This document shows positions 1 through 64,000 of a stretch of DNA of 64,000 bases, one piece after another. The translations under genes were made by a program, and so were the position numbers. Under the pieces are notes generated by a model. It did not search any database, was not told the origin of the DNA, and saw only the letters and a program-made list of their open reading frames with translations. Location of the stretch: positions 6,312 to 70,311 of the forward strand of contig CAWCQH010000012.1 of NCBI GenBank assembly GCA_963797585.1, in the 5' to 3' direction. Each line of letters opens with the position of its first letter. Within the stretch, counting starts at the first letter, position 1. This stretch comes from an uncultured Acidobacteriota bacterium (GTDB lineage Bacteria; Acidobacteriota; Terriglobia; Acidiferrales; UBA7541).

Positions 1-1380
1 CTCGAGTTGAAGTGGAAATCCCAGTTGTCCACTTCTCCGCAGGATATGGTTCTCTCAACGCTGACGTCTCCCTTGGTCGCTACAGTGGACGGCCCAGCGG
101 GGCGGACAACTCGCGTATTCGTAGTGGGAAGCGACAACACCGTTTATGCGATCGATTCCGAAACAGGTGAAGTTACGTGGCAGAAGCGGTTCCCCAACCA
201 GATGACGCCGAAACAAGCAGCCACTTTATCCTGTTCCAACACCCAGAATGCCACCCCTGTAATCGATAAGGATGCGGGAATCATTTATGTGTCGACCAGT
301 GACGGCAAGCTGCGCGGCCTGAGTCTCCAGAGTGGTGACGAGCGCATGCCTCCGATAGATTTCACCACTCCCTTCGCACGTAACTGGAGTCTGAATCTCA
401 TCGATGGGGTTATCTATTCACCGACGGCGCGAGGCTGTGGCGGCGCGATCTCTCACTTTACCGCGATCGATTTGAAGGATCCGGCCCGGAGAGTTGTTGA
501 GTATTACACGAGTACAGGCAGAGGAGGTGGTGCCTGGGGGCGCGGCGGCCTCGTTTCCGGCCCGAAAGGTGTATACACGCAAACAGCCGACGGTGCTTAC
601 GATCCGGCGGCCGGTAAGTTCGCCCATACCCTGATGTTTTTGAGTTTCAAGGACCTCCGGCTGCTCGATACATACACTCCTGCGAATTGGGAATTTCTTG
701 AGGAGAAAGATCTCGACCTCGGGGCAACCAATCCTACGATCTTCCCCTTCGAGAAATGGACCCTGCTCGCTTCCGCGGGAAAGGAAGCGGTGGTTTTCCT
801 GTTGGACGCCAACAGCCTCGGCGGCTTTGACCATCACACCCCACTCTACCAGTCACCCCGATGGGGCAATGATCAGGTTCTGCATGACGACCGCGGTGTT
901 TTGGGTTCGATGGCGACTTGGCAAGACGGGCAAGGACGACGGTGGCTGTTGGTGCCCATGGAGGGACCTCCATCCAAAGATGCACCCGGTTTCAAATACT
1001 CCTACGGAAAGGCGGATCAAGGCAGCATCATGGCATTCGAAGTTCGTCTTGATTCGACGAAGAATACGCCCACGCTCGCTCCGATCTGGATCTCCAGCGA
1101 CATACACGCACCCGATCCGCCTGTGGTTGCGAACGGCGTGGTGTATGCACTCGATACCGGTAAGACCACGATGGAGTCTCGAGCGAAAGGCAAGCCCGGA
1201 AATATTCCCGTCAGTCACGCCGTCTTGTACGCGATCGATGCGGAAACGGGGCAGCAGTTGTATTCAAGCGGCAACTTGATCGACAGCTGGACGCATTTCA
1301 CCGAGCCGGTGGTTGCCGGAGGTAAAGTCTACGTTTCCACCTGGGACGGGAGAGTGTACGCTTTCGGCCTCAAGAAGTAG
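1..1380 (+). CDS. PQQ-type / BamB-like beta-propeller repeat protein (5' end outside window)
   Basis: Frame is open from base 1, stop at 1378-1380. Recurrent propeller-blade motifs: VYAIDSETGEVTWQ, IIYVSTSDGKLRGL, VVYALDTGK, LYAIDAETGQQLY, GKVYVSTWDGRVYAFG. Confidence 0.6.
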   Translation, partial: LELKWKSQLSTSPQDMVLSTLTSPLVATVDGPAGRTTRVFVVGSDNTVYAIDSETGEVTWQKRFPNQMTPKQAATLSCSNTQNATPVIDKDAGIIYVSTSDGKLRGLSLQSGDERMPPIDFTTPFARNWSLNLIDGVIYSPTARGCGGAISHFTAIDLKDPARRVVEYYTSTGRGGGAWGRGGLVSGPKGVYTQTADGAYDPAAGKFAHTLMFLSFKDLRLLDTYTPANWEFLEEKDLDLGATNPTIFPFEKWTLLASAGKEAVVFLLDANSLGGFDHHTPLYQSPRWGNDQVLHDDRGVLGSMATWQDGQGRRWLLVPMEGPPSKDAPGFKYSYGKADQGSIMAFEVRLDSTKNTPTLAPIWISSDIHAPDPPVVANGVVYALDTGKTTMESRAKGKPGNIPVSHAVLYAIDAETGQQLYSSGNLIDSWTHFTEPVVAGGKVYVSTWDGRVYAFGLKK

Positions 1381-1470
1381 GGAAAATGCGTTTCCTCAGG
1401 GGCGATGCGGCACCCGGAAATAATTTATGACGATCTTTAAAATCCCTGCCCCCGGGAAGATCAATATCTT

Positions 1471-2709
1471 CTAACTCCGCCAGTCGGGCGTGGCGACATA
1501 CGCACGCGTAATGTCCGCCACTTTCTGCGTGCCGCAATTGCCCATCACAAGTTTGAGTTCGCCCTGAAGAATTTCAAGCACGCGATCGACGCCGGCTTGT
1601 CCGAATGCGCCTAAGCCCCACAGCATCGGCCGCCCGATTCCAACTGCCTTGGCGCCCAGCGCAAGAGCCTTGAAAACATCGGTGCCGCGCCGAAAGCCAC
1701 CGTCCACGAAAACCGGAATACGCCCGTTCACTCCTTCGACCACGTCAGGAAGCGCTTCGATGGTTGGCTCGAGAGTTTCCGTGACGCGCCCGCCGTGGTT
1801 CGAGACGAGGATGCCGTCGATGCCATGCTCGATGCACAACCGCGCATCCTCGCGGGTCGTCAAACCCTTGATGATGAATTTGCCCTTCCAGAATTTCCGG
1901 ATTTGATCGACATAAGCCCAGTCCAGAGCGGGATTCGTCGGTCGCATGCCTGGCACGTGAATGCCGTCGCGCATCGGCTGGGTCCGGCGGATGACCGACG
2001 AACCCTTCACATCGTGGCAGGCAGCGCACTGGCTCAGGTCTTTCGGCCGCATACGAGCCTCGGTTTCGTTGTGCGCGCCCGCTACCGTGTCAACCGTAAG
2101 AGCAAGCACGCTGCATCCCGAAGCTTCCACCCGCTGCAGGAGTTGTTCGCAGGCTTCCCAGGGACTTGGCGCATACAGCGAATACCAAACCGGGCGGCCC
2201 AAAGCCGCGTTCACCTCTTCTACCCCGAAGGACGTAGCCGTCGACAGAAACTGGAGAGTTCCGCGGGCTTTGGCCGCTCGCGCGACGGCTAATTCACCGT
2301 CGGGATGAAACGACCTCTCACCTCCGGTCGGACAAGTGAATATCGGACTGTTGTAAGTGGTCCCGAAAAGCTCCACGCGCATGTCCACCTTGGTGGCATC
2401 TCGAAGGCGGCGCGGCCGCAATTCGATGTGCTGAAATCCCTCGCGATTGGCGCGCAGCGTAGCGTCATCGTCGACGCCAGTCACCATGTGCGCCCAGTGA
2501 CCGGGTTGCACTTTCCGGTGAGCAGCCTCCTCGAAATCAAATACGTTGAGAGCTTCGGCGGGATCGGCGATCACTTCAGAAGGCTGCTGTGCATTCTGGG
2601 CGAGAGCGCCGCGCTCGAGAAAAGCAGCAATTCCATCCAGAGAAGCGACGTAGGGGCTGGCGGCAAGAAACTTCAGGAATTTGCGGCGTGCTACAGTTGG
2701 ATCGTTCAC
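1471..2709 (-). CDS. FMN-dependent alpha-hydroxy-acid dehydrogenase/oxidase family protein with twin-arginine signal
   Basis: 412 aa. N-terminus ARRKFLKFLAA matches the Tat consensus. SNHGGR and GGFRRGTDVFKALALGA motifs fit the glycolate oxidase/LldD FMN family. Confidence 0.8.
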   Translation of the reverse strand: MNDPTVARRKFLKFLAASPYVASLDGIAAFLERGALAQNAQQPSEVIADPAEALNVFDFEEAAHRKVQPGHWAHMVTGVDDDATLRANREGFQHIELRPRRLRDATKVDMRVELFGTTYNSPIFTCPTGGERSFHPDGELAVARAAKARGTLQFLSTATSFGVEEVNAALGRPVWYSLYAPSPWEACEQLLQRVEASGCSVLALTVDTVAGAHNETEARMRPKDLSQCAACHDVKGSSVIRRTQPMRDGIHVPGMRPTNPALDWAYVDQIRKFWKGKFIIKGLTTREDARLCIEHGIDGILVSNHGGRVTETLEPTIEALPDVVEGVNGRIPVFVDGGFRRGTDVFKALALGAKAVGIGRPMLWGLGAFGQAGVDRVLEILQGELKLVMGNCGTQKVADITRAYVATPDWRS

Positions 2710-2919
2710 GAGGGTAGAAGTTTTATTGCTTCCTCAACTTTTGTCAAGGTAAACGGTTTGTTGGTGTCAAACCTCATTAGAAATGTATCCTTGGTTCTCG
2801 TCAATTGACAACCCAAGTCAAACAATGGTACTTGTCCGGGCCTGAGAACGGTTGGTTATATAATCCTCAGCAAGCGAACCTCATAAACTGAAATCGAAAC
2901 GGCACAAAGGAAAGACTCA

Positions 2920-5220
2920 ATGCGAGCAATCTGGGTGAGGGGCTCACTGATACGGATTCTCCTACCGTGCAGCTTCCTTGTAATTTCGCCATTGTTCCAT
3001 ACAGCTCGACCGCAGGGCAATTCGGTGAATCCGCTGGCGGCAACCGATCGCGTCTCCGTGAACGGCGACGATATCGGAGGCGTCGTAACGAGTTCGAAGG
3101 GGCCGGAGGCCGGTGTATGGGTGATTGCTGAAACGACTGACTTGCCGACAAAGTTTCGCAAGATCGTTGTGACGGATGACGCTGGCAGGTATCTGCTGCC
3201 GGAGTTGCCTCAGGCGAATTACAAGGTGTGGGTGCGAGGCTATGGCTTGGTGGATTCGAAACCGGTAGTGGCTACGCCGGGCAAAATACTGGCGTTGACT
3301 GCGGTCGTCGCTCCCAGCGCCCAAGCCGCAGCGCAATACTATCCCGGAGATTACTGGTATTCGCTTGTGAATCTGCCGCCCAAGAGCGCCTTCCCAATGA
3401 AGATTCGCACCAGCGGCGAGGCCGCGGCACAGGCAAATGACAACTCGAGCGGCAACTTCGCGGCGATCAAAGGTACAGAAGTCGAGTCGCAGGCTCAATG
3501 GGTCTTTCTTCTGAAGAGGGCCTGCGAGGTTTGCCATCAGATGGGCAACAAAGCGACGCGTGAAATTGAACCAGGTCTCGGCACATTCGATTCGCCCGCC
3601 CTGGCTTGGGAGCGGCGGCTTATGTCTGGCCAGGTAGGCCCACAAATGACCGGCGCTCTCAACAATTTCGGGCACGACCGTGGTTTAGCGATGTTCGCGG
3701 ATTGGAGCAATCGGATTGCCGCAGGTGAAGTACCGCCCGCGCCGCCGCGGCCCCAGGGCATTGAGCGCAACATAGTCATCACGCTATGGGATTTCGGAAC
3801 CGATAAGTCCTTCGTCCATGACGTTATGAGCACCGATGAGCGGAACCCTACGGCGAACGCCTATGGCCCGATTTATGGCCCCGACCGGGCGATCGGCGCG
3901 ATTGACGTCTTGGATCCGGTCAAGAATACAAGCTCCATGATCAATGTCCCACTGCGCAACGAAAGCGATCGCAAGCTGATGCGTCGGGTTTCGCCGCAGA
4001 CTGTCGCAGCACCGTCTCCCTACTGGGGCAATGAAATTGTCTGGAATGATCCCATCACTCCATCGTCCCCGCAAATGGACAGCAGGGGCCGCCTTTGGTT
4101 TCATGCGCAGACCCGGCCGGATCTGCCCGATTATTGCAAGGAAGGCTCCGATAATCCTTTCGCGAAGAATTTCCCGATGCCGCCCAAATCGGTTGCCCAA
4201 GGCGCCCTGAACTACGACCCCTCCACGGGAAAATTCGAAATGATCGATACCTGCTTGTCGGCCGCGCACATGATATTTGCAAACGATCAGGATCAGACTT
4301 TGTACTATGGCAACACCTCCGGCGCTCGAGGGATGGGCATAATCGCCTGGATCAAGACGCGCGTATGGGACCAGACGCACGATGCCGAGAAATCGCAAGG
4401 CTGGTGCCCGGCGATTCTTGACTACAACGGCGATGGGAAAATCGGTGCCTATACGAAGCCGGACGAGCCCCCGGACCCGAAACTCGACCGGGCTGTGATC
4501 GGGGCCAGTTCGTACGGAATCGCCGTCAGCCCTGTTGACGGCAGCCTTTGGTTTGCGGCTGGCGTTGCTTCAACCAGTACAGAGGTTCCCGGGAAGATCA
4601 TCCGTATGGTGCCCGGCGCGAATCCCCCGGCAACGTGTTTGACGGAAATTTACGAACCTCCCTTTGACAATCCTAAGCTTCCGGGCGTGGAAGCTTATTC
4701 CACCCTGGGCATCGGCATCGATACGAATGGTGTGGTGTGGACAGCGCTCGCCGGTAGCAATGATCTCGCGAGCTTCGACCGTCGGAAGTGCAAGGGCCCC
4801 CTCAGCGGTCCGGCCGCGATGGGCCAGCATTGTCCCGAGGGCTGGGCGCTTTACCCGGTTCCGGGTCCGAAATTCAAAGGAACCGACGTGCTATCCGACT
4901 CCTTTTATCAGAATTGGGTGGACCGCTACGACACGCTCGGCCTCGGCAAGAATGTGCCGATCGTAAACGGGACGGGCTCGGATTCGCTGATTGCTTTTGT
5001 GCCGGAGACGAAGAAGTTTGTCACGCTGCGGGTTCCGTACCCGCTCGATTTCTACACGCGCAGCATGAACGGTCGCATTGACGATGCGAAAGCCGGCTGG
5101 AAGGGGCGGGGATTGTGGGCCGCTGACGAAGAACGCGTCGTCTGGCATGTCGAGGGCGGAAAAGGAACGACGACTTTCGTCGCCCATTTTCAGATTAGGC
5201 CCGACCCACTCGCCAAGTGA
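2920..5220 (+). CDS. secreted carboxypeptidase-regulatory-like domain protein with one CxxCH motif and a beta-propeller-like C-terminal region
   Basis: 766 aa with a hydrophobic N-terminal signal. GVVTSSKGPEAGVWVIAETTDL..DDAGRYLLPELPQANYKVWVRGYG resembles CarboxypepD_reg. CEVCH lies at 3523-3537. GIAVSPVDGSLWFA and GIDTNGVVWTA look like propeller blades. Function unknown. Confidence 0.5.
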   Translation: MRAIWVRGSLIRILLPCSFLVISPLFHTARPQGNSVNPLAATDRVSVNGDDIGGVVTSSKGPEAGVWVIAETTDLPTKFRKIVVTDDAGRYLLPELPQANYKVWVRGYGLVDSKPVVATPGKILALTAVVAPSAQAAAQYYPGDYWYSLVNLPPKSAFPMKIRTSGEAAAQANDNSSGNFAAIKGTEVESQAQWVFLLKRACEVCHQMGNKATREIEPGLGTFDSPALAWERRLMSGQVGPQMTGALNNFGHDRGLAMFADWSNRIAAGEVPPAPPRPQGIERNIVITLWDFGTDKSFVHDVMSTDERNPTANAYGPIYGPDRAIGAIDVLDPVKNTSSMINVPLRNESDRKLMRRVSPQTVAAPSPYWGNEIVWNDPITPSSPQMDSRGRLWFHAQTRPDLPDYCKEGSDNPFAKNFPMPPKSVAQGALNYDPSTGKFEMIDTCLSAAHMIFANDQDQTLYYGNTSGARGMGIIAWIKTRVWDQTHDAEKSQGWCPAILDYNGDGKIGAYTKPDEPPDPKLDRAVIGASSYGIAVSPVDGSLWFAAGVASTSTEVPGKIIRMVPGANPPATCLTEIYEPPFDNPKLPGVEAYSTLGIGIDTNGVVWTALAGSNDLASFDRRKCKGPLSGPAAMGQHCPEGWALYPVPGPKFKGTDVLSDSFYQNWVDRYDTLGLGKNVPIVNGTGSDSLIAFVPETKKFVTLRVPYPLDFYTRSMNGRIDDAKAGWKGRGLWAADEERVVWHVEGGKGTTTFVAHFQIRPDPLAK

Positions 5221-5304
5221 TCCGTCAGTGCGACAATTGATCGAGCCGGCACCCTTTCACGGCACGCATCGCTCGCGAATCGAGGTATACCGCCACCCGC
5301 AATC

Positions 5305-6441
5305 TCATTCCGCGGGAGCCGGGCCACGATCGGCGGCGAAGCGACGGGGACGGCACATAGGGCACGGCGGCAATTTGCCATCGAGTTCCATATAGACCGC
5401 GGTGATATCGGGCAGCGCGGCTTCACTAAAGAAGTCATGCGCGTACGGACCCAAATGCCAGCTCTTGGGAACGTCTTCGATCGGGATGCCTGCATCGTGC
5501 AGCCGTTTACCTTCGGCATACACGGCCTGCAAAGCACGAATGCTGTTGAGAAACTCTTCCTTATTAACGGCGGGGCTATCCATGAAGCCATGCGCTCCAA
5601 GATAGTTGTCCACATTCTTCATCTTGGCCGCTTCGTTCAGCAGAGCGATCCATTCCGATGGATAGGAGCTGTCTCCCATCGACGGCACTTGCCGCGATTC
5701 AAACGATTCACTCACCCAGAGGATTCGTTCTTTAGGGAGGTAGGTCTCAAGATCGGGTCCCGAGTGGCCGCGGCCCATGTACATGATGCGGAGCTCTGTA
5801 CTGCCCACCTTGAGAACTTTTGTGACGTGTGGCGCCGGTTCTCTTGGATCCGGCGGCAGCGAGCCTACAACATCCGTGATCTTGACAATATCCCTCAGTT
5901 TCCCTGATTTATCTGGTATCTTCGCATCCGCTTCAAACCATCCCTTCGTAATCGCATGGCCGATAAACGTGATCTGATCCACGCCAGGCATTGAGCTAAA
6001 GGCGGTTTCTCCGTGATCGCCGTGGGGACTTCCCACCACAATATATTTGATCGGTTGCGGAGTAAGCTTTTTAATCTCATCGACCATGCGTGCCATTTCC
6101 CCGGCCCGACCCTGGCCATCCAGCACGACCACACCAGCCGTCGTGATTACAATGAGGCTATTGGTGATCCATCCGGAGGTGTTGTGAGGTGCCTGGTAGA
6201 GATACACATTGTCTGCGACTTTCTTGACCACTGGGAAATCGGCTTCCGTCCATCGAACGTGCCAGTCACCGCCAGGCGGAAGCTGAAGATTTTCTCCTGT
6301 TCGCACGTCATATTTTGAGGAAGCGAGCACGGCGTCGAGATTCTCTCCCGGCCGGATGGCCTGTGCAAAAAGAGCAGGAGTGGCGGCGAATGCAAAAATA
6401 ATGAGACTAAGCATTCCGCTACATTTAGCCATTCCACGCAT
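5305..6441 (-). CDS. secreted MBL-fold metallo-hydrolase family protein (variant SPHGDH motif)
   Basis: Start placed at MRGMAKCSGMLSLIIFAFAATPALFAQA (signal peptide). The ORF is open upstream to 6543. VVVLDGQG...IVVGSPHGDHGE is a metallo-beta-lactamase-type motif with the first His replaced. Confidence 0.6.
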   Translation of the reverse strand: MRGMAKCSGMLSLIIFAFAATPALFAQAIRPGENLDAVLASSKYDVRTGENLQLPPGGDWHVRWTEADFPVVKKVADNVYLYQAPHNTSGWITNSLIVITTAGVVVLDGQGRAGEMARMVDEIKKLTPQPIKYIVVGSPHGDHGETAFSSMPGVDQITFIGHAITKGWFEADAKIPDKSGKLRDIVKITDVVGSLPPDPREPAPHVTKVLKVGSTELRIMYMGRGHSGPDLETYLPKERILWVSESFESRQVPSMGDSSYPSEWIALLNEAAKMKNVDNYLGAHGFMDSPAVNKEEFLNSIRALQAVYAEGKRLHDAGIPIEDVPKSWHLGPYAHDFFSEAALPDITAVYMELDGKLPPCPMCRPRRFAADRGPAPAE

Positions 6442-6585
6442 AGTTCCCTCGGAGTCGCCCAAACTGCCCCATAATACCTCAACCCCGCGTTCGAGAGATG
6501 CGCTCGCAGGCCACGCAACCTTTCCGAACCGAAAGTGAGTCAATGCTTGACCTCATTCCCAGTATGGCCCTAACGTAAGACTTCC

Positions 6586-7053
6586 ATGAGCGCCATCACG
6601 CTAAAAGTTAACGGCGTTGCCCATACGCTGGACCTCGATCCGTCAACCCCTCTGCTTTATGCGTTGAGCGACGATCTAGAACTGCGAGGGCCTAAATTCG
6701 GCTGCGGCCTGGGACAATGCGGGGCCTGCACGGTGATCGTAAAAGGACAAGCGATCCGGTCGTGCATCACCCCGGTGGAAGCAGTGGCCGGTTCCGAAAT
6801 CACGACTCTCGAAGGGCTGGGAACTCCGGAAAAACCGCACCCGATTCAGCAAGCTTTTATCGACGAGCAGGCCGCGCAGTGCGGCTTTTGCCTGAACGCT
6901 GTGATCATGAACGCCAAAGCTTTCGTAGATAAGAATCCGAAAGCGACTGACGAACAGATCGAGCAAGCCCTCTCCAACGTACTTTGCCGTTGTTTTACGC
7001 ACGTCCGCATGCTGCGGGCAATCAAACGCTATGCTCAGGGCGTGGCTCGGTGA
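6586..7053 (+). CDS. (2Fe-2S)-binding small subunit of an IorAB/aldehyde-oxidase-type molybdoenzyme
   Basis: 155 aa. GCGLGQCGACTV and QCGFCLNA..LCRC are the two [2Fe-2S] cysteine clusters typical of this family. Confidence 0.9.
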   Translation: MSAITLKVNGVAHTLDLDPSTPLLYALSDDLELRGPKFGCGLGQCGACTVIVKGQAIRSCITPVEAVAGSEITTLEGLGTPEKPHPIQQAFIDEQAAQCGFCLNAVIMNAKAFVDKNPKATDEQIEQALSNVLCRCFTHVRMLRAIKRYAQGVAR

Positions 7054-9442
7054 GCGAATCCCCCAAACACGCGCCGCAAATTTCCGTGACTTCGAGGACC
7101 CGCTCAGCTCTCAAGGATTCTGGATTCTCGCGCCGCGATTTCCTCAAGCAATCGGCGGCCCTCATTGTGAGTTTCAGCATGTGGGACCTCGGCATGGGAG
7201 TTACTCCCAGTCACGCCCAGGCGGCGCGTCCCGTTGCTCCAGGTTCGCCCCCACAGGACCAATTGGATTCATGGATTGCCATCGGGGACGATGGCAGCGT
7301 AACGGCATATACCGGCAAAGTCGAACTCGGCCAGGGCATCGTCACCGCGCAAACGCAACTGGTGGCCGAAGAGCTTTGCGTGCCTTTCGAACGGGTCAAG
7401 CTGATCTATGGCGATACGGCTTTCACCCCCGATCAGGCTTATACGTCCGGCAGTTTGTCGCACGCTACGAACTTCAACCACAGTAATCTGGCGCAGGCCG
7501 CTGCAACTGCGCGCGAGATGCTTCTGCGCCTCGCCTCCGAACGACTTGGAGTGCCTCCCGCAGAACTCGTCGCAGCAGATGGCCGGATTCGACCGAAGGG
7601 CGACCCATCGCGGGCGTTGAATTATGGCGAGTTGGTGGGTGGGAGAAAGTTCAACATCACACTCGATGCAAATGCCAGGCGAAAGACTCCGAGCGAGTGG
7701 ACCGTGCTCGGGAAGCCAGTACGGCGTCCCGATCTTCCAGCTTTGGCCACCGGGCGATTCGAATTCGTTCACAACGTCCGGGTTCCCGGCATGCTGCACG
7801 GAAGAGTGGTCCGCCCTCCCGCTGTGGGTGCAACTGTAGTTAGTGTTGACGAAAGTTCTGTTCAGACATTGCCGGGCGTTGTGAAAGTGGTTGTAAGGAA
7901 CAATTTCGTCGGCGTCGTTGCGGCAAAAGCCGTGGCAAGCCAATTCAAGCTGCGAACGCCTTGAAGATCACCTGGACGCCGGGCGCCGGCCTGCCGGGTC
8001 AGGCGAATTTCTATGACTCGCTGAGGAACCAGAAGCCTACCCGCGATACGTTGCTGCTCGATTCGAAGGACGTGGACGAGAAGTTTTCACAAGCCGCTGT
8101 GATCCTGAAGGCGACTTATCGCCATCCCTATCAAATGCACGGATCGATGGGAAGCTCGTGCGCCGTCGCAGATGTGCAGGGAGAGAAAGCGACGTTGTGG
8201 TCTGCGACGCAGGGCGTGTGGTACATGCGCAGCAGCGCCGCCATGCTTCTGGGACTCAAGCCCGAGAATCTGCGCGTTGTTTTCACCCGCGGTTCCGGCT
8301 GCTACGGAAACAATGGCGCCGATACCGCGACCTACGATGCCGCACTTCTGTCGCAGGCGGTCGGCAAGCCAGTCCGCGTGCAGCTTACCCGAAAAGACGA
8401 AATGGCCTGGGAAAGCTACGGAAATGCATTCGTCCTTGATGAAGGAGCCGCGCTCGACGCAAACGGCAACATCGTCGCCTGGCACCACGAGTCTTGGATG
8501 CCAGTTTTGGGGAATCGGCCAGGCGCAGGAACTCCTGGAAATATAATTACCGGCTTTCTGGCAGGCTTTCCACCCGACCCATTTGCGGCACGAACACCTT
8601 CGCCGGAGCCGGCGCATTACGACAACAGCGTCAACACGATTCCCTCGTATGTTGCCGGGAACATCGCAGGCGTGAACAACGGGACGGGAAACATTCGCTC
8701 TGAGCGAGTGCTCGTCCACAATGTCGTGTCTCCATTTTGGACTGGGCCGCTGCGCTCACCCGCGTGTTTGCAGAACACTTTTGCCCATGAATCCTTTATC
8801 GACGAAATCGCCGCCCATTCCAGTGCCGACCCCGTTGCTTTTCGGCTGCGTCACTTGACTCGCGATCGTTTGATTGACGTGCTGAAGGGTGTGGCAGTAG
8901 CCGCCAATTGGCAGGTCCGCCCGTCTCCCAGACCCGGTATTCGCCGCTCCGGAATTTCTGCTGGGCGCGGCGTTGCGTGCGTGGCGCACGAGGGAACCAA
9001 CAGTTACGGGGCGATCGTCGCCGAGATTGAGGTAGACCAGGATACCGGCAAGATCACTGCGAAACGCATCTTTGTCTGCGTCGACTGCGGGCCCATCTCA
9101 AATCCCGATGGACTTAGAAATCAGATTGAAGGGGGCGCCCTTCAGGGAATGAGCCGCGCTCTGCTCGAAGAAGTCACATGGGACGATCGGAAGGTCACAT
9201 CATTCGATTGGGCCAGTTACCATAGTTTGCCGCTGGGTTTTGCCGTACCCGAGATTGAAGTGAAGGTCATCGAGCGTCCGGACGTGGACGCAACCGGTGC
9301 CGGCGAACTCTCGATCACCATGCTTGCCGCGGCGCTCGCCAACGCCATCTTCGATGCGACCGGAGCGCGAATTCGTGAGATTCCTTTCACTTCCGAGCGA
9401 GTAAAAACTGTACTGCGCAGCATCAGTCCTGGCGTTGCGTAA
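7050..9442 (+). CDS. molybdopterin-binding large subunit (IorB-like), interrupted by one apparent frameshift near 7925-7964
   Basis: The GTG at 7050 overlaps the upstream stop (GTGA). Tat-type SRRDFLK signal. The gene is split into ORFs 7050..7964 and 7961..9442. The second frame read upstream gives KPIQAANALKITW, which continues the first fragment. Confidence 0.8.
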
Positions 9443-9501
9443 AACCGTCGCGCTGCAATATTGCGTGGGCCCTAAAAGTGTCCGATCTTTTCAGCGGCCT
9501 G

Positions 9502-10134
9502 CTAATTGCCCAGCTTGGGCCACTCTTCAATTTTCACGCGGGCGATGAGGCTGGCTCCCCCTTTGCCGTCGGGACCAAGAATGAGCGCTTCGCCTTCGGA
9601 CAAGCTATCCGACCATTGCGGAAAAGCGCCCGCGATGTTCGGTTGGTGGGTGATGAGGATCGTGTTGGAGCCGGAAGGGAATTCCGTGACCTGCTTCTGT
9701 AGCCACGCGGCCTGTGACTCTTTTGTAATCTGCATGCTCTGGCCATTGTCGCCGAGTTCGGGGATGGCTCGCGGGGCAGGCAATTGTGCGTATCGCGCCG
9801 TTTCGAAGGCGCGATAAGTAGGGCTCGAGAGCACCTGGCCGATGGGTATTTTTAAATCGCGCAGCGCCTTTCCGAAAGCGACGGCCGTGGTCCGACCGTT
9901 TTCATCGAGTTGGCGCTCGAGGTGGACGTTTTCAGGATCGGCGGTTTGCGCCGTGGGGAGTTCGCGCGGCGCATTTGCATGGCGCATGAGGATCACGTAT
10001 CCGCCGCGCTGAAGGGCGTTTGCGAGTGATTTCCCCTGCAACTGCTGGGCGCTCGCACCGCCTGAAGCCAACAGCAAGCCTGCTATAGCCGCGACGAGTG
10101 CGAGACCACGTCTCATATGCCAGTGTGATTTCAT
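9502..10134 (-). CDS. secreted histidine phosphatase family protein (SixA-like)
   Basis: 210 aa with a signal peptide (LALVAAIAGLLLASGGASA). YVILMRHANAP (RH motif) and ILITHQPNI (second His). Confidence 0.7.
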   Translation of the reverse strand: MKSHWHMRRGLALVAAIAGLLLASGGASAQQLQGKSLANALQRGGYVILMRHANAPRELPTAQTADPENVHLERQLDENGRTTAVAFGKALRDLKIPIGQVLSSPTYRAFETARYAQLPAPRAIPELGDNGQSMQITKESQAAWLQKQVTEFPSGSNTILITHQPNIAGAFPQWSDSLSEGEALILGPDGKGGASLIARVKIEEWPKLGN

Positions 10135-10288
10135 AAGCGCCTCAGTCAGTCTCGAAGTGAACTTTCCTGACGACCTCTAAGTTCGGCGACATTCTACACC
10201 AGCAGGCAGAACGATTTGAATGACCATAGACAACTGCGTGCTGACCGATATCCGGGAATTCTGTGCGACCAGTGGTGACTGTGGATTT

Positions 10289-10963
10289 CTAGCGGCGCCT
10301 CAGGACTTTGCGCAACGATTGGCGCACTTCCAATCCTCCATCGTAGTCTATAAATCCCTGCTTTCTGAATCGATTCATGAACAGGTTGATTCGTGGGCGC
10401 GTCGTACCGACCATCTCCGCCAGAACCTGATGGCTTAGTTTGGGAATTTCAACAACCGGCGGACCTCTCTTATCCAAGTGGGCCAGCCGCAAAAGCACAC
10501 GCGCCAGTCGCTGTTCGGCAGAAGAAGTCAGCAATTCCGCAACGTGATCCTGATACTTCTTGACGCTGGATAACAGGTAGGCCACCAGGGAATTGGACAG
10601 CTTATTCTTTTTGCGAAGCATTTGGAGCATCTTGGCTTTATGGATGGTGCGTATCGAACTGGCGGTTAACGCGACAGCCGTGGACATACGAAGGGGATAG
10701 CCTGCGAGGCAAAGCTCACCAAAGAGATCGCCGCCCCCCAGGATGGCGGTAACAGCTGGAGCCTGGTGTTTCGCTCGGCTGGTGAGCCGCACTCCTCCTT
10801 CCTGGATGTAGAAAAGTGTGTACGCAGGTGCGCCTTGTGCGTAAATGTTCTGCTTGCGCCGATAGCGCAACACCTTGCCGCCCAGGCTGGCTCCTGAAGA
10901 GAATCCGCCAAGGTGGGACCTTGTCTGTCTAGCTACCTTCATGTGTGGGCCTCTGACGCTCAT
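10289..10963 (-). CDS. Crp/Fnr family transcriptional regulator
   Basis: cNMP-binding-like beta-roll (FYIQEGGVRLT, GDLFGE) plus a C-terminal HTH (SHQVLAEMVGTTRPRINLFMNRFRKQGFIDY). Confidence 0.85.
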   Translation of the reverse strand: MSVRGPHMKVARQTRSHLGGFSSGASLGGKVLRYRRKQNIYAQGAPAYTLFYIQEGGVRLTSRAKHQAPAVTAILGGGDLFGELCLAGYPLRMSTAVALTASSIRTIHKAKMLQMLRKKNKLSNSLVAYLLSSVKKYQDHVAELLTSSAEQRLARVLLRLAHLDKRGPPVVEIPKLSHQVLAEMVGTTRPRINLFMNRFRKQGFIDYDGGLEVRQSLRKVLRRR

Positions 10964-11252
10964 GTCGACTTCCCATGGCGCGGGTGGAACCCTCTCTTCT
11001 TGGCATTTCGGCCTTTTGACAACACGCAGCCGTGAGTTGTTAGGTTGCAGGCTATCAGGTAGTACAAATCAATAATGTGCAGAAAGAGACATATTTAAAA
11101 AGAACGATTCGTCGTCAAAGCTAAAGTCCGCGTGTGGAAGAGCGGGTAGGGTTTGTAAAAGCCGAGAGCGTAGCCTGTCTTTTTCATCCTCGGTATTGCG
11201 GTGAACGGAAGCATGGATTGCGAAAAACCATGGGCTCAATCAATGGTCTAGA

Positions 11253-11735
11253 ATGGCCTCTATGGCCCGCCGCTCCCCTGCCACTTCGACGGACGAACAT
11301 CTCGATCATATCGCCGCAATATTGGACGATATCTTTCGCGTTCCGGGAACGCAGATCCGCTTCGGGCTCGATTTTCTGATCGGGTGGATTCCAGGTGTAG
11401 GGGATGCCGTCGCAGGCATAGCCTCACTGATCATTATTGTTGCGGCTTGGCGACGCGGCGCAGCTTTGGCCACTCTTGCACGCATGATAGCAAACGTAAT
11501 CCTGGAGGCCACGGTGGAGGCGATTCCTGTAGCCGGCGACGCTTTCCACGTCGTCTGGAAGGCGAATCGTAGAAATTACCGTTTGTTGCTGCGAGAGAAA
11601 AATCGAACCGCGGGTGAAAGCCACGCCTGGCGGGACGTTCTTTTCCTTGTTCTGTTGTCTGTCGGCACCCTTTGCCTTGTCGCCGTGCCCCTCGGTTTGG
11701 TTATCTGGCTGATCCGATCACACAGGTTGATCTAA
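11253..11735 (+). CDS. DUF4112 family membrane protein
   Basis: LDDIFRVPGTQIRFGLDFLIGWIPGVGDAVAGIASLIII is the characteristic DUF4112 core. Two or three hydrophobic helices. Confidence 0.7.
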   Translation: MASMARRSPATSTDEHLDHIAAILDDIFRVPGTQIRFGLDFLIGWIPGVGDAVAGIASLIIIVAAWRRGAALATLARMIANVILEATVEAIPVAGDAFHVVWKANRRNYRLLLREKNRTAGESHAWRDVLFLVLLSVGTLCLVAVPLGLVIWLIRSHRLI

Positions 11736-11821
11736 TGGAAAGTCGAGAACCCGGCGGGTCTCATTCCTTCCAGCAACAGATGCTGTTGAGAAAGAATTCA
11801 TCGTTTTCTCAGAATACGGGC

Positions 11822-12082
11822 CTACACCTGGGGAAAATGAATTTTCAGCTTATAGCAGATGTAGAGAACCAGGATCGCGCCCAGCGTGGAAAAAATGAGG
11901 CCAGCGGGATGGTATCGTGCGTTTTTCGGGCGAAAAAGGACGTGTGTAACGCCGCCCCCGATGATCGATCCGATGATGCCGAGGACGATCGTCCAGAACA
12001 TCGTTATGTGTACGTGCATTACTGATTTCGCGACAACTCCCGAGACCAGCCCGATCAGAATATACCAGATTAAGTGAAACAT
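11822..12082 (-). CDS. GlsB/YeaQ/YmgE family (transglycosylase-associated) small membrane protein
   Basis: 86 aa. IGLVSGVVAKSVM and GIIGSIIGG glycine-zipper helices are typical of the family. Confidence 0.8.
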   Translation of the reverse strand: MFHLIWYILIGLVSGVVAKSVMHVHITMFWTIVLGIIGSIIGGGVTHVLFRPKNARYHPAGLIFSTLGAILVLYICYKLKIHFPQV

Positions 12083-12214
12083 ACCTTCCCCTCCATCCTT
12101 TGCCTTCAGAACTCGCCGCCATCCTAATCAACGTTGCCGCGGTTGTCTGTGCTGTTCAAGACATTGGGGGGAATTGGCCCAATTGCTTTAAGGGGGGCGT
12201 GTACGTCCCGAAAC

Positions 12215-14377
12215 CTAGTGCAGACTGAAGTTCATTCTGACTTGTACGTGGGCCGACGTGGGTTGACCGTTGAGTCGTGCGGGTTGGTATTTCCACATAC
12301 GCAGGCTTTCCATTGCAGCCTGTCTCAGGATTGGATTTCCCGAAAGAACCTTCATGTCACCGATCTTGCCCGTTTCGTCCACCACGGCGTCGATCAACAC
12401 GAAGCCTGAGACATTCGTCGAGCGGGCGACCGACGGATAACTTGGCGGGGGAGATGACACGAGCCTGGGCGGGTCGAGACGTTTGGTAATGTTTACAACC
12501 GGGGATGCTGGTGCAGGCGCGGAAGTTTCGAGCAATCCACTCCCAGGAGTCGGTTCCTTCGGCTGCCCTCCAAAAGATGGCGCCGGATTGCTCGCTACGT
12601 TTACAACCGGGAGCGTCGGGACCGGTACCGAGTTGGCGGCCAGGGCTTTCCCAATGTCCGAATCTCTTGTTGGGGTCCCCGCCACCGGAGGAGGAGGGGG
12701 CTCGACAGCCGGTGGTTGAGGAAATGACTTAAGAGCTGGCTTCGTTGACGGACCGGCGACAACTGACGTGCGAAGTGTCGGCAATGCCGGGGACGCGGGT
12801 GGGATGGAACGCGCGCTCACAGTCTGAGGGGCGATAATTTCGCCAGGAGTCGTGGCGATATCAGCAAAGGGAGTTGCAGCAACAACCGGGGCGGCCGTTG
12901 TTGATTGTTCCGCCTGAGAACCTGCTTTCAGGCCGCTGACCGAATGCGGCGCAGCCACTGCTGCCTTCTGGTGACGCGCCATGTAGACGCCCATCGCCAG
13001 CGCCGCCGGCACAACCGCCGCCGCGATAATCACCAGCGAAAGCCGAAGTCCTGGCTTGAGCCACCGCCGCATTAGCGATGGCTCTGCGGCACTGAATTCC
13101 TTCTCCTTCTCCGGCTGAACGCTCTCCCGCGCGACCGAAGCCACCAGAGTGTTTTTGCGGACGAAAGGAGACACTCGCGCCGCCCTAACCGGGGTGAGTG
13201 CCATTGCGGTTGCGCGGGGGCGCTCGGGAGTTTTTACGGGAGTCGTTACGGGAGCTGCTGAGGGAGAGAGCGCCGCGACCGCAACAATTTGTTCCTTCTC
13301 CGGCTTGCTTTCTTGCGTGGCAGAAAAGTCGCGATGGCTGGCCCCAACCTCCAGCGCGGGCTGTGGAGTGCTCAACACCGCCGCTGGCAGGGGCGTCCCC
13401 CTGTCTTCGACGACGTGGTGCGGCACCGGCGCGTCCATCTCGCGTGCACTCACGGCCGCCACGCTGGGGATAGAGATTAAGTGCCGGGACCTCTCCGGCT
13501 CGGGGTCATCCGAATGACTCGCCGGCGATACGGGTTTTTCCGGCAGCTTGATCCGGGCGACGGGCTCCAGCCGGAAATGGGATGCGACTGACTTGATGAC
13601 CTCCACCGGCACGACGCGAATCTGCCGCGCGCAGGCCGCAGTCAGAGCCTGATCGCAAATACTGTTGACCAGCCGGGGAATGCCCTGCGAATAGGAGTAA
13701 ATTGCCTGGACCGTCTCCGGCGGGAACAAGGTCGCCGCTTGCGAGCCTGCTCCGGCAAGTTCCAGCCGGCGCTCGATGTAAAGCCCTATGTCTTCCGCCC
13801 GGAGCGGTTCCAAATGGCAGCGAACCGCGATGCGCTGTTTCAAGGAGCGCAGCTCGACCGTGTCCAGTTTCTTGTCGAGCTCGGGCTGCCCCACCAGGAC
13901 AATCTGCGCGAGTTTCTGTTGAGCCGTTTCGAAATTCGTCAGAAGCCTGATTTCTTCGAGAACGCTGCGCGGCATCTGATGAGCCTCATCGACGATCAGC
14001 ACGGTCGTGAAGCCCTTCTCGAATTGGCTCAGCAAAAACACGTACAACGCGCGCAACAGGTTTCCCTTGCTGGGTTCCGGCACGCTCAGTCCCAACTCAA
14101 ACGCTATATAGCTCAGGAAATCGACCGTGGACAAACGAGGGCCGATGAAGTACGCGAAGGGGATCTCCTCCCGCTCCAAGCGCTCCATGAGGCAGCGCAG
14201 CACCAGGGTCTTGCCGGTGCCCACTTCACCGGTCATTACGACAAAGCCTTTCCGCAGTCGTATCGCGCCGTAAATCGAAGCCAGGGCTTCCTGGCTCTTT
14301 TCCGACGGAATCATGAAGAACGGATCGGGTGAGAGCTGGAACGGGCTGGAAATCAGGCCTAAGAATTCTTCATACAT
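12215..14377 (-). CDS. ExeA/GspA-like AAA+ ATPase fused through one TM helix and Pro-rich spacers to a TonB C-terminal domain
   Basis: 720 aa. Walker A GEVGTGKT, Walker B VLIVDEAHQ. TM helix LRLSLVIIAAAVVPAALAMGVYMA (about 12970-13045). C-terminal PPSYPSVARSTNVSGFVLIDAVVDETGKIGDMKVLSGNPILRQAAMESLRMWKYQPARLNGQP matches TonB_C. Confidence 0.7.
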   Translation of the reverse strand: MYEEFLGLISSPFQLSPDPFFMIPSEKSQEALASIYGAIRLRKGFVVMTGEVGTGKTLVLRCLMERLEREEIPFAYFIGPRLSTVDFLSYIAFELGLSVPEPSKGNLLRALYVFLLSQFEKGFTTVLIVDEAHQMPRSVLEEIRLLTNFETAQQKLAQIVLVGQPELDKKLDTVELRSLKQRIAVRCHLEPLRAEDIGLYIERRLELAGAGSQAATLFPPETVQAIYSYSQGIPRLVNSICDQALTAACARQIRVVPVEVIKSVASHFRLEPVARIKLPEKPVSPASHSDDPEPERSRHLISIPSVAAVSAREMDAPVPHHVVEDRGTPLPAAVLSTPQPALEVGASHRDFSATQESKPEKEQIVAVAALSPSAAPVTTPVKTPERPRATAMALTPVRAARVSPFVRKNTLVASVARESVQPEKEKEFSAAEPSLMRRWLKPGLRLSLVIIAAAVVPAALAMGVYMARHQKAAVAAPHSVSGLKAGSQAEQSTTAAPVVAATPFADIATTPGEIIAPQTVSARSIPPASPALPTLRTSVVAGPSTKPALKSFPQPPAVEPPPPPVAGTPTRDSDIGKALAANSVPVPTLPVVNVASNPAPSFGGQPKEPTPGSGLLETSAPAPASPVVNITKRLDPPRLVSSPPPSYPSVARSTNVSGFVLIDAVVDETGKIGDMKVLSGNPILRQAAMESLRMWKYQPARLNGQPTSAHVQVRMNFSLH

Positions 14378-14453
14378 AAAATGTCCTGGTCTGCCTACTT
14401 TCCGTGATGTGTCCTGTTATCTTTGGAATTCGCGTCGCTTTAGGCGACAAAAT

Positions 14454-15722
14454 CTACGCGCACGCTTCCTCGCCTTGGCTCGCTGGGGTTTTTGCGAGTT
14501 CCCGGGGTACCCAAAACTCGGGCATCGGGTTGGGAAATTCAAACGCAACGTCGACGCCGCGCCCCAGGCGAGCGCCGAGGAATTCCACAACGCATTCCTG
14601 AGAGTGCTCGTTCTGCTGGTTGGTGATAAGGATCTTCTGGCCTGGCTGTACCGCGGTATTCATCGAAAGCAATCCGCCGTGCGGATTGGTCGCGACGGTA
14701 TGGGCGTGCTCATAGAACGGCTCGCCGTCCGGTCCGCAGCCGTACACAAATAACGGCAGCTTAATCTGATTAATTCCGACGGGCGGCAGCTGGCCCGTTT
14801 GTCCGGCGGTTCCGTGGATGGCCGTATTGAAGCGCGGGCGCGCCTGATAGCTGCGGCGGCGGCGCTTGGTGCGGCTCTTCCGTGGAGGCTGCGGCTCGGT
14901 GGAATGGTCAATCTCATCCAGGCTGAGATCGAGTGCCACTTGCTCGACGACCTCAGCGGAAACAAATCTTTCCCGATTCATAAACGCCCGGACAAGCGAT
15001 TGTTCGCTGATTAGATTTGTCACGCGCGGAATGCCGCGCGCATGCTTGTGCACGGCTTCGATCGCTTCCGGAGTGAAGATTTCGTCCCCGTTGCCGCCCG
15101 CGATACGCAGGCGCTCGAGAATGTATCCGGAGGTCTCTTCCAGCGTCAGGGGGAGCGTCTTTGCCCGAAGCGCGATGCGCTGCCGCAACTGCCGAAGGTC
15201 GCGCTGATTCAGCTTTTGTTCGACTTCCGGCTGTCCCGCCAGCACGATCTGGAGCAGTTTGTGTGTCGAAGTCTCCAGATTCGTCAGCAAACGAATTTCT
15301 TCCAGCGCCTGAAGCGAGAGAACCTGGGCTTCATCTACAACGAGCACGGTTTGCTCGCCCGCCTGGTAGCGGTCCAGCAACCACTGATGCAACCTGAACA
15401 ACACATGGTTTCTCGCCTTCGACGTAACCGGGATGCCGAAATCGGCAATCATATAATCGAAGAGTTGCGACGCGGTCATGCGGGGATTAAAGACAAACGC
15501 TGTTGCAGCGCGCTGCTGATGCAACGAATCGAGAAGCTTATTCAGAATGGTGGTTTTGCCGGTTCCCACCTCGCCGGTCAGCAGGATAAAGCCTTTGCGC
15601 GCTTCGATCCCGTACGTCAGGCAATCCAGCGCCTCCTGCGTGCGCTTGGTCAGATACAGGTAGCGCGGGTCGGTATTGATGTTGAACGGATTCTCGTTCA
15701 GCCCAAAATGCGTCTTATACAT
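14454..15722 (-). CDS. ExeA/GspA-like AAA+ ATPase with C-terminal PilZ-like beta-barrel
   Basis: Start chosen at MYKTHFGLNENPF, parallel to the paralogue start MYEEFLGLISSPF, with GAGG 9 nt upstream. The ORF is open to 15764. Walker A GEVGTGKT, Walker B VLVVDEA. The C-terminus LPLFVYGCGPDGEPFYEHAHTVATNPHGGLLSMNTAVQPGQKILITN resembles the PilZ domains at 49044 and 50489. Confidence 0.65.
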   Translation of the reverse strand: MYKTHFGLNENPFNINTDPRYLYLTKRTQEALDCLTYGIEARKGFILLTGEVGTGKTTILNKLLDSLHQQRAATAFVFNPRMTASQLFDYMIADFGIPVTSKARNHVLFRLHQWLLDRYQAGEQTVLVVDEAQVLSLQALEEIRLLTNLETSTHKLLQIVLAGQPEVEQKLNQRDLRQLRQRIALRAKTLPLTLEETSGYILERLRIAGGNGDEIFTPEAIEAVHKHARGIPRVTNLISEQSLVRAFMNRERFVSAEVVEQVALDLSLDEIDHSTEPQPPRKSRTKRRRRSYQARPRFNTAIHGTAGQTGQLPPVGINQIKLPLFVYGCGPDGEPFYEHAHTVATNPHGGLLSMNTAVQPGQKILITNQQNEHSQECVVEFLGARLGRGVDVAFEFPNPMPEFWVPRELAKTPASQGEEACA

Positions 15723-15779
15723 GTCGGTAACCTCAGTTGTAGGGAAGATTCCCTCGAAACCCAAACATGCTCACGAACT

Positions 15780-16310
15780 TCAGCTCAGCCTGAAATCAAA
15801 GTTGGTCGTGGCTTGTGAATCGATCGGGGCCCCGTCGAGTCGCGCTGGCTCGTAGCGCCTCGCCGCCACCGCCTCCATGGCAGCTCGGGCCAGAATCGGA
15901 GCGCCCGTCAACGATTTCACGTCATACACCTGTCCTTCCGGACTGATGCGGAACTGCACTTCGACCCTGCCCGAGACAGAGCATTCCTTCGCGACCGCCG
16001 GATACATTGGATCCTTAGGCAGAATCAGCGTGGCAGGCTCAACGCTGCCAGTTGCTTGCGAAGGACCCGGCTCCGAAGGCGCCAAAGAACGCAGCATGCC
16101 ACGCGGCATTCGCAAAAGCGAACGCACGATCGGCCCTTGTTGTGGGGGCCTGGCGCTATCTGAGTCTGGCTGCCTTTCAGACGACAGGGCCGTACCCAGA
16201 CTCTCCGCCAAATGCGAGCCTGATTTGGGAGATTGCGCGGTCCCCGGGGCAGCTTCTCGCACACTTTTTGACTTCTCGGCGTGCTTACGCGCGTCAAATA
16301 CCCTGCTCAA
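15780..16310 (-). CDS. TonB_C-domain protein without recognisable signal peptide or TM segment
   Basis: 176 aa. The C-terminal 80 aa (YPAVAKECSVSGRVEVQFRISPEGQVYDVKSLTGAPILARAAMEAVAARRYEPARLDGAPI) are TonB_C-like. The N-terminal 90 aa are low-complexity Ser/Pro/Gln-rich. Confidence 0.55.
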   Translation of the reverse strand: MSRVFDARKHAEKSKSVREAAPGTAQSPKSGSHLAESLGTALSSERQPDSDSARPPQQGPIVRSLLRMPRGMLRSLAPSEPGPSQATGSVEPATLILPKDPMYPAVAKECSVSGRVEVQFRISPEGQVYDVKSLTGAPILARAAMEAVAARRYEPARLDGAPIDSQATTNFDFRLS

Positions 16311-16730
16311 CCTGGTTGTCTCCTGCGGGCGCCTATTTTCCTGAATCGATCACGACACGTTTAGCCTGTCACTCGGCCAAACATTCAGAATACGAATGTG
16401 ATGGAATATTAGGCCGGACAGAAAGGGAGTCAATCGGACGGTGCAATTTAAGGGATGTGGAAAATCGTGCCGCTGTGGAACGTATCAGTACGTTCAGTAC
16501 CAACGGATCTATGGTTATAGGGAGGTTGGGGCGCTGTTCCGCGCTTTCAGATCTGCTTCTGTGTACGGGGCACGATCTCCCCGGGCGATTTTCACAGGAT
16601 ATTCACCTGAAAATCCTTGCCCAGTCATGCCACAAGCCGTATCCTCATATTCCCCCCGCGTGCACAGCGCGCCCCAGAATTATTCTGGCGTGTTGTGCTG
16701 CCCAGATAGTTCACTTACAGCCGGTTCTCT

Positions 16731-19700
16731 ATGCCCTTGTTCTTATTGTCTTCCGGTTCATTTGAAACCGATCGCTCGTTCTCGTTCGCCAGCAGAGTTG
16801 CTCTGCTGCGTGCCTTACTTTGCCTGTTGGTGCTGGGGACTCTTACGGGCAGCGTCTTCGCCCAGTCGGGTGGACAAGTCCTTTACAACGGCATTGTCCT
16901 GCCGGCGCAGTGGCCACCCAGCCAAACACCTACGCAGTCATTCCAGGCACCGTCATATATAACCAATCCTCCTTCGGTAATTCCAATCGACTTAGGTCGC
17001 CAATTGTTTGTTGACGATTTCTTGATTCAACAGACGACGATGACTCGCACGCAACACCAAGCAGTGATGTATCCCCTGAACCCGATCATTGCCCCGGGTC
17101 CGTCAGAGTACGGTGGACTATTGATGCCCTTCAGCGGCGGGGCGTGGTTTGATCCGAGCGACCAGCTCTTCAAGATGTGGTTGTTCTGCGGAGCTGCGCC
17201 GGTTGCGGAGGTTTGTTATGAATATTCGACGGATGGCAAGAACTGGATCAGACCGGCTATCCCAGACGCTTTCGTACCGAATACCAATCAGGTCATACCG
17301 AGCGGCTTAGTCGTTTGGATGAACCTCCAGAATCCGGACCCGAATAATCCACTGCAAGCCTTGGCAAACGGAGTGGGCGGGGGAAATGGGGTCTACGCTT
17401 ACGGCAGCACCAGCGGTTTTCCGGGCAACACTTATAACTATACAAACTACTGGGTAGACGTGGTGTTTGCACAAGGAGGAGCGCCACCTCCGTCGTGTCC
17501 GTGCACCATTTGGAGCGGCACGTCAGTTCCGGCTCTGGCTGATGCGGGGCCGGATTCGCCCGTCGAGCTTGGCGTAAAGTTCACAGCCAATGTAAACGGT
17601 ACCATCAGTGGTATTCGCTTCTACAAGAGCAGCGCAAACACAGGAACGCACGTCGGCAACCTTTGGACGAGTACCGGAACTCTTCTGGCTACGGCAATCT
17701 TCAGCAATGAAACGGCTTCCGGCTGGCAGCAGGTGAACTTTCCTACTCCGGTGGCAATTACTGCGAACACCACCTATGTCGCCTCCTATCACACGAGCGT
17801 GGGACACTACAGTGCGGACCAGACCTTCTTTGCCCACAAATTCACGGCCTTCACGGTACAGCCTGCTCCACAGGTAACCCCTCCCATCCTGGCATCCTTC
17901 TCCACAGACGGCATCCATTGGCTTGGTACAAACCAGAAGCAGTATCCCATTCCTATCGTCTACGATCGAACGACGCTGTTTTGGAATCCCTTCCGGAACG
18001 TTTGGGTGGACAGCATGAAGAATTACATGACGCTTCCATCCACGCCAACACGTCCGGGATACCTGAGCCGATTTCGCAACTATGCCGAAAGTCCGGATTT
18101 GATGAACTGGACTCCTGCGGAACCGGCGAATTTTGGTACAAGCTTCTGGACCGGACCCGATGTGAACGATCCTCCCTACGCCCCCGGGGAAACTACGTTT
18201 CCTCAACTTTACAACCTCGACGCAGTCGGCTACGAAAGCGTCATGGTGGGGCTTTTCAGTTGGTTCTATCCCGGGGGGGACGAATCCGGGGGATTGCCGG
18301 GACCGGATTTGGTGGAACTCGGAGTCGGGTTCAGTCGCGACGGCTTCCAATGGGTGCGTCCGACACGCGGCAGCGGCCCCGGGCCCAACGGAGCCTTCAT
18401 TCCCGCATCCAATGTGCCTGGAACATGGAACATGGGGAACACGCAATCCGCCGGGGGATGCTTCTTGGTTGTGGGCGATGAATTGTGGTTCTACTTCAGC
18501 GGGCGGAACGATTTACATGGGAGTGATAACGCAGTGGGTTCCACCGGCTTGGCGACGCTTCGACGCGACGGCTTCTACTCCATGAATGCCGGATCAAACC
18601 CAGCCGTTTTGACAACACGGCCTGTTCAATTTTCCGGCAAATACCTCTTCGTAAACGTGAAAGATCCCCAAGGCTCGCTCCAGGTACAGGTTTTAAATTC
18701 CGCAACCGGGACGGTGCTGGCAACATCGCAATCCTTGAGCGTTGACAAGACGCTGCAGCAGGTCACGTGGAACGGATTGTCCGACTTGTCGGCGTTTGCA
18801 AATCAGCCTGTGCAATTTCAATTCACTCTGACGAGCGGCGAACTCTACTCGTTCTGGGTAAGTGCGAGCACCTCGGGCGCCAGCAATGGATACGTGGCGG
18901 CCAATGGTCCGGGCTTTACGGGTCCAACGGATACTCTTGGCGTGGGATCTTATCCGACGGCGGTCGCGACTCCAGAGATTTATCCGGTTGGGGGCACGAT
19001 CTCGAGTTCCACCAGCGTGACGATATTGACGAGAACCCTCGGCTCGACGATTTATTACACCCTCGATGGCAGCACACCAACTGCGTCCTCGCCGGTTTAT
19101 AGCGGCCCTATTACGCTCGCGTCCAGCGTGACCGTCAATGCTATTGCCATGGCTCCCGGCCTGCAAACAAGTGCGATGGACTCAGCGGCATTCATCGTTA
19201 GCAACACGCCGCCGATGGTGTCCATAACCTCTCCCGCAAATGGCCAGTTCGTTTCTTCGGCGATTTCGCTAATGGCGAGTGCCTCAGACAGCGTTGGTAT
19301 TGCGAATGTGCAGTTTCTGGTCGATGGTGTGTCTTTTGGAACCGTCAGTACTGCTCCCTACACGATGAGCCTGCAGACAACCACGTTGACCAATGCCACT
19401 CATACGATTACGGCCATTGCAACCGATAACGTGGGCAACCAGGCCACTTCGGCTGCGGTAACCGTAGCGGTTGACAACGTTACGACCGGTGCGACCGCCG
19501 GGTTGGTGGGTTACTGGAGCTTTGATTCAGCATATGTAAGCGGAACAACTCTTTTCGACCAATCGGGCAACATGAACAACGCTACCGCTTCCTCGACGAC
19601 ATCCGCCCCAGGAGAAATAGGACAAGCCCTCTCTTTCAATGGCTCTTCCAGTTCCGCCCAGGTACCCTCCAGCTTATCTACACAGGCATTTGACCTTGTG

Positions 19701-22700
19701 GGTGATTTGAGCTTTTCCCTGTGGGTGCAAACGGCCAACTCGACCCGTGATGAGGCGCTGCTCAGCAAATATACCGCCGCGGGATCAGGCTTTGGATACG
19801 TCCTGCGAACGACTCCCGCGGGCACGGTCGAACTGCAACTCGGAAACAGCAACGTCGTAGCGTCCACCATAAGCGTAGCGACTGACGTGACGAGAATCAA
19901 CGACGGCAATTGGCACCACGTTAGCGTGGTTATTAAATTGAGATCGAGTGTCACCTTTTATGTCGACGGCCAACTCAGCTCGACCTATCCGATGAATTCC
20001 GTGCCTGCGGTTGCGGTGACTTCTTTCGAGATGGGCATAACTTCCATCGCTTTGTCGGGAACATATTTTACGGGCAGCATGGATGAGGTGAGAATTTACA
20101 ACCGGGCATTATCCGCCGGCGATGTGGCTTCTCTCTTTCACAATGCGCCGAGCATTCTCCTGACGATAGCGAAAATGCACATTGGAAGTTTCGAGCAAGG
20201 GCAACAGAACGCCAGTTATTCAGTAACGGTGTCAAACGCTCCCAACGCAGGCCCAACAATCGGGCCAGTGACCGTAACCGAAACAGTCCCCCCAGGACTG
20301 GCGCTGGCGTCGATGATTGGTAGCGGATGGGTTTGTTCGGCAAACAGTTGCACGCGCAGCGATGCTCTGAATGGAGGGGCGAGCTACCCGGCTATCACGG
20401 TGACAGTCAATGTCGCGGCAAACGCGACGTCCCCACAGGTCAATCAAGCGACCGTTTCGGGCGGCGGATCGGCAACAGCAAGCGTGAATGATTCGACAGT
20501 AATAGTCCCGATCCCTCTGTTAACGATCTCGAAAACACATATTGGAAATTTCGAACAGGGCCAACAGAGCGCAGGCTACACGATAGCCATATCCAACGCT
20601 CCCAGCGCGGGCCCAACGATCGGGCCAGTAACGGTAGCCGAAACAATTCCTGTCGGGCTCACACTCGTGTCAATGACCGGTAGCGGATGGCTGTGTTCGG
20701 CAAACAGTTGCACTCGCAGCGACGCTCTGAATGGAGGGGCAAGCTACCCGGCCATCGCGGTGACAGTCAATGTCGCGGCAAACGCGACGTCCCCACAGGT
20801 CAATCAAGTGACGGTTTCGGGCGGCGGGTCGCCAACGGCAAGCGTGAATGATTCTACGGTGATAGTCCCCAGCCCTCTATTGACGATATCGAAGACGCAC
20901 ACGGGAAGTTTTCAACAGGCGCAACAGAAGGCTAGTTACGCAGTAACGGTATCCAACGCCCTCAGCGCGGGCCCAACAATCGGGCCAGTGACGGTAGCCG
21001 AAGCAATTCCTGTCGGGCTCACACTCGTGTCAATGACCGGTAACGGATGGCTGTGTTCGGCAAACAGTTGCACGCGCAGCGATGCTCTGAGTGGAGGGAC
21101 GAGCTATCCGGCCATCACGGTGACAGTCAATGTCGCGGCAAACGCGGCCTCCCCGCAGGTCAATCAGGTAACTGTTTCCGGCGGCGGGTCGGCAACGGCA
21201 AGCGTGAGCGATTCAACAGTGATAGTCCCCAGCCCTCTGTTGACGATCACGAAAACACACACGGGAAGTTTCCAACAGGCGCAACAGAACGCTAGTTACA
21301 CAGTAACCGTGTCCAACGCCCCCAGCGCGGGCCCAACGATCGGGCCAGTGACGGTAACCGAAGCAATTCCTGCCGGGCTAGCACTCGTGTCAATGACCGG
21401 TAGCGGATGGGTGTGTTCGGCAAACAGCTGCGCGCGCAGCGATGCTCTGAGTGGAGGGGCGAGCTACCCGGCCATCACGGTGACAGTCAATGTCGCGGCA
21501 AACGCGACCTCTCCGCAGGTCAATCAAGCGACCGTTTCGGGCGGCGGGTCGGCGACAGTGAGCGCGAATGACTCGACGACCATTACGGCGCCTGCCCTGA
21601 TTTCGATTGCCGTGACGCCGGGTAATCCTACGACTGAAATGGGAGGAACTCAGCAGTTTGCGGCCCTGGGGACCTACGCCGGTAGCACCACGCAGAATAT
21701 TACCTCCCAAGTTACATGGACCTCCTCGAACACATCGGTCGCGACTATTAACAGCAGCGGCCTGGCGGTCATTGTAGGACTGGGGACTACTGCCGTTTCC
21801 GCCATGCAGTATGGCGTGTCCGGAAACACGGCGCTCACTTCACAGGCACCGCCTTCCACGTGCCCTTGCATGATCTGGAGCAGTAATGCGATGCCCACTG
21901 TGGTCGATGCAGGGGCCGGGCCAGGCGTGGAGCTGGGGGTGAAGTTCACTTCGAGCAGCAGCGGTACGATCACGGGGATACGGTTTTATAAGAGCAGCGC
22001 GAACACAGGCACGCATATGGGGAATCTGTGGACGAGCGCGGGAACGCTGCTGGCAACAGCGACGTATAGCAACGAAACCGCGTCAGGGTGGCAGCAGGTG
22101 AACTTTTCCTCTGGTGTCGCGATCACGGCCAATACGGTGTATGTGGCCTCCTATTACACCAGTGTGAGCCACTTCAGCGCCGATCAGGGATTCTTTACGA
22201 CGGCAGGAGTGAGCAATCCGCCCCTGCAAGCCTTGGCGAATGCGTCTGGGGGCAATGGGTTGTACGTGTATGGCAGCGGCGGCATCTTTCCAAATAGTTC
22301 GTATAACTCGACAAACTACTGGGTGGACGTCGTATTTTCCACAACAGTAGTTTCCACATCGGTGCCCGATGTAGTGGGGTCTACGCAAGCCGCGGCGAGT
22401 GTGGCAATCACGGGCGCAGGGCTGGCGGTCGGCACAGTGACCACAGCCTCGAACCCAACGGTGCCGCCGGGTGAGGTGATCAGCGAGAATCCGAGTGCCG
22501 GGACTTCGGCAGTCTCGGGATCGGTGGTAAACCTGGTCGTCTCAACAGGTCAAGCGGGGAGTTGCCCATGCACGATCTGGAGCAGCAATGCGATTCCCTC
22601 AATGGTTGATGGGGGGCCGGATTCACCGGTGGAACTGGGTGTGAAGTTCACATCGAGCACTGGTGGGACGATCACGGGGATCAGGTTCTATAAGAGCAGC

Positions 22701-23549
22701 GCGAACACGGGAACGCATATGGGAAATCTGTGGTCGAGCACCGGGGCTTTGCTGGCGACAGCGACGTTTAGCAACGAAACGGCGTCAGGGTGGCAGCAGG
22801 TGAACTTTTCTCCCGCAGTGGCGATCAACGCCAATACGACGTATGTGGCGTCCTATCACACCGCCGTGGGGCACTACAGTGCCGACCAGGGGTTCTTTGC
22901 GGCAGGGGGCGTCGCTAATTCGCCGCTGCAAGCAATGTCGAATGGGGTAGCCGGGGGCAACGGAGTCTACGTATACGGTACCGGCGGCCTCTTCCCAGGC
23001 AATTCTTACAATTCCACAAACTACTGGGTCGATGTGGTTTTTACGCAGGCGGCCCCTCCGACGTGCCCGTGTACGATCTGGAGCAGTAATGCGATTCCCG
23101 CGACGGTTGATGGGGGGCCGGATTCACCGGTGGAACTGGGTGTGAAGTTCACATCGAGCACTGGTGGGACGATCACGGGGATCAGGTTCTATAAGAGCAG
23201 TGCGAACACGGGAACGCATATGGGAAATCTGTGGTCGAGCACCGGGACTTTGCTGGCGACAGCGACGTTTAGCAACGAAACGGCGTCAGGGTGGCAGCAG
23301 GTGAACTTTTCTCCCGCAGTGGCGATCAACGCCAATACGACGTATGTGGCGTCCTATCACACCGCCGTGGGGCACTACAGTGCCGACCAGGGGTTCTTTG
23401 CGGCAGGGGGCATAACTAATTCGCCTCTGCAAGCGCCGTCGAATGGAGCAGCCGGAGGCAATGGAGTCTATGCGTACGGCGGCGCCGGCAGCTTCCCAGG
23501 CAACACCTACAACTCCACGAGTTACTGGGTCGATGTAGTGTTTCAGTAG
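16731..23549 (+). CDS. giant (2272 aa) secreted mosaic repeat protein: N-terminal propeller-like domain, 4 DUF4082 units, chitobiase-C-like, Ig-like, LamG, 4 x DUF11-like repeats, Big_2, PASTA
   Basis: Signal peptide LLCLLVLGTLTGSVFAQS. DUF4082 cores (VELGVKFT..GIRFYKSSANTGTH.GNLW..GWQQVNF) start at about 17496, 21861, 22563 and 23064. IYYTLDGSTPTASSPVYSGPI is at about 19050. LamG (LVGYWSFDS...MDEVRIYNRALSAGDV) spans about 19500-20140. Big_2 spans about 21597-21830. PASTA (VPDVVGSTQAAASVAITGAGLAVGTV..GSVVNLVVSTG) spans 22362-22550. Confidence 0.85.
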   Translation: MPLFLLSSGSFETDRSFSFASRVALLRALLCLLVLGTLTGSVFAQSGGQVLYNGIVLPAQWPPSQTPTQSFQAPSYITNPPSVIPIDLGRQLFVDDFLIQQTTMTRTQHQAVMYPLNPIIAPGPSEYGGLLMPFSGGAWFDPSDQLFKMWLFCGAAPVAEVCYEYSTDGKNWIRPAIPDAFVPNTNQVIPSGLVVWMNLQNPDPNNPLQALANGVGGGNGVYAYGSTSGFPGNTYNYTNYWVDVVFAQGGAPPPSCPCTIWSGTSVPALADAGPDSPVELGVKFTANVNGTISGIRFYKSSANTGTHVGNLWTSTGTLLATAIFSNETASGWQQVNFPTPVAITANTTYVASYHTSVGHYSADQTFFAHKFTAFTVQPAPQVTPPILASFSTDGIHWLGTNQKQYPIPIVYDRTTLFWNPFRNVWVDSMKNYMTLPSTPTRPGYLSRFRNYAESPDLMNWTPAEPANFGTSFWTGPDVNDPPYAPGETTFPQLYNLDAVGYESVMVGLFSWFYPGGDESGGLPGPDLVELGVGFSRDGFQWVRPTRGSGPGPNGAFIPASNVPGTWNMGNTQSAGGCFLVVGDELWFYFSGRNDLHGSDNAVGSTGLATLRRDGFYSMNAGSNPAVLTTRPVQFSGKYLFVNVKDPQGSLQVQVLNSATGTVLATSQSLSVDKTLQQVTWNGLSDLSAFANQPVQFQFTLTSGELYSFWVSASTSGASNGYVAANGPGFTGPTDTLGVGSYPTAVATPEIYPVGGTISSSTSVTILTRTLGSTIYYTLDGSTPTASSPVYSGPITLASSVTVNAIAMAPGLQTSAMDSAAFIVSNTPPMVSITSPANGQFVSSAISLMASASDSVGIANVQFLVDGVSFGTVSTAPYTMSLQTTTLTNATHTITAIATDNVGNQATSAAVTVAVDNVTTGATAGLVGYWSFDSAYVSGTTLFDQSGNMNNATASSTTSAPGEIGQALSFNGSSSSAQVPSSLSTQAFDLVGDLSFSLWVQTANSTRDEALLSKYTAAGSGFGYVLRTTPAGTVELQLGNSNVVASTISVATDVTRINDGNWHHVSVVIKLRSSVTFYVDGQLSSTYPMNSVPAVAVTSFEMGITSIALSGTYFTGSMDEVRIYNRALSAGDVASLFHNAPSILLTIAKMHIGSFEQGQQNASYSVTVSNAPNAGPTIGPVTVTETVPPGLALASMIGSGWVCSANSCTRSDALNGGASYPAITVTVNVAANATSPQVNQATVSGGGSATASVNDSTVIVPIPLLTISKTHIGNFEQGQQSAGYTIAISNAPSAGPTIGPVTVAETIPVGLTLVSMTGSGWLCSANSCTRSDALNGGASYPAIAVTVNVAANATSPQVNQVTVSGGGSPTASVNDSTVIVPSPLLTISKTHTGSFQQAQQKASYAVTVSNALSAGPTIGPVTVAEAIPVGLTLVSMTGNGWLCSANSCTRSDALSGGTSYPAITVTVNVAANAASPQVNQVTVSGGGSATASVSDSTVIVPSPLLTITKTHTGSFQQAQQNASYTVTVSNAPSAGPTIGPVTVTEAIPAGLALVSMTGSGWVCSANSCARSDALSGGASYPAITVTVNVAANATSPQVNQATVSGGGSATVSANDSTTITAPALISIAVTPGNPTTEMGGTQQFAALGTYAGSTTQNITSQVTWTSSNTSVATINSSGLAVIVGLGTTAVSAMQYGVSGNTALTSQAPPSTCPCMIWSSNAMPTVVDAGAGPGVELGVKFTSSSSGTITGIRFYKSSANTGTHMGNLWTSAGTLLATATYSNETASGWQQVNFSSGVAITANTVYVASYYTSVSHFSADQGFFTTAGVSNPPLQALANASGGNGLYVYGSGGIFPNSSYNSTNYWVDVVFSTTVVSTSVPDVVGSTQAAASVAITGAGLAVGTVTTASNPTVPPGEVISENPSAGTSAVSGSVVNLVVSTGQAGSCPCTIWSSNAIPSMVDGGPDSPVELGVKFTSSTGGTITGIRFYKSSANTGTHMGNLWSSTGALLATATFSNETASGWQQVNFSPAVAINANTTYVASYHTAVGHYSADQGFFAAGGVANSPLQAMSNGVAGGNGVYVYGTGGLFPGNSYNSTNYWVDVVFTQAAPPTCPCTIWSSNAIPATVDGGPDSPVELGVKFTSSTGGTITGIRFYKSSANTGTHMGNLWSSTGTLLATATFSNETASGWQQVNFSPAVAINANTTYVASYHTAVGHYSADQGFFAAGGITNSPLQAPSNGAAGGNGVYAYGGAGSFPGNTYNSTSYWVDVVFQ
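20157..21596 (+). repeat. 4 tandem in-frame 360-bp (120-aa) DUF11-like repeats inside the giant CDS
   Basis: Unit starts at 20157, 20517, 20877 and 21237 (LLT[IA][AS]K[MT]H.G.F.Q.QQ...). Each unit carries SGW.CSANSC.RSDAL and TVTVNVAANA.SPQVNQ.TVSGGGS. Confidence 0.9.
22563..23546 (+). repeat. tandem 501-bp DUF4082 units (copies 3 and 4) with a near-identical 307-bp core
   Basis: 22604-22910 and 23105-23411 differ at only 2 positions by my alignment. The unit flanks are clearly more diverged. Confidence 0.9.
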
Positions 23550-23596
23550 TCAGCCGGTTGGCAGAGGGACTCTCCGCTGCAAGAAACTGACTACTG
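23544..23596 (+). terminator. possible stem-loop overlapping the stop codon of the giant CDS
   Basis: 10-bp inverted repeat: cagtagtcag (23544-23553) and ctgactactg (23587-23596), with a 33-nt loop, followed by cgaatttgtt. No clean U-tract, so this is weak. Confidence 0.25.
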
Positions 23597-23666
23597 CGAA
23601 TTTGTTGAAGCGCTCCCTTCCCATCTGGCACTATAAAATACAGGGCAGCCCACTGGAAATTGAGCC

Positions 23667-24581
23667 ATGACCAGGACCATGACCAGCACGACAGCCTCGA
23701 AGACAGACAGCTCAATTTCGGAACGCTGGATCGAAGCCGATCCGGCGCAATTCCACGAGAAGTTCAATCGCAAGAGCTTTGAAATCAAGCACTACCTGGC
23801 GACGCATCCTCTCTTTCAGCTTCCGAAGCTGCTGGAACTCGCCGACCGCACGCTGAAGACCCGTCCCAAAGAAATCTATTACGACGCGGGCGACATTAAG
23901 ATTGACCAGCGCTGGGATGCAGTGCCCGAAAGGCCCTTTTCCGTGGTCGAAGCGATGGAGCGCATCGAAACTTGCGGAGCCTGGTTTATTTTCCGCTCGG
24001 CTCAGAACGACCCGGAGTATCGCGTCCTGCTCGATCGCGGCTTGGCGGAAATCAAGGAGCATATCGGTCCGGGAATCGACTCGCAGATCTTGGTCGAGGA
24101 CATCATCATTTTCGTGACATCGCCCAAACGCGTGACCACGTACCATATCGACCGCGAATGCAATTTCCTGCTGCAAATCAAAGGCACGAAAACGATGTAC
24201 GTCTTCGACCGCGAGGATCGCGATGTGCTCCCGGAAGAAGAGATCGAGCGTTTCTGGACCATCGATAACAACGCGGCAGCCTACAAGCCGCATCTTCAGG
24301 ACCGGGCCATCGCCTACAAGATGGCGCCAGGAGTCGGCGTGCACCTTCCGGTGAACTCCCCGCACTGGCTCCAGAATGACGACAATGTCTCCGTTTCACT
24401 CAGCGTGAATTTCCAATTCAAGGATCCGCTGCGAGCGAACGCCTATCGCGCCAATTTTCTGCTTCGAAAACTCGGATTGAAGCCAACCCCTCCTGGGGTA
24501 TCTCCGGCTCTCGATGCCGTCAAATCGCAGGCGGTGAAGCCGATCGTCTGGGCCGCCAACACGTACAAGCGCCTCCGATAA
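23667..24581 (+). CDS. JmjC/cupin-type Fe(II)/2-oxoglutarate oxygenase-like protein
   Basis: 304 aa. TTYHIDRECNFLLQIKGTKTMYVF (H-x-D) and GVHLPVNSPHWLQN (distal His) form a cupin facial-triad pattern. Paralogue of 27903..28862. Confidence 0.6.
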   Translation: MTRTMTSTTASKTDSSISERWIEADPAQFHEKFNRKSFEIKHYLATHPLFQLPKLLELADRTLKTRPKEIYYDAGDIKIDQRWDAVPERPFSVVEAMERIETCGAWFIFRSAQNDPEYRVLLDRGLAEIKEHIGPGIDSQILVEDIIIFVTSPKRVTTYHIDRECNFLLQIKGTKTMYVFDREDRDVLPEEEIERFWTIDNNAAAYKPHLQDRAIAYKMAPGVGVHLPVNSPHWLQNDDNVSVSLSVNFQFKDPLRANAYRANFLLRKLGLKPTPPGVSPALDAVKSQAVKPIVWAANTYKRLR

Positions 24582-24602
24582 TCGCCTGGGAACCATGCCT
24601 CC

Positions 24603-27600
24603 ATGGTGATACTTCTCCTTATAGCATTCATCGGATGCTGGACCGGACTCTACTTCAGAAATCGAGACTTCCGTGCGAGCTCTATAGAGGCTGCGATTCT
24701 GTGGGCCGTTTGGCTGGCATTCGCAACGGAATCCCTGAGCAGCGTCTTCTGGATCTCCCGGCACGGCTTGGCCGCGGCATGGTTGCTTGCAACAGTCCTG
24801 GCATGGCTCGTGACGATCCGCCGGATGAAAATGCAATCCGCGGCTTTTGGTGATAGCCGCGGCCAGACAGTGGCTGTCAAACTTTCTGGTATCGAACGCA
24901 CCTCTATCGCGGCTATCGCCGTGATTCTTGCACTGACGGCGATCGTGGCCATTGCCGGAGCACCGAATTCGTGGGACTCCATGCAATACAACATGCCGCG
25001 CGCGATCATGTGGCTCGAAAATCACAGCGTCCGCATGTACCCTACGGTCGATTATCAGCAGCTTATGATGAGCCCGTGGGCCGACTATGCAATGATGCAC
25101 CTGATTGCGCTGCAAGGGAGCGATCGATTCGCCGATCTTGTATCCTGGTTCTCTTTTGCAGGAAGCATTATCGGGGTCTCTTTGATTGCGAGGGAACTCG
25201 GAGGCGGCCGGTCGGCACAGCTTCTCGCATCCCTCCTCTGCGCCACAATCCCGGGCGCGATTTTGTTCGCTTCCAGCAGTAAACCCGACGAAACGATCGG
25301 TTTCTGGGTCGTGGCCTGCGTATATTGCCTGATGCGATGGCGCTCTAACCCAAGTTGGGCGAATGCGTTGCTAGGCGCGGCGGCGATCGGGCTGGCGGTG
25401 ATGACCAAAGGAACCGCTTACGCGCTCCTGCCAGGAATTCTCGCCGCAGTGTTCTGGATGTGGCCCGGAGATCGCCGGAAAAGATTTCTTCCGTGGATTC
25501 CAGCTGTCGCCGCCGTCATTCTCATGCTGAACGGCCCACTCTACGTGCGTAATATGCGACTGAGCGATTCGCCTCTCGGCTTTGCTTCCCCCGACGGCGA
25601 TGCCGACACTCTCGGCCAACGGCACTTTGCCAATGGCACATTCAAGCCGCAAGACATTGCCGCAAATGTCCTGCGAAACGCCGCCCTGCACTTCGGAACA
25701 ACCGGACGGATCGACGCCCTGACGGAGAAGGCTTTCAGGGTAATGATTCGCGGCGTCGGCGCCGATCCCGACGATCCACGGATGATCGAGGGAGGGAATT
25801 CCGGGGAAACGATTCCATTCGGGCTCAACAGCCTGTCTCTAACCGAGACCCGTGCTGGAAATTTGCTCATTCTCTTTCTGTTTCTCGCGGCTCTCCCGCT
25901 GATTCCTCTTATGCGCTCACCTTCGCGACGGGATACCGCCATCTTTGCTGTCGGGTTGATTGGTGCGTTTGTCTTCTTCTGTGCAAGCCTCCGCTGGCAG
26001 CCCTGGAATGGACGGTTTCACCTGCCCTTGTTCACGTTGGCATGTGCTGTGGTTGCGGTAGTGCTGTCTGAGGTCTGCCCCCAATGGATCGTCGCGCTCG
26101 TGGCGACCATAGTCATTGCGGGGGCTGTTCCTTTTGTCCTCTTGAATTCTCCTCGGCCCCTTTTGCAAATCAAGGAGGCCCACAGAAGGGTACCTGTACC
26201 CAGTATCTTGAGGATGGGCAGAGACAAGATGTACTTCGCGGATCAACACCTCTATCTTGCTGATTCGTTTCTCGCCGCAGCGCGCTTCGTGCAGGCAACT
26301 GGGTGCCGCAACGTCGGCCTCGACGCCTCAGTTCAGCACTATGACTATCCGATGCTGGCTCTGCTAAAGGCGGGTGTGGGAGGCCCGAACGTTCATTACG
26401 TGGGCGTCCACAACCGGTCAACGGCCTTCCCGACAAGCGATGGTGATCCCTGCGCAATCGTGTGCCTCGGTTGCAGTCTGGTCCATCAGAAAGCGACGCA
26501 ATACGGCGGTCCCTCTATCTTCTCGACTTCTTTTGACAGAGTCGAAGTCTTTCTCCGCTCGGGACGAAGTGCCCGGCAGGAGACTGTGATTTCTCCCGAC
26601 TCAGGGCATTGTCGCTTGTTGCCTCCCAATCAGCTTCGAGAACTGCTGGGCTATCCAGTCACCTCCACGCCCAATGCGAATTCCTGCTTGTACCAGGGAC
26701 CGGCTGGGCATGTACTGGTCCGCGAACTGCCAGTTGGAACCGACGCCCCAAACTTCGACGACTTGGCAGGGGAGGGCATGGGCTCCCTACCGGGGGGAGG
26801 CGAGGGATATTCCACCGTGATCGTTTTCGATGGCGGTTGGGGTGACCGGCCCGTCCTGATGTACGTAAGTAAGAATGACCGCCTTTTCGGAATAAATCTC
26901 GATCTCACGCAGGGGTCCCCCAGAAACGAGGATTTTCTGCGGCTGGCCAATGAACTGCGCAACGCCCAGTCTGCGTTCCGAGAATACTGCGCTACACTGA
27001 TCGCCGAGGCGTTCTTGACTCTCCGAAAAGCTTCCGTCGAAGTTCTAGCTTCGGAACCTTGCCGCACTCGTTCTGGCGGGAATTGCCGGCGTTCCCGGTG
27101 GCAGGCGCGCCTTGAACGCCCTCAGTGGCCCCCATGGCTGGTATGCGACGTTCGAAGAAGGATGGAAGGCCGCGCGAACGGCAAACCGGTCGGCCACGAA
27201 GATCCAGGTGAAATTGAAGTGCATCTCCGCCATTCGGAATCGCTTCGGCCAAGCGACTATGCGGCTTTGTACTGGATTTCGAATATCCAACCGCGGAATT
27301 CGAGAATTTTTGATTTTGGCGGCAATGTGGGGAATGTCTACTACAGCTACTCGCCGCGCTTGCTGAATCCGGGGGACATCGAGTGGACCGTCTTCGACAT
27401 ACCGTTCATGTTGGAAAACGGACGCCGGATTGCCGCGGAGCGAAAAGCTAACTCTCTGCGGTTCGTGGATTCGCCTGGCGCGTTTGAGAGCGATCAAATC
27501 CTGCTGGTTTCAGGAGCATTTCACTACTGGGAAAAAGACATACCCGCATTCCTACAGCAGTTCAATAACCCGCCCAAGCATATCCTGATCAATCGAAGTC

Positions 27601-27866
27601 CCGTTCACGAAACGCAACCTTCCTTCATCAGTGCTCAGCAGACCGAGTCCTGCGCTTTCCCCTGTAAGGTATGGAATTTGGACGAACTGATATCGTCGTT
27701 CGCGGCAGGGGGATACAAACTCATTGATCGGTGGCGGGCTGTCGAATTGTCGCTGAAATTGCCGCTGTTCCCGAAGATGTCAGTCCCCTTCTACTCCGGG
27801 TTCTATTTCTCGATGGAGAAAAGTGCCCAATCCTTCCCATTGCCCGCTGTTGCCAACGAGCGCTAG
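24603..27866 (+). CDS. GT-C-like (ArnT/PMT_2-like) polytopic membrane protein read through into a TIGR04325-like SAM methyltransferase (possibly two genes joined by indels)
   Basis: The N-terminal ~530 aa hold more than 10 hydrophobic helices, with NSWDSMQYNMPRA in the first loop. The C-terminal ~210 aa (IFDFGGNVGNVYYSY...LLVSGAFHYWEKDIPAFL...ILINRSP) resemble the LIC12133/TIGR04325 methyltransferase family. See the finding at 26990-27260. Confidence 0.5.
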   Translation: MVILLLIAFIGCWTGLYFRNRDFRASSIEAAILWAVWLAFATESLSSVFWISRHGLAAAWLLATVLAWLVTIRRMKMQSAAFGDSRGQTVAVKLSGIERTSIAAIAVILALTAIVAIAGAPNSWDSMQYNMPRAIMWLENHSVRMYPTVDYQQLMMSPWADYAMMHLIALQGSDRFADLVSWFSFAGSIIGVSLIARELGGGRSAQLLASLLCATIPGAILFASSSKPDETIGFWVVACVYCLMRWRSNPSWANALLGAAAIGLAVMTKGTAYALLPGILAAVFWMWPGDRRKRFLPWIPAVAAVILMLNGPLYVRNMRLSDSPLGFASPDGDADTLGQRHFANGTFKPQDIAANVLRNAALHFGTTGRIDALTEKAFRVMIRGVGADPDDPRMIEGGNSGETIPFGLNSLSLTETRAGNLLILFLFLAALPLIPLMRSPSRRDTAIFAVGLIGAFVFFCASLRWQPWNGRFHLPLFTLACAVVAVVLSEVCPQWIVALVATIVIAGAVPFVLLNSPRPLLQIKEAHRRVPVPSILRMGRDKMYFADQHLYLADSFLAAARFVQATGCRNVGLDASVQHYDYPMLALLKAGVGGPNVHYVGVHNRSTAFPTSDGDPCAIVCLGCSLVHQKATQYGGPSIFSTSFDRVEVFLRSGRSARQETVISPDSGHCRLLPPNQLRELLGYPVTSTPNANSCLYQGPAGHVLVRELPVGTDAPNFDDLAGEGMGSLPGGGEGYSTVIVFDGGWGDRPVLMYVSKNDRLFGINLDLTQGSPRNEDFLRLANELRNAQSAFREYCATLIAEAFLTLRKASVEVLASEPCRTRSGGNCRRSRWQARLERPQWPPWLVCDVRRRMEGRANGKPVGHEDPGEIEVHLRHSESLRPSDYAALYWISNIQPRNSRIFDFGGNVGNVYYSYSPRLLNPGDIEWTVFDIPFMLENGRRIAAERKANSLRFVDSPGAFESDQILLVSGAFHYWEKDIPAFLQQFNNPPKHILINRSPVHETQPSFISAQQTESCAFPCKVWNLDELISSFAAGGYKLIDRWRAVELSLKLPLFPKMSVPFYSGFYFSMEKSAQSFPLPAVANER

Positions 27867-27902
27867 CGAACACGCACACCCTCTCCATGCAATCGCTAGA
27901 GG

Positions 27903-28862
27903 CTACGACAATCTTTTCCCAGCCAGGACGCGTTGTGTCTTGTTGACCACTCGCCCCAATAGCTGAATCGGAATCGCCGCCTTCATCGCTCGGGCCTTCA
28001 ACGCATCTGCCGCCGGATGGGCTCCCAAATGGGCGGGGGAAATCCCCAATCGGCGAAGACAATAATTGAAAGCGCGCGTGCGGCCCCGCGCATGCGAAAC
28101 GTCGGTTTGGAAAACGAACGTATACGAAACGGAACGCGAATTGCCGGTCCGCACCCAGTGAGGCGAGTTCTGCGGCTGGTGAAATCCCATCCCGGGCAGA
28201 AGACGGAATACCTGCTCTCGTTGCGCGTCCAGCCCGCTGAATTCCACGTTGCCGATATCGACTCTTCCGCGCACGTAGAAGCGTTCCATCTCCATTTCAC
28301 TGGCGCTGTCAGGCGGATAGACGTGGTAGAACTTCTCGCCCTCGATTTGCGAAAAGAAGCCAATCTCCGGGTCAAAGTGAATCGGGGTCGTAGCCGAACC
28401 GGAACTGATTAGGATAGCTGATTCCAGCCGCTCCACCCGTTCGCGCCCGAGTCCCCCGAGCACATCGACGATCTGGCCAAAAAGTGTCTGGAGCAGGTCT
28501 CGAAAACGCGCGTCGTGGCTCTCGGGGCGTTTTAGCAATATCCGGCAGCTTACCTTATCGAGATTTTCGAGCGCCTCGAGGGGGCTGTGTCCTCCATTCG
28601 GCACGGCATAAAACTTCGTCTCCGGCGACGCAGCGCTTCCAGCAATAAAATAGTCGCGCGGAGAGCCGGAAAACTTCTCTGAAAGACTCCGCAGTGAATC
28701 GGCGGTAAACAAATCGAGCGTGCTCAGGTTGTGGGCGAAAGGAAAAGCCTGGCGGTCAAACAATTCCTTCAGACTCTTCTGGTCAAGGTTCAGATGAGGG
28801 CTTTGGCTGGATTCTCCAGGAACTGGATCTCGCTTCAGTGCAGGTTTCGCAGCGGCGGTCAT
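27903..28862 (-). CDS. JmjC/cupin-type Fe(II)/2-oxoglutarate oxygenase-like protein (paralogue)
   Basis: 319 aa. TTPIHFDPEIGFFSQIEGEKFYHVY (H-x-D) and GFHQPQNSPHWVRT (distal His). Confidence 0.6.
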   Translation of the reverse strand: MTAAAKPALKRDPVPGESSQSPHLNLDQKSLKELFDRQAFPFAHNLSTLDLFTADSLRSLSEKFSGSPRDYFIAGSAASPETKFYAVPNGGHSPLEALENLDKVSCRILLKRPESHDARFRDLLQTLFGQIVDVLGGLGRERVERLESAILISSGSATTPIHFDPEIGFFSQIEGEKFYHVYPPDSASEMEMERFYVRGRVDIGNVEFSGLDAQREQVFRLLPGMGFHQPQNSPHWVRTGNSRSVSYTFVFQTDVSHARGRTRAFNYCLRRLGISPAHLGAHPAADALKARAMKAAIPIQLLGRVVNKTQRVLAGKRLS

Positions 28863-28951
28863 GAGTTACTCCTGAGATATGTGCGGCACGATCGCCAAGG
28901 GCGTCATGTGCGGGAGTTGATTTGAATCTTGGTGTGAACGCTTGCCGGATT

Positions 28952-29827
28952 TCAGACTTGTCCGCACACTTGGAATACCGCGCTATAGCGCTGGACACAG
29001 TCTTTTCGGTTTCGGTTGAGCGGTTCCAGGCCGTAATACTTCCACGGCCAGTGGCGCCTTGCGTCCAGGTCCAGTTCTGCGTTGTGAATTTGTTCCAATC
29101 GAATGGGTAGAGGTTTCAAACGGAGACGGCTTACAACCTTCTGCCGCACGTTCAAGTCCATTCCGCGACAGACCAATATTCCTCCCGGCCTGACAAGGCG
29201 CGTGACATTCATAAGAGCGGCGCTCGCATCACCCGGCTCCATGTGGATCAGAAAATTATTCGCCAGGACGACGTCGCAGCTCCCGAACTTCGACGGAAGG
29301 GCAGGGTCGCGTGCATCGGCCTGGGCCCATTGCACTCCCCTTCGAATTGCGTCTTTCACGCGAAAAACCGGGCTGTCCGTTTCGAACAATCCACGGAAGG
29401 CATCCTCGTAAATCGCCCCGCGGAACTCCATGTCATCCCGCAAATAGCAGGCCAGCCGGGCTCTCTCGATGGCGGCTTGGGAAATGTCGACACCCAAGGC
29501 AACAACATCCAGATCGGGCCGAGCCTTGCGAATCAGCCAAAGAAGCGAATACAGCTCCGCTCCGGAACTGCACGCCATGGAGCAAATCCGAACGCTGGCT
29601 CTTGAGACAAAGCTGCCACTGATGAGTTCGAGGACCGTCGAGAGCAGAGGTTCATTTCGAAGGAACCACGTCGATTCAGACTGGCCGCGAGAGCTGAATT
29701 TGCGCGATAGCGCGTGAATACAACTCCCCACCAGCCGGCCTGGAGATCCCTCCCGCACTGTGGGCGGTAAACGACGCCACACCGTGTCGCCTGCCTTGCC
29801 CGCGCTTCGCAGTAACGTATGTGACAT
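28952..29827 (-). CDS. CheR-type SAM-dependent methyltransferase
   Basis: 291 aa. RICSMACSSGAELYSLLWLI, VVALGVDISQAAIERA and CDVVLANNFLIHM are CheR methyltransferase-domain motifs. Confidence 0.7.
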   Translation of the reverse strand: MSHTLLRSAGKAGDTVWRRLPPTVREGSPGRLVGSCIHALSRKFSSRGQSESTWFLRNEPLLSTVLELISGSFVSRASVRICSMACSSGAELYSLLWLIRKARPDLDVVALGVDISQAAIERARLACYLRDDMEFRGAIYEDAFRGLFETDSPVFRVKDAIRRGVQWAQADARDPALPSKFGSCDVVLANNFLIHMEPGDASAALMNVTRLVRPGGILVCRGMDLNVRQKVVSRLRLKPLPIRLEQIHNAELDLDARRHWPWKYYGLEPLNRNRKDCVQRYSAVFQVCGQV

Positions 29828-29987
29828 GGAATTATTCCGACAAGGGAAAATTACACCTCAGGTGCGTACGACTCAAAGGTTATTTGTATTCGGGCGGAAA
29901 TTATCGAGGAGAAGCGGGCAATAATTAGGGTAGTCGACCGCCCGCAGGCTAACTACACATGTAATAAAGCAGAGGGAAGCCTTTGAA

Positions 29988-32900
29988 CTATTTCTTCTCC
30001 GTAGACTTTTCGATCGAATCTCGGAGTGCCCTCGCCAAATCCCGAACGAAAGGTTCCAGCAGCATGCCCGCCGGGTAGACCCGCAGAGTCACAATATGGT
30101 GCTGCTTCGCTAGCCCGGTCCAGTCCATTGGCTCGCCGAGGTACTGGGAGTACTGCCGCAGTGGACGAAAGTCAGTGATTGTTCCAGAGTATGGCTTCGG
30201 CACGTAACTCAGTATGGCCCGGTCGTTCACATCCCAAATTTTCGCCAGCACCGAGAATTCCGAATCGCTTCCGATTTTTCTCTCAAACCAGCCCCGCCAG
30301 ACGCTGCTTCGATTCCAAAGAACTCTTAGTTTTTCCTGGATGAATTCAACTTTTTGCCCAAAGTCCAAAAGGCCGAAGTTCATACAATGAAAGGCTACTC
30401 TCTGCACCTGGTAGACAATCTTGTCGTAAAGCACGTTCCTTCGGATCTTTGCCCAATTGACGGTATCGAACAAAGCGAGCAGAGCGACCTCTTCCCCTTG
30501 GGCCGTGAGGCGCTGCGCCATCTCAAGCGCCACCGTGCCGCCCATGCAATAGCCCCCGAGGAAATAGGGGCCGTGAGGCTGCACGCGCCGCAGCTCCTTG
30601 ACGTAAAGCTCGGCCATGTCCTCGATTCGCGTGAGTAGCGGACGCCGGCCGTCGAGCCCCTGCGACTCCAGCCCGTAAAATGGCTGATCGGCGCCCAAAC
30701 GTTGCGAAAGCGCGCGGTAAATCAAAACACTTCCGCCGCCTCCGTGAATGCAAAAGAAGGGAGGGCGCGAGCCGGCCGACTGGATCGTGACCAGCGGGCT
30801 CCAGCCACCCGCTTCGCCCCTATTGTCCAGAACATCGGCTAACTGCTCGATGGTCTGGGCTTTGAATAGAGTCGCGAGTGGAAGATTGGCATGGAATTCC
30901 CTTTCGATGCGGGCGAACAGCCGAACCGCGAGCAGCGAATTGCCGCCAAGGTCGAAGTAGTTTTGTCGAATGCCGATCGGCGCCACGCCGAGCAACTCCT
31001 CCCACAACTTCGTCAGCCGCTTCTCAGTGTCATTTCGAGCGACTGTGCTCTTTTCCTCGGCGCCAGTCATAGGCGCGGCGGCTTTCGCTTTCACGGGAGC
31101 TGAAATCGGTAGTTCGGCGACGCGCCGATCGGGATCGTGTGTCATCGCCTGAATTATGTTGCAGTAATCACAGAGAACGCGCCGAATCGTAGCCGGCTCG
31201 AAAAGGGCGGCATTGTATTCCAGCTGCAGCCGCACGCCTTCGGCTCTTTCGATAATGCCCAGCTGCATTTCAAACGGCGTTCCCAACCCAAAGGTAGGCA
31301 TGGGTGTAATAGTCAGATGTTGCAACTGGCGAGGCTGCAGAAACGCCGTCTGGTAGAAAAAATAAAACTGGAACAGCGGGTTGCGTCCATGCACGGATCG
31401 CACTTTCAGCTCATCGAGCAACATTTCGAACGGTAGCTCGGCGTGAGCCAGCGCGTTGAGCGTCACGTCCCGCACGCGAGCCAGTGTCTCGCGCAGGGTG
31501 GGATTCCCTCCCGTTTCCACATGCAGCGCTACGGGGCCCGAAAAGGGCCCGATCAGCCCTTCCGTCTCGGTGCGCCGGTTTGCCACAGGCGACCCTACCG
31601 TGACTTCCGTTTGATCGGCGTACCGCGACAGCAGAATCACGAAACCCGTGAGCAGCGTCATGAACATCGTCACGTTTTCCGACTGGCTCGCGGATTTGAG
31701 AGCGGCCGTTAAATCCTGCGGAAGAAGAATCGTTTCAAGGCGGGATTCAAGCGAAATGCGATGGCTCGGCGGATGATCGGTGGGAAAATCGAGGATTTTC
31801 AGCGAGTCTGCAAGCTGCTTCGTCCAAAACTCAAGATGCTCGCGCGCGGCATCGGACGCAAGCCAGTCGCCCTGCCACGCTGCGAAGTCCCCGTATTGGA
31901 TGGGAAGCGCCGAGTAATCCGGCTTTGCACCCTGGACAATCGCATCATAAATGGACCAGAGCTCCTGTTGAAACACGTTATGAGACCATCCATCCGCAAT
32001 GATGTGATGCATGGTCACCACTAGGACATGATGCTCGCTGTCCAAGTGGAACAACCTTGCTCGAAAAACCGGACCCCTCCCTAGATCGAAAGGCCGCTGG
32101 GCCTCTTCTCTCACGAGCCGCTCCACATTCGCTTCGGCGGCCGCGCCGTTGGAATTCTGAAGATCTACGACTTCTAGCGTGCACTTCCCGAGGGGTGAAA
32201 TGATCTGGGTCAACTTGCCGTCGCTCTCCTCGAAGCTGGTACGAAGAATTTCGTGCCTTCCGGCAAGCGTGCGGAAGCTTTCGTCGAGGGCTTTTTCCGA
32301 CAAAGTCCCCGTCAGCCGGACGCAAGCCGGCATGTTGAAAGCGGCGTTCCCGGGCGCGAATTTTGAAAGCAGCCAGAAACGCTCCTGGGCAGCACTGGCC
32401 GGCATCGCGTAGAGTTCAACCTCGGAAGCGGCCGTCGCAGACGACTCCGTGGCGGAGACGCCGGCCTCGGGGCCAGGTAACGCGGAATCGGGCGAAGAAC
32501 GGGCGAAGAACCGGGCGAAGGACCTCGATGCGAAGAAAGCTGCGATAGCTTGCGGGTCGGATCGCTCACGATTCCTTCCAGGAGTTCCTGGAAATCACGC
32601 AGCATTCGCTGTGCGGTAGCTTCCTGATAGAGGTCGGTGTTGTATTCAATCGAAAGACGCCAGCCCGGCCTCGCGCTCGACCATAAAGAAATTCAGATCG
32701 TAAAGCGCTCCCTGGGACTTCGACGGCATCGTCGACATCTTGATCCCGGCAAACTCAAACACGAATTCCGCAGCTCGCGCGTATTCGCGCTGGCAAATGA
32801 AGTTGATGCGGAAGAATGGTTCCTCAAACGTTTCCGCTGCGGGCCGCAAGGCCTTAATCACATTTTCAAAAGGAACATCCTGATTGGCGAATGCATCCCA

Positions 32901-33941
32901 CACCGTCTCGCGGACACGTTTCGCGAAATCGACGAATGCCGGATCGCCCTCCGCCAACGCGCGCAGAACCACGTGATTCACAAACAGACCTATCAAGCCT
33001 TCGACATCGGTCCGGTTTCTGCCTGCCAGCGGCGAGCCCACCGACACATCCTTCTCACCGGTATGGTGCGACAGAAGCGCCAGGCAAGCGGAAAGGCTGG
33101 TGATGAACATCGTTCCGCCCTGTTCGGTGCTGAACTCCTTGAGCGCGTCGGTGAGGCCGCGCGGCAGGAGCGTTGAGACGATTGCGCCGTTGGTCGTCCG
33201 CTCGGCAGGCCGCGGAAAATCCGGGCGAACTTCGAGGGGTCGGTACCCGGAGAGTTTGCGCTTCCAATAATCGAGCTGCCTCCTAATCTCCGGGCTCGAC
33301 AATTGATCCTGCTTCCAGACCACATAGTCGGCGTACTGGATGGGCAGCTCGGGAAGAGGAGATACGCGCCCACCCGCAAACGCACCGTAGATTTTCTGAA
33401 ACTCTTCCATGATCAGGCCCACCGACCAGCCATCCGACACTAAATGATGCATGGTGAGCATGAGGATGTAGCGGCGTTCCTCCATGCGCAGAAGCCCGGC
33501 GCGGACCAATTCGTCATTTTCGATGTTGAATCGCCGGCAAGCCTCCTCGGCGCACAACCGGTCCATTTCCCGTTCACGAATTTCGGAGGAAAGCGGCCTG
33601 AGGTCTGTCAAAGGGACGCGCAGGTGCAGATTCGGAGAAACCACCTGGACCGGTCTTCCATCGACCAGGGCAAAGATGGTCCGCAACGCCTCGTGCCTCC
33701 GCACGATCTCATTGAGCGTGCGCTCTACCAGAGCAGGATCGACAGGACCTTCGAGAATCCAGCGAAACGATCCGTTATAGGCCGGATTGCCGGGATTGGC
33801 CCGATCCGCATGCCACATCCTCTCCTGCACCGGCGAAAGGGGGAAAGCGAACAACTCCTCTTCTTCAAAGTTCGGGTTCGCGCGTGAATCGGGAATTGCC
33901 ATGTCCGGCGGAGCCCTCCGGAGGTCGCCTGAATCCGTCAT
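29988..33941 (-). pseudogene. NRPS, C-C-PCP-TE (no A domain), interrupted twice as assembled
   Basis: Fragments are 32646..33941 (C, HHLVSDGWS), the 32312..32605 frame (C-domain tail WRLSIEYNTDLYQEATAQRMLRDFQELL) and 29988..32405 (C HHIIADGWS, PCP DLGGNSLLAV, TE GGYCMGG). The ATG at 33941 overlaps the upstream stop (ATGA). Breaks lie at about 32664-32666 and within 32490-32523. Confidence 0.8.
32490..32523. repeat. 11/11/12-nt direct tandem repeat (gggcgaagaac x2, then cgggcgaaggac) in the C-C linker
   Basis: Read directly. Units are 32490-32500, 32501-32511 and 32512-32523. Confidence 0.95.
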
Positions 33942-36900
33942 GCCTTCGGTTCTAGCTCCGGGGCACCCTTGCGTGTGACTCTATATTTCGCGCGGGACAC
34001 CGGAACGATCGCCGGTTGCAACTTAACCCCGGCCGACTTGGATAGTTCCGCGAGAATCGCACCGACCGACCGGAACTGGAGTATCTGGCGCGGCGTCACC
34101 GGAATACCCGCTTTGTTGGCCCGCGCCGCAATCTGGAAGACGTGCAGGGAGTCGGCGCCCAGTTCAAACAGGTTGTCGTTCACGCTTACTTTTTCCAACC
34201 GCAGAACCTCGGCCCAAATCCCCGCCATGGCTTGCTCTTCGGCGGTTCGCGGGGCCACATACTGAGACGCTCGCGTTTGCCCCGACCAGTCGGGAGCGGG
34301 CAGCGCGCGTCGGTCGATCTTGCCATTGGGGGTCAGCGGGAACGCTTCCATCGCGATAAACGCGGCCGGGATCATGTAGTCGGGCAACTTGGCCAGCAGA
34401 AAATCACGCAACTCCGCCGCGGCAGGCTTTGGAGCGCCGCCGCTCAGGACGAAATACGCCACCAGGCGTTCTTCATCCGGGACGTCCGTCCGCAACAGCA
34501 CGACCGCCTCCCTGATCCCGTGATAAGCTGCCAACACGGATTCTATTTCGCCCAGCTCGATCCGGAAACCGCGGAGCTTGATCTGATCGTCCGCCCGGCC
34601 GAGAAACTCCAGTTCGCCATTCGGGCGCCGGAGAACGAGATCGCCCGTCTTATACATCCGCGCGCCGGGCTGCTTGCTGAAAGGATTCGCGAGAAACCGG
34701 CTCGCGGTGAGCCCCGGCTGGTTCAGATAGCCTCGCGCCAATCCGTCGCCGGCGATGTAAAGCTCTCCCGGAATTCCCAGGGGAACCATCTGAAGCTCCT
34801 TATCGAGCACATAGAACTGCGTGTTTGCGATCGGGCTCCCGATGGGAACCGATCCGCCGCCGCTTTCGACCTCGTCGGTCCCGGACCAGATCGTCGTCTC
34901 AGTGGGTCCGTACATATTCCACACGGATATTGAGCGCTTTGTTAATTGATTTGCAAGTTCTCTCGGAAACGCTTCGCCTCCGCACAGCACTTTCAGCGGT
35001 GGATTCCCGTCCCACCCTGCCTCAATCAACTGCTTCCACGTGACCGGCGTCCCCTGCATGGCCGTCGCGTTTACCTTCTTGAGGTATTCGAGGAGTCGAA
35101 CCCCAAATGCGCCCACCTCGCGGCTCACGATCACAAGCTTTGCACCGGTGCAGAGAGGCAGATAAAGTTCCAGCCCGGATATATCGAAGGAAAGCGTCGT
35201 AATCGCTGCGAATGTGTCGCTTTTCTTGAGCCCGGGCCTCAAAAGCATCGGCTTGCAGAAGATTGACGACGGCGCGATGCGGAATTTCCACGCCCTTGGG
35301 CTTTCCCGTCGAACCCGAGGTATAGAGCACGTACGCGAGATCTTCTGCACCGGCGATTTCTTCCGGCGAGTGGCCGCTTTCCTTCGCAATCTGCGGCCAA
35401 TCCGAGTCGAGGCGAATCACCCGCGCGTCGCCGAACGACCAACCCTTGGTGAGCGGGTCCTGGGTCAGGACAATCGACGCCTTTGCGTCGCCCAGGACGA
35501 ACCGCAGGCGATCCGGCGGGAACGTGGGATCGAGCGGCACATACGCCCCGCCGGCCTTCATCGTTCCGAGCAGCGCCACGATCATTTCCACGCCCCGCTC
35601 GACAAACACGGCGACCAGGGAACCCGGCTTCACGCCAAGTCCTCTCAAGTGGTGAGCCAGCTGGTTCGATCTGCGATTCAGTTCCGCGTACGTGACGTGA
35701 GTGTCTTCAAAAATGACCGCGGTCGAATCGGGTGTTTCCTCCACCTGCTGTTCGATCAGCTTGTGGACCGTCAGATTGCGCGGGACCGCCCGGGCAGTGT
35801 CATTCCATTGCTGCAGGAAGCGGCGTGTTTCCGATTCCGTGAGCAGCGGCAAACGGGAAACCAGGCTGTCGGGATCGGCTACCATCCCATCGAGCAGCAT
35901 TTCGTAGTGGTCGAGCCACCGCGCAATTGTCGCTTCGTCATAAAGGCCGGTGTTGTAGTCGCAGTCGAGCGTCAGGCCGTCTTTCGTTTCCACGACATTC
36001 AGGAAAATGTCGAAATTGACGAAGGCCTTTGGATTGGGATCGACCTCCGCCTCAAGGCCATCGAAGCGGACTCCTTCCCCGACCTTTTCCAGATTGAATT
36101 GAATTTCAGTGAGCGGCAGCCGCCCAGGATCGCGCTGTAGGTTGAGTTTCCGCACCAGCCGGCCATAGGTGTAGTTCTGGTGATCGTAGGCCGCGAAGAG
36201 TGTCTGCCGAACCTGTGCGAGAAACGACGCGGCGGTCTGTCCGCTTTCGACGCGCGCGCGCAGCGGAAGGAAGTTCACACAGTGCCCTACCAGAACTTTG
36301 TCTTCCACGAGCGACTGGCCCGCCGAGGGAATCCCGACAACAATGTCGTCCTGGCTGCTGAGCCTCGACAGCAGTATCTGAAAGCCCGCGAGAAGGGTGA
36401 CGAAAAGCGTGCATTTCTGCCGCGCGCCGATTTTCTTAATGCTGTTCAGCGTTTGCGCGTCGATTTTCTTGCGGTACGTTGCGCCCTTGAACTCCTTCAT
36501 CGCCGGACGGATGTGATCGGCCGGCAGATCGAGCAGCGACGCGGGATCGCGAAACTGTTCCACCCAGTATTTTTCGTTCTCCAGGCCTTCTGCGCTGTTG
36601 AAAAATTCCTGCTGGGATTGCGCGTACGCGGCAAACGGCATCGCTGGGGGCAGATCGCACGCACGCCCTTCCTTCAGGGCGTTATAGAGCTTAGCGACCT
36701 CGTCGAGCAGCACATTCGTTGACCAGCCGTCACAAACGATGTGATGGGAAGTGAATATCAGCTGGTGATACTGCGGATCGATCCTCACGAGCCGCGCCCT
36801 GACGAGAGGCCCCTTGCTCAAATCAAAGCGCGTCCGCGATTCTTCGTCCTTCAGGTGTTGCACACGAGCCTGGCGTTCCGGCTCGCCCAATCCAGCCAGG

Positions 36901-39900
36901 TCTATGAGCGGAATGTCCAGATTCAGATGCGTGGCGAAATGCTGCTTCCCGCCCTCGGAGTCAAAGCTTGCCCGCAACGCGTCGTGCCGCGCCGTGGCCT
37001 GCCGCAGGGCTTCTCGCAACGCGTTTTCATCGAGCTTCCCGCGCAGATGCAGCGTAAAGGATTCATTGTAACTGCAGGAAGCTTCATCGCTGATCTGGTC
37101 GGAGAGCCATACCTCCAGTTGCGACTCGGTAAGCGGCGCTTCCGTAGCGGCCGAAAACGAAGCCGATGCGAGCGCTTCCACAGGCACGCGGCTCAGGGAT
37201 TGTTTCGGTTCGCTGCGCCTGAGGAGCGACCATCGGCAACGTGTCGCCGCGCTTCATTTCTTCGATCGTTTCTTCGAACGCGCGAACGATCCGTTCGATA
37301 TCGGCATCCGTGTGCGCCGTCGTCAGGAAACACGGGAAGCCTTCAAGCAGGTGAATCCCCTTCGCTCGCAGGTGGTAGTAAAACAGGCTGCCGAACCGGG
37401 CGTCGGAAGGAAAACTGAAATAGAAGATGCTGGCGAAATTTTCGACGCGGGTGGCCACGCCGTTCTTCTCGATCATCTCATTCAGGCGCTGCACCATGTT
37501 GCCGGTGCGCTCGCTCAAGCGTCCGTTGCAGTTCCGGGCCTTGTTCCCTGAAGTGTTCCAGCACGGCCTTTACCGCGGCCAGCGTCAGCGGATGACGCAC
37601 GAACGTCCCCGCGAAGAAGGTGACGCCTACTTCGGGGTAAGAACCGTCGCCGAACTCCCACATGCCCCCGTCAAGCGCGTCCATGTACTGGCGCTTCCCT
37701 GCCAGCACGCCAATGGGCATGCCGCCCGCGAGCACTTTTCCGTACGTCGCCAGATCGGCGCGAATATCGAAAAGCGCCTGGCAGCCGCCCGGGTGTACGC
37801 GAAATCCGGTTACAACTTCATCGAAGATCAGGCAAGCGCCGGCATTCTCGGTGATCTCCCGCAATTGCTTCAGGAATTGCACAGGCTGAAGGTTCGGGTG
37901 GCGGCTCTGCACCGGTTCCACCATCACGGCGGCGAGCGACGATGCGTTGGCTCGAATCCATTCGAGCGATTCGGGCGTTCCGTATTCCAGAACGGTGATA
38001 TTTGCAACCGACTCGCGCGGAATTCCCGGCGCGGCCGGAACGGACTGCGGAACTCCGGCCCGATGGATTCCCTTCACCAGAACTTCATCGAACATTCCAT
38101 GGTAGTCGCCCGCGAAAAACACGACCTTGTTCCGGCCGGTTACCGTCCGAGCCACGCGCATCGCCGCGATCACGGCTTCGGATCCCGTGTTGCAGAACGT
38201 CGCCCGCTCGTTCCCGGTGAATTCGCAGATCATTTTCGCCACTTCGCCCGCGAGCAGCGTCTGCGGCCCGGTTTCAAATCCCTCCTGAAGCTGCTTCGCG
38301 ATCGCTTGCTGCAAAAAGTCGGGACGGTGGCCGAGCATGATCGGCCCAAAACCGTTCAGGATGTCGATGTATTCGTTCCCGTCCACGTCCCATAGTTTCG
38401 AGCCCTTCCGAGCGCACCGTAACGATCGGATAAACCATCTCCTTCCACTCGGGGCGGAATCCCGCCACCACGCGCGGATCGGCCAGCACGTTCCGGTATT
38501 CCTGCGTCTTGCGCTTGGAACCCTCCGTGCGTTGTGTGTAACGCTCCACAAGCGCTTGAACGTGCTCCTTCTGGCGCGCGGTCAGTTCGCCCGAAGGGGC
38601 CTTAGGCAGCGACTTGTAGGGCGTGTACCCCGCCAGCTCCTTCACCGGCTTGCTCGCGGAAGCGGCAGCGACAGGGGGCGGCGCAGCAGTTGTGGTTGCG
38701 GCCGAGTCGATCGGCTGATTCTGCAGCGCAGCCAGTTGCAGGGCGAAGAGCTGGTTCATCGCCTGAAGCTGCTCGCGCATCAGCCGCTCCACCGCAGACT
38801 CCGATGCAGCCGCCCTCGCGATTCATATTGGCGCCCACCGAAGTCGCAATCGGAGCGCCACGAAGCGGATCTGTTACGGGCGCGGTAGCAGGAACGGAAG
38901 GCGCGGCAGGGGCCGCAAATGCACTCACGGGCAACTTACTGTCGATATGGGCAGTCAGGTCGTCGAGAGTCGATTGATCGCCCAGCAACTGGCGGAACGT
39001 AATCTTGAGACCAAACTTCGCTTGCAGAGCCTGCGTCACTTGCGTCAGGAATAGAGAATCGAAACCCATTTCGAGAAACGTTACTGAAGAATCGGCCGCC
39101 GACATTTCCTTGCCGGACAGATCTTCGAAAATATCTGCCAGCGTCTGCCGGATTCGCGACGCTCGCATCTGAGTGTTTGGAATACTTTCTTCAACCAAGG
39201 TATTTGCTCCCGCCTGTTGATGGTTCTCCACGAGATTTGGAACATCTGGCGCGCTTGCCCCGCGCGCTTGATTCGTTTCTGCACTTGGCGTTTCCAGCCA
39301 ATATCGCTTCCGCTCAAAAGGATAGGTCGGTAACGAAACGCGCTCGCCGAAGCTCATTGCGGTGCACGGCCTCCCAGTCCGGCTGGACGCCCGCGAGCCA
39401 CAGCGACCCAAGCGCCGCCATCAAGCTTGCCGAATCGCCCTCCGCCGAATATCCATCCGACAGGGACGACACGATCACCGCATCGGGGGACGAACCATTC
39501 TCGCGCGCCAGAACGTTCAGCACGTTCCCCGGTCCAACCTCGACCAGAATATTGCGCGGATCCTTTCGCAGCTCCGTGACTCCAAGCGAAAACTGCACGG
39601 GTTGCCGGAAATGGCGCGCCCAGTAAGATGGATCGGTCGCTTCGCCCACGGTGATCCATTTGCCGGTCACGCCTGATACGTAGGGAATGCGCGGCGGATT
39701 CAAGTTCACCTGCGAGACGCGGTTCGTGAACGGCTCGATCAGGGGATCCATCATCGAGGAATGAAAGGCGTGAGACGTCGTCAGTCTGCGGCAGGCGACA
39801 CCTTCGCTATTCAGGCGCTGCTCGAACATATCGAGCACTTCGAAAGGCCCCGCCACCACGCACAGCGACGGCGCGTTCACGGCGGCGAGCGAAAGCGTTC

Positions 39901-41968
39901 CGTTCAACCGACTGCGCAGCTCCGCTTCCGGTAGCCGTACCGAAAGCATGCCGCCGGACGGAATCTCCTGCATCATGCGCCCGCGCTCGGCCACCAGGCC
40001 AAGAGCATCTTCCAGCGAGAAAACACCGGCAATGCAAGCCGCGACAAACTCGCCGATGCTGTGACCCAGCATGGCTTGCGGCCGAATTCCCCAGCTCATC
40101 CATAGCTGAGCGAGCGCGTACTCGATCGTGAAAATCGCGGGCTGGGCAATGATGGTGTCCGTGACGCGGCTCTTGTCCGCATCCGAGGCGCCTTCCGGCG
40201 GATACAGCAGCGAGCGAAGATCCGCATCCAGGAAGGGCTGCAGTATTTCCGCGCACCGGTCAACCGCGGCGCGAAACACCGGCTCAGAATCGTAAATCTC
40301 CCGGCCCATATTGAGGTGTTGCGATCCCTGCCCCGGAAACAGAAAACACACGGAACTGTTTTCTTTAGGGTTCAACCGCGTCCGCACGCGCCTACGATCG
40401 CACTTTACGAGCGCGTCGACCGCGTCCGCACCGTCGCGCGCCACCACCACACGCCGGCAGGCAAACGCGCGGCGCCCGGTTTGAAGCGTCCAGGCGACAT
40501 CAGCGAGATCTGCTTCGGGATTCGATCTCAAGTATTCGGCGAGATTTTCCGTCGCACGATCGAGAGCCGCTTCCGATCGCGCCGATAGCGGCAACAGATG
40601 TAAGCGCAGCGACGAAGGATCGGTCGCGCGCTCGGGAGCCTGTTCCAGCACAACATGCGCATTCGTGCCGCCCACGCCAAAGGCACTCACGCCCGCTCGC
40701 CGCGGACTTTCGCCGGAGTTCCAGATCGCGCGGCGGGAGTTTACGTAAAACGGGCTATTCGCAAGGTCGAATTGTGGATTCGGCCTCGTGTAATGCAGGG
40801 TAGGAGGAAACACCCCATGGCGAACGATGTGCGCCGCATGGATCAGCCCGGTCACCCCAGCCGCGATGTCGAGATGACCCACGTTCGTCTTGGCCGTACC
40901 CACCGCGCAACAATTCTTCCTGCCGCCGCGCGCCCCAAACGCCTGAGCTAGCGCCGCAAGCTCGATCGGATCGCCCAGCGGAGTCGCCGTGCCATGCGCT
41001 TCGATATATCCGATGGTCTCCGGTTCCACGCCGGCGGCAGCCTGCGCCAGCGCAATAACCCTCGACTGCCCTTCGACGCTCGGCGCCGTGTAACCCACCT
41101 TCGCCGACCCGTCGTTATTCGCCGCAAAACCTCGAATCACCGCGTAGATCTGGTCTCCGTCGCGGACCGCATCCTCGCAGCGCTTCAGCAGCACAACGCC
41201 CACACCGCTCCCGAATACAGTTCCCTGGGCCGCCGCGTCAAACGTGCGGCAGTGGCCGTCCGGTGAAACCATTCCGCCGTCTTGATAATAAGAGCCGCGC
41301 TTCTGCGGAAAAGTGATCGAGCTTCCGCCGGCCAGCGCCATGTCGCTTTGATACGTCAGCAACGACTGGCACGCCTGCGTCACCGCGAGCAATGAGGTCG
41401 AGCAACCCGCCTGCATCGTGAACGCCGGACCGCGCAGGTTCAGCTTGTAAGCCACGCGTGTGGCCAGAAAGTCGAGGTTGTTCCCCATCATCTCGGGGTA
41501 GTTCCCCACCTGATAGGCGCCCGTGAACGACTCGATGAAGGCGGGATTCTTGCAAATCTGCGAGAGGAAATACGTGCTCGTGCTGCATCCCGCGTAGACG
41601 CCGATGGCCCCCGGGTAAGCGCCGGGGTCGTAGCCCGCATCTTCGAATGCCTGCCAGCAGCATTCCAAAAACAGCCGCTGCTGCGGGTCGATCAATTCCG
41701 CTTCACGCGGGTAAATCCCAAAAAATTCCGGATCGAACTGGTCGACATCATCGAGAATCGACCGCGCCCGGACGTAATTCGGATCACGCGCGAGTTCCGC
41801 AGCCCCCGCCACTTCGAGCTCTTCCACTGTGAAGTGCGAGATGGACTCTACGCCATCGAGCTGATTGCGCCAGAACTCCGCGACGGACCGCGCCCCGGGG
41901 AAGCGCCCCGCCATGCCAATGATGGCGACTCCTTCCAGTGGTGGTTCGGAGGTATCGCGTGCGCTCAT
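33938..41968 (-). pseudogene. hybrid PKS-NRPS, KS-AT-ACP-aminotransferase-C-A-PCP, interrupted about 6 times as assembled
   Basis: Fragment 39314..41968 holds KS (GCSTS, EAHGTATPLGD, KTNVGH) and AT (GHSIGE, HAFH). Fragment 38602..39411 holds ACP (GFDSL). Fragments 38274..38792, 37478..38551 and 37084..37518 hold a class-III PLP aminotransferase (CNTGSEAV, ATYGK). Fragment 35022..37187 holds C (HHIVCDGWS) and the first half of A (YTSGSTGKPKG). Fragment 33938..35389 holds the second half of A (FDIS, NMYGPTE, PNGKIDR) and PCP (GADSL). The ATG at 41968 overlaps the upstream stop (ATGA). Confidence 0.85.
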
Positions 41969-43941
41969 GAGGCGCCCTCCGAGTGTCGCTGGCGCTCGCG
42001 GGCAAAAGCATCGCGTTGCTTTTGCGCCTGATGCCGCACCTCTGAAAACGAGGGAGCAGCCAGCCCCGCCTTGCTCAGATGAGCGGCAAGAGTGCGGATG
42101 GTGGCGAACTCAAAGAGGTCGGTAATGGGAATTTCAAGCAGCAGGGCCTTCTGAAGATTCGCATGGACCGCCAGCAGCAACAGCGAATCGCCTCCCAGAT
42201 CGAAGAAATTATCGTCCAGCCCAGCGCGTTCCACACGCAGTACTCGCTTCCACACATCGGCAATTTGCGCCTCGAACTGGGTTACCGTTCCTCCTCCCAT
42301 TGTTTCATCCCCGCCCAATACGGGTGGAGGCAACGCGGTTCGGTCAACTTTTCCGTTGGGGGAAAGCGGCAAGCGTTCCATGCGAACGAACAACGCCGGC
42401 ACCATGTGCGCGGGCACCTTGCCGGAAAGAAATTGCTTCAATTCTTTGCCGTTAGCTCGCGATTGTCCGCCGTCGTGAAATAACACACCAGGCGTTTCGA
42501 GCCGTCGTCTGCGGTATGCGGCGCCACGCAAGCCTGGTTGACGAACTTGTGGGTCCGCAGCGCGATCTCGATTTCGCCGGGCTCGATGCGGTAGCCGTGG
42601 ATTTTCATCTGGTTGTCGATCCGGCCAAGAAACTCGACAACGCCGTCATCCCGCCACCGTGCCAGGTCGCCTGTTCGGTACATCCGCGCGCCAGGCTCGT
42701 CTGAAAACGGATCGCGCACAAATTTCTCGGCCGTCTTCGCCAGGTCTTTCAAATAACCGCGCGCCACGCCATCGCCACCGGCATAGAGTTCGCCGGGGGT
42801 TTGTCCGCCCACGGGCCGCAAACTTTCATCGAGGATGTAAACGCGCGTGTTCGAGACAGGCCTGCCGATCGGCACCGATTCAGGCACTGGATCGCCCTTC
42901 CTCATCACGTGGCAACAGGTAAATGTTGTGTTCTCGGTTGGTCCGTAGCCATTGATCACGGTGCAATCCGGCAAGTTCTCAAGCACCCTACGAACGTGGC
43001 GCGAGGAAAGAACATCGCCGCCGGCCAGAAGCTGCCGGATCGGGCGCAAATCCTCCAGCCTTTGCTCGACCATCAGATTGAACAGTCCGGAGGTGAGCCA
43101 CAGTGTCGTGATCCCGTGTTCCCGAATCGCGCGGCCCAAATCTTCCAGCGAGGCCGTTTGCGGAGGCATCACTACGAGCTTTCCGCCATTCAGGAGCGGT
43201 CCCCAGATTTCCAGCGTGGAGGCATCGAAAGACACCGGCGCAAACTGGAGGAAAACCTCCTCGGGCCCAAACTTGCAGAAGTTCGTATTCCGAACCAGGC
43301 GCACCACCGCCCGGTTTTCAACCATCACGCCTTTCGGCTGGCCGGTCGAACCCGAGGTGTACATCACATAAGCCAGATCGGTGGCCGCACCCATCGAACC
43401 CGTATCGGCACGTTGCGGGGTGCCGTCGCCGTGCGTCGCCATTTCGTCAGCACATAGAACTACGACATTCCGGTCCGGCGAATGTTCCGGCGATTGACCG
43501 CTGGCATAAAATCACGGGCGTGGCCGTTTCGGCGAGCATGTAATCCAGGCGGTCTTGCGGATAAGAAGATTCAAGCGGCACATAAGCCCCGCCCGCTTTC
43601 AGAATTCCCAGGAATGCGACGATCATTTCAGGGGAACGATCGAGGCAGCATCCCACCATCGTTTCGCGGGCCACGCCCAAAGACCGCAACCGCGCCGCCA
43701 GTTGGTTCGCACGGCTGTTCAACTCCGAGTAGCTCAGTTGCCGCGACCCGCAGACCACGGCAACGCGATCGGGATTCCGCCCGGCGACTTCCTCGAACAG
43801 CTGTGCAATCGTCTTATCGCGAGGGTAGTCCGTCCGTTCCCCGGCCCACGATTTGTCGCTGTGCGTCCACGCAGAAACAACGGCGGGACCAACCTCGTCC
43901 CGCTGCGGGAAAGTCGCCCGATTGTGAAGGGGAAGTGTCAT
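41965..43941 (-). pseudogene. NRPS loading didomain A-PCP, interrupted twice as assembled
   Basis: Fragments are 43447..43941 (A N-terminus: LSYSELNSRANQLA, LKAGGAYVPL), 42438..43442 (LAYVMYTSGSTGQPKG, FDAS, NGYGPTE, YRTGD) and 41965..42531 (PNGKVDR, PCP DLGGDSLL). One-nt discontinuities lie at about 43468 and 42445. Confidence 0.8.
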
Positions 43942-43954
43942 AGCAGTGCGAAGA

Positions 43955-45571
43955 CTAGGGCAGCAAAATCTCCTTCTCTCCAAACAGCCGCTCGGCAACG
44001 ATCCCACGAGAGCGGCACGCCTCAATCAGACGGTCGGACTGGATAATCGGATTCGATTTGTCCGTGTACTTAATGCTCATTATATAATTAAGCCACGGCT
44101 CCTGTCCCATCGCATAGACATAGACTTCCCTGCAATGCAACTGATTCACAATGGCCATCGCGCGCTCGTAATTCGACCCCGCCAAGCGCCGCGACTGGTC
44201 CTTCGGCCGTTCCAGCCGCTGCGTGAGCAGCGGTCCGTAGATCCAGGACATGGGGGCGCCGTCGCATTCCATTCCCACAAACAACACATCCACGTCCCCA
44301 ACTTGTTCGTGGATGTGCTCGTACAGTTTCGGCGCGATGTTGCAGGAATCCGCCGCAAACAACAGCGTGTGGGCGCCCACGCGCAGGTGGTACGCGGACT
44401 TGGTAAGCACGTTCAAATCGCCGTGTTCGCCGAGAAACGGAATGGCCGTGATCGCGCCGCCCTCGAAGTCGATCTCTTCCATTTCGGCCAGCTCAATGAC
44501 ATTTCGAAAGCCGCACTGCTTCAGGAGCAGTTTCAGCGAGGGGTCCTGTAGCGCGCCCCCTCCGTTGCGGGGCACCACGATGTTGCGAATACGGTGCCGC
44601 AATTGAAGCAGCGTTTCAAAGAGGATGTGGTCCTGATGGTTGTGCGTGATCAGGACGTAATCGATCACCTCGGGGAGATCTTCATACGTGTACCGCGAAA
44701 CACTATTCTCGTATGTGTAGCTGAGCACCGGATCCATCAGCACGCTTACGTTCTTGGTCTCGAGAAGGATGCAGGCGTGCCCGAAATAGCGCCACCGCGC
44801 GCCCTGCCCTTTATATTTTGCGTACGGGCGGGGCGGCTCGTGAGTCAGGAATGACCGAAAACGATTCGCATCCTCGTCATTCAGACCCAGCGTCTCGCGC
44901 ACCAAATCGAAGGAGGCCGGCTTATTCTTCATGCGAAAGAGCTTGTCGATCCGCTCGCTCGAGAAAGGAATCTGCAAGTGCACCGAGCTTCCCTTGTCCA
45001 GCCGCGGCGTGCTCAACACAAAAGGCCGCTCGTCGCCGGTGACCTCTGAGAACATCAGGCTCTGCAGCGATTCGTCGTACGCCTTGCTCTTGTAAAGAAG
45101 CGGTTCGATCAGGCGGAAGGATGGGTGATTGTTCAAGTCGTAGGTCAGTTCCACGTAACCCTGAAGGTTTTTCGGCACCTCGTCATAGAGGGCTTCCAGG
45201 CTGTAACCGGTTCCCTTCGTCCGCAGCATCGCGTCAAGCTCTTCAATCGAGCGAGAAAGTTCAACCAGCGTCTGGCGGTCACGCAGCGTGCGATCGCGCA
45301 GCTCCGTCACTTCTTTTACCCGGTTTTCTCCCAGATCCATGAAGGGGCCGCCCAGCAGGGCGGGGTTTCGAACAGCGGTCTGGTGCGCTTCAGGAGACTC
45401 GATATAGGACTCCATTATGCGCAGATGCCGCTCGGTGAGATTTCGTGCCGCGGTCGCAGGAGGGATCAAGTGGGCCCAGGCATACCAACCATCTACAAGG
45501 GGCTCCACAAGCACGTTCGACCTGAGATAATAGACCCCGTTCTTCATGCCCCTGTTAGCCCTGGACCTCAA
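43955..45571 (-). CDS. MBL-fold protein with ~250-aa N-terminal domain, CmlA-like di-iron beta-hydroxylase candidate
   Basis: 538 aa. ITHNHQDHI is an HxHxDH motif, followed by FLGEHGD and FAADSC. Size and two-domain layout match CmlA-type hydroxylases of PCP-bound amino acids as I remember them. The gene sits immediately upstream of an A-PCP gene (13-nt gap). Confidence 0.5.
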   Translation of the reverse strand: MRSRANRGMKNGVYYLRSNVLVEPLVDGWYAWAHLIPPATAARNLTERHLRIMESYIESPEAHQTAVRNPALLGGPFMDLGENRVKEVTELRDRTLRDRQTLVELSRSIEELDAMLRTKGTGYSLEALYDEVPKNLQGYVELTYDLNNHPSFRLIEPLLYKSKAYDESLQSLMFSEVTGDERPFVLSTPRLDKGSSVHLQIPFSSERIDKLFRMKNKPASFDLVRETLGLNDEDANRFRSFLTHEPPRPYAKYKGQGARWRYFGHACILLETKNVSVLMDPVLSYTYENSVSRYTYEDLPEVIDYVLITHNHQDHILFETLLQLRHRIRNIVVPRNGGGALQDPSLKLLLKQCGFRNVIELAEMEEIDFEGGAITAIPFLGEHGDLNVLTKSAYHLRVGAHTLLFAADSCNIAPKLYEHIHEQVGDVDVLFVGMECDGAPMSWIYGPLLTQRLERPKDQSRRLAGSNYERAMAIVNQLHCREVYVYAMGQEPWLNYIMSIKYTDKSNPIIQSDRLIEACRSRGIVAERLFGEKEILLP

Positions 45572-45948
45572 CAGTGCCCTACTGTTGTAGTGGCTGCAAG
45601 AGTACTAATAGCCTAAACACAATTCCCCGTGCCCTTGAATGCAAGTGCCGGTCCATTTTTGTTTAGCGCATAAACATCTGATTAAAAACGAATTAAACTG
45701 GCATCCGAGCATTTTCCCAAGCGAACATGCCGAAATCGGGGAAATAACGGAAAACTTTTTCTTTCAAATTCCCTTCTCACGATCTTCGTGATCGTCCATC
45801 CGCGCGGACTCGGTTTGAAAGTCCAGGCATGCGTCTCCATTGAGAGAATAGAAACATCGCGTCGCCGCGCGCTTGGAATTGCATACCGGATGGAACACAA
45901 TGAAGGTTCGTGGGGTTCGAGTCCTTAAATCCTTATCAGGAGATTCCA

Positions 45949-47301
45949 TTGAAGATTTCGGTGATTGGCTCGGGTTATGTCGGCTTGGTGACAGGCGGTT
46001 GCCTCGCGGCAATCGGTCATGAAGTGATATGCACCGACAATGACGCCTCAAAAATCAAGATTCTTGAGGATGGAGGCCTCCCTATTTACGAACCTGGCCT
46101 CGAGAAGGTGATAGCCAAGGCCCGCGCCGAGAAGAAGATCAGCTTCAGCGCGAATCTCGCCGACGCCGCCACTCGCGGCGATGCCATCTTCATCTGTGTG
46201 GGAACCCCACCGCTTCCCAACGGGGATGCGGACCTGAGCGCCATCGACCATGTCGCGCGAATGATCGCTACCGAAGCGCGCAGCCCCAAAATCGTCGTCG
46301 AGAAGAGCACCGTGCCGGCTCGCACAGGCCAGGAACTCAAGCGTGCCCTGGGCGTTTATGGACGTAAATCGAACGTGACCTTCAGTGTTGCCTCCAATCC
46401 CGAGTTTCTGCGCGAAGGTACGGCGGTGGAGGATTTCCTCCATCCGGACCGGATCGTTGTCGGCGTGGAAGATGAAAATGCCGAAAAGCAGCTCAAGGAA
46501 ATTTACCGCCCGGTCCTGGAGCAGAGTTTCAAGTGTCTCGTCCATCCGTCCGGCTGCCCGCAGGGACCCAAACCCGCATGGCTCGTAACCACGATCAACA
46601 GCGCTGAGCTCATCAAACACGCCTCCAATTCATTCCTGGCGCTCAAGATTTCCTACGCCAACATGGTGTCGGCGCTCGCTGAGCGGCTGGGAGCGGACAT
46701 CGAAGAAGTGATGCACGCCGTCGGAATGGACCCGCGCATCGGTAAAAGTTTTCTGCGCACAGGATTGGGTTTCGGAGGGTTCTGCCTACCCAAAGACTTG
46801 CAGGCCTTCGTGCACCTGGCCGAGCGTTCCGGCGTGGACTTCACGATGCTTCGGGAAGCGGAAAAGATCAATAAGAAGCAGATCGAACGCTTCTGCGAAA
46901 AAATACGTAAGGCCCTCTGGGTCATCCGCGGCAAACAAATCGGCGTCTTGGGCCTTGCCTTCAAGGCCAACACGGACGATATTCGCTTTGCCCCGGCCAT
47001 CGATTTGATCAACCAACTGTTAGGAGAAGGTGCCCGGATTCGCGCCTATGATCCGGAAGCCATGGACCGGGCGCGCGCCGTGCTGCCTCAGATCGAGTAT
47101 GCGAAGTCTCCTTATGAGGCCGCGGAGGGCTCCGAAGCGCTGCTCATCGCCACTGAGTGGGACGAGTTCAAGAAACTCGATTGGGAGCGCGTTCACGACG
47201 CGATGGATCGCCCATTGATCCTCGACGGCCGTAATATATTGTCCCCCAAGGACATGAAGGCGAGGGGCTTCGAATATCACTGCTTCGGGCGTCCCGCCTG
47301 A
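45949..47301 (+). CDS. ugd: UDP-glucose 6-dehydrogenase
   Basis: KISVIGSGYVGLVTGGCLA Rossmann N-terminus, GFGGFCLPKD catalytic Cys motif. TTG start at 45949 with AGGAG 8 nt upstream. The ORF is open to 45910. Confidence 0.9.
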   Translation: MKISVIGSGYVGLVTGGCLAAIGHEVICTDNDASKIKILEDGGLPIYEPGLEKVIAKARAEKKISFSANLADAATRGDAIFICVGTPPLPNGDADLSAIDHVARMIATEARSPKIVVEKSTVPARTGQELKRALGVYGRKSNVTFSVASNPEFLREGTAVEDFLHPDRIVVGVEDENAEKQLKEIYRPVLEQSFKCLVHPSGCPQGPKPAWLVTTINSAELIKHASNSFLALKISYANMVSALAERLGADIEEVMHAVGMDPRIGKSFLRTGLGFGGFCLPKDLQAFVHLAERSGVDFTMLREAEKINKKQIERFCEKIRKALWVIRGKQIGVLGLAFKANTDDIRFAPAIDLINQLLGEGARIRAYDPEAMDRARAVLPQIEYAKSPYEAAEGSEALLIATEWDEFKKLDWERVHDAMDRPLILDGRNILSPKDMKARGFEYHCFGRPA

Positions 47302-47330
47302 CCTGGAATGCTGCCCATTTTTGAGATGCC

Positions 47331-47381
47331 GCGCGGATGAGTCGGGGAACGTTCTCTCCGACTCATCTCCGCGTGGTTTTT
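47331..47381 (+). terminator. rho-independent terminator candidate downstream of ugd
   Basis: Stem gatgagtcgg (47336-47345) pairs with ccgactcatc (47358-47367) around a 12-nt loop. Extra outer pairs are possible. A ggttttt run follows (47375-47381). Confidence 0.55.
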
Positions 47382-47448
47382 GCACCTTCCCTTAAAACTC
47401 TTCGTCCCGCCGTCACTGCTATAGTTGAGGTTGGAGTCTAACCGCACG

Positions 47449-48900
47449 ATGGATGCTCAAAGACAGGTCGCCGCAGCAATCCTCCTTCTTGGCTGTTGGC
47501 TCCTGCCCTTCCATGCGATGCCGATCGACGCGAATCCTCGACAAGGTCTCGATAACGGGATTGTTTCCGCCGGGCGGAATGAACGAACCTTCTTGATTCT
47601 AACGGATATTCATTTCGATCCTTTTACCGGCACCGATCCGCGCGAAGTCGAAGCCCTCGCGTCCAATCCTGTTGAGAAATGGCCAGGTATTCTCGAATCC
47701 CACGGGGGCCGCGATCTCCCGGCAGCGCCCGCCGTGCCGACCACGCGTTCAGATACGAACTATGCTCTCCTCGTATCTGCACTTGAGGCCGCTCGTGACA
47801 CCGGCACTCCGTATGACTACGTACTCGTAACCGGAGACTACTTAGGGCACGATTTCGAAAAAAAATACCGCGAATTCATGCTGGACAGCCGGGGCTATCA
47901 GGATTTCGTGATCAAGACGATGGTCTTCGTAAACCGCATGATTCAGCAATCCTTCCCAGCCGTCCCGGTTGTGGGAGCGCTGGGGAATAACGATTCAGTA
48001 GTCGGGGACTACGCCGCACCGGGGAAACCGCTCCTGGCGGCGCTTTCGAAAGAATGGAAAGTTGTCGCCGCCAATCCAGACGCCGCCCGGGACTTTCGCC
48101 AAGGTGGTTACTATGCGGTGCCCCATCCTACTGTACCGGGCCAGGAGTTCCTCGTCCTCAACACCACTCTGTGGTCGAGGATTTACACTGGCAGCACATC
48201 TCCAGGTGCCTCCGATGCCGGCGCGCAAGAGATGCGCTGGTTCACATCCCGGCTTGATGGCCTTCGCGCCCGCGGCCACAGAGCAGCCCTTATCATGCAC
48301 CTGCCCCCGGGAATCGATGCTTACGCGTCGTCAAAATCGGGTACATGTTCCACTCCGGCGGCGTTCTGGAAAAAGCCATATCTCGATGCATTCCTCGCAG
48401 CGATCGAAGGCCACAAAGACTCCCTTCGCGACAGCTACGCGGGTCATACTCACATCAATGACTTTCGGGTTCTTTCCGACGCCGCCGGCGCTCCTTATTT
48501 CGCAACGAACATCGCCCCATCGATGAGCCCCGATAGCCACAATCCAGAGTTCGAGATTGGTGTGTACGACACGGCAAACGGCGCACTCGTTGATTACGCG
48601 GTCCTGTATCTAAAGAACTTCGCTGGCTCCGCCTCCCCCACGAAATCCGATTGGGAAAAAGCCTACGATTTCCGCCAGCTCTCAAGTTTTCCGTCCTATA
48701 GTCCGGCGAACCTGCGGACCATCTCTCTATTGATCCGCTCCAGCGAACTTGTCCGCGCAAAACTCCTGGACCTTTTTGCGACGCACGTGTCCGCGGCGAT
48801 CTCGCTTTCCGCGAAAGACTGGCGCCCGTATTCGTGCGCCCAGACGGAAATCACCCCTGGCGCCTTCGTTGCGTGCAGCTGTCCATCAGCAGCCCAATAA
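47449..48900 (+). CDS. secreted calcineurin-like metallophosphoesterase (acid-sphingomyelinase-like layout)
   Basis: Signal-like N-terminus. LILTDIHFD, LVTGDYLGHD, ALGNNDS, IMHLPPG and AGHTHIN are metallophosphatase motifs. ATG at 47449; the ORF is open to 47425. Confidence 0.7.
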   Translation: MDAQRQVAAAILLLGCWLLPFHAMPIDANPRQGLDNGIVSAGRNERTFLILTDIHFDPFTGTDPREVEALASNPVEKWPGILESHGGRDLPAAPAVPTTRSDTNYALLVSALEAARDTGTPYDYVLVTGDYLGHDFEKKYREFMLDSRGYQDFVIKTMVFVNRMIQQSFPAVPVVGALGNNDSVVGDYAAPGKPLLAALSKEWKVVAANPDAARDFRQGGYYAVPHPTVPGQEFLVLNTTLWSRIYTGSTSPGASDAGAQEMRWFTSRLDGLRARGHRAALIMHLPPGIDAYASSKSGTCSTPAAFWKKPYLDAFLAAIEGHKDSLRDSYAGHTHINDFRVLSDAAGAPYFATNIAPSMSPDSHNPEFEIGVYDTANGALVDYAVLYLKNFAGSASPTKSDWEKAYDFRQLSSFPSYSPANLRTISLLIRSSELVRAKLLDLFATHVSAAISLSAKDWRPYSCAQTEITPGAFVACSCPSAAQ

Positions 48901-49043
48901 AGCCTGAAGGCTTCCCTGTTTCACTCCCTTTCCTGCCGTATTCCTTGTAGTTACCCATTAACACGCCCGCCGAATTTGGGCGCTATCCAGCGAAAAGGCT
49001 TGCCGTATCCTGAGTACATCGAATTCAGAGCTAAAGAGGAATC

Positions 49044-50453
49044 ATGTCGAACACGTCAACCGCCAGCGATCTCAACCGCCCCCTCCGCCGAAGCACGCGC
49101 CTGAATGCCGTCGTCCCGATCACGGTGATGGGAGTCGATTCCTACCGCGGCCCTTATCGCGAGGAAGTCTCCACGGTCGCCGTAAGTTGTCACGGCTGCC
49201 GCTACGAATCGAAGCATGACGTCCTCACTAATTCCTGGGTCATGCTGGAACTGAATCCCACGGACCACGGAACAGACACTATCTCCGCCCGCGGCCTCGT
49301 CAAATGGGTAAAGCGCCCGCTCGATGCCAACGGCACTTACGAGACCGCCATCGAGCTCGAAGATCCGGGAAACATCTGGGGCATTGACTCCCCGCCGCAG
49401 GATTGGGTCTCATTCTGTGAATCTCGCTTGAAAGAACCCGCTTCCGCAAAGTCGAAACCGTTTGCCGTTCCAAAACCCGAACCCGCTGCGAAACCCGCCG
49501 CTCCGGAACCGCCCGCCAACGGCGCAGGAGCCGCTCCGGCAATCGCAAAACCCTCTCCGTCCTCCTCCATGGAGCGCCCGGTCGAGCGACTGGTCGGCGA
49601 ATTTCACCAGCAGATGGAAAAAATTCTTTTTGAGGCGGCCGGAGCCGCAGTTCGCGAAAAGGCCACATCCACCCTCGATGACGTTCGTCATGGACTTCGC
49701 GAAGAAGCCAAGGCCGTGCTCACCGAACTCGCTTCCTCTCAGACGGGACCCTGGATCGAGCAATCCCTCAAGCAATTGAACCGGGTCAGCCAGGAAAGCG
49801 CGAAGACGCTTCACGCCGCTTGGACCAGGAGGCTCGATTCCGATATTCGCCGCGCCCTCGAACGCGTGGAGGAACGCAGCAAGGAACTCGATCATCTCGC
49901 GCAGAGCCTCTCCGCCAACGCTCTGGACCGCCTGCAGCGCGGCCTCGAATCGTCGCGAGAAGAAGGCGTGGATCGCATTGTCTCTCGGCTCAAGGAACAG
50001 TCGGCTCCGGTAATCGATCATGCTAAGGAGACGATCGCCGGGCTGGTGCAACAGCGCGAGGAACTCGAAAGGGTGCTCGATCAGGCGCTCTCGAAAGCTA
50101 CGGGGAAAATCGAGGAAGTCTGCTCCGGCTTCGAGACAAAGTTTGAGATGATCGTGCGCGAACGTCTCGATTCCGCCCGCGAAGAACTCCAGAAGACGAT
50201 CCAGGCGGCTATGAGCGCCTCTCTCGACCGCTTCCACTCTTCCGCCCAGCGGCAGGAGGCCGAAGCGCAAGCCCGCCTATACACGGCGCTGGCCCCTATC
50301 GAGGCCGCTCTTGGCGACATCCAAGCGAAAGCCGCGGAGACTACCCGCCGATTCTCTCTCGAATTGGAAAGTCAGAGCCGTGCGCACCTCGAACTCGTCG
50401 GCGCCGCAATTTCCGATGTAGCCAAAGGGATTGGCAAACTTCCGAAGCAATAA
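49044..50453 (+). CDS. PilZ-like domain protein with long coiled-coil C-terminal region
   Basis: RRSTRLNAVVPITVMGVDSYRGPYREEVSTVAVSCHGCRYES carries RxxxR and xxSxxG-type PilZ motifs. The remainder is Ala/Glu/Arg/Leu-rich helical repeats. AGAGGA lies upstream of the ATG. Confidence 0.6.
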   Translation: MSNTSTASDLNRPLRRSTRLNAVVPITVMGVDSYRGPYREEVSTVAVSCHGCRYESKHDVLTNSWVMLELNPTDHGTDTISARGLVKWVKRPLDANGTYETAIELEDPGNIWGIDSPPQDWVSFCESRLKEPASAKSKPFAVPKPEPAAKPAAPEPPANGAGAAPAIAKPSPSSSMERPVERLVGEFHQQMEKILFEAAGAAVREKATSTLDDVRHGLREEAKAVLTELASSQTGPWIEQSLKQLNRVSQESAKTLHAAWTRRLDSDIRRALERVEERSKELDHLAQSLSANALDRLQRGLESSREEGVDRIVSRLKEQSAPVIDHAKETIAGLVQQREELERVLDQALSKATGKIEEVCSGFETKFEMIVRERLDSAREELQKTIQAAMSASLDRFHSSAQRQEAEAQARLYTALAPIEAALGDIQAKAAETTRRFSLELESQSRAHLELVGAAISDVAKGIGKLPKQ

Positions 50454-50488
50454 GCTTGGCCCCTAGGCAGGGGCTCTTGGGACGGCAG

Positions 50489-51133
50489 ATGGCAACTCAG
50501 ATTGCATGGCCCGACGCGCTCCGCGCGCTGAAGGCCAGCCAATGTTCGTGCGACGGCTGCAGGCATATCGTGACGATGCAGCTCGAAACCCGCCCGTTGT
50601 GCCTCGACCACTTTCTTTCCGTTTCGCTTCAGGAGATGGACGCCCGCAGCGCCTGCCTGAAGGTGAAACCGGTCGATACCGCCGCAGCCGCAAACCTTAA
50701 GAACTTTTTGGCGGATTGCATGCACCAAGCCGAAACACTCTCAGCCGGCGAAGAATCGGCGACTGGCCCTTACCGGTCCGGACTTCTCGATATCCAGCGC
50801 CGCTGTTCGGAACTTGGCCGTTCGTTGCGCCGCAGTCCGCGAGTGCCCGCGTCCGTCCCTGTCTGGTTGCGCCGGGAAGATCCGCGCAATACCTGGGAGG
50901 AAGAAACCTGGACGTCCACCGTGAGCCTTCATGGCGCCGGTTTCGTCTGCCGCCATTCTGTCGAGATCAACGGGCGCGTGGTCTTGTGTCGCCGCGACAA
51001 AGGTAAACGAATGGAAGCACGCGTGGTTTACTCGCGCTTTGATTCAGAAGGCCGGCGCCACATTGGCGTGGAACTTCTCGGACGTGGCGATTTCTGGGAC
51101 GCCCCGCATCTGGCCGCAGCCAACACCCAGTAG
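50489..51133 (+). CDS. Cys-rich N-terminal domain plus C-terminal PilZ-like domain protein
   Basis: CSCDGCRH...CLDH at the N-terminus. The C-terminal RRSPRVPASVPVWL..TWTSTVSLHGAGFVC..GRVVLC is PilZ-like. It follows the previous gene closely (that gene's stop ends at 50453). Confidence 0.6.
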   Translation: MATQIAWPDALRALKASQCSCDGCRHIVTMQLETRPLCLDHFLSVSLQEMDARSACLKVKPVDTAAAANLKNFLADCMHQAETLSAGEESATGPYRSGLLDIQRRCSELGRSLRRSPRVPASVPVWLRREDPRNTWEEETWTSTVSLHGAGFVCRHSVEINGRVVLCRRDKGKRMEARVVYSRFDSEGRRHIGVELLGRGDFWDAPHLAAANTQ

Positions 51134-51154
51134 AGATTCGCCCGATAGAAAACT

Positions 51155-51634
51155 TCAGGCGAGAGCGCTCCGAAGCCTCTGATAGGTCGTCGAAAGCTCT
51201 TCAGGCTCCACCCGGGTTTCTCCCACAACCGTCATAAAGTTCGCATCGCCGGCCCACCGCGGCAGCACGTGCAAGTGTAAATGCCCCACGATTCCGGCTC
51301 CCGCCGCCCGCCCCAGATTCATGCCCAGGTTATATCCCTCCGGGTGGTACGTCTTCCCGAGTGCAGCCTGAGCACGCTGCGCCAGAAGCATCATTTCGGA
51401 AAGCGTATCGGGAGGAACCGCGGAAAGCTCGCCCAGGTGAGCGTAGGGAACCACCATCACGTGCCCGCTCGTGTAAGGATACCGGTTCAGAATAATGAAG
51501 TTTTTCTCACCCCGTAAAACCACCAGCGTTTCAGCGTCGTCGTTCGCCGCAATCGCGTCGCAGAATACGCAACCGTCGTTCTTTCCTTCGCTGGCTATAT
51601 AACGGTAGCGCCAGGGCGACCACAAATAATCCAT
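51155..51634 (-). CDS. HIT (histidine triad) family protein
   Basis: 159 aa with GHLHLHVLPRW (HxHxHxx motif). Confidence 0.85.
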   Translation of the reverse strand: MDYLWSPWRYRYIASEGKNDGCVFCDAIAANDDAETLVVLRGEKNFIILNRYPYTSGHVMVVPYAHLGELSAVPPDTLSEMMLLAQRAQAALGKTYHPEGYNLGMNLGRAAGAGIVGHLHLHVLPRWAGDANFMTVVGETRVEPEELSTTYQRLRSALA

Positions 51635-51639
51635 CCTGC

Positions 51640-51972
51640 TTAGCCCTGCGTGCCGGGTTCGTGGGAGCCTGCGGAAGCCGCTGCTGGCCCCGGCCCCGAG
51701 GTATTGATGAAGTCCTTCAGTTCTTTGCTGGGCTTGAAATAGGGGATTTTCTTCGGGGGGACTTCTACTTTCGCCCCGGTCTTCGGGTTGCGCCCGGTGC
51801 GCCCGCGGCGCTGGCGTGTGCGAAAGCTTCCGAAACCCCGAATCTCGATCTTATCGTCCGATTGCAGCGCCGCAATGATGCTTTCGAAAATCGTTTCGAC
51901 GACTGCTTCGGATTCCTTCCGTGGCAGATCGGTCACACGTGTGACTTCCTCCACCAGATCGGCCTTGGTCAT
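51640..51972 (-). CDS. IHF/HU family DNA-binding protein
   Basis: MTKADLVEEV...IEIRGFGSFRTRQRRGRTGRNPKTGAKVEVPPKKIPYFKPSKELK is a typical IHF/HU fold sequence. The ORF is open to 52017. Confidence 0.85.
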   Translation of the reverse strand: MTKADLVEEVTRVTDLPRKESEAVVETIFESIIAALQSDDKIEIRGFGSFRTRQRRGRTGRNPKTGAKVEVPPKKIPYFKPSKELKDFINTSGPGPAAASAGSHEPGTQG

Positions 51973-52187
51973 CGTTTGTTCTTTGATTTGCGTTCGCTCG
52001 CCGGCTGCCTCTGCCATGGGATAAAAGCCTCCTCAAGAAGTCGATCGTAGTAAAGTGATGGTCCGGGGGCGCTGAAGCCGGGGAGCGCCACAAGCTCTTT
52101 GATATCATCAATCTAACGTAAGGTAAAGATTATTCGCCCGGGAAGGGGAGGTGAACCCCGGAAATCCGGCCCCTTTGAGGGAACTCG

Positions 52188-54167
52188 CTACGATGACTGC
52201 CGCTTGGCCATGATGGCATCGCCGATCGTCGCAGTCGGCGACGACTTCGTTGACCGGAACGTCTCGATCTCCTGCCGTTCCGCCTGCTTTTGCGCCGCGC
52301 GATAACTCAAACTGATTTTGCGCTCTTCGGGTTCCAGGCGGATGATCTTGAAGTCGTATTCCTGACCGCCTGCCAGCACAGAGGTCACGCGCGCGCCGCG
52401 CGGCGCCTTTTCCTTTTCCCGCTCGCCCTTTGGCTTCCGCTCTTCGATTTCCGACACATGGCACAGACCTTCTATGCCATCGGCCAGTTCCACGAACGCG
52501 CCAAAGTCCGTCGTTCTGGTCACTTTGCCCTTAATAACTTCGCCAGCCTTGTGCGCGCCAAACCAGTTGGCCCAGATGTCGTTCACTTGCTTGATTCCCA
52601 GGGAAAGCCGGCGGTTCTGCGAATCCACCTTCAGCACGCGGGCCTGCACGGAATCGCCCTTCTTGAATTTCTCGCTGGGATGCTTGATCCGCTCGGTCCA
52701 GCTCACATCGCTGATGTGGATCAGGCCTTCCATGCCTTCTTCAATTTCCACGAAGGCGCCAAAGTCGGCAAGATTGCGGATACGCCCATTGATAATCGTG
52801 CCCACGGGATACTTCTCCGCCGCGGCTTCCCACGGATCAGGCAAGGTTTGCTTGAGTCCCAAGGAAATGCGCCGCTGATCGGTCTTGAGTTCCAGCACCA
52901 CCACGTCCACGTCATCGCCAACCTTCACGATTTTCGAAGGATGCTTGGTGCGCTTAGACCAGCTCATCTCGCTTACGTGAACCAGTCCCTCGACCCCCGG
53001 CTCAATCTGCACGAAAGCCCCGTAGTCGGTGACGCCCACGACTTTCCCTTGTATCCGCGTGCCCACCGGCAACCGTTCCGGCACCGTCGCCCAGGGATCG
53101 GGAAGAAGCTGCTTTCTCCCCAGCGAAATGCGCTGCTTTTCCTTGTCGAATTTCAGCACCTGCACCTGAATTTCGTCCCCGGCCTTCACCAGCGTCGAAG
53201 GATGCGGCACGCGTCCCCAGACGAGATCGCTCACGTGGAGCAATCCGTCCATCCCGCCCAAATCCACAAATACGCCGTAATCCGTAATGTTCTTCACGTG
53301 GCCGGTCACTACGCTGCCTTCGGCCAGCGTCGATGCCAGCGTATCGCGCTTGGCTTTTTGCTCCTCCTCCAGCAGCGCCCGGTGGCTCACCACGATGTTG
53401 CCGCGCTTGCGATTCAGCTTGAGGATGCGAACTTCGATCTCTTTGTCTTTCCATCCATCCAGATCGTGTACCGGACGCAATTCGATCTGCGATGCTGGCA
53501 GGAAAGCCCGCACGCCAATATCGACCACCAACCCGCCCTTGATCCGCTCCAGAATCTTGCCTTTGAGATTGGTATGCTCCCGGTAAGCCTTCTCGATTCG
53601 CTCCCACACACGGCGGCGATGCGCGCGCACATGCGATAGCAGCACGTAACCATCGCGCTGCTCGTGCAAACGTTCGACTTCGATCGTCTGCCCCTCGCCG
53701 AATTCAATCGGAGCGCCCGAATCCAGAAACTCCTGTGCCGGCACCAGTCCTTCGAACTTCCCGCCGACGTCCACAACCACGCCCGCCTCGGTTACCGCCA
53801 GCACCCGTCCGTCGAATATTTCCCCTTCCGCCGCCGCCGTTTCAGGAGTGGGAAACTGATCGAGCAGCTGGTCCATCGTTTCCGTTGTCTCGGAGGATTC
53901 CGCAGTGTCGCTTTCGGCAGCAGGTGGGTTTGCAACCTCCGCCTTCGCGCTTGGCAAACTAGTCACCGGAGAATCGGTCATCGAGACGGTCTCAGGAGCG
54001 CGAGCCACGGCGGTGGCCGCACCTGCGCTCTGGGGTTCAGCCGCCACAGCAGAGGCAGCCGCGAATTGCAGGTTTTCCGATGAAGGCTCTGCCATTATGG
54101 TCTCCGGGGCAGAAGGTTGGGGTTTCTCGTCGTGTTCGGGTGACATGGGAAGCGGCCTCCGTAGCAA
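52188..54167 (-). CDS. rpsA: 30S ribosomal protein S1 with Ala/Pro/Glu-rich N-terminal extension
   Basis: Six S1-domain repeats (for example GRVLAVTEAGVVVDVGGKFEGLVP, GKILERIKGGLVVDIG, GHVKNITDYGVFVDLGG, GKVVGVTDYGAFVQIEPG). The start is uncertain; candidates are 54167, 54146 and 54095. Confidence 0.9.
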   Translation of the reverse strand: MLRRPLPMSPEHDEKPQPSAPETIMAEPSSENLQFAAASAVAAEPQSAGAATAVARAPETVSMTDSPVTSLPSAKAEVANPPAAESDTAESSETTETMDQLLDQFPTPETAAAEGEIFDGRVLAVTEAGVVVDVGGKFEGLVPAQEFLDSGAPIEFGEGQTIEVERLHEQRDGYVLLSHVRAHRRRVWERIEKAYREHTNLKGKILERIKGGLVVDIGVRAFLPASQIELRPVHDLDGWKDKEIEVRILKLNRKRGNIVVSHRALLEEEQKAKRDTLASTLAEGSVVTGHVKNITDYGVFVDLGGMDGLLHVSDLVWGRVPHPSTLVKAGDEIQVQVLKFDKEKQRISLGRKQLLPDPWATVPERLPVGTRIQGKVVGVTDYGAFVQIEPGVEGLVHVSEMSWSKRTKHPSKIVKVGDDVDVVVLELKTDQRRISLGLKQTLPDPWEAAAEKYPVGTIINGRIRNLADFGAFVEIEEGMEGLIHISDVSWTERIKHPSEKFKKGDSVQARVLKVDSQNRRLSLGIKQVNDIWANWFGAHKAGEVIKGKVTRTTDFGAFVELADGIEGLCHVSEIEERKPKGEREKEKAPRGARVTSVLAGGQEYDFKIIRLEPEERKISLSYRAAQKQAERQEIETFRSTKSSPTATIGDAIMAKRQSS

Positions 54168-54449
54168 TGACTGCCCAGCTTGCCGAGAGTTCTACCTCGG
54201 TTACTCCACCCATCCGGGGGTTAGAGCTTGAAGGGGATAAGCATCCGCTCGCGACGCTGTATCGTTGGAAATGATACGCGTCCGGTTTGCACGTTGTCAA
54301 TGGACGCAGGGCGCACCGGGGTGGTCCCGAGTCGCGATCTGCGCGGCCGTTCGCGTCCCGCGAACGAAAGAAAGCAAAACATTTCCGACGCACGCATTCA
54401 GGTTCCTTCTGCTACCATACGCGTCCCAAATGGCCCCCTTGGGGCGGAA

Positions 54450-55085
54450 ATGGGGGTGGAAGATTTGAGCCAGATGTCTCATGAAGCCGCCTATCCCTCC
54501 GTACAGATTCTCCCGCGGAGTCGCAACTGGTGGGCCTGGCTCAAAGGTTCGCCCGCCGAATGCATTCACCTCGAGCATGACGCCGAATGGCTGGCGACGC
54601 TTCTCCCCGACACCCTCTATCTGAGGGGTAAGCGTGTGACGCAGCGCGATCCCGCGCGTCCCGAAGTCGTCCTGTGCCGCTCGTGCCTCACCGGGACCTT
54701 GGCGCCTGAACTCACACGATATCCCGGCTTCGTAGTCGCTTTTGAACCCGATCCCGAGATATTCACGCAGTATTTTTTTGTCGCCGATCCCGATTTCGGC
54801 CCGGCCGGTGTCGCACCAGACGTAGCGGGCGCCATCGAGAAACGTCTGGCTGAGGGATTCGGCTCGTGTGTACGATGTAAGCAGCTGGCCACCTGGCTCT
54901 GGTTTCCGCGAGATCAGGTAGCCAGTCTCGACGAGGTGGAGAAAATCACGAGCGCCGCCGGCGAATCCCTGTGCGCCGCCCACGGAGCCCGCAAGCTGTG
55001 CGATTCGTTCGAAGCGATTCCGGAGGCGAATCTTTTTTACGTGAACCTGCCTTACGGTGAGTCCGGCGCGTACCTCTGGATATAA
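54450..55085 (+). CDS. hypothetical Cys-rich protein (CxxC, CxxC, CxxH..C)
   Basis: The coding-looking part begins at MGVEDLSQMSHEAAYP. The region upstream of it in the ORF is Arg-rich and looks non-coding. CRSC, CVRC and CAAHGARKLC suggest zinc binding. I recognise no family. Confidence 0.4.
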   Translation: MGVEDLSQMSHEAAYPSVQILPRSRNWWAWLKGSPAECIHLEHDAEWLATLLPDTLYLRGKRVTQRDPARPEVVLCRSCLTGTLAPELTRYPGFVVAFEPDPEIFTQYFFVADPDFGPAGVAPDVAGAIEKRLAEGFGSCVRCKQLATWLWFPRDQVASLDEVEKITSAAGESLCAAHGARKLCDSFEAIPEANLFYVNLPYGESGAYLWI

Positions 55086-55093
55086 GTCTGGCG

Positions 55094-55342
55094 ATGAATA
55101 TCGAGCTCAAAGAAATCGTGGAGAAGTATCTGGCGGCCGCAGGCGGCTACGGAAAGCAGGTCCCGCTCACGTCGCTCGGACTCTCGAAAGAGGAAATCGA
55201 GGACGTTTTCAGCGCTTTCGATGAGGATTACCACATCAGCCGCTTCTTGCATTTCGCCTGCGCCGCCGGGGCGGATTTCCAGATCAACGGATTCCCCCAG
55301 ACGCACGTCGCCATCGACGAAGAAGTCCAGTCCATTCTCTGA
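55094..55342 (+). CDS. hypothetical small acidic protein (82 aa)
   Basis: ATG ORF 8 nt after the previous stop, with plausible composition. I recognise no family. Confidence 0.4.
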   Translation: MNIELKEIVEKYLAAAGGYGKQVPLTSLGLSKEEIEDVFSAFDEDYHISRFLHFACAAGADFQINGFPQTHVAIDEEVQSIL

Positions 55343-55347
55343 GTTCT

Positions 55348-57130
55348 TTACCGGAGCGGAGGGTGAAAGTCGAACTCCGGATCCACATCCACGGGAATGT
55401 CGGAAGCCTTCGCCAGCGCCGCGGAGAGTTCCGGCGGCATCACCGCGTATTTCTTGAACCAGCGTTCGGTCCGCGCGCGGTCGCCCGTGGCCTCCTGCTC
55501 GAGCAATTCCTTGCCGAGTGACGCAATCGCGGCCGGCATGCGGTCAAAGCTAATGTCATAGAGGCCGCTCGCCGGGCTCGCGGTGAATCGCGCCCTGCTC
55601 CGCCAGGTAATTGAACTCCATCATCTCGGCTGCGCCGTGCGCCTCGGCGATTCCGAAGCGAACCGTGCGGAAGATCCCCGCCACGTAGGAAGCATACACG
55701 GCGTTCTGCTTCTCCTTGGGAAACGCCCCATGGTCGATCAGCCACTTCAGCCCCATCTCGCCCACCACGTCGGCCTTGGCTTCTTCCAGCCCGGAGTATT
55801 GCGCCCCGATCGCCTCACGAATATCCACTTTGCCTGCCGAGGTGCGCGCGAAGGCCGGCCCGAGGCCGTGGGAAATCTCGTGCATCAGCGTGTCGGTAAG
55901 GTAGCCTTCGCCGCTCGCGAGCGCCGCCTGATCGGGTTTCATCACCCGCTTGGCCAGCGGCAGAATGATGTAGTTCACGCGCGCATCCATGAAGTTCTTC
56001 CAGAACATCTTCTTCGAGCCTTTTTGCTCGTGGATGCGCGGATCGTTAGGAAGATTGTCGGCTACGGCCTGGTAGCCGTGCAGCAGGTCGCCTGCGCGGT
56101 AAGGCGAATCCACCACCTCCATCGGCGATTGCTTGCCGCGCTTCGAGGGCAGGTCGTCGCGTGAGAGCGGCAGCGATTCCTGCAGATCGGGTACATATTT
56201 CTGGAACACCGCGAGCTTCTTGCTTTCCTCCTCGTTGCGGATCATCACCGACGCCCCGTAGGAGGTCTTCACGCCGAGCAGCGAATCCAGGTACGTCTCG
56301 TACGGCGCGAAAATCACGTCGAATTTGGGATTCTGCAGGCCAAGCCAGGCGATGTCGCTCGCAAAATAATCGTCGGTAAGCAAGGCATCCGCTCGCAGGC
56401 GCAGAAAGTTCGCGAATGCCGGATCGTCGCTGAGCGCGGCCGCTTCGCGCAGGTCTTTCGCCATCGGCTCCAGGAATTCCCGGTAGGCAACATGGTAAGG
56501 AATCGTTTCGAGAGCGTCGCCCTTCCGGCGCACGATCGTCTGCGGGGCGAACAGCGCCGCCTTCTGCTCCGGGTGCGCCGCCACATACGCGTCGAATTTT
56601 GCCCGCGTCATGTCCTCCGGGAAAAATCCCCGCCCCGGCGGCATCGGCTGCGTCCCGACAAAAGGCTTCTCGTCGTCGATCAGGTCAAAGCGGCTGCCGT
56701 TGATCTTCAAATAGCGGCGAAGGAGCTCGTCCTGCGGATTCTTGCTTCCGGCGAGCGAAAGATAGAGCTTCAATCCTTCGGGATCGCTTTGACGCCAGTA
56801 AATGCAGTCCAGCAGCCCCGAAGCATCCACGAGCTTGTCGATCATCTGCCGCTCGCGAGCACTCAGCCCCTGCGAATTGAATGGCATATGCACGCGCCGG
56901 AATTTCGCCACCCGCTGCGCCAGGTCCGGAACCACAACGAGATTTGGAGCAGCGCTGGACGTGGAACTGGCCGGTTTGTTAGACGGAAGGGTCGATTGAG
57001 ACGAAGCGGTAGCGGCGACCAGGATTGCAACCAGAAGCGCGCAAATCAGCCACGAAGCAAGCCCGCGATTCAGCCGCCAAATTTGGGCAAATCTCGCTCG
57101 AAGAATATCGCGTTTGCCAGGTTCCACCAC
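55348..57130 (-). CDS. DPP3 (M49)-like zinc metallopeptidase family protein, one apparent frameshift near 55563-55570
   Basis: LMHEISHGLGP and EEAKADVVG zinc-binding motifs, plus an N-terminal TM/signal. The C-terminal 60 aa (GLYDISFDRMPAAIASLGKELLEQEATGDR...) continue in the frame of ORF 55348..55539. Confidence 0.65.
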
Positions 57131-57336
57131 TCGATCATCTTAGCCGCTAGGCTCGGTAATGCAACAACTTCCCCGATGGCTCCCGGTCAATGCCGCGCTG
57201 CGGTTTCACAAGATCGGTTGGATGTTTTTAGCGGGTCGGAACCTTCAAGCTTCGACAAATAGACTCGGCGCGCAGCGCCCTTCCTTACGCGGTGCCTTTA
57301 CCGCGAGCCTTCCTCCTCTACCTCCTCTGCCTCTGC

Positions 57337-59097
57337 TTACTTCACCGGCACCGCGGCACGCTGCAGCCGCTCGTCCAGCGCCCGGTGTTCCTGACGCAGC
57401 GCCTCGGGAAGCCGGTCGCCAAATTCCTTAAAAAACTTCCCAACCGCCCGCGACTCCTCCGTCCAAGCGCTCGGATCGACCCGAAGAAGCTCGTTCAGCG
57501 TTTCCTGCGAGATCGAAAGCCCGTCAAGGAGCAGCGAACCGGGAGCGGGTACGTTCCCGATGGGCGTTTCCGACGCTTTCGCGCGGCCCTCGATGCGATC
57601 CAGCATCCACTTCAGCACGCGGACGTTGTCGCCATATCCCGGCCACAGGAACTTTCCATCGGCCCCGCGCCGGAACCAGTTCACGTGAAATATCCGCGGC
57701 GGATTCTTCAGCTTGGGCCCCATCTTCAGCCAGTGCGCGAAGTAATCGGCCATGTTGTACCCGCAGAATGGAAGCATAGCCATCGGATCGCGCCGCGTGA
57801 CGCCCACTGCGCCCGTCGCGGCTGCCGTAGTTTCCGAAGCCATCGTCGCGCCCACAAACACGCCGTGCTGCCAGTTCTGCGATTCATACACGAGCGGAGC
57901 AAGATGCGCTCGCCGGCCGCCAAAAATAATCGCCGAGATCGGCACTCCTTCCGGATCGGCCCAGTGAGACGAAATGGACGGCGACTGGCACGCCGGAACG
58001 GTGTAACGCGAATTCGGATGCGCTGCCGGCCCCGAATTGCCGTTCAGCGGCTCGCCCTTCCAGGTAGTGAGCCCTTGCGGCACGGCGCCGTCGATCCCCT
58101 CCCACCACGGCTCGCGCGACGGCGTCAGGCCCACATTGGTGAAGATCGTATTCTTGTGCAGCGCGCCCATGATGTTCGGGTTGGTCTTTTCATTGGTACC
58201 CGGTGCAACTCCAAAAAAGCCCGCCTCGGGATTGATGGCACGCAGCGTTCCATCGGATCCCACATGCATCCAGGCGATATCGTCGCCGATCGTCCACACG
58301 CGATAGCCCTGCTTCTCCAGCGCCGAAACCATCATCGCGAGGTTCGTCTTGCCGCAGGCGCTCGGAAATGCCGCCGCCATATAGGTCACTTTCCCCGACG
58401 GGTCCTCGAGCCCCAGAATCAGCATGTGCTCGGCCATCCAGCCTTCGCCGCGCGCCATCCAGCTCGCAATTCGCAGCGCAAAGCACTTCTTACCGAGCAG
58501 CGCGTTGCCTCCGTAGCCGGAACCGACGCTCCAGATAAGTTTTTCTTCCGGAAAGTGAAGGATGAACCTCCGGTCCGGATTCAAATCCCCCAGCGAATGC
58601 AGCCCGGGAACAAAATCGTCCGAACTTCCCAGCCGGTCGAGCGCCACCTTGCCCATGCGGGACATAATCCGCATGCTCGCCACCACATAAGCGCTGTCGG
58701 TAATCTCCACGCCGATCTTGCTGTAGGGCGACTTCTCCGGCCCCAAAATATAGGGCACCACGTACATCGTGCGCCCCTTCATGGCCCCGTCGAAAAGCGG
58801 GCGAACCTTAGTCTTGCCCTCCTCGGGCGACATCCAGTTATTCGTGGGTCCTACATCGGCTTTTTCGCGCGTACAAATAAACGTCAGTCCTTCGGTGCGG
58901 GCCACATCGTTGGGATTGCTGCGGTGAAGGTAACAGCTGGGATACGTCTGTTCATTCAGGGATAGATAAGTGCCGTCGCGCAGCATTTCCTGGGACAGGC
59001 GTTCGTTCTCTTCCCGCGATCCATCGCACCACACAATCTTTTCGGGCTTCGTAAGCCGTGCTGTCTCTTCGACCCACTTTTCCAATGGTGTTGCCAC
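57337..59097 (-). CDS. pckG: phosphoenolpyruvate carboxykinase (GTP)
   Basis: 586 aa. FPSACGKTNLAM kinase-1a motif, WMAEHMLI, GDDIAWM. GTG start with AGGAGG 5 nt upstream. Confidence 0.9.
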   Translation of the reverse strand: MATPLEKWVEETARLTKPEKIVWCDGSREENERLSQEMLRDGTYLSLNEQTYPSCYLHRSNPNDVARTEGLTFICTREKADVGPTNNWMSPEEGKTKVRPLFDGAMKGRTMYVVPYILGPEKSPYSKIGVEITDSAYVVASMRIMSRMGKVALDRLGSSDDFVPGLHSLGDLNPDRRFILHFPEEKLIWSVGSGYGGNALLGKKCFALRIASWMARGEGWMAEHMLILGLEDPSGKVTYMAAAFPSACGKTNLAMMVSALEKQGYRVWTIGDDIAWMHVGSDGTLRAINPEAGFFGVAPGTNEKTNPNIMGALHKNTIFTNVGLTPSREPWWEGIDGAVPQGLTTWKGEPLNGNSGPAAHPNSRYTVPACQSPSISSHWADPEGVPISAIIFGGRRAHLAPLVYESQNWQHGVFVGATMASETTAAATGAVGVTRRDPMAMLPFCGYNMADYFAHWLKMGPKLKNPPRIFHVNWFRRGADGKFLWPGYGDNVRVLKWMLDRIEGRAKASETPIGNVPAPGSLLLDGLSISQETLNELLRVDPSAWTEESRAVGKFFKEFGDRLPEALRQEHRALDERLQRAAVPVK

Positions 59098-59291
59098 CGA
59101 TCCTCCTAGGATGTTGTGCGCGACGGGAAACGCACCCGCAGGTACGGCAATCTAAACGCGGCGCGATAAACGAGCTTAAAGTGTATACAAAAATTTTAGG
59201 GCACGAACGCAGGAAAAGCAAGGCACGCTACTACACCTGTGTGACGCGCAACACACGCATTCTTAGCGCTTTCTGGCCCCGGTCGCGCCCC

Positions 59292-59723
59292 CTATTTAGG
59301 ATAGGGATGCCCGGCGAGAATCGCAAAAGCGCGGTAAATCTGCTCGGCCAGCACGACGCGGGCAAACTCATGCGGCATGGTAAGCGTCGAAAGCGAAATC
59401 TTCTGCTTCGCCGCGTCCCGCAGAACGTCCGGAAATCCCGAAGCGTCCCCGCACAGAAAAACAATCTCGCGCGTTCCGCCGTCGCGCACGCCGCCGATCC
59501 AATGCGCGAATTGCTGCGAGGTAAATTGCTTGCCGCCCGCATCCAACAGGACGACCGCCGCGCCCGGCTCCATCTTCAATTTGCGTAGAGCAGCCGGCGT
59601 CCCGTCGCGCAATTCGTTCACCTCGATCTCCGCGTATCGCCGGATGCGCCCAAGGTAATCGTCAAAGAGTGCGCGAGCCTCTTCGCGGCGCGTCTTGCCA
59701 AGCATGATCAAGCGGATTTTCAT
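59292..59723 (-). CDS. rlmH: 23S rRNA (pseudouridine1915-N3)-methyltransferase RlmH
   Basis: 143 aa. LDAGGKQFTSQQFA, IVFLCGDASG and LSLSTLTMPHEFARVVLAEQIYRA are SPOUT/RlmH motifs. Confidence 0.85.
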   Translation of the reverse strand: MKIRLIMLGKTRREEARALFDDYLGRIRRYAEIEVNELRDGTPAALRKLKMEPGAAVVLLDAGGKQFTSQQFAHWIGGVRDGGTREIVFLCGDASGFPDVLRDAAKQKISLSTLTMPHEFARVVLAEQIYRAFAILAGHPYPK

Positions 59724-59898
59724 TGCGATAGGCCGCTGCGTTCGTCGAAGCAGACCTTCGAGGGACTATGTGGCAACGTAGGTCTTCCGTCAGGGCACGG
59801 ATTTATCCGTGCCGCAAATCCCTGTAAATCAATGCGGCTTCAGCCGCTGAGGGACGATTTAGCCGTTGCCGCACAGACTGTTCAAGGGCGCATCGCTG

Positions 59899-60903
59899 CT
59901 AAAGCAGCCCGTACCGCTTCCGCTTCTCCAGCAGCGTCTTCCGGCTGATGCCGAGGATTTCCGCGGCGCGGGCGATCTTGTAATGCGTTTGGTCGAGCGT
60001 TGCCTTGATCGCTTCGCGCTCAAGATCTTCGAGAGACTTCAGCCCGCTCGCAACGTGCGCGGTTCCCGCAGCTTGCAGGATCTGCGGAAAATCCTCCGCG
60101 CGAAGCACAGGCCCCGTAGCGAATATCAGCGCATGTTCGATGGCGTTCTTGAGCTCGCGCACATTCCCCGGCCACACATACGACTCCAGAAGCTTCCGCG
60201 CCGCCGGATCGAGAGAAGCATCCGCCCGGCCGTGAATCGGTCCCAACCGCGCCAGAAAATGAGCAGCCAGCACAGGAATATCTCCCCGGCGCTCTCGCAA
60301 AGAAGGAACCGCAATCGCCAGCACATTCAGCCGAAAGAAGAGGTCTTCGCGAAAACGCCCGGCGGCAACCGCCTTGAGGAGATCGGTATTCGTAAGCGCC
60401 ATGATCCGAGCGTCCATGTGCAGGGTTTCGGTGCCGCCCAGCCGCTCGAAAGTGCGCTCCTCGAGCACGCGCAGCAGTTTGGCCTGCAAACCCGGAGCGA
60501 GCGCCGCCACCTCATCCAGCGCGATCGTGCCCCCCTGCGCCATTTCCAGGCGCCCGGGCTTGCGCGCGACAGCCCCGGTGAACGCCCCGCGCTCGTGCCC
60601 AAAAAGCTCCGATTCCACAAGCTCCGCGGGAAGGCTGGCGCAATCGATCTTTAAAAAAGCAGCGTCGCGGCGGGGACCATGGTCGTGAATCCAGCGGGCC
60701 AGCTGGTCCTTTCCAGTGCCGCTTTCGCCGGTAATCAGAAGTGTAGTCGCCGTGTCGGCGAGTTTCTGCGCGGTCTGAAGAATTTGCAACGACGCCAGCT
60801 CGGCGGCCACCCAAGGGACACCGGTGCTCGTTGCGCCGCTAGTCGTCGCGCTCGTTGTGGTGTTCATTGCCGTGCTCACTACCGCGCCCACTGCGGCATT
60901 CAA
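59899..60903 (-). CDS. sigma-54-dependent transcriptional activator (AAA+ core plus Fis-type HTH only)
   Basis: GESGTGKD Walker A, ESELFGHERGAFTGA (GAFTGA loop), TIALDEV Walker B, C-terminal AAEILGISRKTLLEKRKRYG. Only about 45 Ser/Thr/Ala-rich residues precede the AAA+ core. Confidence 0.85.
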   Translation of the reverse strand: MNAAVGAVVSTAMNTTTSATTSGATSTGVPWVAAELASLQILQTAQKLADTATTLLITGESGTGKDQLARWIHDHGPRRDAAFLKIDCASLPAELVESELFGHERGAFTGAVARKPGRLEMAQGGTIALDEVAALAPGLQAKLLRVLEERTFERLGGTETLHMDARIMALTNTDLLKAVAAGRFREDLFFRLNVLAIAVPSLRERRGDIPVLAAHFLARLGPIHGRADASLDPAARKLLESYVWPGNVRELKNAIEHALIFATGPVLRAEDFPQILQAAGTAHVASGLKSLEDLEREAIKATLDQTHYKIARAAEILGISRKTLLEKRKRYGLL

Positions 60904-60928
60904 CCTAACTTCCCGCCCGCCCCTACTG

Positions 60929-61336
60929 TTACTGTTGCGTGCCGCTGTGCTCCGATTCCCCGGCAGTCTCGGGCGGTTTTCCGGGCGCCGGAAATTTCAC
61001 GCTCTCGGCGGTTCGCCACAGCCGCTCTAGATCGTAATATTCCCGCGCGCGTTCGCTGAAGATATGCGCCACAAAATAGCCGTAGTCGAGCAGCACCCAC
61101 TCCGCGCTCATTTTTCCCTCGCGATGCGCCAGGTGAATCCCTTCGCGCGCAAGCCGTTCCTCGATCGCTTCTCCGATGGCCCGCACCTGCGGGTGGCTGC
61201 TTCCCGAGCACAGCAGAAAATATTCCGCGAATGCGCCCGCCCCGGAAAGATTCAGAACGGTGATGTCCACCGCCTGCTTGTCCTGCGCCGCTTCCACGGC
61301 CCAGAGAATTTCGGGGCGAAGGGAGTTAGGGGTCAC
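60929..61336 (-). CDS. rsfS: ribosome silencing factor RsfS
   Basis: DITVLNLSGAGAFAEYFLLCSGSSHPQVRAIGEAIEE..EWVLLDYGYFVAHIFSERAREYYDLERLW. The GTG at 61336 overlaps the nadD stop (GTGA). The longer 228-aa ORF was rejected. Confidence 0.8.
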   Translation of the reverse strand: MTPNSLRPEILWAVEAAQDKQAVDITVLNLSGAGAFAEYFLLCSGSSHPQVRAIGEAIEERLAREGIHLAHREGKMSAEWVLLDYGYFVAHIFSERAREYYDLERLWRTAESVKFPAPGKPPETAGESEHSGTQQ

Positions 61337-62040
61337 CGGTACAATGCCTGTCCCAGAATGTATTCCTCCACGCGCGGCGGCACAAGCCCGTGGATGCCCT
61401 GGTGTTCGTCGAGCCGGTTGCGGATTTCGGTGGAAGAAACGTGGCTCGACACGGTCGTCAGCATGTAAATGGACGATTTCCGCAGCGCGATCTTTCCCGG
61501 ATTGGCGCCCGAATTGGTAGTTGACCCGTCCGCCCCGAGTTTTTCCGGCGGGATCACCAGCCGCAGCGCATCCAGTTTGAACCCCGGCCGGCTCGCGATG
61601 ATGAAGTCGCAGCAATCGAGCAGCGCCTCGTAGTTCTTCCAGGTGGGAAGTTCCAGAAACTGGTCGGCGCCCACAATAAAGTAGAGATGATCGTCAGGAT
61701 GTTCGCGGCGAAATCGCCGCACCGTATCGATTGTGTAGAAAACGCGCGGCGTGGCCCCATCCATGTCGGCTTCTGCGACCGACGGCACGAATGTCGCATG
61801 GTCCGCGCACGCAAGTGCGACCATCGCATAGCGGTGCAGAAATGGCGTGAGCGCCATCTTGGTCTTATGCGGCGGACGCGACGAGGGAATGAAATGAATC
61901 GCGTCGAGGTGAAAACGCCGCTGCGCGGCCTGGGCCACGGCGATGTGCCCCGCGTGAACCGGATCGAACGTGCCGCCAAAAAGCGCCACAGCCCGGCGAT
62001 GCTCCCCGCCCGCCGTTTTCTGAGCAGACTGCGACGTCAA
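61333..62040 (-). CDS. nadD: nicotinate-nucleotide adenylyltransferase
   Basis: [13 protein letters not shown] nucleotidyltransferase motif and a C-terminal SSTEIR. TTG start at 62040. Confidence 0.85.
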
Positions 62041-63199
62041 CGCTCCTCCCGGTGCGGCGCGGCAGGATGATCCTCTTCTCCCGGATTTTCGTCGAGAGCA
62101 TCATGACGCTCTTCGCGCGAATGCTCCTCTTGCAGGTCGATCGATTCGGTAGCCTCGGCGCGACCGGGACGGGCTTCGGAATCCGGTCGAGCGCGTTGGC
62201 CATCGCGCGCACGAGTTCCACAATTCCCTCGCCGGTTGCGGAGGAAATTGCGTGGAATTCGAGCCCGCGCCGTTCGGCAAACTTGCGAAGTTCCTCAAGG
62301 CGCTCGCGGTCGGTGGTGGCATCGAGCTTCGTCGCCACGACGATCATCGGCTTTTCCGCCAGTGCCGGGCTGAACGCAGCAAGCTCGTGCTCGATAATCT
62401 CAAAATCGTGCACCGGGTCGTGGTCGTTGAAGTCGCTGGTATCCACCAGGTGCGCGATCAGCCGCGTGCGCTCCACATGCTTCAGGAACCTTATTCCGAG
62501 CCCCGCTCCCTCGTGCGCGCCTTCGATCAGGCCCGGGACGTCCGCCACCACAAACGTTCGTCCGTTCCCCGGAGCGGCGTCCGGATCGGCCGAGACAACC
62601 CCCAAATGCGGCTCGAGCGTTGTGAATGGATACGCCGCAATTTTCGGCTTGGCCGCCGAAATCCGGGAAATCAGCGTTGATTTGCCCGCGTTCGGAAAGC
62701 CCACCAGCCCCACGTCCGCGAGCAGCTTCAGTTCAAGCCGCAAGTGGCGCTCTTCGCCGGGACTGCCATCTTCGTGCTCGGTAGGCGCCTGGTGCCACGG
62801 CCTCACGAATCGCGGATTGCCGTTGCCACGCCCGCCGCGCCCTCCTCGGGCGGCGCGAAATCGCTGCCCCGGTTCGGTGAAATCGAAAAGCTGCTCGCCC
62901 GAATCCGCATCGAAAACAACGGTCCCGATGGGAACCGCGAGAATGGTGTCCTCTCCCATGCGCCCATGGCACTTCGATCCCTCGCCATGACGCCCGCGCT
63001 CGGCCCGGAATTCTCGATTGTAGCGGTATCGCAGCAGCGTGTTGTCGTTGGGGTTGGACTCCAGATAAATAGCCCCGCCGTGCCCCCCGTCGCCACCCGA
63101 AGGACCGCCCCGCGGCACGTACTTCTCCCTGCGGAAGGCCATGCAGCCGTTTCCGCCGTCGCCGCCTTTCACCACAATCTTGGCTTCGTCAGCAAACAT
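62037..63199 (-). CDS. obg: GTPase Obg/CgtA, C-terminal tail shifted by one apparent frameshift near 62157-62158
   Basis: [39 protein letters not shown] Obg fold, [10 protein letters not shown]1, DVPGLIEGA. As assembled the ORF runs on to 61865 across nadD. In the shifted frame the tail [18 protein letters not shown]...HREER ends at a TGA overlapping the nadD TTG. Confidence 0.85.
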
Positions 63200-63502
63200 A
63201 GGTCGCTCGTGCTCTTAGGGAACTACCGAATCCGCAGAACCAACAAAAAGGATACGACAGGCATGGGTGGAAACACAAAAATACCGGCGCCCGGAACGGG
63301 GTCATCCGAGCCCCAGACTCACTGTTAGCAACACGGTTTTGCGGGTGCCCCACCCTTATGGTTTTTAAGGGTGGGCTTCGCTTCCTGTCAAAGCAGCGAG
63401 AATGACTTTCGGGAGAAGGTCTTTATGGGGTCGGAGATTCAACTCCGACATAGTCGAACGGCGCGCCGCGTCTTCCTTTCGCGGTGCCTCTTCCGCGACT
63501 CT

Positions 63503-63811
63503 TCAGTCCGCAGCTGCAGCAGCAGACTTCTTCTCATCGGCCGCGGCCGAGGCTTCTTCCACGGTAAGCACGCTGATGAACTTCCCGCGCCCGCCGCGAT
63601 CCTCAAACCGCACCACGCCGTGGATCAGCGCGAACAAGGAATCATCCTTGGCGCGCGCCACGTTCTTCCCGGCCTTGTAGCGCGTGCCGCGCTGCCGGAT
63701 CAGAATGCTCCCGCCCGACACCACCTGTCCGCCAAATCGCTTCACGCCCAGCCTCTGGCCGTGCGAATCGCGCCCGTTTACTGAGGAACCGCCGCCCTTT
63801 TTGTGTGCCAT
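63503..63811 (-). CDS. rpmA: 50S ribosomal protein L27
   Basis: [43 protein letters not shown] is the canonical L27 N-terminus. Confidence 0.95.
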
Positions 63812-63822
63812 TTCAAAAGCCT

Positions 63823-64000
63823 CTAGGAAAGTTGAATGTCGCCGACTTCTACGGCGGTGTAGCCCTGCCGGTGGCCGCGCTGAATATTGTATTGGCCGCC
63901 CGTTTTGTATTTCAACGTTTTGAGTTTAGGCCCACGAAGATGCCGGATGATCTTCCCGGTCACTTTGGCCTTGGCGGCATCGGCGCCGCCGATAATCTTC
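63823..64000 (-). CDS. rplU: 50S ribosomal protein L21 (3' part; 5' end outside window)
   Basis: Translation of the minus strand gives ...[47 protein letters not shown], with the stop at 63823-63825, 11 nt upstream of the rpmA start. Confidence 0.9.

Follow-up and report, generated by a model that had tools for sequence, protein, structure and literature searches.

What does a canonical TonB C-terminal domain do on the periplasmic side of a cytoplasmic ATPase? The question is raised by three genes, here called a, b and c, in a 64,000-nucleotide stretch of DNA from an uncultured member of the Acidobacteriota (contig CAWCQH010000012.1; hereafter, the window), in which the periplasmic reach of TonB is combined with ATPases of the ExeA/GspA type.

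A fixed three-gene module

The ORF listing of the window confirms that a, b and c are real and co-directional ORFs, all on the minus strand. Gene a (15780..16310) encodes a soluble protein of 176 aa in which a disordered linker connects a GspB-like N-terminal motif to a TonB_C domain; gene b (14454..15722) a soluble ExeA/GspA-type AAA+ ATPase of 422 aa with a C-terminal PilZ-like domain; gene c (12215..14377) a bitopic fusion of 720 aa between an ExeA/GspA-type ATPase and TonB_C, the assignments of b and c being based on ORFs, Pfam matches and homologues. The longest ORF of b extends over 14454-15764, yet public gene calls and homologues point to the ATG at 15722, which is the start used here, and the exact 422-aa product is present in public collections. 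With this start, 76 bp separate c from b and 57 bp separate b from a. A Sigma70-like promoter candidate, a consensus match only (TTGACT-16-TAATAT, 9/12), lies about 95 nt upstream of a (16405..16433, minus strand).

The three genes, read as a module in the original prediction, form a fixed, conserved operon or module of soil Acidobacteria: b is directly followed by c in 31/31 testable loci and preceded by a in 24/24, and the order of the trio is kept across related loci, the AAA_22+TonB_C fusion being found in at least 120 protein clusters. The surroundings of the module are another matter. Flanking genes are wholly different between loci, with no flanking family in more than four of them; therefore, the suggested link with the giant neighbour (2272 aa, divergently transcribed) is unsupported. 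Likewise, secretin, pilus, type II secretion (T2SS) or polysaccharide-export genes do not adjoin the module in eight annotated loci, so that, with the exception of one locus (L002, see below), its target has no support from synteny. The absence of exbB and exbD from the window, already noted in the original prediction, holds for ExbB, ExbD, TolQ and TolR (phmmer with E. coli seeds at E<=10, and Pfam scans of the larger ORFs), and related loci totalling about 487 kb yielded neither ExbB nor ExbD.

Two ATPases akin to that of exopolysaccharide loci

The ATPase domains of c (residues 1-270; 13568..14377, minus strand) and b (residues 1-268; 14919..15722, minus strand) are 40% identical, adopt the AAA+ fold in the case of b, and carry AAA_22 matches in Pfam (E 3e-26 over residues 42-171 of c; E 1e-26 in b). 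Together with the TonB_C domains of c (E 1e-15) and a (E 1.5e-15), these matches uphold the two ExeA-like and two TonB_C assignments made beforehand. Both ATPases possess a Walker A (GEVGTGKT) and a Walker B (VDEA) motif, invariant in homologues, as well as the ExeA N-terminal signature FGLxxxPF.

Their best end-to-end match is TIGR03015, the ATPase of XrtA/PEP-CTERM exopolysaccharide (EPS) loci, with which FGLxxxPF is shared; the scores (245 bits for c, 265 bits for b) are both below the cutoff of 324.5, and the two domains are likely to be offshoots of this family. Short acidobacterial paralogues are encoded between a chain-length determinant (TIGR03007) and a tyrosine autokinase (TIGR03018), in loci which also hold a Wza-like exporter (TIGR03027), the exosortase XrtA and PrsT. 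In common with the trio, the TIGR03015 locus has a neighbour gene whose product starts with an N-terminus of the MSRIxEALKKAE type. TIGR03015 proteins, however, are soluble ATPases of about 300 aa devoid of TonB_C, TM helix and PilZ, and their genes lie between those for the chain-length determinant and the tyrosine kinase, whereas the trio of the window is outside any EPS locus. A case in point for the connection is L002: here a c-type fusion is one of the genes of a polysaccharide-export locus, and a true PilZ protein is encoded 2 kb upstream of it.

A TonB head on an ATPase

The topology predicted at the outset for c, with the ATPase in the cytoplasm and TonB_C in the periplasm, is confirmed: the protein has exactly one hydrophobic segment, the TM helix at residues 440-468 (12974..13060, minus strand; KD19 2.48), and a single TM helix is also found in 23/25 full-length orthologues. 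The ATPase domain is separated from the membrane by a poorly conserved Pro/Ala-rich linker (residues 271-439; 13061..13567, minus strand; 13.5% P, 14.7% A) which has no Pfam match. On the other side, a Pro-rich spacer (residues 469-642; 12452..12973, minus strand; 19.4% Pro) leads to a canonical TonB_C domain with its YP motif (residues 643-719; 12221..12451, minus strand; PF03544 E 1e-15; TIGR01352 E 2e-10).

The single TM helix, the Pro-rich periplasmic spacer and the canonical TonB_C with YP are shared with TonB, but the short cytoplasmic stub of TonB is replaced in c by a cytoplasmic part of 440 residues with an AAA+ ATPase, and full-length TonB models reach only 22.6 bits on c against a cutoff of 265. 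The TM signature S-x3-H of E. coli TonB is needed for coupling to ExbBD; the TM helix of c contains no His and hence lacks it, and exbB and exbD are missing from the vicinity of the trio.

A divergent PilZ-like barrel

The C-terminal domain of b escapes the Pfam PilZ model even at E<=10; the fold originally proposed is nonetheless borne out. AF2 models (core pLDDT about 95) depict a divergent six-stranded beta-barrel (residues 322-405; 14508..14759, minus strand), whose top PDB matches in Foldseek, some 30 of them, are all PilZ domains, namely those of Alg44, BcsA, MrkH and YcgR (E from 4e-4, TM 0.5-0.6), and Pfam PilZ matches occur in 25/60 stand-alone relatives of the domain (best E 8e-8), which amounts to transitive homology. 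An Arg/Lys-rich disordered linker (residues 270-314; 14781..14915, minus strand; pLDDT <50, about 21% R+K) precedes the barrel.

With the PilZ receptors Alg44, BcsA, YcgR and MrkH b shares the six-stranded barrel and the GG at the start of beta3, and relatives of its domain are recognised by Pfam PilZ; it differs in that b itself has no direct Pfam match, in that RxxxR is missing from its canonical place, and in that DxSxxG has T or V at the D position and a variable residue at the S position. RRxxxR is found 6-10 residues before beta1 in 57/60 stand-alone relatives, whereas RxxxR within 14 residues of beta1 occurs in 0/42 b homologues; in 32/42 of these the nearest RxxxR lies 21-39 residues before beta1, in the disordered basic linker. 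The suggestion that b provides c-di-GMP input is thus weakened: the PilZ fold stands, the canonical motif places do not. A c-di-GMP riboswitch is likewise missing from the trio region. Motif-less PilZ proteins, that of Xanthomonas among them, are adaptors for the PilB ATPase.

Assembly scaffold, transducer or regulator

We tentatively favour, with a little less than even confidence, the view that the trio is a self-contained trans-envelope complex of the GspA/GspB (ExeA/ExeB) type devoted to assembly or anchoring, derived from an ExeA-like ATPase of XrtA/PEP-CTERM EPS loci. Protein c would be anchored in the inner membrane, its AAA+ domain facing the cytoplasm and its Pro-rich arm spanning the periplasm. 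The TonB_C head borne by this arm would take the place that a peptidoglycan-binding domain has in classical ExeA, and would dock by beta-strand pairing on a partner in the outer membrane or periplasm whose gene lies elsewhere. The soluble paralogue b would co-assemble with the ATPase domain of c into a hetero-oligomer, its divergent barrel serving as a regulatory or adaptor module, and a would bind one or both ATPases through an N-terminal peptide of the GspB-partner type. Nucleotide-dependent oligomerisation in the cytoplasm might then cluster or anchor the periplasmic arms, the assembly or stabilisation of an outer-membrane channel or exporter being the most likely purpose that we infer.

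The features of c would also suit an ATP-driven analogue of TonB, as first suggested from the sequence, in which the pull of c on TonB-box-bearing outer-membrane receptors is powered by ATP hydrolysis and needs neither ExbB/ExbD nor the proton-motive force, with a and b as regulators: a canonical TonB_C on a Pro-rich arm behind one TM helix, intact and invariant Walker motifs, a helix without the S-x3-H signature, no ExbB/ExbD in the window or the 487 kb of related loci, and, in L001 and L003, CarboxypepD_reg/TonB-dependent-receptor-like genes close to the module. Yet these neighbours are not conserved and are of a kind very common in Acidobacteriota, the 170-residue disordered linker between ATPase and TM helix would be a poor transmitter of force, and ExeAB/GspAB, the best-studied relatives, are assembly scaffolds rather than energy transducers (PMC4098917, PMC9239104); we regard this mode of action as improbable. 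Unlikely as well, though deserving serious consideration, is a c-di-GMP-controlled regulator of EPS or cell-surface polymer export which would control, in trans, a machine of the Wzc/Wza or PEP-CTERM type, with the barrel of b sensing c-di-GMP and TonB_C of c contacting the outer-membrane exporter. The EPS-locus ATPases as nearest relatives of both domains, the L002 fusion and the bona fide PilZ gene close to it, the structural resemblance of the barrel above all to Alg44 and BcsA (both receptors in polysaccharide synthesis) and the RxxxR retained in the Arg-rich linker argue for it; the abandoned canonical motif positions, the lack of synteny with EPS genes in 7/8 annotated loci and the missing riboswitch argue against it. 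An anti-phage defence module, or an AAA_22 system of the TniB/MuB/ORC kind that is purely cytoplasmic or acts on nucleic acids, is highly improbable: a whole-protein fold search with b does return Cdc6/ORC, RuvB, MuB and TnsC, and PADLOC gives weak P-loop matches, but the former concern the generic AAA+ core only and the latter score at most 24 bits, while the end-to-end match goes to the ExeA/TIGR03015 family, c is inserted in the membrane and has its TonB_C in the periplasm, and nuclease, transposase or DNA-binding partners are absent.

The GspA/GspB-type reading has precedents in the type II secretion systems of Aeromonas and Vibrio. The complex of ExeA and ExeB, which forms only if ExeA has its ATPase domain, assembles the secretin (PMC4098917); ExeB, described together with ExeA in 1996, is 'TonB-like' (PMC4098917, PMC9239104), and natural GspA-GspB fusions, in which the ATPase is joined to the periplasmic part of its partner, are documented (PMC4098917, PMC9239104) and arose repeatedly, with varied domain content (PMC9239104). 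Hence the original prediction, which knew of no described system with this layout, is valid for the exact arrangement, of which a literature search retrieved no published account, and not for its principle: the layout is best read as an undescribed variant of an already known envelope-spanning assembly system. Both systems have an ExeA-family AAA+ ATPase in the cytoplasm, a single TM helix and an effector part in the periplasm; in both, ATPase and partner genes are adjacent and the partner has a like N-terminal motif, ExeB also having a Pro-rich region. They differ in the periplasmic head, a true TonB_C in c versus PG_binding_1 or peptidase-like domains in GspA and HR/T2SSB in GspB; in the second, soluble ATPase with a PilZ barrel, absent from ExeA/ExeB; in the lack of T2SS or secretin genes near the trio; and in their hosts, Proteobacteria versus Acidobacteriota.

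A candidate docking peptide

Protein a has no signal peptide and lacks the TM helix present in every GspB (maximum KD19 0.94); its TonB_C domain (residues 101-175; 15786..16010, minus strand; PF03544, TIGR01352), 39% identical to that of c, would therefore be cytoplasmic, which is unaccounted for by the GspAB model. The N-terminal motif of a, fMet-S-R-V-F-D-A-R-K-H-A-E-K-S-K-S (16263..16310, minus strand), is present in 27/31 a-type proteins, with S2, F5, A7, R8 and A11 invariant in 22 unique sequences, against a background of 2/4614 other ORFs. We propose it, from sequence comparison, as a candidate docking peptide for ExeA-type ATPases. The same type of motif is found in GspB proteins adjoining GspA-type ATPases in L077 (T2SSB E 4e-14), L076 and L083, a comparison comprising three to five GspB-like examples only, and in 35/49 TIGR03018-like kinases encoded beside the related EPS-locus ATPase.

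Results

The original prediction of a minus-strand trio joining ExeA-like ATPases to TonB_C domains describes a real unit: the three open reading frames stand, and Pfam recovers AAA_22 in both ATPases (E 3e-26 in c, 1e-26 in b) and TonB_C (PF03544) in c (residues 643-719, E 1e-15) and in a (residues 101-175, E 1.5e-15), both TonB_C domains also scoring above the TIGR01352 cutoff. On the minus strand, gene a (15780-16310) encodes 176 aa and gene c (12215-14377) 720 aa; the longest ORF of gene b spans 14454-15764, yet the ATG at 15722 is the start used in homologues and in public gene calls, which makes a 422-aa product; an exact copy of it is found in public collections. With this start the intergenic gaps measure 76 and 57 bp. 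The Walker A (GxxGxGKT) and Walker B (DEA) motifs are invariant among 35 and 42 homologues of the two ATPases.

Hydropathy agrees with the membrane layout foreseen for c, which has a single strong hydrophobic segment (residues 440-468), with a Pro/Ala-rich linker before it, a spacer of 19% proline after it, and a cytoplasmic part of 439 residues; no histidine occurs in the TM helix (LRLSLVIIAAAVVPAALAMGVYMA), and a strong hydrophobic segment is absent from b and a. By Pfam, c and b have no match to PG_binding_1 (PF01471), the periplasmic domain of c being TonB_C, and a has no T2SSB domain, carrying TonB_C instead. The ATPase domains of b and c share 40% identity and the TonB_C domains of a and c 39%; therefore, a and b together mirror c minus its membrane anchor. 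A candidate sigma70-like promoter precedes a by ~95 nt, and Rfam detected no RNA in the module region, c-di-GMP riboswitches included.

At least 120 protein clusters contain the fusion of AAA_22 with TonB_C, at identities down to ~39%. Loci of the module, which is frequent among Acidobacteriota of peat and soil, were gathered by a metagenome scan anchored on the unique C-terminal domain of b, together with loci from exact look-up. The three-gene neighbourhood is conserved among them: a c-type ATPase lies directly downstream of b in 31 of 31 testable loci, and a TonB_C protein directly upstream in 24 of 24. Exactly one TM helix is found in 23 of 25 full-length c orthologues, and a hydrophobic segment in only one of 24 a orthologues, even when the maximal ORF is considered. 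A variant module is present in locus L124 (6107-11824), composed of a TonB_C protein (300 aa, without the N-terminal motif described below), a b-type ATPase (424 aa), an extra 339-aa ATPase, a 162-aa ORF and then a c-type fusion (607 aa).

The flanks of the module differ locus by locus (e.g. GcpE, cytochrome oxidase, DEAD helicase), any given flanking family being present in at most four loci; therefore, the divergent 2272-aa DUF4082 protein, which the trio had been proposed to serve, is not a conserved partner and was rejected as such. This secreted protein (window 16731-23549, plus strand) combines five DUF4082 domains with Laminin_G_3, Big_7, CHB_HEX_C_1, PASTA and Big_2, contains four near-identical ~100-aa internal repeats, and is not kept beside the module elsewhere. 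The reported lack of exbB and exbD in the window agrees with phmmer (E<=10; no positive control), which retrieved no ExbB, ExbD, TolQ or TolR from either the window or ~487 kb of module loci. Neither the window nor the ±10 kb around the module in eight annotated loci contains a secretin or T2SS gene, although a secretin may be encoded farther away, and genes of exopolysaccharide (EPS) loci (chain-length determinant, tyrosine kinase, Wza-like exporter, exosortase) are absent from the window and from seven of these eight, the exception being L002.

Both ATPase domains match TIGR03015, the XrtA/PEP-CTERM system-associated ATPase, end to end, with scores (c 244.5 bits, b 265.3 bits) below the cutoff of 324.5; short acidobacterial paralogues from true EPS loci likewise remain under it (279-302 bits). 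Such short (~300 aa) ATPase-only Acidobacteriota paralogues, rather than the module, were mostly what a genome contig scan with the c alignment returned, and they sit in textbook EPS loci, with a TIGR03007 chain-length determinant directly upstream, a TIGR03018 tyrosine autokinase directly downstream and, elsewhere in the locus, a Wza-like exporter (TIGR03027), a priming glycosyltransferase (TIGR03013), exosortase XrtA, PrsT and an UpxY-like antiterminator. L002 is an EPS locus that itself contains a c-type fusion, a true PilZ gene preceding it by 2 kb. Given the TIGR03015 matches, the setting of the paralogues and L002, the module looks like an autonomous offshoot of an EPS-locus ATPase, differing from TIGR03015 in scoring below its cutoff and in lying outside EPS loci except in L002. 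By EPS-locus make-up, the short TIGR03015-type ATPases of Acidobacteriota (L005-L084) form two groups: loci of the first contain XrtA exosortase, PrsT and a gene resembling O-antigen ligase, and those of the second an UpxY/NusG-like antiterminator together with an aminotransferase and an oxidoreductase. The ATPase domain of b is nearer one group and that of c nearer the other.

The C-terminal ~95 residues of b, said to form a PilZ-like barrel able to provide c-di-GMP input, are strongly conserved. Pfam PilZ is not detected there even at E<=10, precomputed annotation shows PilZ in none of ~120 b homologues, a PDB sequence search with the domain found nothing, and hhalign against Alg44 gave a mere 9-residue anchor; the assignment thus relies on comparing folds and on homology through intermediate relatives. 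Modelled alone with AlphaFold2, the domain is a six-stranded barrel (core pLDDT ~95) whose top ~30 PDB matches in Foldseek are PilZ domains, including those of Alg44, BcsA, MrkH, MotI, YcgR and PlzA (E from 4e-4, TM 0.5-0.6). An exhaustive profile search yielded 1197 representatives, most of them stand-alone proteins of 115-170 aa, and Pfam PilZ (PF07238) matches 25 of 60 sampled stand-alone relatives (best E 8e-8). Since these relatives are recognised and the predicted fold agrees, the C-terminal domain of b is classed here as a divergent PilZ.

Fold and family thus speak for the PilZ claim, whereas the canonical c-di-GMP signature (RxxxR before beta1, (D/N)xSxxG at the beta2-beta3 turn) is not kept in b. 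Anchored on the verified Alg44 sequence, b has x-G-I-x-Q at the RxxxR position and T-N-x-R/H-G-G at that of DxSxxG. RRxxxR precedes beta1 by 6-10 residues in 57 of 60 stand-alone relatives; RxxxR falls within 14 residues of beta1 in 0 of 42 b homologues, and only 32 of the 42 have it farther upstream (nearest copy at 21-39 residues), within a disordered linker rich in Arg and Lys. For this reason c-di-GMP sensing by b is possible but cannot be deduced from its motifs.

The stand-alone PilZ-like family (P0300-P0439; ~1200 representatives) combines RRxxxR with a variant second motif, (V/I)-N-A-x-G-G; 35 of the 60 sampled members are missed by Pfam PilZ, and synteny of these relatives with ExeA-type ATPases was not found. 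In L124 the 162-aa ORF has RRSTR right before beta1 and weakly resembles the barrel of b; as a canonical PilZ it was rejected (hhalign E 0.003, no Pfam match). An invariant cysteine (SQEC) lies inside the barrel of b, and the C-terminal tripeptide A-C-A is conserved after a variable acidic tail (window 14454-14465, minus strand; alignment A1 of b homologues).

Protein a opens with fMet-S-R-V-F-D-A-R-K-H-A-E-K-S-K (16263-16310, minus strand), a motif placed at the start codon, in which S2, F5, A7, R8 and A11 are invariant among 22 distinct a orthologues. The general pattern, M-S-x-[IV]-[FLHYW]-[DE]-A-[LR]-[KR]-x-[AS]-E, is common to a and three other kinds of protein. It opens the tyrosine-kinase-like (TIGR03018-like) gene adjoining the short EPS-locus ATPase in 35 of 49 cases ('MSRIHEALKKAEQERA'), 24 of 109 stand-alone PilZ relatives and, in other phyla, GspB-type proteins encoded immediately after GspA-type ATPases that bear a TM helix (L077, L076 and L083), the one in L077 (Pfam T2SSB E 4e-14) beginning with 'MSFILDALRKSENER'. 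Related forms occur in L061 and L082, and a further position is L046:10972. E. coli K-12 GspB, too divergent, lacks the motif, and the comparison relied on the GspB-like genes of L076, L077 and L083. All fetched loci together contain 4666 ORFs of 100 aa or more, 52 of which begin with the motif: 50 are a-type (18), kinase-like neighbours (31) or a small PilZ-like ORF (1), and the remaining two are the GspB of L077 and an additional a-like ORF; the background is 2 of 4614 other ORFs. Since the N-terminus is the sole cytoplasmic part of GspB (PMC9239104), the peptide would be where partners dock on ExeA-family ATPases, and a would be the GspB-equivalent of the module. The motif, of which no description was found in the literature, may be a general docking tag for these ATPases.

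Discussion

ATPases of the ExeA/GspA family (COG3267), which has functional links to secretins (T2SS, MSHA pilus), are widespread and their mechanism is poorly understood. Protein c is like GspA in joining a cytoplasmic ATPase, a TM helix and a periplasmic effector; where Aeromonas/Vibrio GspA has a peptidoglycan-binding domain (PF01471), c has a Pro-rich arm tipped by TonB_C. By comparison, b lacks the TM helix of GspA, and a shares the N-terminal motif of GspB but not its TM helix or HR/T2SSB domain. TonB_C links c and a to TonB, in which (in E. coli) the S-x3-H motif of the TM helix serves ExbB/ExbD coupling; c, unlike TonB with its short N-terminus and S-x3-H anchor, has a long cytoplasmic part and a helix free of histidine, whereas a lacks the TM anchor altogether. 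Natural GspA-GspB fusions, which c resembles, have been reported (PMC9239104), and the passage of PMC4098917 that cites Howard 1996 has ExeB first described as 'TonB-like'.

The observed domain content, topology, co-occurrence and family links of the trio are best accommodated by a GspAB-like trans-envelope assembly or anchoring complex. In such a complex, b and c would co-oligomerise via their paralogous AAA+ domains, a would dock through its N-terminal peptide, the PilZ barrel of b could act as a regulatory or adaptor module, and the TonB_C of c might bind, by beta-strand pairing, a partner that lies in the outer membrane or the periplasm and is encoded outside the module. None of the models considered here accounts for the presumably cytoplasmic TonB_C of a.

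A c-di-GMP-controlled regulator of EPS export would agree with the ancestry of the ATPases and with the Alg44/BcsA-like barrel of b, but the degenerate c-di-GMP motifs and the missing synteny with EPS genes make this role rather unlikely. That c is an ATP-driven analogue of TonB must be held improbable: the missing ExbBD and the helix without histidine are compatible with it, but the long disordered cytoplasmic linker speaks against force transmission. In a fuller form of this reading, to which we would likewise give little credence, a hetero-oligomer of the AAA+ domains of b and c would work through the single-pass arm on TonB-box outer-membrane proteins, with neither ExbB/ExbD nor proton-motive force, a and b (through PilZ) acting as the gate, and, separately, MSxI(F/L/H)(D/E)A(L/R)(K/R)xAE would be a general client tag of the ExeA family borne by GspB, BY-kinase-like, TonB_C and PilZ proteins. 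DNA-related and defence roles are disfavoured; a defence system was rejected because PADLOC returned P-loop noise only.

Public annotation gives the module proteins generic labels only (e.g. 'general secretion pathway protein A'), and nothing relevant was found in the literature on the AAA_22+TonB_C fusion, TIGR03015 or ExeA combined with PilZ. The remark that no described system of this layout was known appears to stand for the exact trio and fails for its components and general logic, since an ExeA-type ATPase with a TonB-like partner (ExeA/ExeB) and fusions of both (GspA-GspB) are already known; what appears undescribed is the three-gene layout, which unites a true TonB_C head, a soluble paralogue with a PilZ domain and a GspB-like TonB_C protein devoid of a TM helix. 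The ExeA/GspA family thus emerges as modular, its periplasmic head being swappable (here for TonB_C) and a soluble paralogue being able to bear a PilZ barrel. The most useful by-product is the N-terminal partner motif: one peptide common to partners in T2SS (GspB), in EPS loci (kinases) and in the a, b, c operon makes partner recognition by ExeA-family ATPases a directly testable hypothesis. Should receptors of the outer membrane indeed be engaged by the TonB_C of c, TonB energy transduction driven by the proton-motive force would have its first ATP-linked alternative. To our knowledge, the envelope biology of peat and soil Acidobacteriota is almost unexplored.

Additional observations

A Crp/Fnr-type regulator (cNMP_binding + HTH_Crp_2; window 10289-10963, minus strand) lies ~1.3 kb downstream of c; other loci do not keep it next to the module. 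In L003/L004 (12331-22083) the module is followed directly by four tandem genes of ~760 aa, homologous to a 766-aa CarboxypepD_reg protein of the window (2920-5220, plus strand); these may be outer-membrane proteins, and the loci are too few for synteny. Further along the window (33938-37187, minus strand), an NRPS adenylation (AMP-binding) domain is split over two overlapping ORFs, one covering profile positions 2-196 and the other 201-384, which suggests a frameshift or an assembly error within an NRPS/PKS cluster at ~29988-45571.

Follow-up and report, generated by a model that had tools for sequence, protein, structure and literature searches.

The window (the whole 64,000-nucleotide stretch of DNA analysed here, from an uncultured Acidobacteriota bacterium) carries a real hybrid peptide/polyketide gene cluster of a soil acidobacterium. 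A characterised counterpart of this NRPS-PKS cluster was looked for and not found, in agreement with the preliminary description, which had recognised no known system in this combination of domains; the cluster is an orphan and belongs to a family that is widespread but uncharacterised. Judged from its sequence, it probably makes an unusual diamino acid from a hydroxylated valine. Our best overall explanation (a live family cluster, a valine-primed diamino-acid pathway and frame breaks that are artefactual) is, in our estimate, somewhat better than an even bet. Acidobacteria rank with the commonest bacteria in soil, yet hardly any metabolite of theirs is known. If real, the predicted diamino acid would provide an additional assembly-line building block and a way in to a metabolite common in soil.

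On the minus strand, Pfam domain models give the order CmlA/FrsH-type diiron hydroxylase, A-PCP, KS-AT-ACP-AmT-C-A-PCP (AmT, aminotransferase) and C-C-PCP-TE. The genes of the cluster, including four accessory genes, are as follows:

43955-45571, minus strand: CmlA/FrsH-type non-heme diiron beta-hydroxylase, CmlA_N plus MBL fold (Pfam; ORF intact)
41965-43941, minus strand: loading didomain A(Val-like)-PCP (AMP-binding and PP-binding by Pfam; two frame breaks)
33938-41968, minus strand: gene 2, KS-AT-ACP-AmT-C-A(Gly)-PCP (Pfam, tblastn; six single-base insertions)
29988-33941, minus strand: gene 3, C-C-PCP-TE without an A domain (Pfam; two compensating frame breaks)
28952-29827, minus strand: CheR-like SAM methyltransferase (Pfam CheR, E 1e-18)
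27903-28862, minus strand: Cupin/JmjC-like protein (weak Cupin_8 match in Pfam; tblastn)
27100-27866, plus strand: TIGR04325-family methyltransferase (NCBIfam TIGR04325, E 2e-45, residues 875-1070)
23667-24581, plus strand: predicted JmjC-type Fe(II)/2OG oxygenase (synteny, structure model, Foldseek)

Every architectural claim made for the four units in the preliminary description was reproduced with these models, and the motifs that it quoted (HNHQDH, FDAS and HAFH) and its two ATGA overlaps (41965-41968 and 33938-33941) were all found. It had also claimed that KR, DH and ER domains are absent: no Pfam family for any of them matched across the megasynthase genes, and there is no space for them in gene 2, since its intact homologues are only 2660-2719 aa long. 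The span that it proposed, 29988-45571, holds for the megasynthase core but leaves out the conserved accessory genes at 23667-29827; the cluster reaches to approximately 23667, which adds JmjC-type oxygenases and two methyltransferases.

The 538-aa hydroxylase does have the CmlA architecture first ascribed to it: it matches the full CmlA_N profile (PF18456; residues 15-246, E 8e-92), MBL families cover residues 261-433, and it aligns end to end with CmlA structures (4JO0 and 5KIK, E ~2e-130; for 4JO0, E 2.6e-130 over residues 14-531). In the same PDB comparison, the fit to the non-heme diiron monooxygenase 8A90 is better than that to CmlA (E 1e-146, residues 14-536). The motifs HNHQDH at 310, GEH at 381, ADS at 407 and MECDG at 434 are conserved and align with 8A90; HNHQDH and the downstream Glu, Asp and Glu are presumably the metal ligands, as in the CmlA ligand set. 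In full-length alignment, both CmlA (chloramphenicol) and FrsH (FR900359) show the same two domains and metal-binding motifs. The substrates of these enzymes are p-aminophenylalanine and leucine, respectively, whereas that of the window enzyme is predicted to be valine, with the product serving as a PKS starter. We know of no demonstration of valine beta-hydroxylation at the tertiary carbon by a member of the CmlA/FrsH family. Unlike CmlA and FrsH, the window subfamily is unusually conserved across many Terriglobia, its homologues, spread over more than 120 protein clusters, being 75-96% identical. The hydroxylase gene lies immediately upstream of A-PCP in the window, as it does in each of the seven relatives inspected (L003-L006 and L086-L088), and the A-PCP ATG at 43941 is 13 nt past the hydroxylase stop codon. 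This adjacency fits a carrier-bound amino acid substrate (PMC7794379); FrsH has been shown to hydroxylate leucine on its carrier, and isoleucine is also accepted by that system (PMC7794379).

By comparison with published codes, the specificity code of the loading A domain, DALWLGGTF, is of the valine type, and the domain retains Asp235 (FDAS), in support of the proposal that it activates an alpha-amino acid and not a fatty acyl group; valine, or a similar amino acid with a branched aliphatic side chain, is its predicted substrate. The carrier motif of its PCP is GGDSL, and intact A-PCP homologues of 656-676 aa are present in L005, L006, L086 and L088. Because A-PCP is joined to the KS gene by the ATGA overlap and the order A, KS, AT, AmT, C, A recurs in approximately 70 of 80 related loci, we infer that this didomain is the PKS starter. 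An amino-acid starter agrees with the preliminary description but is less singular than was implied there: the nearest relatives of this aminotransferase clade normally have such a layout.

Gene 2, in which Pfam also finds a KS-AT linker, comprises the following domains:

40790-41935, minus strand: KS (ketoacyl-synt, Ketoacyl-synt_C; motifs AGCSTS, EAHGTAT and NVGHL, with Cys-His-His present)
39488-40345, minus strand: AT, malonyl-type (Acyl_transf_1; motifs GHSIG and HAFH)
38944-39144, minus strand: ACP (PP-binding; motif GFDSL)
37231-38407, minus strand: PLP aminotransferase, MycA type (Aminotran_3; PLP lysine in YGKV)
35820-37145, minus strand: condensation domain C2, taking the chain from the ACP (Pfam E 7e-98; motif SHHIVCDGWS)
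34319-35753, minus strand: A domain 2, glycine-type (AMP-binding, AMP-binding_C; code DILQLGMIW, given as Gly in PMC12283262)
34049-34228, minus strand: PCP2 (PP-binding; motif GADSL)

The best PDB match of the aminotransferase is the MycA domain of mycosubtilin synthesis (6KFM/6KFU, E 2e-94), which supports the iturin/mycosubtilin analogy drawn earlier. MycA and ItuA (mycosubtilin and iturin) share with the window cluster the order KS-AT-ACP-aminotransferase-C-A-PCP, the lack of KR, DH and ER, and the logic by which a beta-keto group becomes a beta-amine. The starters differ: that of MycA is a fatty acid introduced by an acyl ligase, whereas the window relies on a valine-coded NRPS A domain that retains Asp235, so that the amine would form beside an existing amine. 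The products of MycA and ItuA are lipopeptides, whereas lipid loading was not seen in the window cluster. An iturin-family lipopeptide cluster was considered and rejected, as the module is iturin-like but the starter domain (Asp235, DALWLGGTF) is of the NRPS type. In microcystin synthesis, the hybrid KS-AT-ACP-aminotransferase-C-A-PCP module of McyE, which includes a C-methyltransferase, produces a beta-amino acid, Adda, built as a long polyketide chain from phenylacetate; gene 2 is likened to it here by description, in module order and predicted beta-amino formation. A vicinal diamine is formed in biotin synthesis, where a class-III PLP aminotransferase acts on a ketone beside an amino carbon (KAPA to DAPA; BioF/BioA). 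The biotin enzymes stand alone and take free acids as substrates; as an assembly line they are unrelated, and the analogy is purely chemical.

The window aminotransferase falls in the glutamate-semialdehyde aminomutase branch of the class-III enzymes, and might conceivably act as an aminomutase or at a position other than the beta-keto group, giving a 4-amino-3-oxo acid or a tetramic-acid-like lactam and no diamine. We regard this as very improbable: the match to glutamate-semialdehyde aminomutases (E 2e-51) is far more distant than that to the beta-ketoacyl aminotransferase domain of MycA, the ACP-AmT-C position is the same as in MycA, and no competing reductive domain is present.

Gene 3 is less easily read. 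Its domains are:

32540-33845, minus strand: condensation domain C3, ordinary elongation type (Pfam; HHxxxDG intact)
31104-32402, minus strand: condensation domain C4 (Pfam; PDB matches Txo1, Txo2 and TycC)
30831-31019, minus strand: PCP3 (PP-binding; motif GGNSL)
30030-30761, minus strand: thioesterase with a cysteine nucleophile (Pfam Thioesterase; GYCMGG)

The solved structures nearest to C3 are the C domains of Txo2, Txo1 and TycC. C4 occupies the slot of the A domain of relatives, which are C-A-PCP-TE or C-PCP-TE; homologues with two condensation domains are intact, at 1307-1389 aa, in L006, L007, L012 and L018. Simple collinearity leaves two canonical C domains, one carrier and no A domain unexplained. 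The thioesterase has Cys at the GxSxG position, as in approximately 27 related loci. Cysteine nucleophiles are also found in the thioesterases of obafluorin (ObiF) and sulfazecin (SulM) synthesis, which form strained rings; the likeness to the window TE is one of nucleophile alone (Cys instead of Ser). The Cys thioesterase, the last carrier without an A domain and the four accessory tailoring genes are all points absent from the preliminary description.

Starter or trans-delivered amino acids are tailored on the carrier in barbamide (BarA/B/D), syringomycin (SyrB1/B2/C) and coronamic acid (CmaA/B) synthesis. As in the window, these systems have a free-standing A-PCP by an oxygenase-type enzyme, upstream of a PKS or an A-less module, and the window shows the complete Syr-type layout of free-standing A-PCP, adjacent tailoring oxygenase and A-less acceptor module. 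It is therefore worth asking whether A-PCP and the hydroxylase mainly feed the terminal module in the manner of SyrB1/SyrB2, with beta-hydroxyvaline ending up at the C-terminus, the Cys-TE perhaps closing a strained ring such as a beta-lactone, as happens in obafluorin synthesis, and the starter role being additional or absent. A terminal carrier without an A domain, the Cys nucleophile, and third A domains in relatives (L002, L026, L038, L042 and L071) that share the valine-type code of the loader would all suit this arrangement. Nevertheless, we consider it doubtful. The known systems rely on Fe/2OG halogenases together with dedicated transfer enzymes, whereas the window has a diiron hydroxylase and no SyrC/CmaE-type (alpha/beta-hydrolase) aminoacyl transfer enzyme among its ORFs scanned with Pfam. 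Furthermore, a KS with its condensing cysteine must be given an acyl group, translational coupling or fusion links A-PCP to the KS family-wide, and Cys-TEs occur equally in relatives that have no hydroxylase.

In the valine-primed pathway that we favour, the loading A domain would place valine (or a similar branched aliphatic one) onto PCP1 as the amino acid, and the diiron enzyme, which could however act on PCP3 instead, would hydroxylate C-beta of the tethered amino acid, as do CmlA and FrsH. The KS, with malonyl-ACP, would then generate a 4-amino-3-oxo acyl-ACP, whose 3-keto group, KR being absent, would be turned into an amine by the MycA-type aminotransferase to give a 3,4-diamino-5-hydroxy-5-methylhexanoyl unit. 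C2 would join glycine to this unit, and the A-less C-C-PCP-TE protein would contribute one further unit, probably valine that the loading A domain delivers in trans, because the third A domain of relatives carries a valine code. Release would be by the Cys-TE, possibly with cyclisation, and the JmjC-type oxygenases and two methyltransferases would decorate the product. For the family as a whole, we tentatively suggest, as a possibility somewhat short of even, small peptides based on a vicinal (beta,gamma) diamino acid derived from valine, with a tertiary hydroxyl in the Terriglobia version, a biotin-like keto-to-amine step on the line, and Cys-TE release from an A-less tandem-C module. If so, this would be a new building block and a new metabolite class, made by some of the commonest soil bacteria and also by relatives in eight or more phyla.

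The frame breaks mentioned in the preliminary description were confirmed: A-PCP has two, gene 2 has six and gene 3 has two, which compensate for each other. Together with one in an accessory gene (near 27165), this makes a total of approximately 11 one-base breaks, approximately 10 of them in the assembly line. Those in the assembly line are:

43475-43476, minus strand: A-PCP, one base more than in L003 and L086
42448-42450, minus strand: A-PCP, one base fewer than in L003 and L086
39345, minus strand: gene 2, one extra base, post-AT linker
38808-38809, minus strand: gene 2, one extra base
38406-38409, minus strand: gene 2, one extra base, GG read as GGG
37517-37522, minus strand: gene 2, one extra base
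37189, minus strand: gene 2, one extra base
35249-35254, minus strand: gene 2, one extra base, inside A domain 2
near 32660 and 32450, minus strand: gene 3, compensating breaks (three-frame reading of 32380-32700)

In tblastn with the intact homologues, gene 2 follows the frame path -1/-2/-3/-1/-2/-3/-1. The breaks are confined to the cluster (approximately 11 in the 22 kb between 23.6 and 45.6 kb, versus none detected in approximately 42 kb of flank), a distribution that is not obviously expected from random sequencing error and that recent decay would also fit. L003, which is 92% identical, is likewise broken, by its own private set at other positions. If the breaks were real mutations and this copy a decaying, non-functional pseudogene cluster, the window would be uninformative on a live pathway in its host. 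We think this unlikely, if not negligibly so. The typed breaks are all single-base events, seven of the eight being insertions (five of G), and they are private to the window with respect to both L003 and L086, none being shared with L003. No nonsense codon occurs in approximately 3300 corrected codons, the catalytic motifs of the assembly line are all intact, and protein identity to relatives is as high in the cluster as for the flanking genes. In addition, broken copies are limited to some long-read contigs; the syntenic L086 is unbroken, as is every homologue from short-read MAGs. The breaks are probably consensus errors of long-read metagenome assembly, and the native cluster is therefore probably functional. 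The one-base indels that selectively affect this cluster in long-read metagenome assemblies would cause automated tools to split or miss it.

Among the accessory genes, that at 23667-24581 gave sub-threshold matches to Pfam and PDB at the sequence level. Its structure model (pLDDT 82, pTM 0.80) matches the residue hydroxylases NO66, YcfD and FIH with Foldseek probability 1.00 (E ~1e-10), and the triad H160, D162 and H233 is invariant across 23 sequences; on this model, the product is predicted to be a JmjC-type 2OG oxygenase with a double-stranded beta-helix and HxD...H triad. The gene is a conserved partner of the cluster family: it is 69% identical to a gene directly after gene 3 in L006, and 40-53% identical to genes adjoining the AmT gene at nine other loci. 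The Cupin/JmjC-like protein (27903-28862) is its paralogue (26-30% identity). A gene 50% identical to that of the CheR-like methyltransferase adjoins a CmlA-type cluster in L087. The break near 27165 fuses the TIGR04325 methyltransferase, the N-terminal part of which is encoded in a different frame, into an upstream PMT_2 ORF (24603-27866); L006 and L007 have free-standing homologues next to the cluster.

The cluster type is common, not rare, in public genomes. The amino-acid-primed A-PCP/KS-AT-ACP-AmT/C-A-PCP core, found in many phyla, is often a single open frame from A through KS, AT, AmT and C to A, and in L087 it lies inside one 4467-aa protein. Terriglobia metagenomes contain the CmlA-bearing version in abundance, with hydroxylase and JmjC oxygenase 60-96% identical across very many contigs, and the valine-malonate-aminotransferase-glycine core also occurs in Proteobacteria, Cyanobacteria, Bacteroidota, Verrucomicrobiota and Planctomycetota. 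With its conserved oxygenases, recurrent core and cultured carriers, which include Rhizobium, Variovorax, Caballeronia, Pedobacter and Nostoc, this cluster type is a reasonable target.

The line on the minus strand at 29988-45571 consists of four units, as determined by Pfam scans of the open frames.

Units of the line, from 45571 down to 29988 (Pfam domain models)
Unit 1, minus strand: 538-aa protein, CmlA_N (full length, E 8e-92) and then an MBL fold (hydroxylase)
Unit 2, minus strand: adenylation domain and carrier (A1, PCP1)
Unit 3, minus strand, 33938-41968 (gene 2): KS, KS-AT linker, AT, carrier, class-III aminotransferase (AmT), condensation (C2), adenylation (A2), carrier (PCP2)
Unit 4, minus strand, 29988-33941 (gene 3): two condensation domains (C3, C4), carrier (PCP3), thioesterase (TE)

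The domain models thus reproduce the order given in a preliminary description, and the motifs and both ATGA overlaps reported there are found in the sequence. Its claim that KR, DH and ER are absent also holds: the scans of the open frames of 29988-45571 gave no match to ketoreductase, dehydratase or enoylreductase families, and intact homologues of gene 2 (2660-2719 aa) are wholly taken up by the domains listed. The KS catalytic triad (Cys-His-His), the AT motifs GHSIG and HAFH, the serines of all four carriers and the PLP lysine of the aminotransferase domain are intact; HHxxxDG is kept in all three C domains, and the hydroxylase retains HNHQDH, GEH, ADS and MECDG. The architecture of the line is well supported, and the chemistry predicted from it is plausible. 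A scan of 27800-46000 for promoters and terminators gave results no better than chance.

The 538-aa protein had been assigned to the CmlA type, and it aligns end to end with CmlA (E about 2e-130) in addition to carrying the full-length CmlA_N domain. The match to PDB 8A90 is better (E 1e-146); this entry, a non-heme diiron monooxygenase according to its deposition, is presumably FrsH. FrsH, a characterised aliphatic member of the family, hydroxylates carrier-bound leucine, and isoleucine is accepted by the FrsH system (PMC7794379). The hydroxylase is 75-96% identical to its homologues in the best 120 protein clusters, and its gene lies directly upstream of the A-PCP and KS genes in every context examined (related loci L003-L006 and L086-L088). 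It is seen in loci of the Terriglobia type (9 of 89, window counted), where it is an addition to the core layout. The best solved relative of the AmT domain is the aminotransferase domain of the mycosubtilin synthase MycA (E 2e-94), with glutamate-semialdehyde aminomutases far behind (2e-51), which directly supports the iturin/mycosubtilin-type reading proposed earlier. The window cluster lies outside the iturin family, however, because a fatty-acyl starter is absent.

Pocket positions of the A domains were mapped on a GrsA fragment, the numbering being self-consistent at all of them. The A1 code, DALWLGGTF, is one change away from the valine codes DALWIGGTFK and DAFWLGGTFK, both in published code listings; that of A2, DILQLGMIW, is listed as a glycine code (PMC12283262). 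Loaders in the other hydroxylase-bearing loci have the A1-type code DA[LFI]WLGG, with one DAFFFGVTF, and the A2 codes of these loci vary (glycine, threonine-like and others). Across the AmT-clade loci, a valine-type loader code followed by a glycine-type next A domain is frequent. The sequence itself shows which domains are present, in what order, with which motifs and of which families; from these we infer the following steps. Valine would be loaded onto PCP1 and then hydroxylated at C-beta; malonate extension of the hydroxylated valine and transamination of the 3-keto group would yield a 3,4-diamino-5-hydroxy-5-methylhexanoyl unit, which would be joined to glycine. One more extension would take place on the A-less module, with further hydroxylation and methylation, and the Cys-TE would release the product, which may be cyclic. 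The formulas predicted on this basis are C7H16N2O3 (176.116) for the hydroxylated diamino acid, C9H19N3O4 (233.138) once glycine is attached and C14H28N4O5 (332.206) after one more valine, leaving aside methylation, additional hydroxylation and ring closure.

The tail of the line, C-C-PCP-TE, is also found in eight related loci (L006-L009, L012, L013, L017 and L018), and other relatives end in C-A-PCP-TE (with a sometimes degenerate A domain) or C-PCP-TE. In relatives that have a third A domain, its code is often of the valine type; we infer from this that PCP3 may be loaded in trans, with the loading A domain as the simplest candidate. The main alternative also concerns this A-less module: in a shuttle model, the A-PCP and hydroxylase pair would feed the terminal module. 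We consider this unlikely and favour entry of the hydroxylated valine at the KS; the order A, KS, AT, AmT, C, A is found in about 70 of 80 AmT loci, often in one open frame. Both C3 and C4 resemble ordinary elongation domains, and C3 was ruled out as an epimerisation or dual domain by its C-type motifs and by its nearest structures, which are ordinary elongation C domains. The TE has a cysteine nucleophile (GYCMGG), a feature shared by about 27 relatives with or without the hydroxylase.

These 80 loci were obtained by scanning an alignment of the AmT domain against one genome per species, and they come from Acidobacteriota, Proteobacteria, Cyanobacteria, Bacteroidota, Verrucomicrobiota, Planctomycetota, Myxococcota and others; the layout is thus widely distributed. 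A 2013 survey already contained orphan A-CP-KS-AT-CP-PLP proteins, predicted as Nrp-Mal-Gly (PMC3870968), and the same order prevails in our loci; in this aminotransferase clade, starting from an amino acid is therefore the norm and no exception. Soil and peat metagenomes, together with MAGs named Terriglobia, Candidatus Sulfotelmatobacter, Acidoferrum and Acidiferrales, supply the closest proteins, and one related locus (L006) has the same four genes, unbroken and with the same overlaps. The preliminary description recognised no characterised cluster of this kind. No characterised counterpart was found in the available literature on CmlA-type, aminotransferase/diamine and Acidobacteriota clusters either. 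In its predicted chemistry the window cluster combines a beta-amino-forming module like that of MycA and McyE with on-carrier hydroxylation of the CmlA/FrsH type. Two candidate counterparts were rejected: the kasumigamide (kas) cluster has a CmlA homologue, but its domain order differs, it has a KR and it has no aminotransferase; the solanimycin cluster is a trans-AT PKS with another layout.

As the preliminary description had mentioned, the genes of this copy are interrupted. The breaks were located with intact homologues as guides and by DNA alignment to the related loci L003 (92% identity) and L086 (78%), which share the flanking synteny of the window.

Frame breaks in the window
About 43476, 39345, 38809, 38409, 37522, 37189 and 35249: one-base insertions relative to L003/L086
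About 42448: one-base deletion relative to L003/L086
Near 32660 and 32450: two compensating shifts
Near 27165: eleventh break, which joins an accessory methyltransferase to the glycosyltransferase-like ORF before it

Of the eight window indels typed against these relatives, seven are insertions, five of them a G following a C/G-rich triplet. None of the eight is shared with L003, which has a private set of its own. No stop codons occur in about 3300 codons of the corrected frames. Loci L005 and L006, which come from short-read MAGs, are unbroken, as is L086. The single-base size, the excess of insertions, the lack of nonsense codons and the intact motifs make consensus errors of long-read metagenome assembly the probable source of the breaks. 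Their distribution is uneven: about 11 one-base indels fall in the 22 kb of the cluster and accessory genes (23600-45600), whereas the flanks (1-23600 and 45600-64000, about 42 kb) yielded none. L003 likewise has indels confined to the cluster, at other positions, and the 10 kb flank common to both has no frameshifting indels in coding sequence. Long genes elsewhere in the window are unbroken, and overlapping ORFs at 60929-63199, considered as further breaks, proved to be ordinary RsfS, NadD-like and Obg genes. A dead cluster, with breaks representing genuine recent decay, is a doubtful reading of this copy. If the breaks are consensus errors, their concentration here could possibly reflect cross-mapping of reads from many co-occurring relatives of a conserved cluster. 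The sequence quality of this copy is poor.

The span 29988-45571 holds the four units ascribed to it, but accessory genes extend the cluster further.

Accessory genes
23667-24581: JmjC-type ORF, with no significant family match by sequence
About 27100-27866: TIGR04325 methyltransferase, with free-standing copies in related loci L006 and L007
27903-28862: paralogue of the gene at 23667-24581, 26-30% identical
28952-29827: CheR-like methyltransferase, with a 50% identical counterpart in related locus L087

The ORF at 23667-24581 shares 69% identity with the gene after gene 3 in L006. In nine other loci, genes adjacent to the AmT gene are 40-53% identical to it, and its Terriglobia homologues show 60-97% identity. 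Six homologues match hydroxylase homologues in longest-contig size, which implies that they lie on the same contigs. A model of the protein (pLDDT 82) matches NO66, YcfD and FIH (Foldseek E about 1e-10), JmjC-type 2OG hydroxylases acting on protein residues, and its HxD...H triad is invariant. These conserved accessory genes lie beyond the original limits, and the cluster therefore spans about 23667-45571. A 1087-aa ORF at 24603-27866 (plus strand) joins a PMT_2/GT-C-type membrane glycosyltransferase to the TIGR04325 methyltransferase, and this fusion is probably an artefact; near 27100-27165, the methyltransferase's first ~35 profile positions lie in another frame. In cyanobacterial loci (L046, L051, L060 and L033; Nostoc, Aulosira, Alkalinema), a JmjC-type oxygenase gene is inserted at about 11450-13100, with the AmT gene on one side and the next NRPS gene on the other; this suggests that the wider family shares a hydroxylation step carried out on-line.

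Two relatives have additional genes beside the hydroxylase gene. In L087 (5939-9558) it is preceded by sulfotransferase, CheR-like methyltransferase, APS kinase and PHP-domain genes, so the product of this relative may be a sulfated variant; one 4467-aa protein of L087 contains the A-PCP and gene 2, or at least its start (the locus ends before the tail). In L088 (6051-9499) it adjoins a divergently transcribed gene for an A-PCP-TE protein (897 aa) and a gene for an Sfp-type phosphopantetheinyl transferase; in that lineage, the two may act in trans to supply the A-less module.

Cell-envelope glycan genes flank the cluster in several lineages (window 45910-47301; L005, L012, L013, L017, L087 and L088), encoding UDP-sugar dehydrogenase, GT1/GT2/GT4 glycosyltransferases, Wzy_C, exosortase EpsH and polysaccharide deacetylase. 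The UDP-sugar dehydrogenase was rejected as a conserved partner: the neighbours in L012, L013 and L017 are only 27% identical to the window's gene and probably not orthologous to it, so this neighbourhood may be a coincidence in EPS-rich Acidobacteria. Elsewhere in the window, 16731-23549 (plus strand) encodes an intact 2272-aa protein, probably a giant surface protein, with five DUF4082 repeats, Laminin_G_3, Big_7, Big_2, CHB_HEX_C_1 and PASTA. Two neighbouring AAA_22 ATPase genes lie on the minus strand at 12215-14377 and 14454-15764, the former with a TonB_C domain fused at its C-terminal end, which is an unusual pairing.
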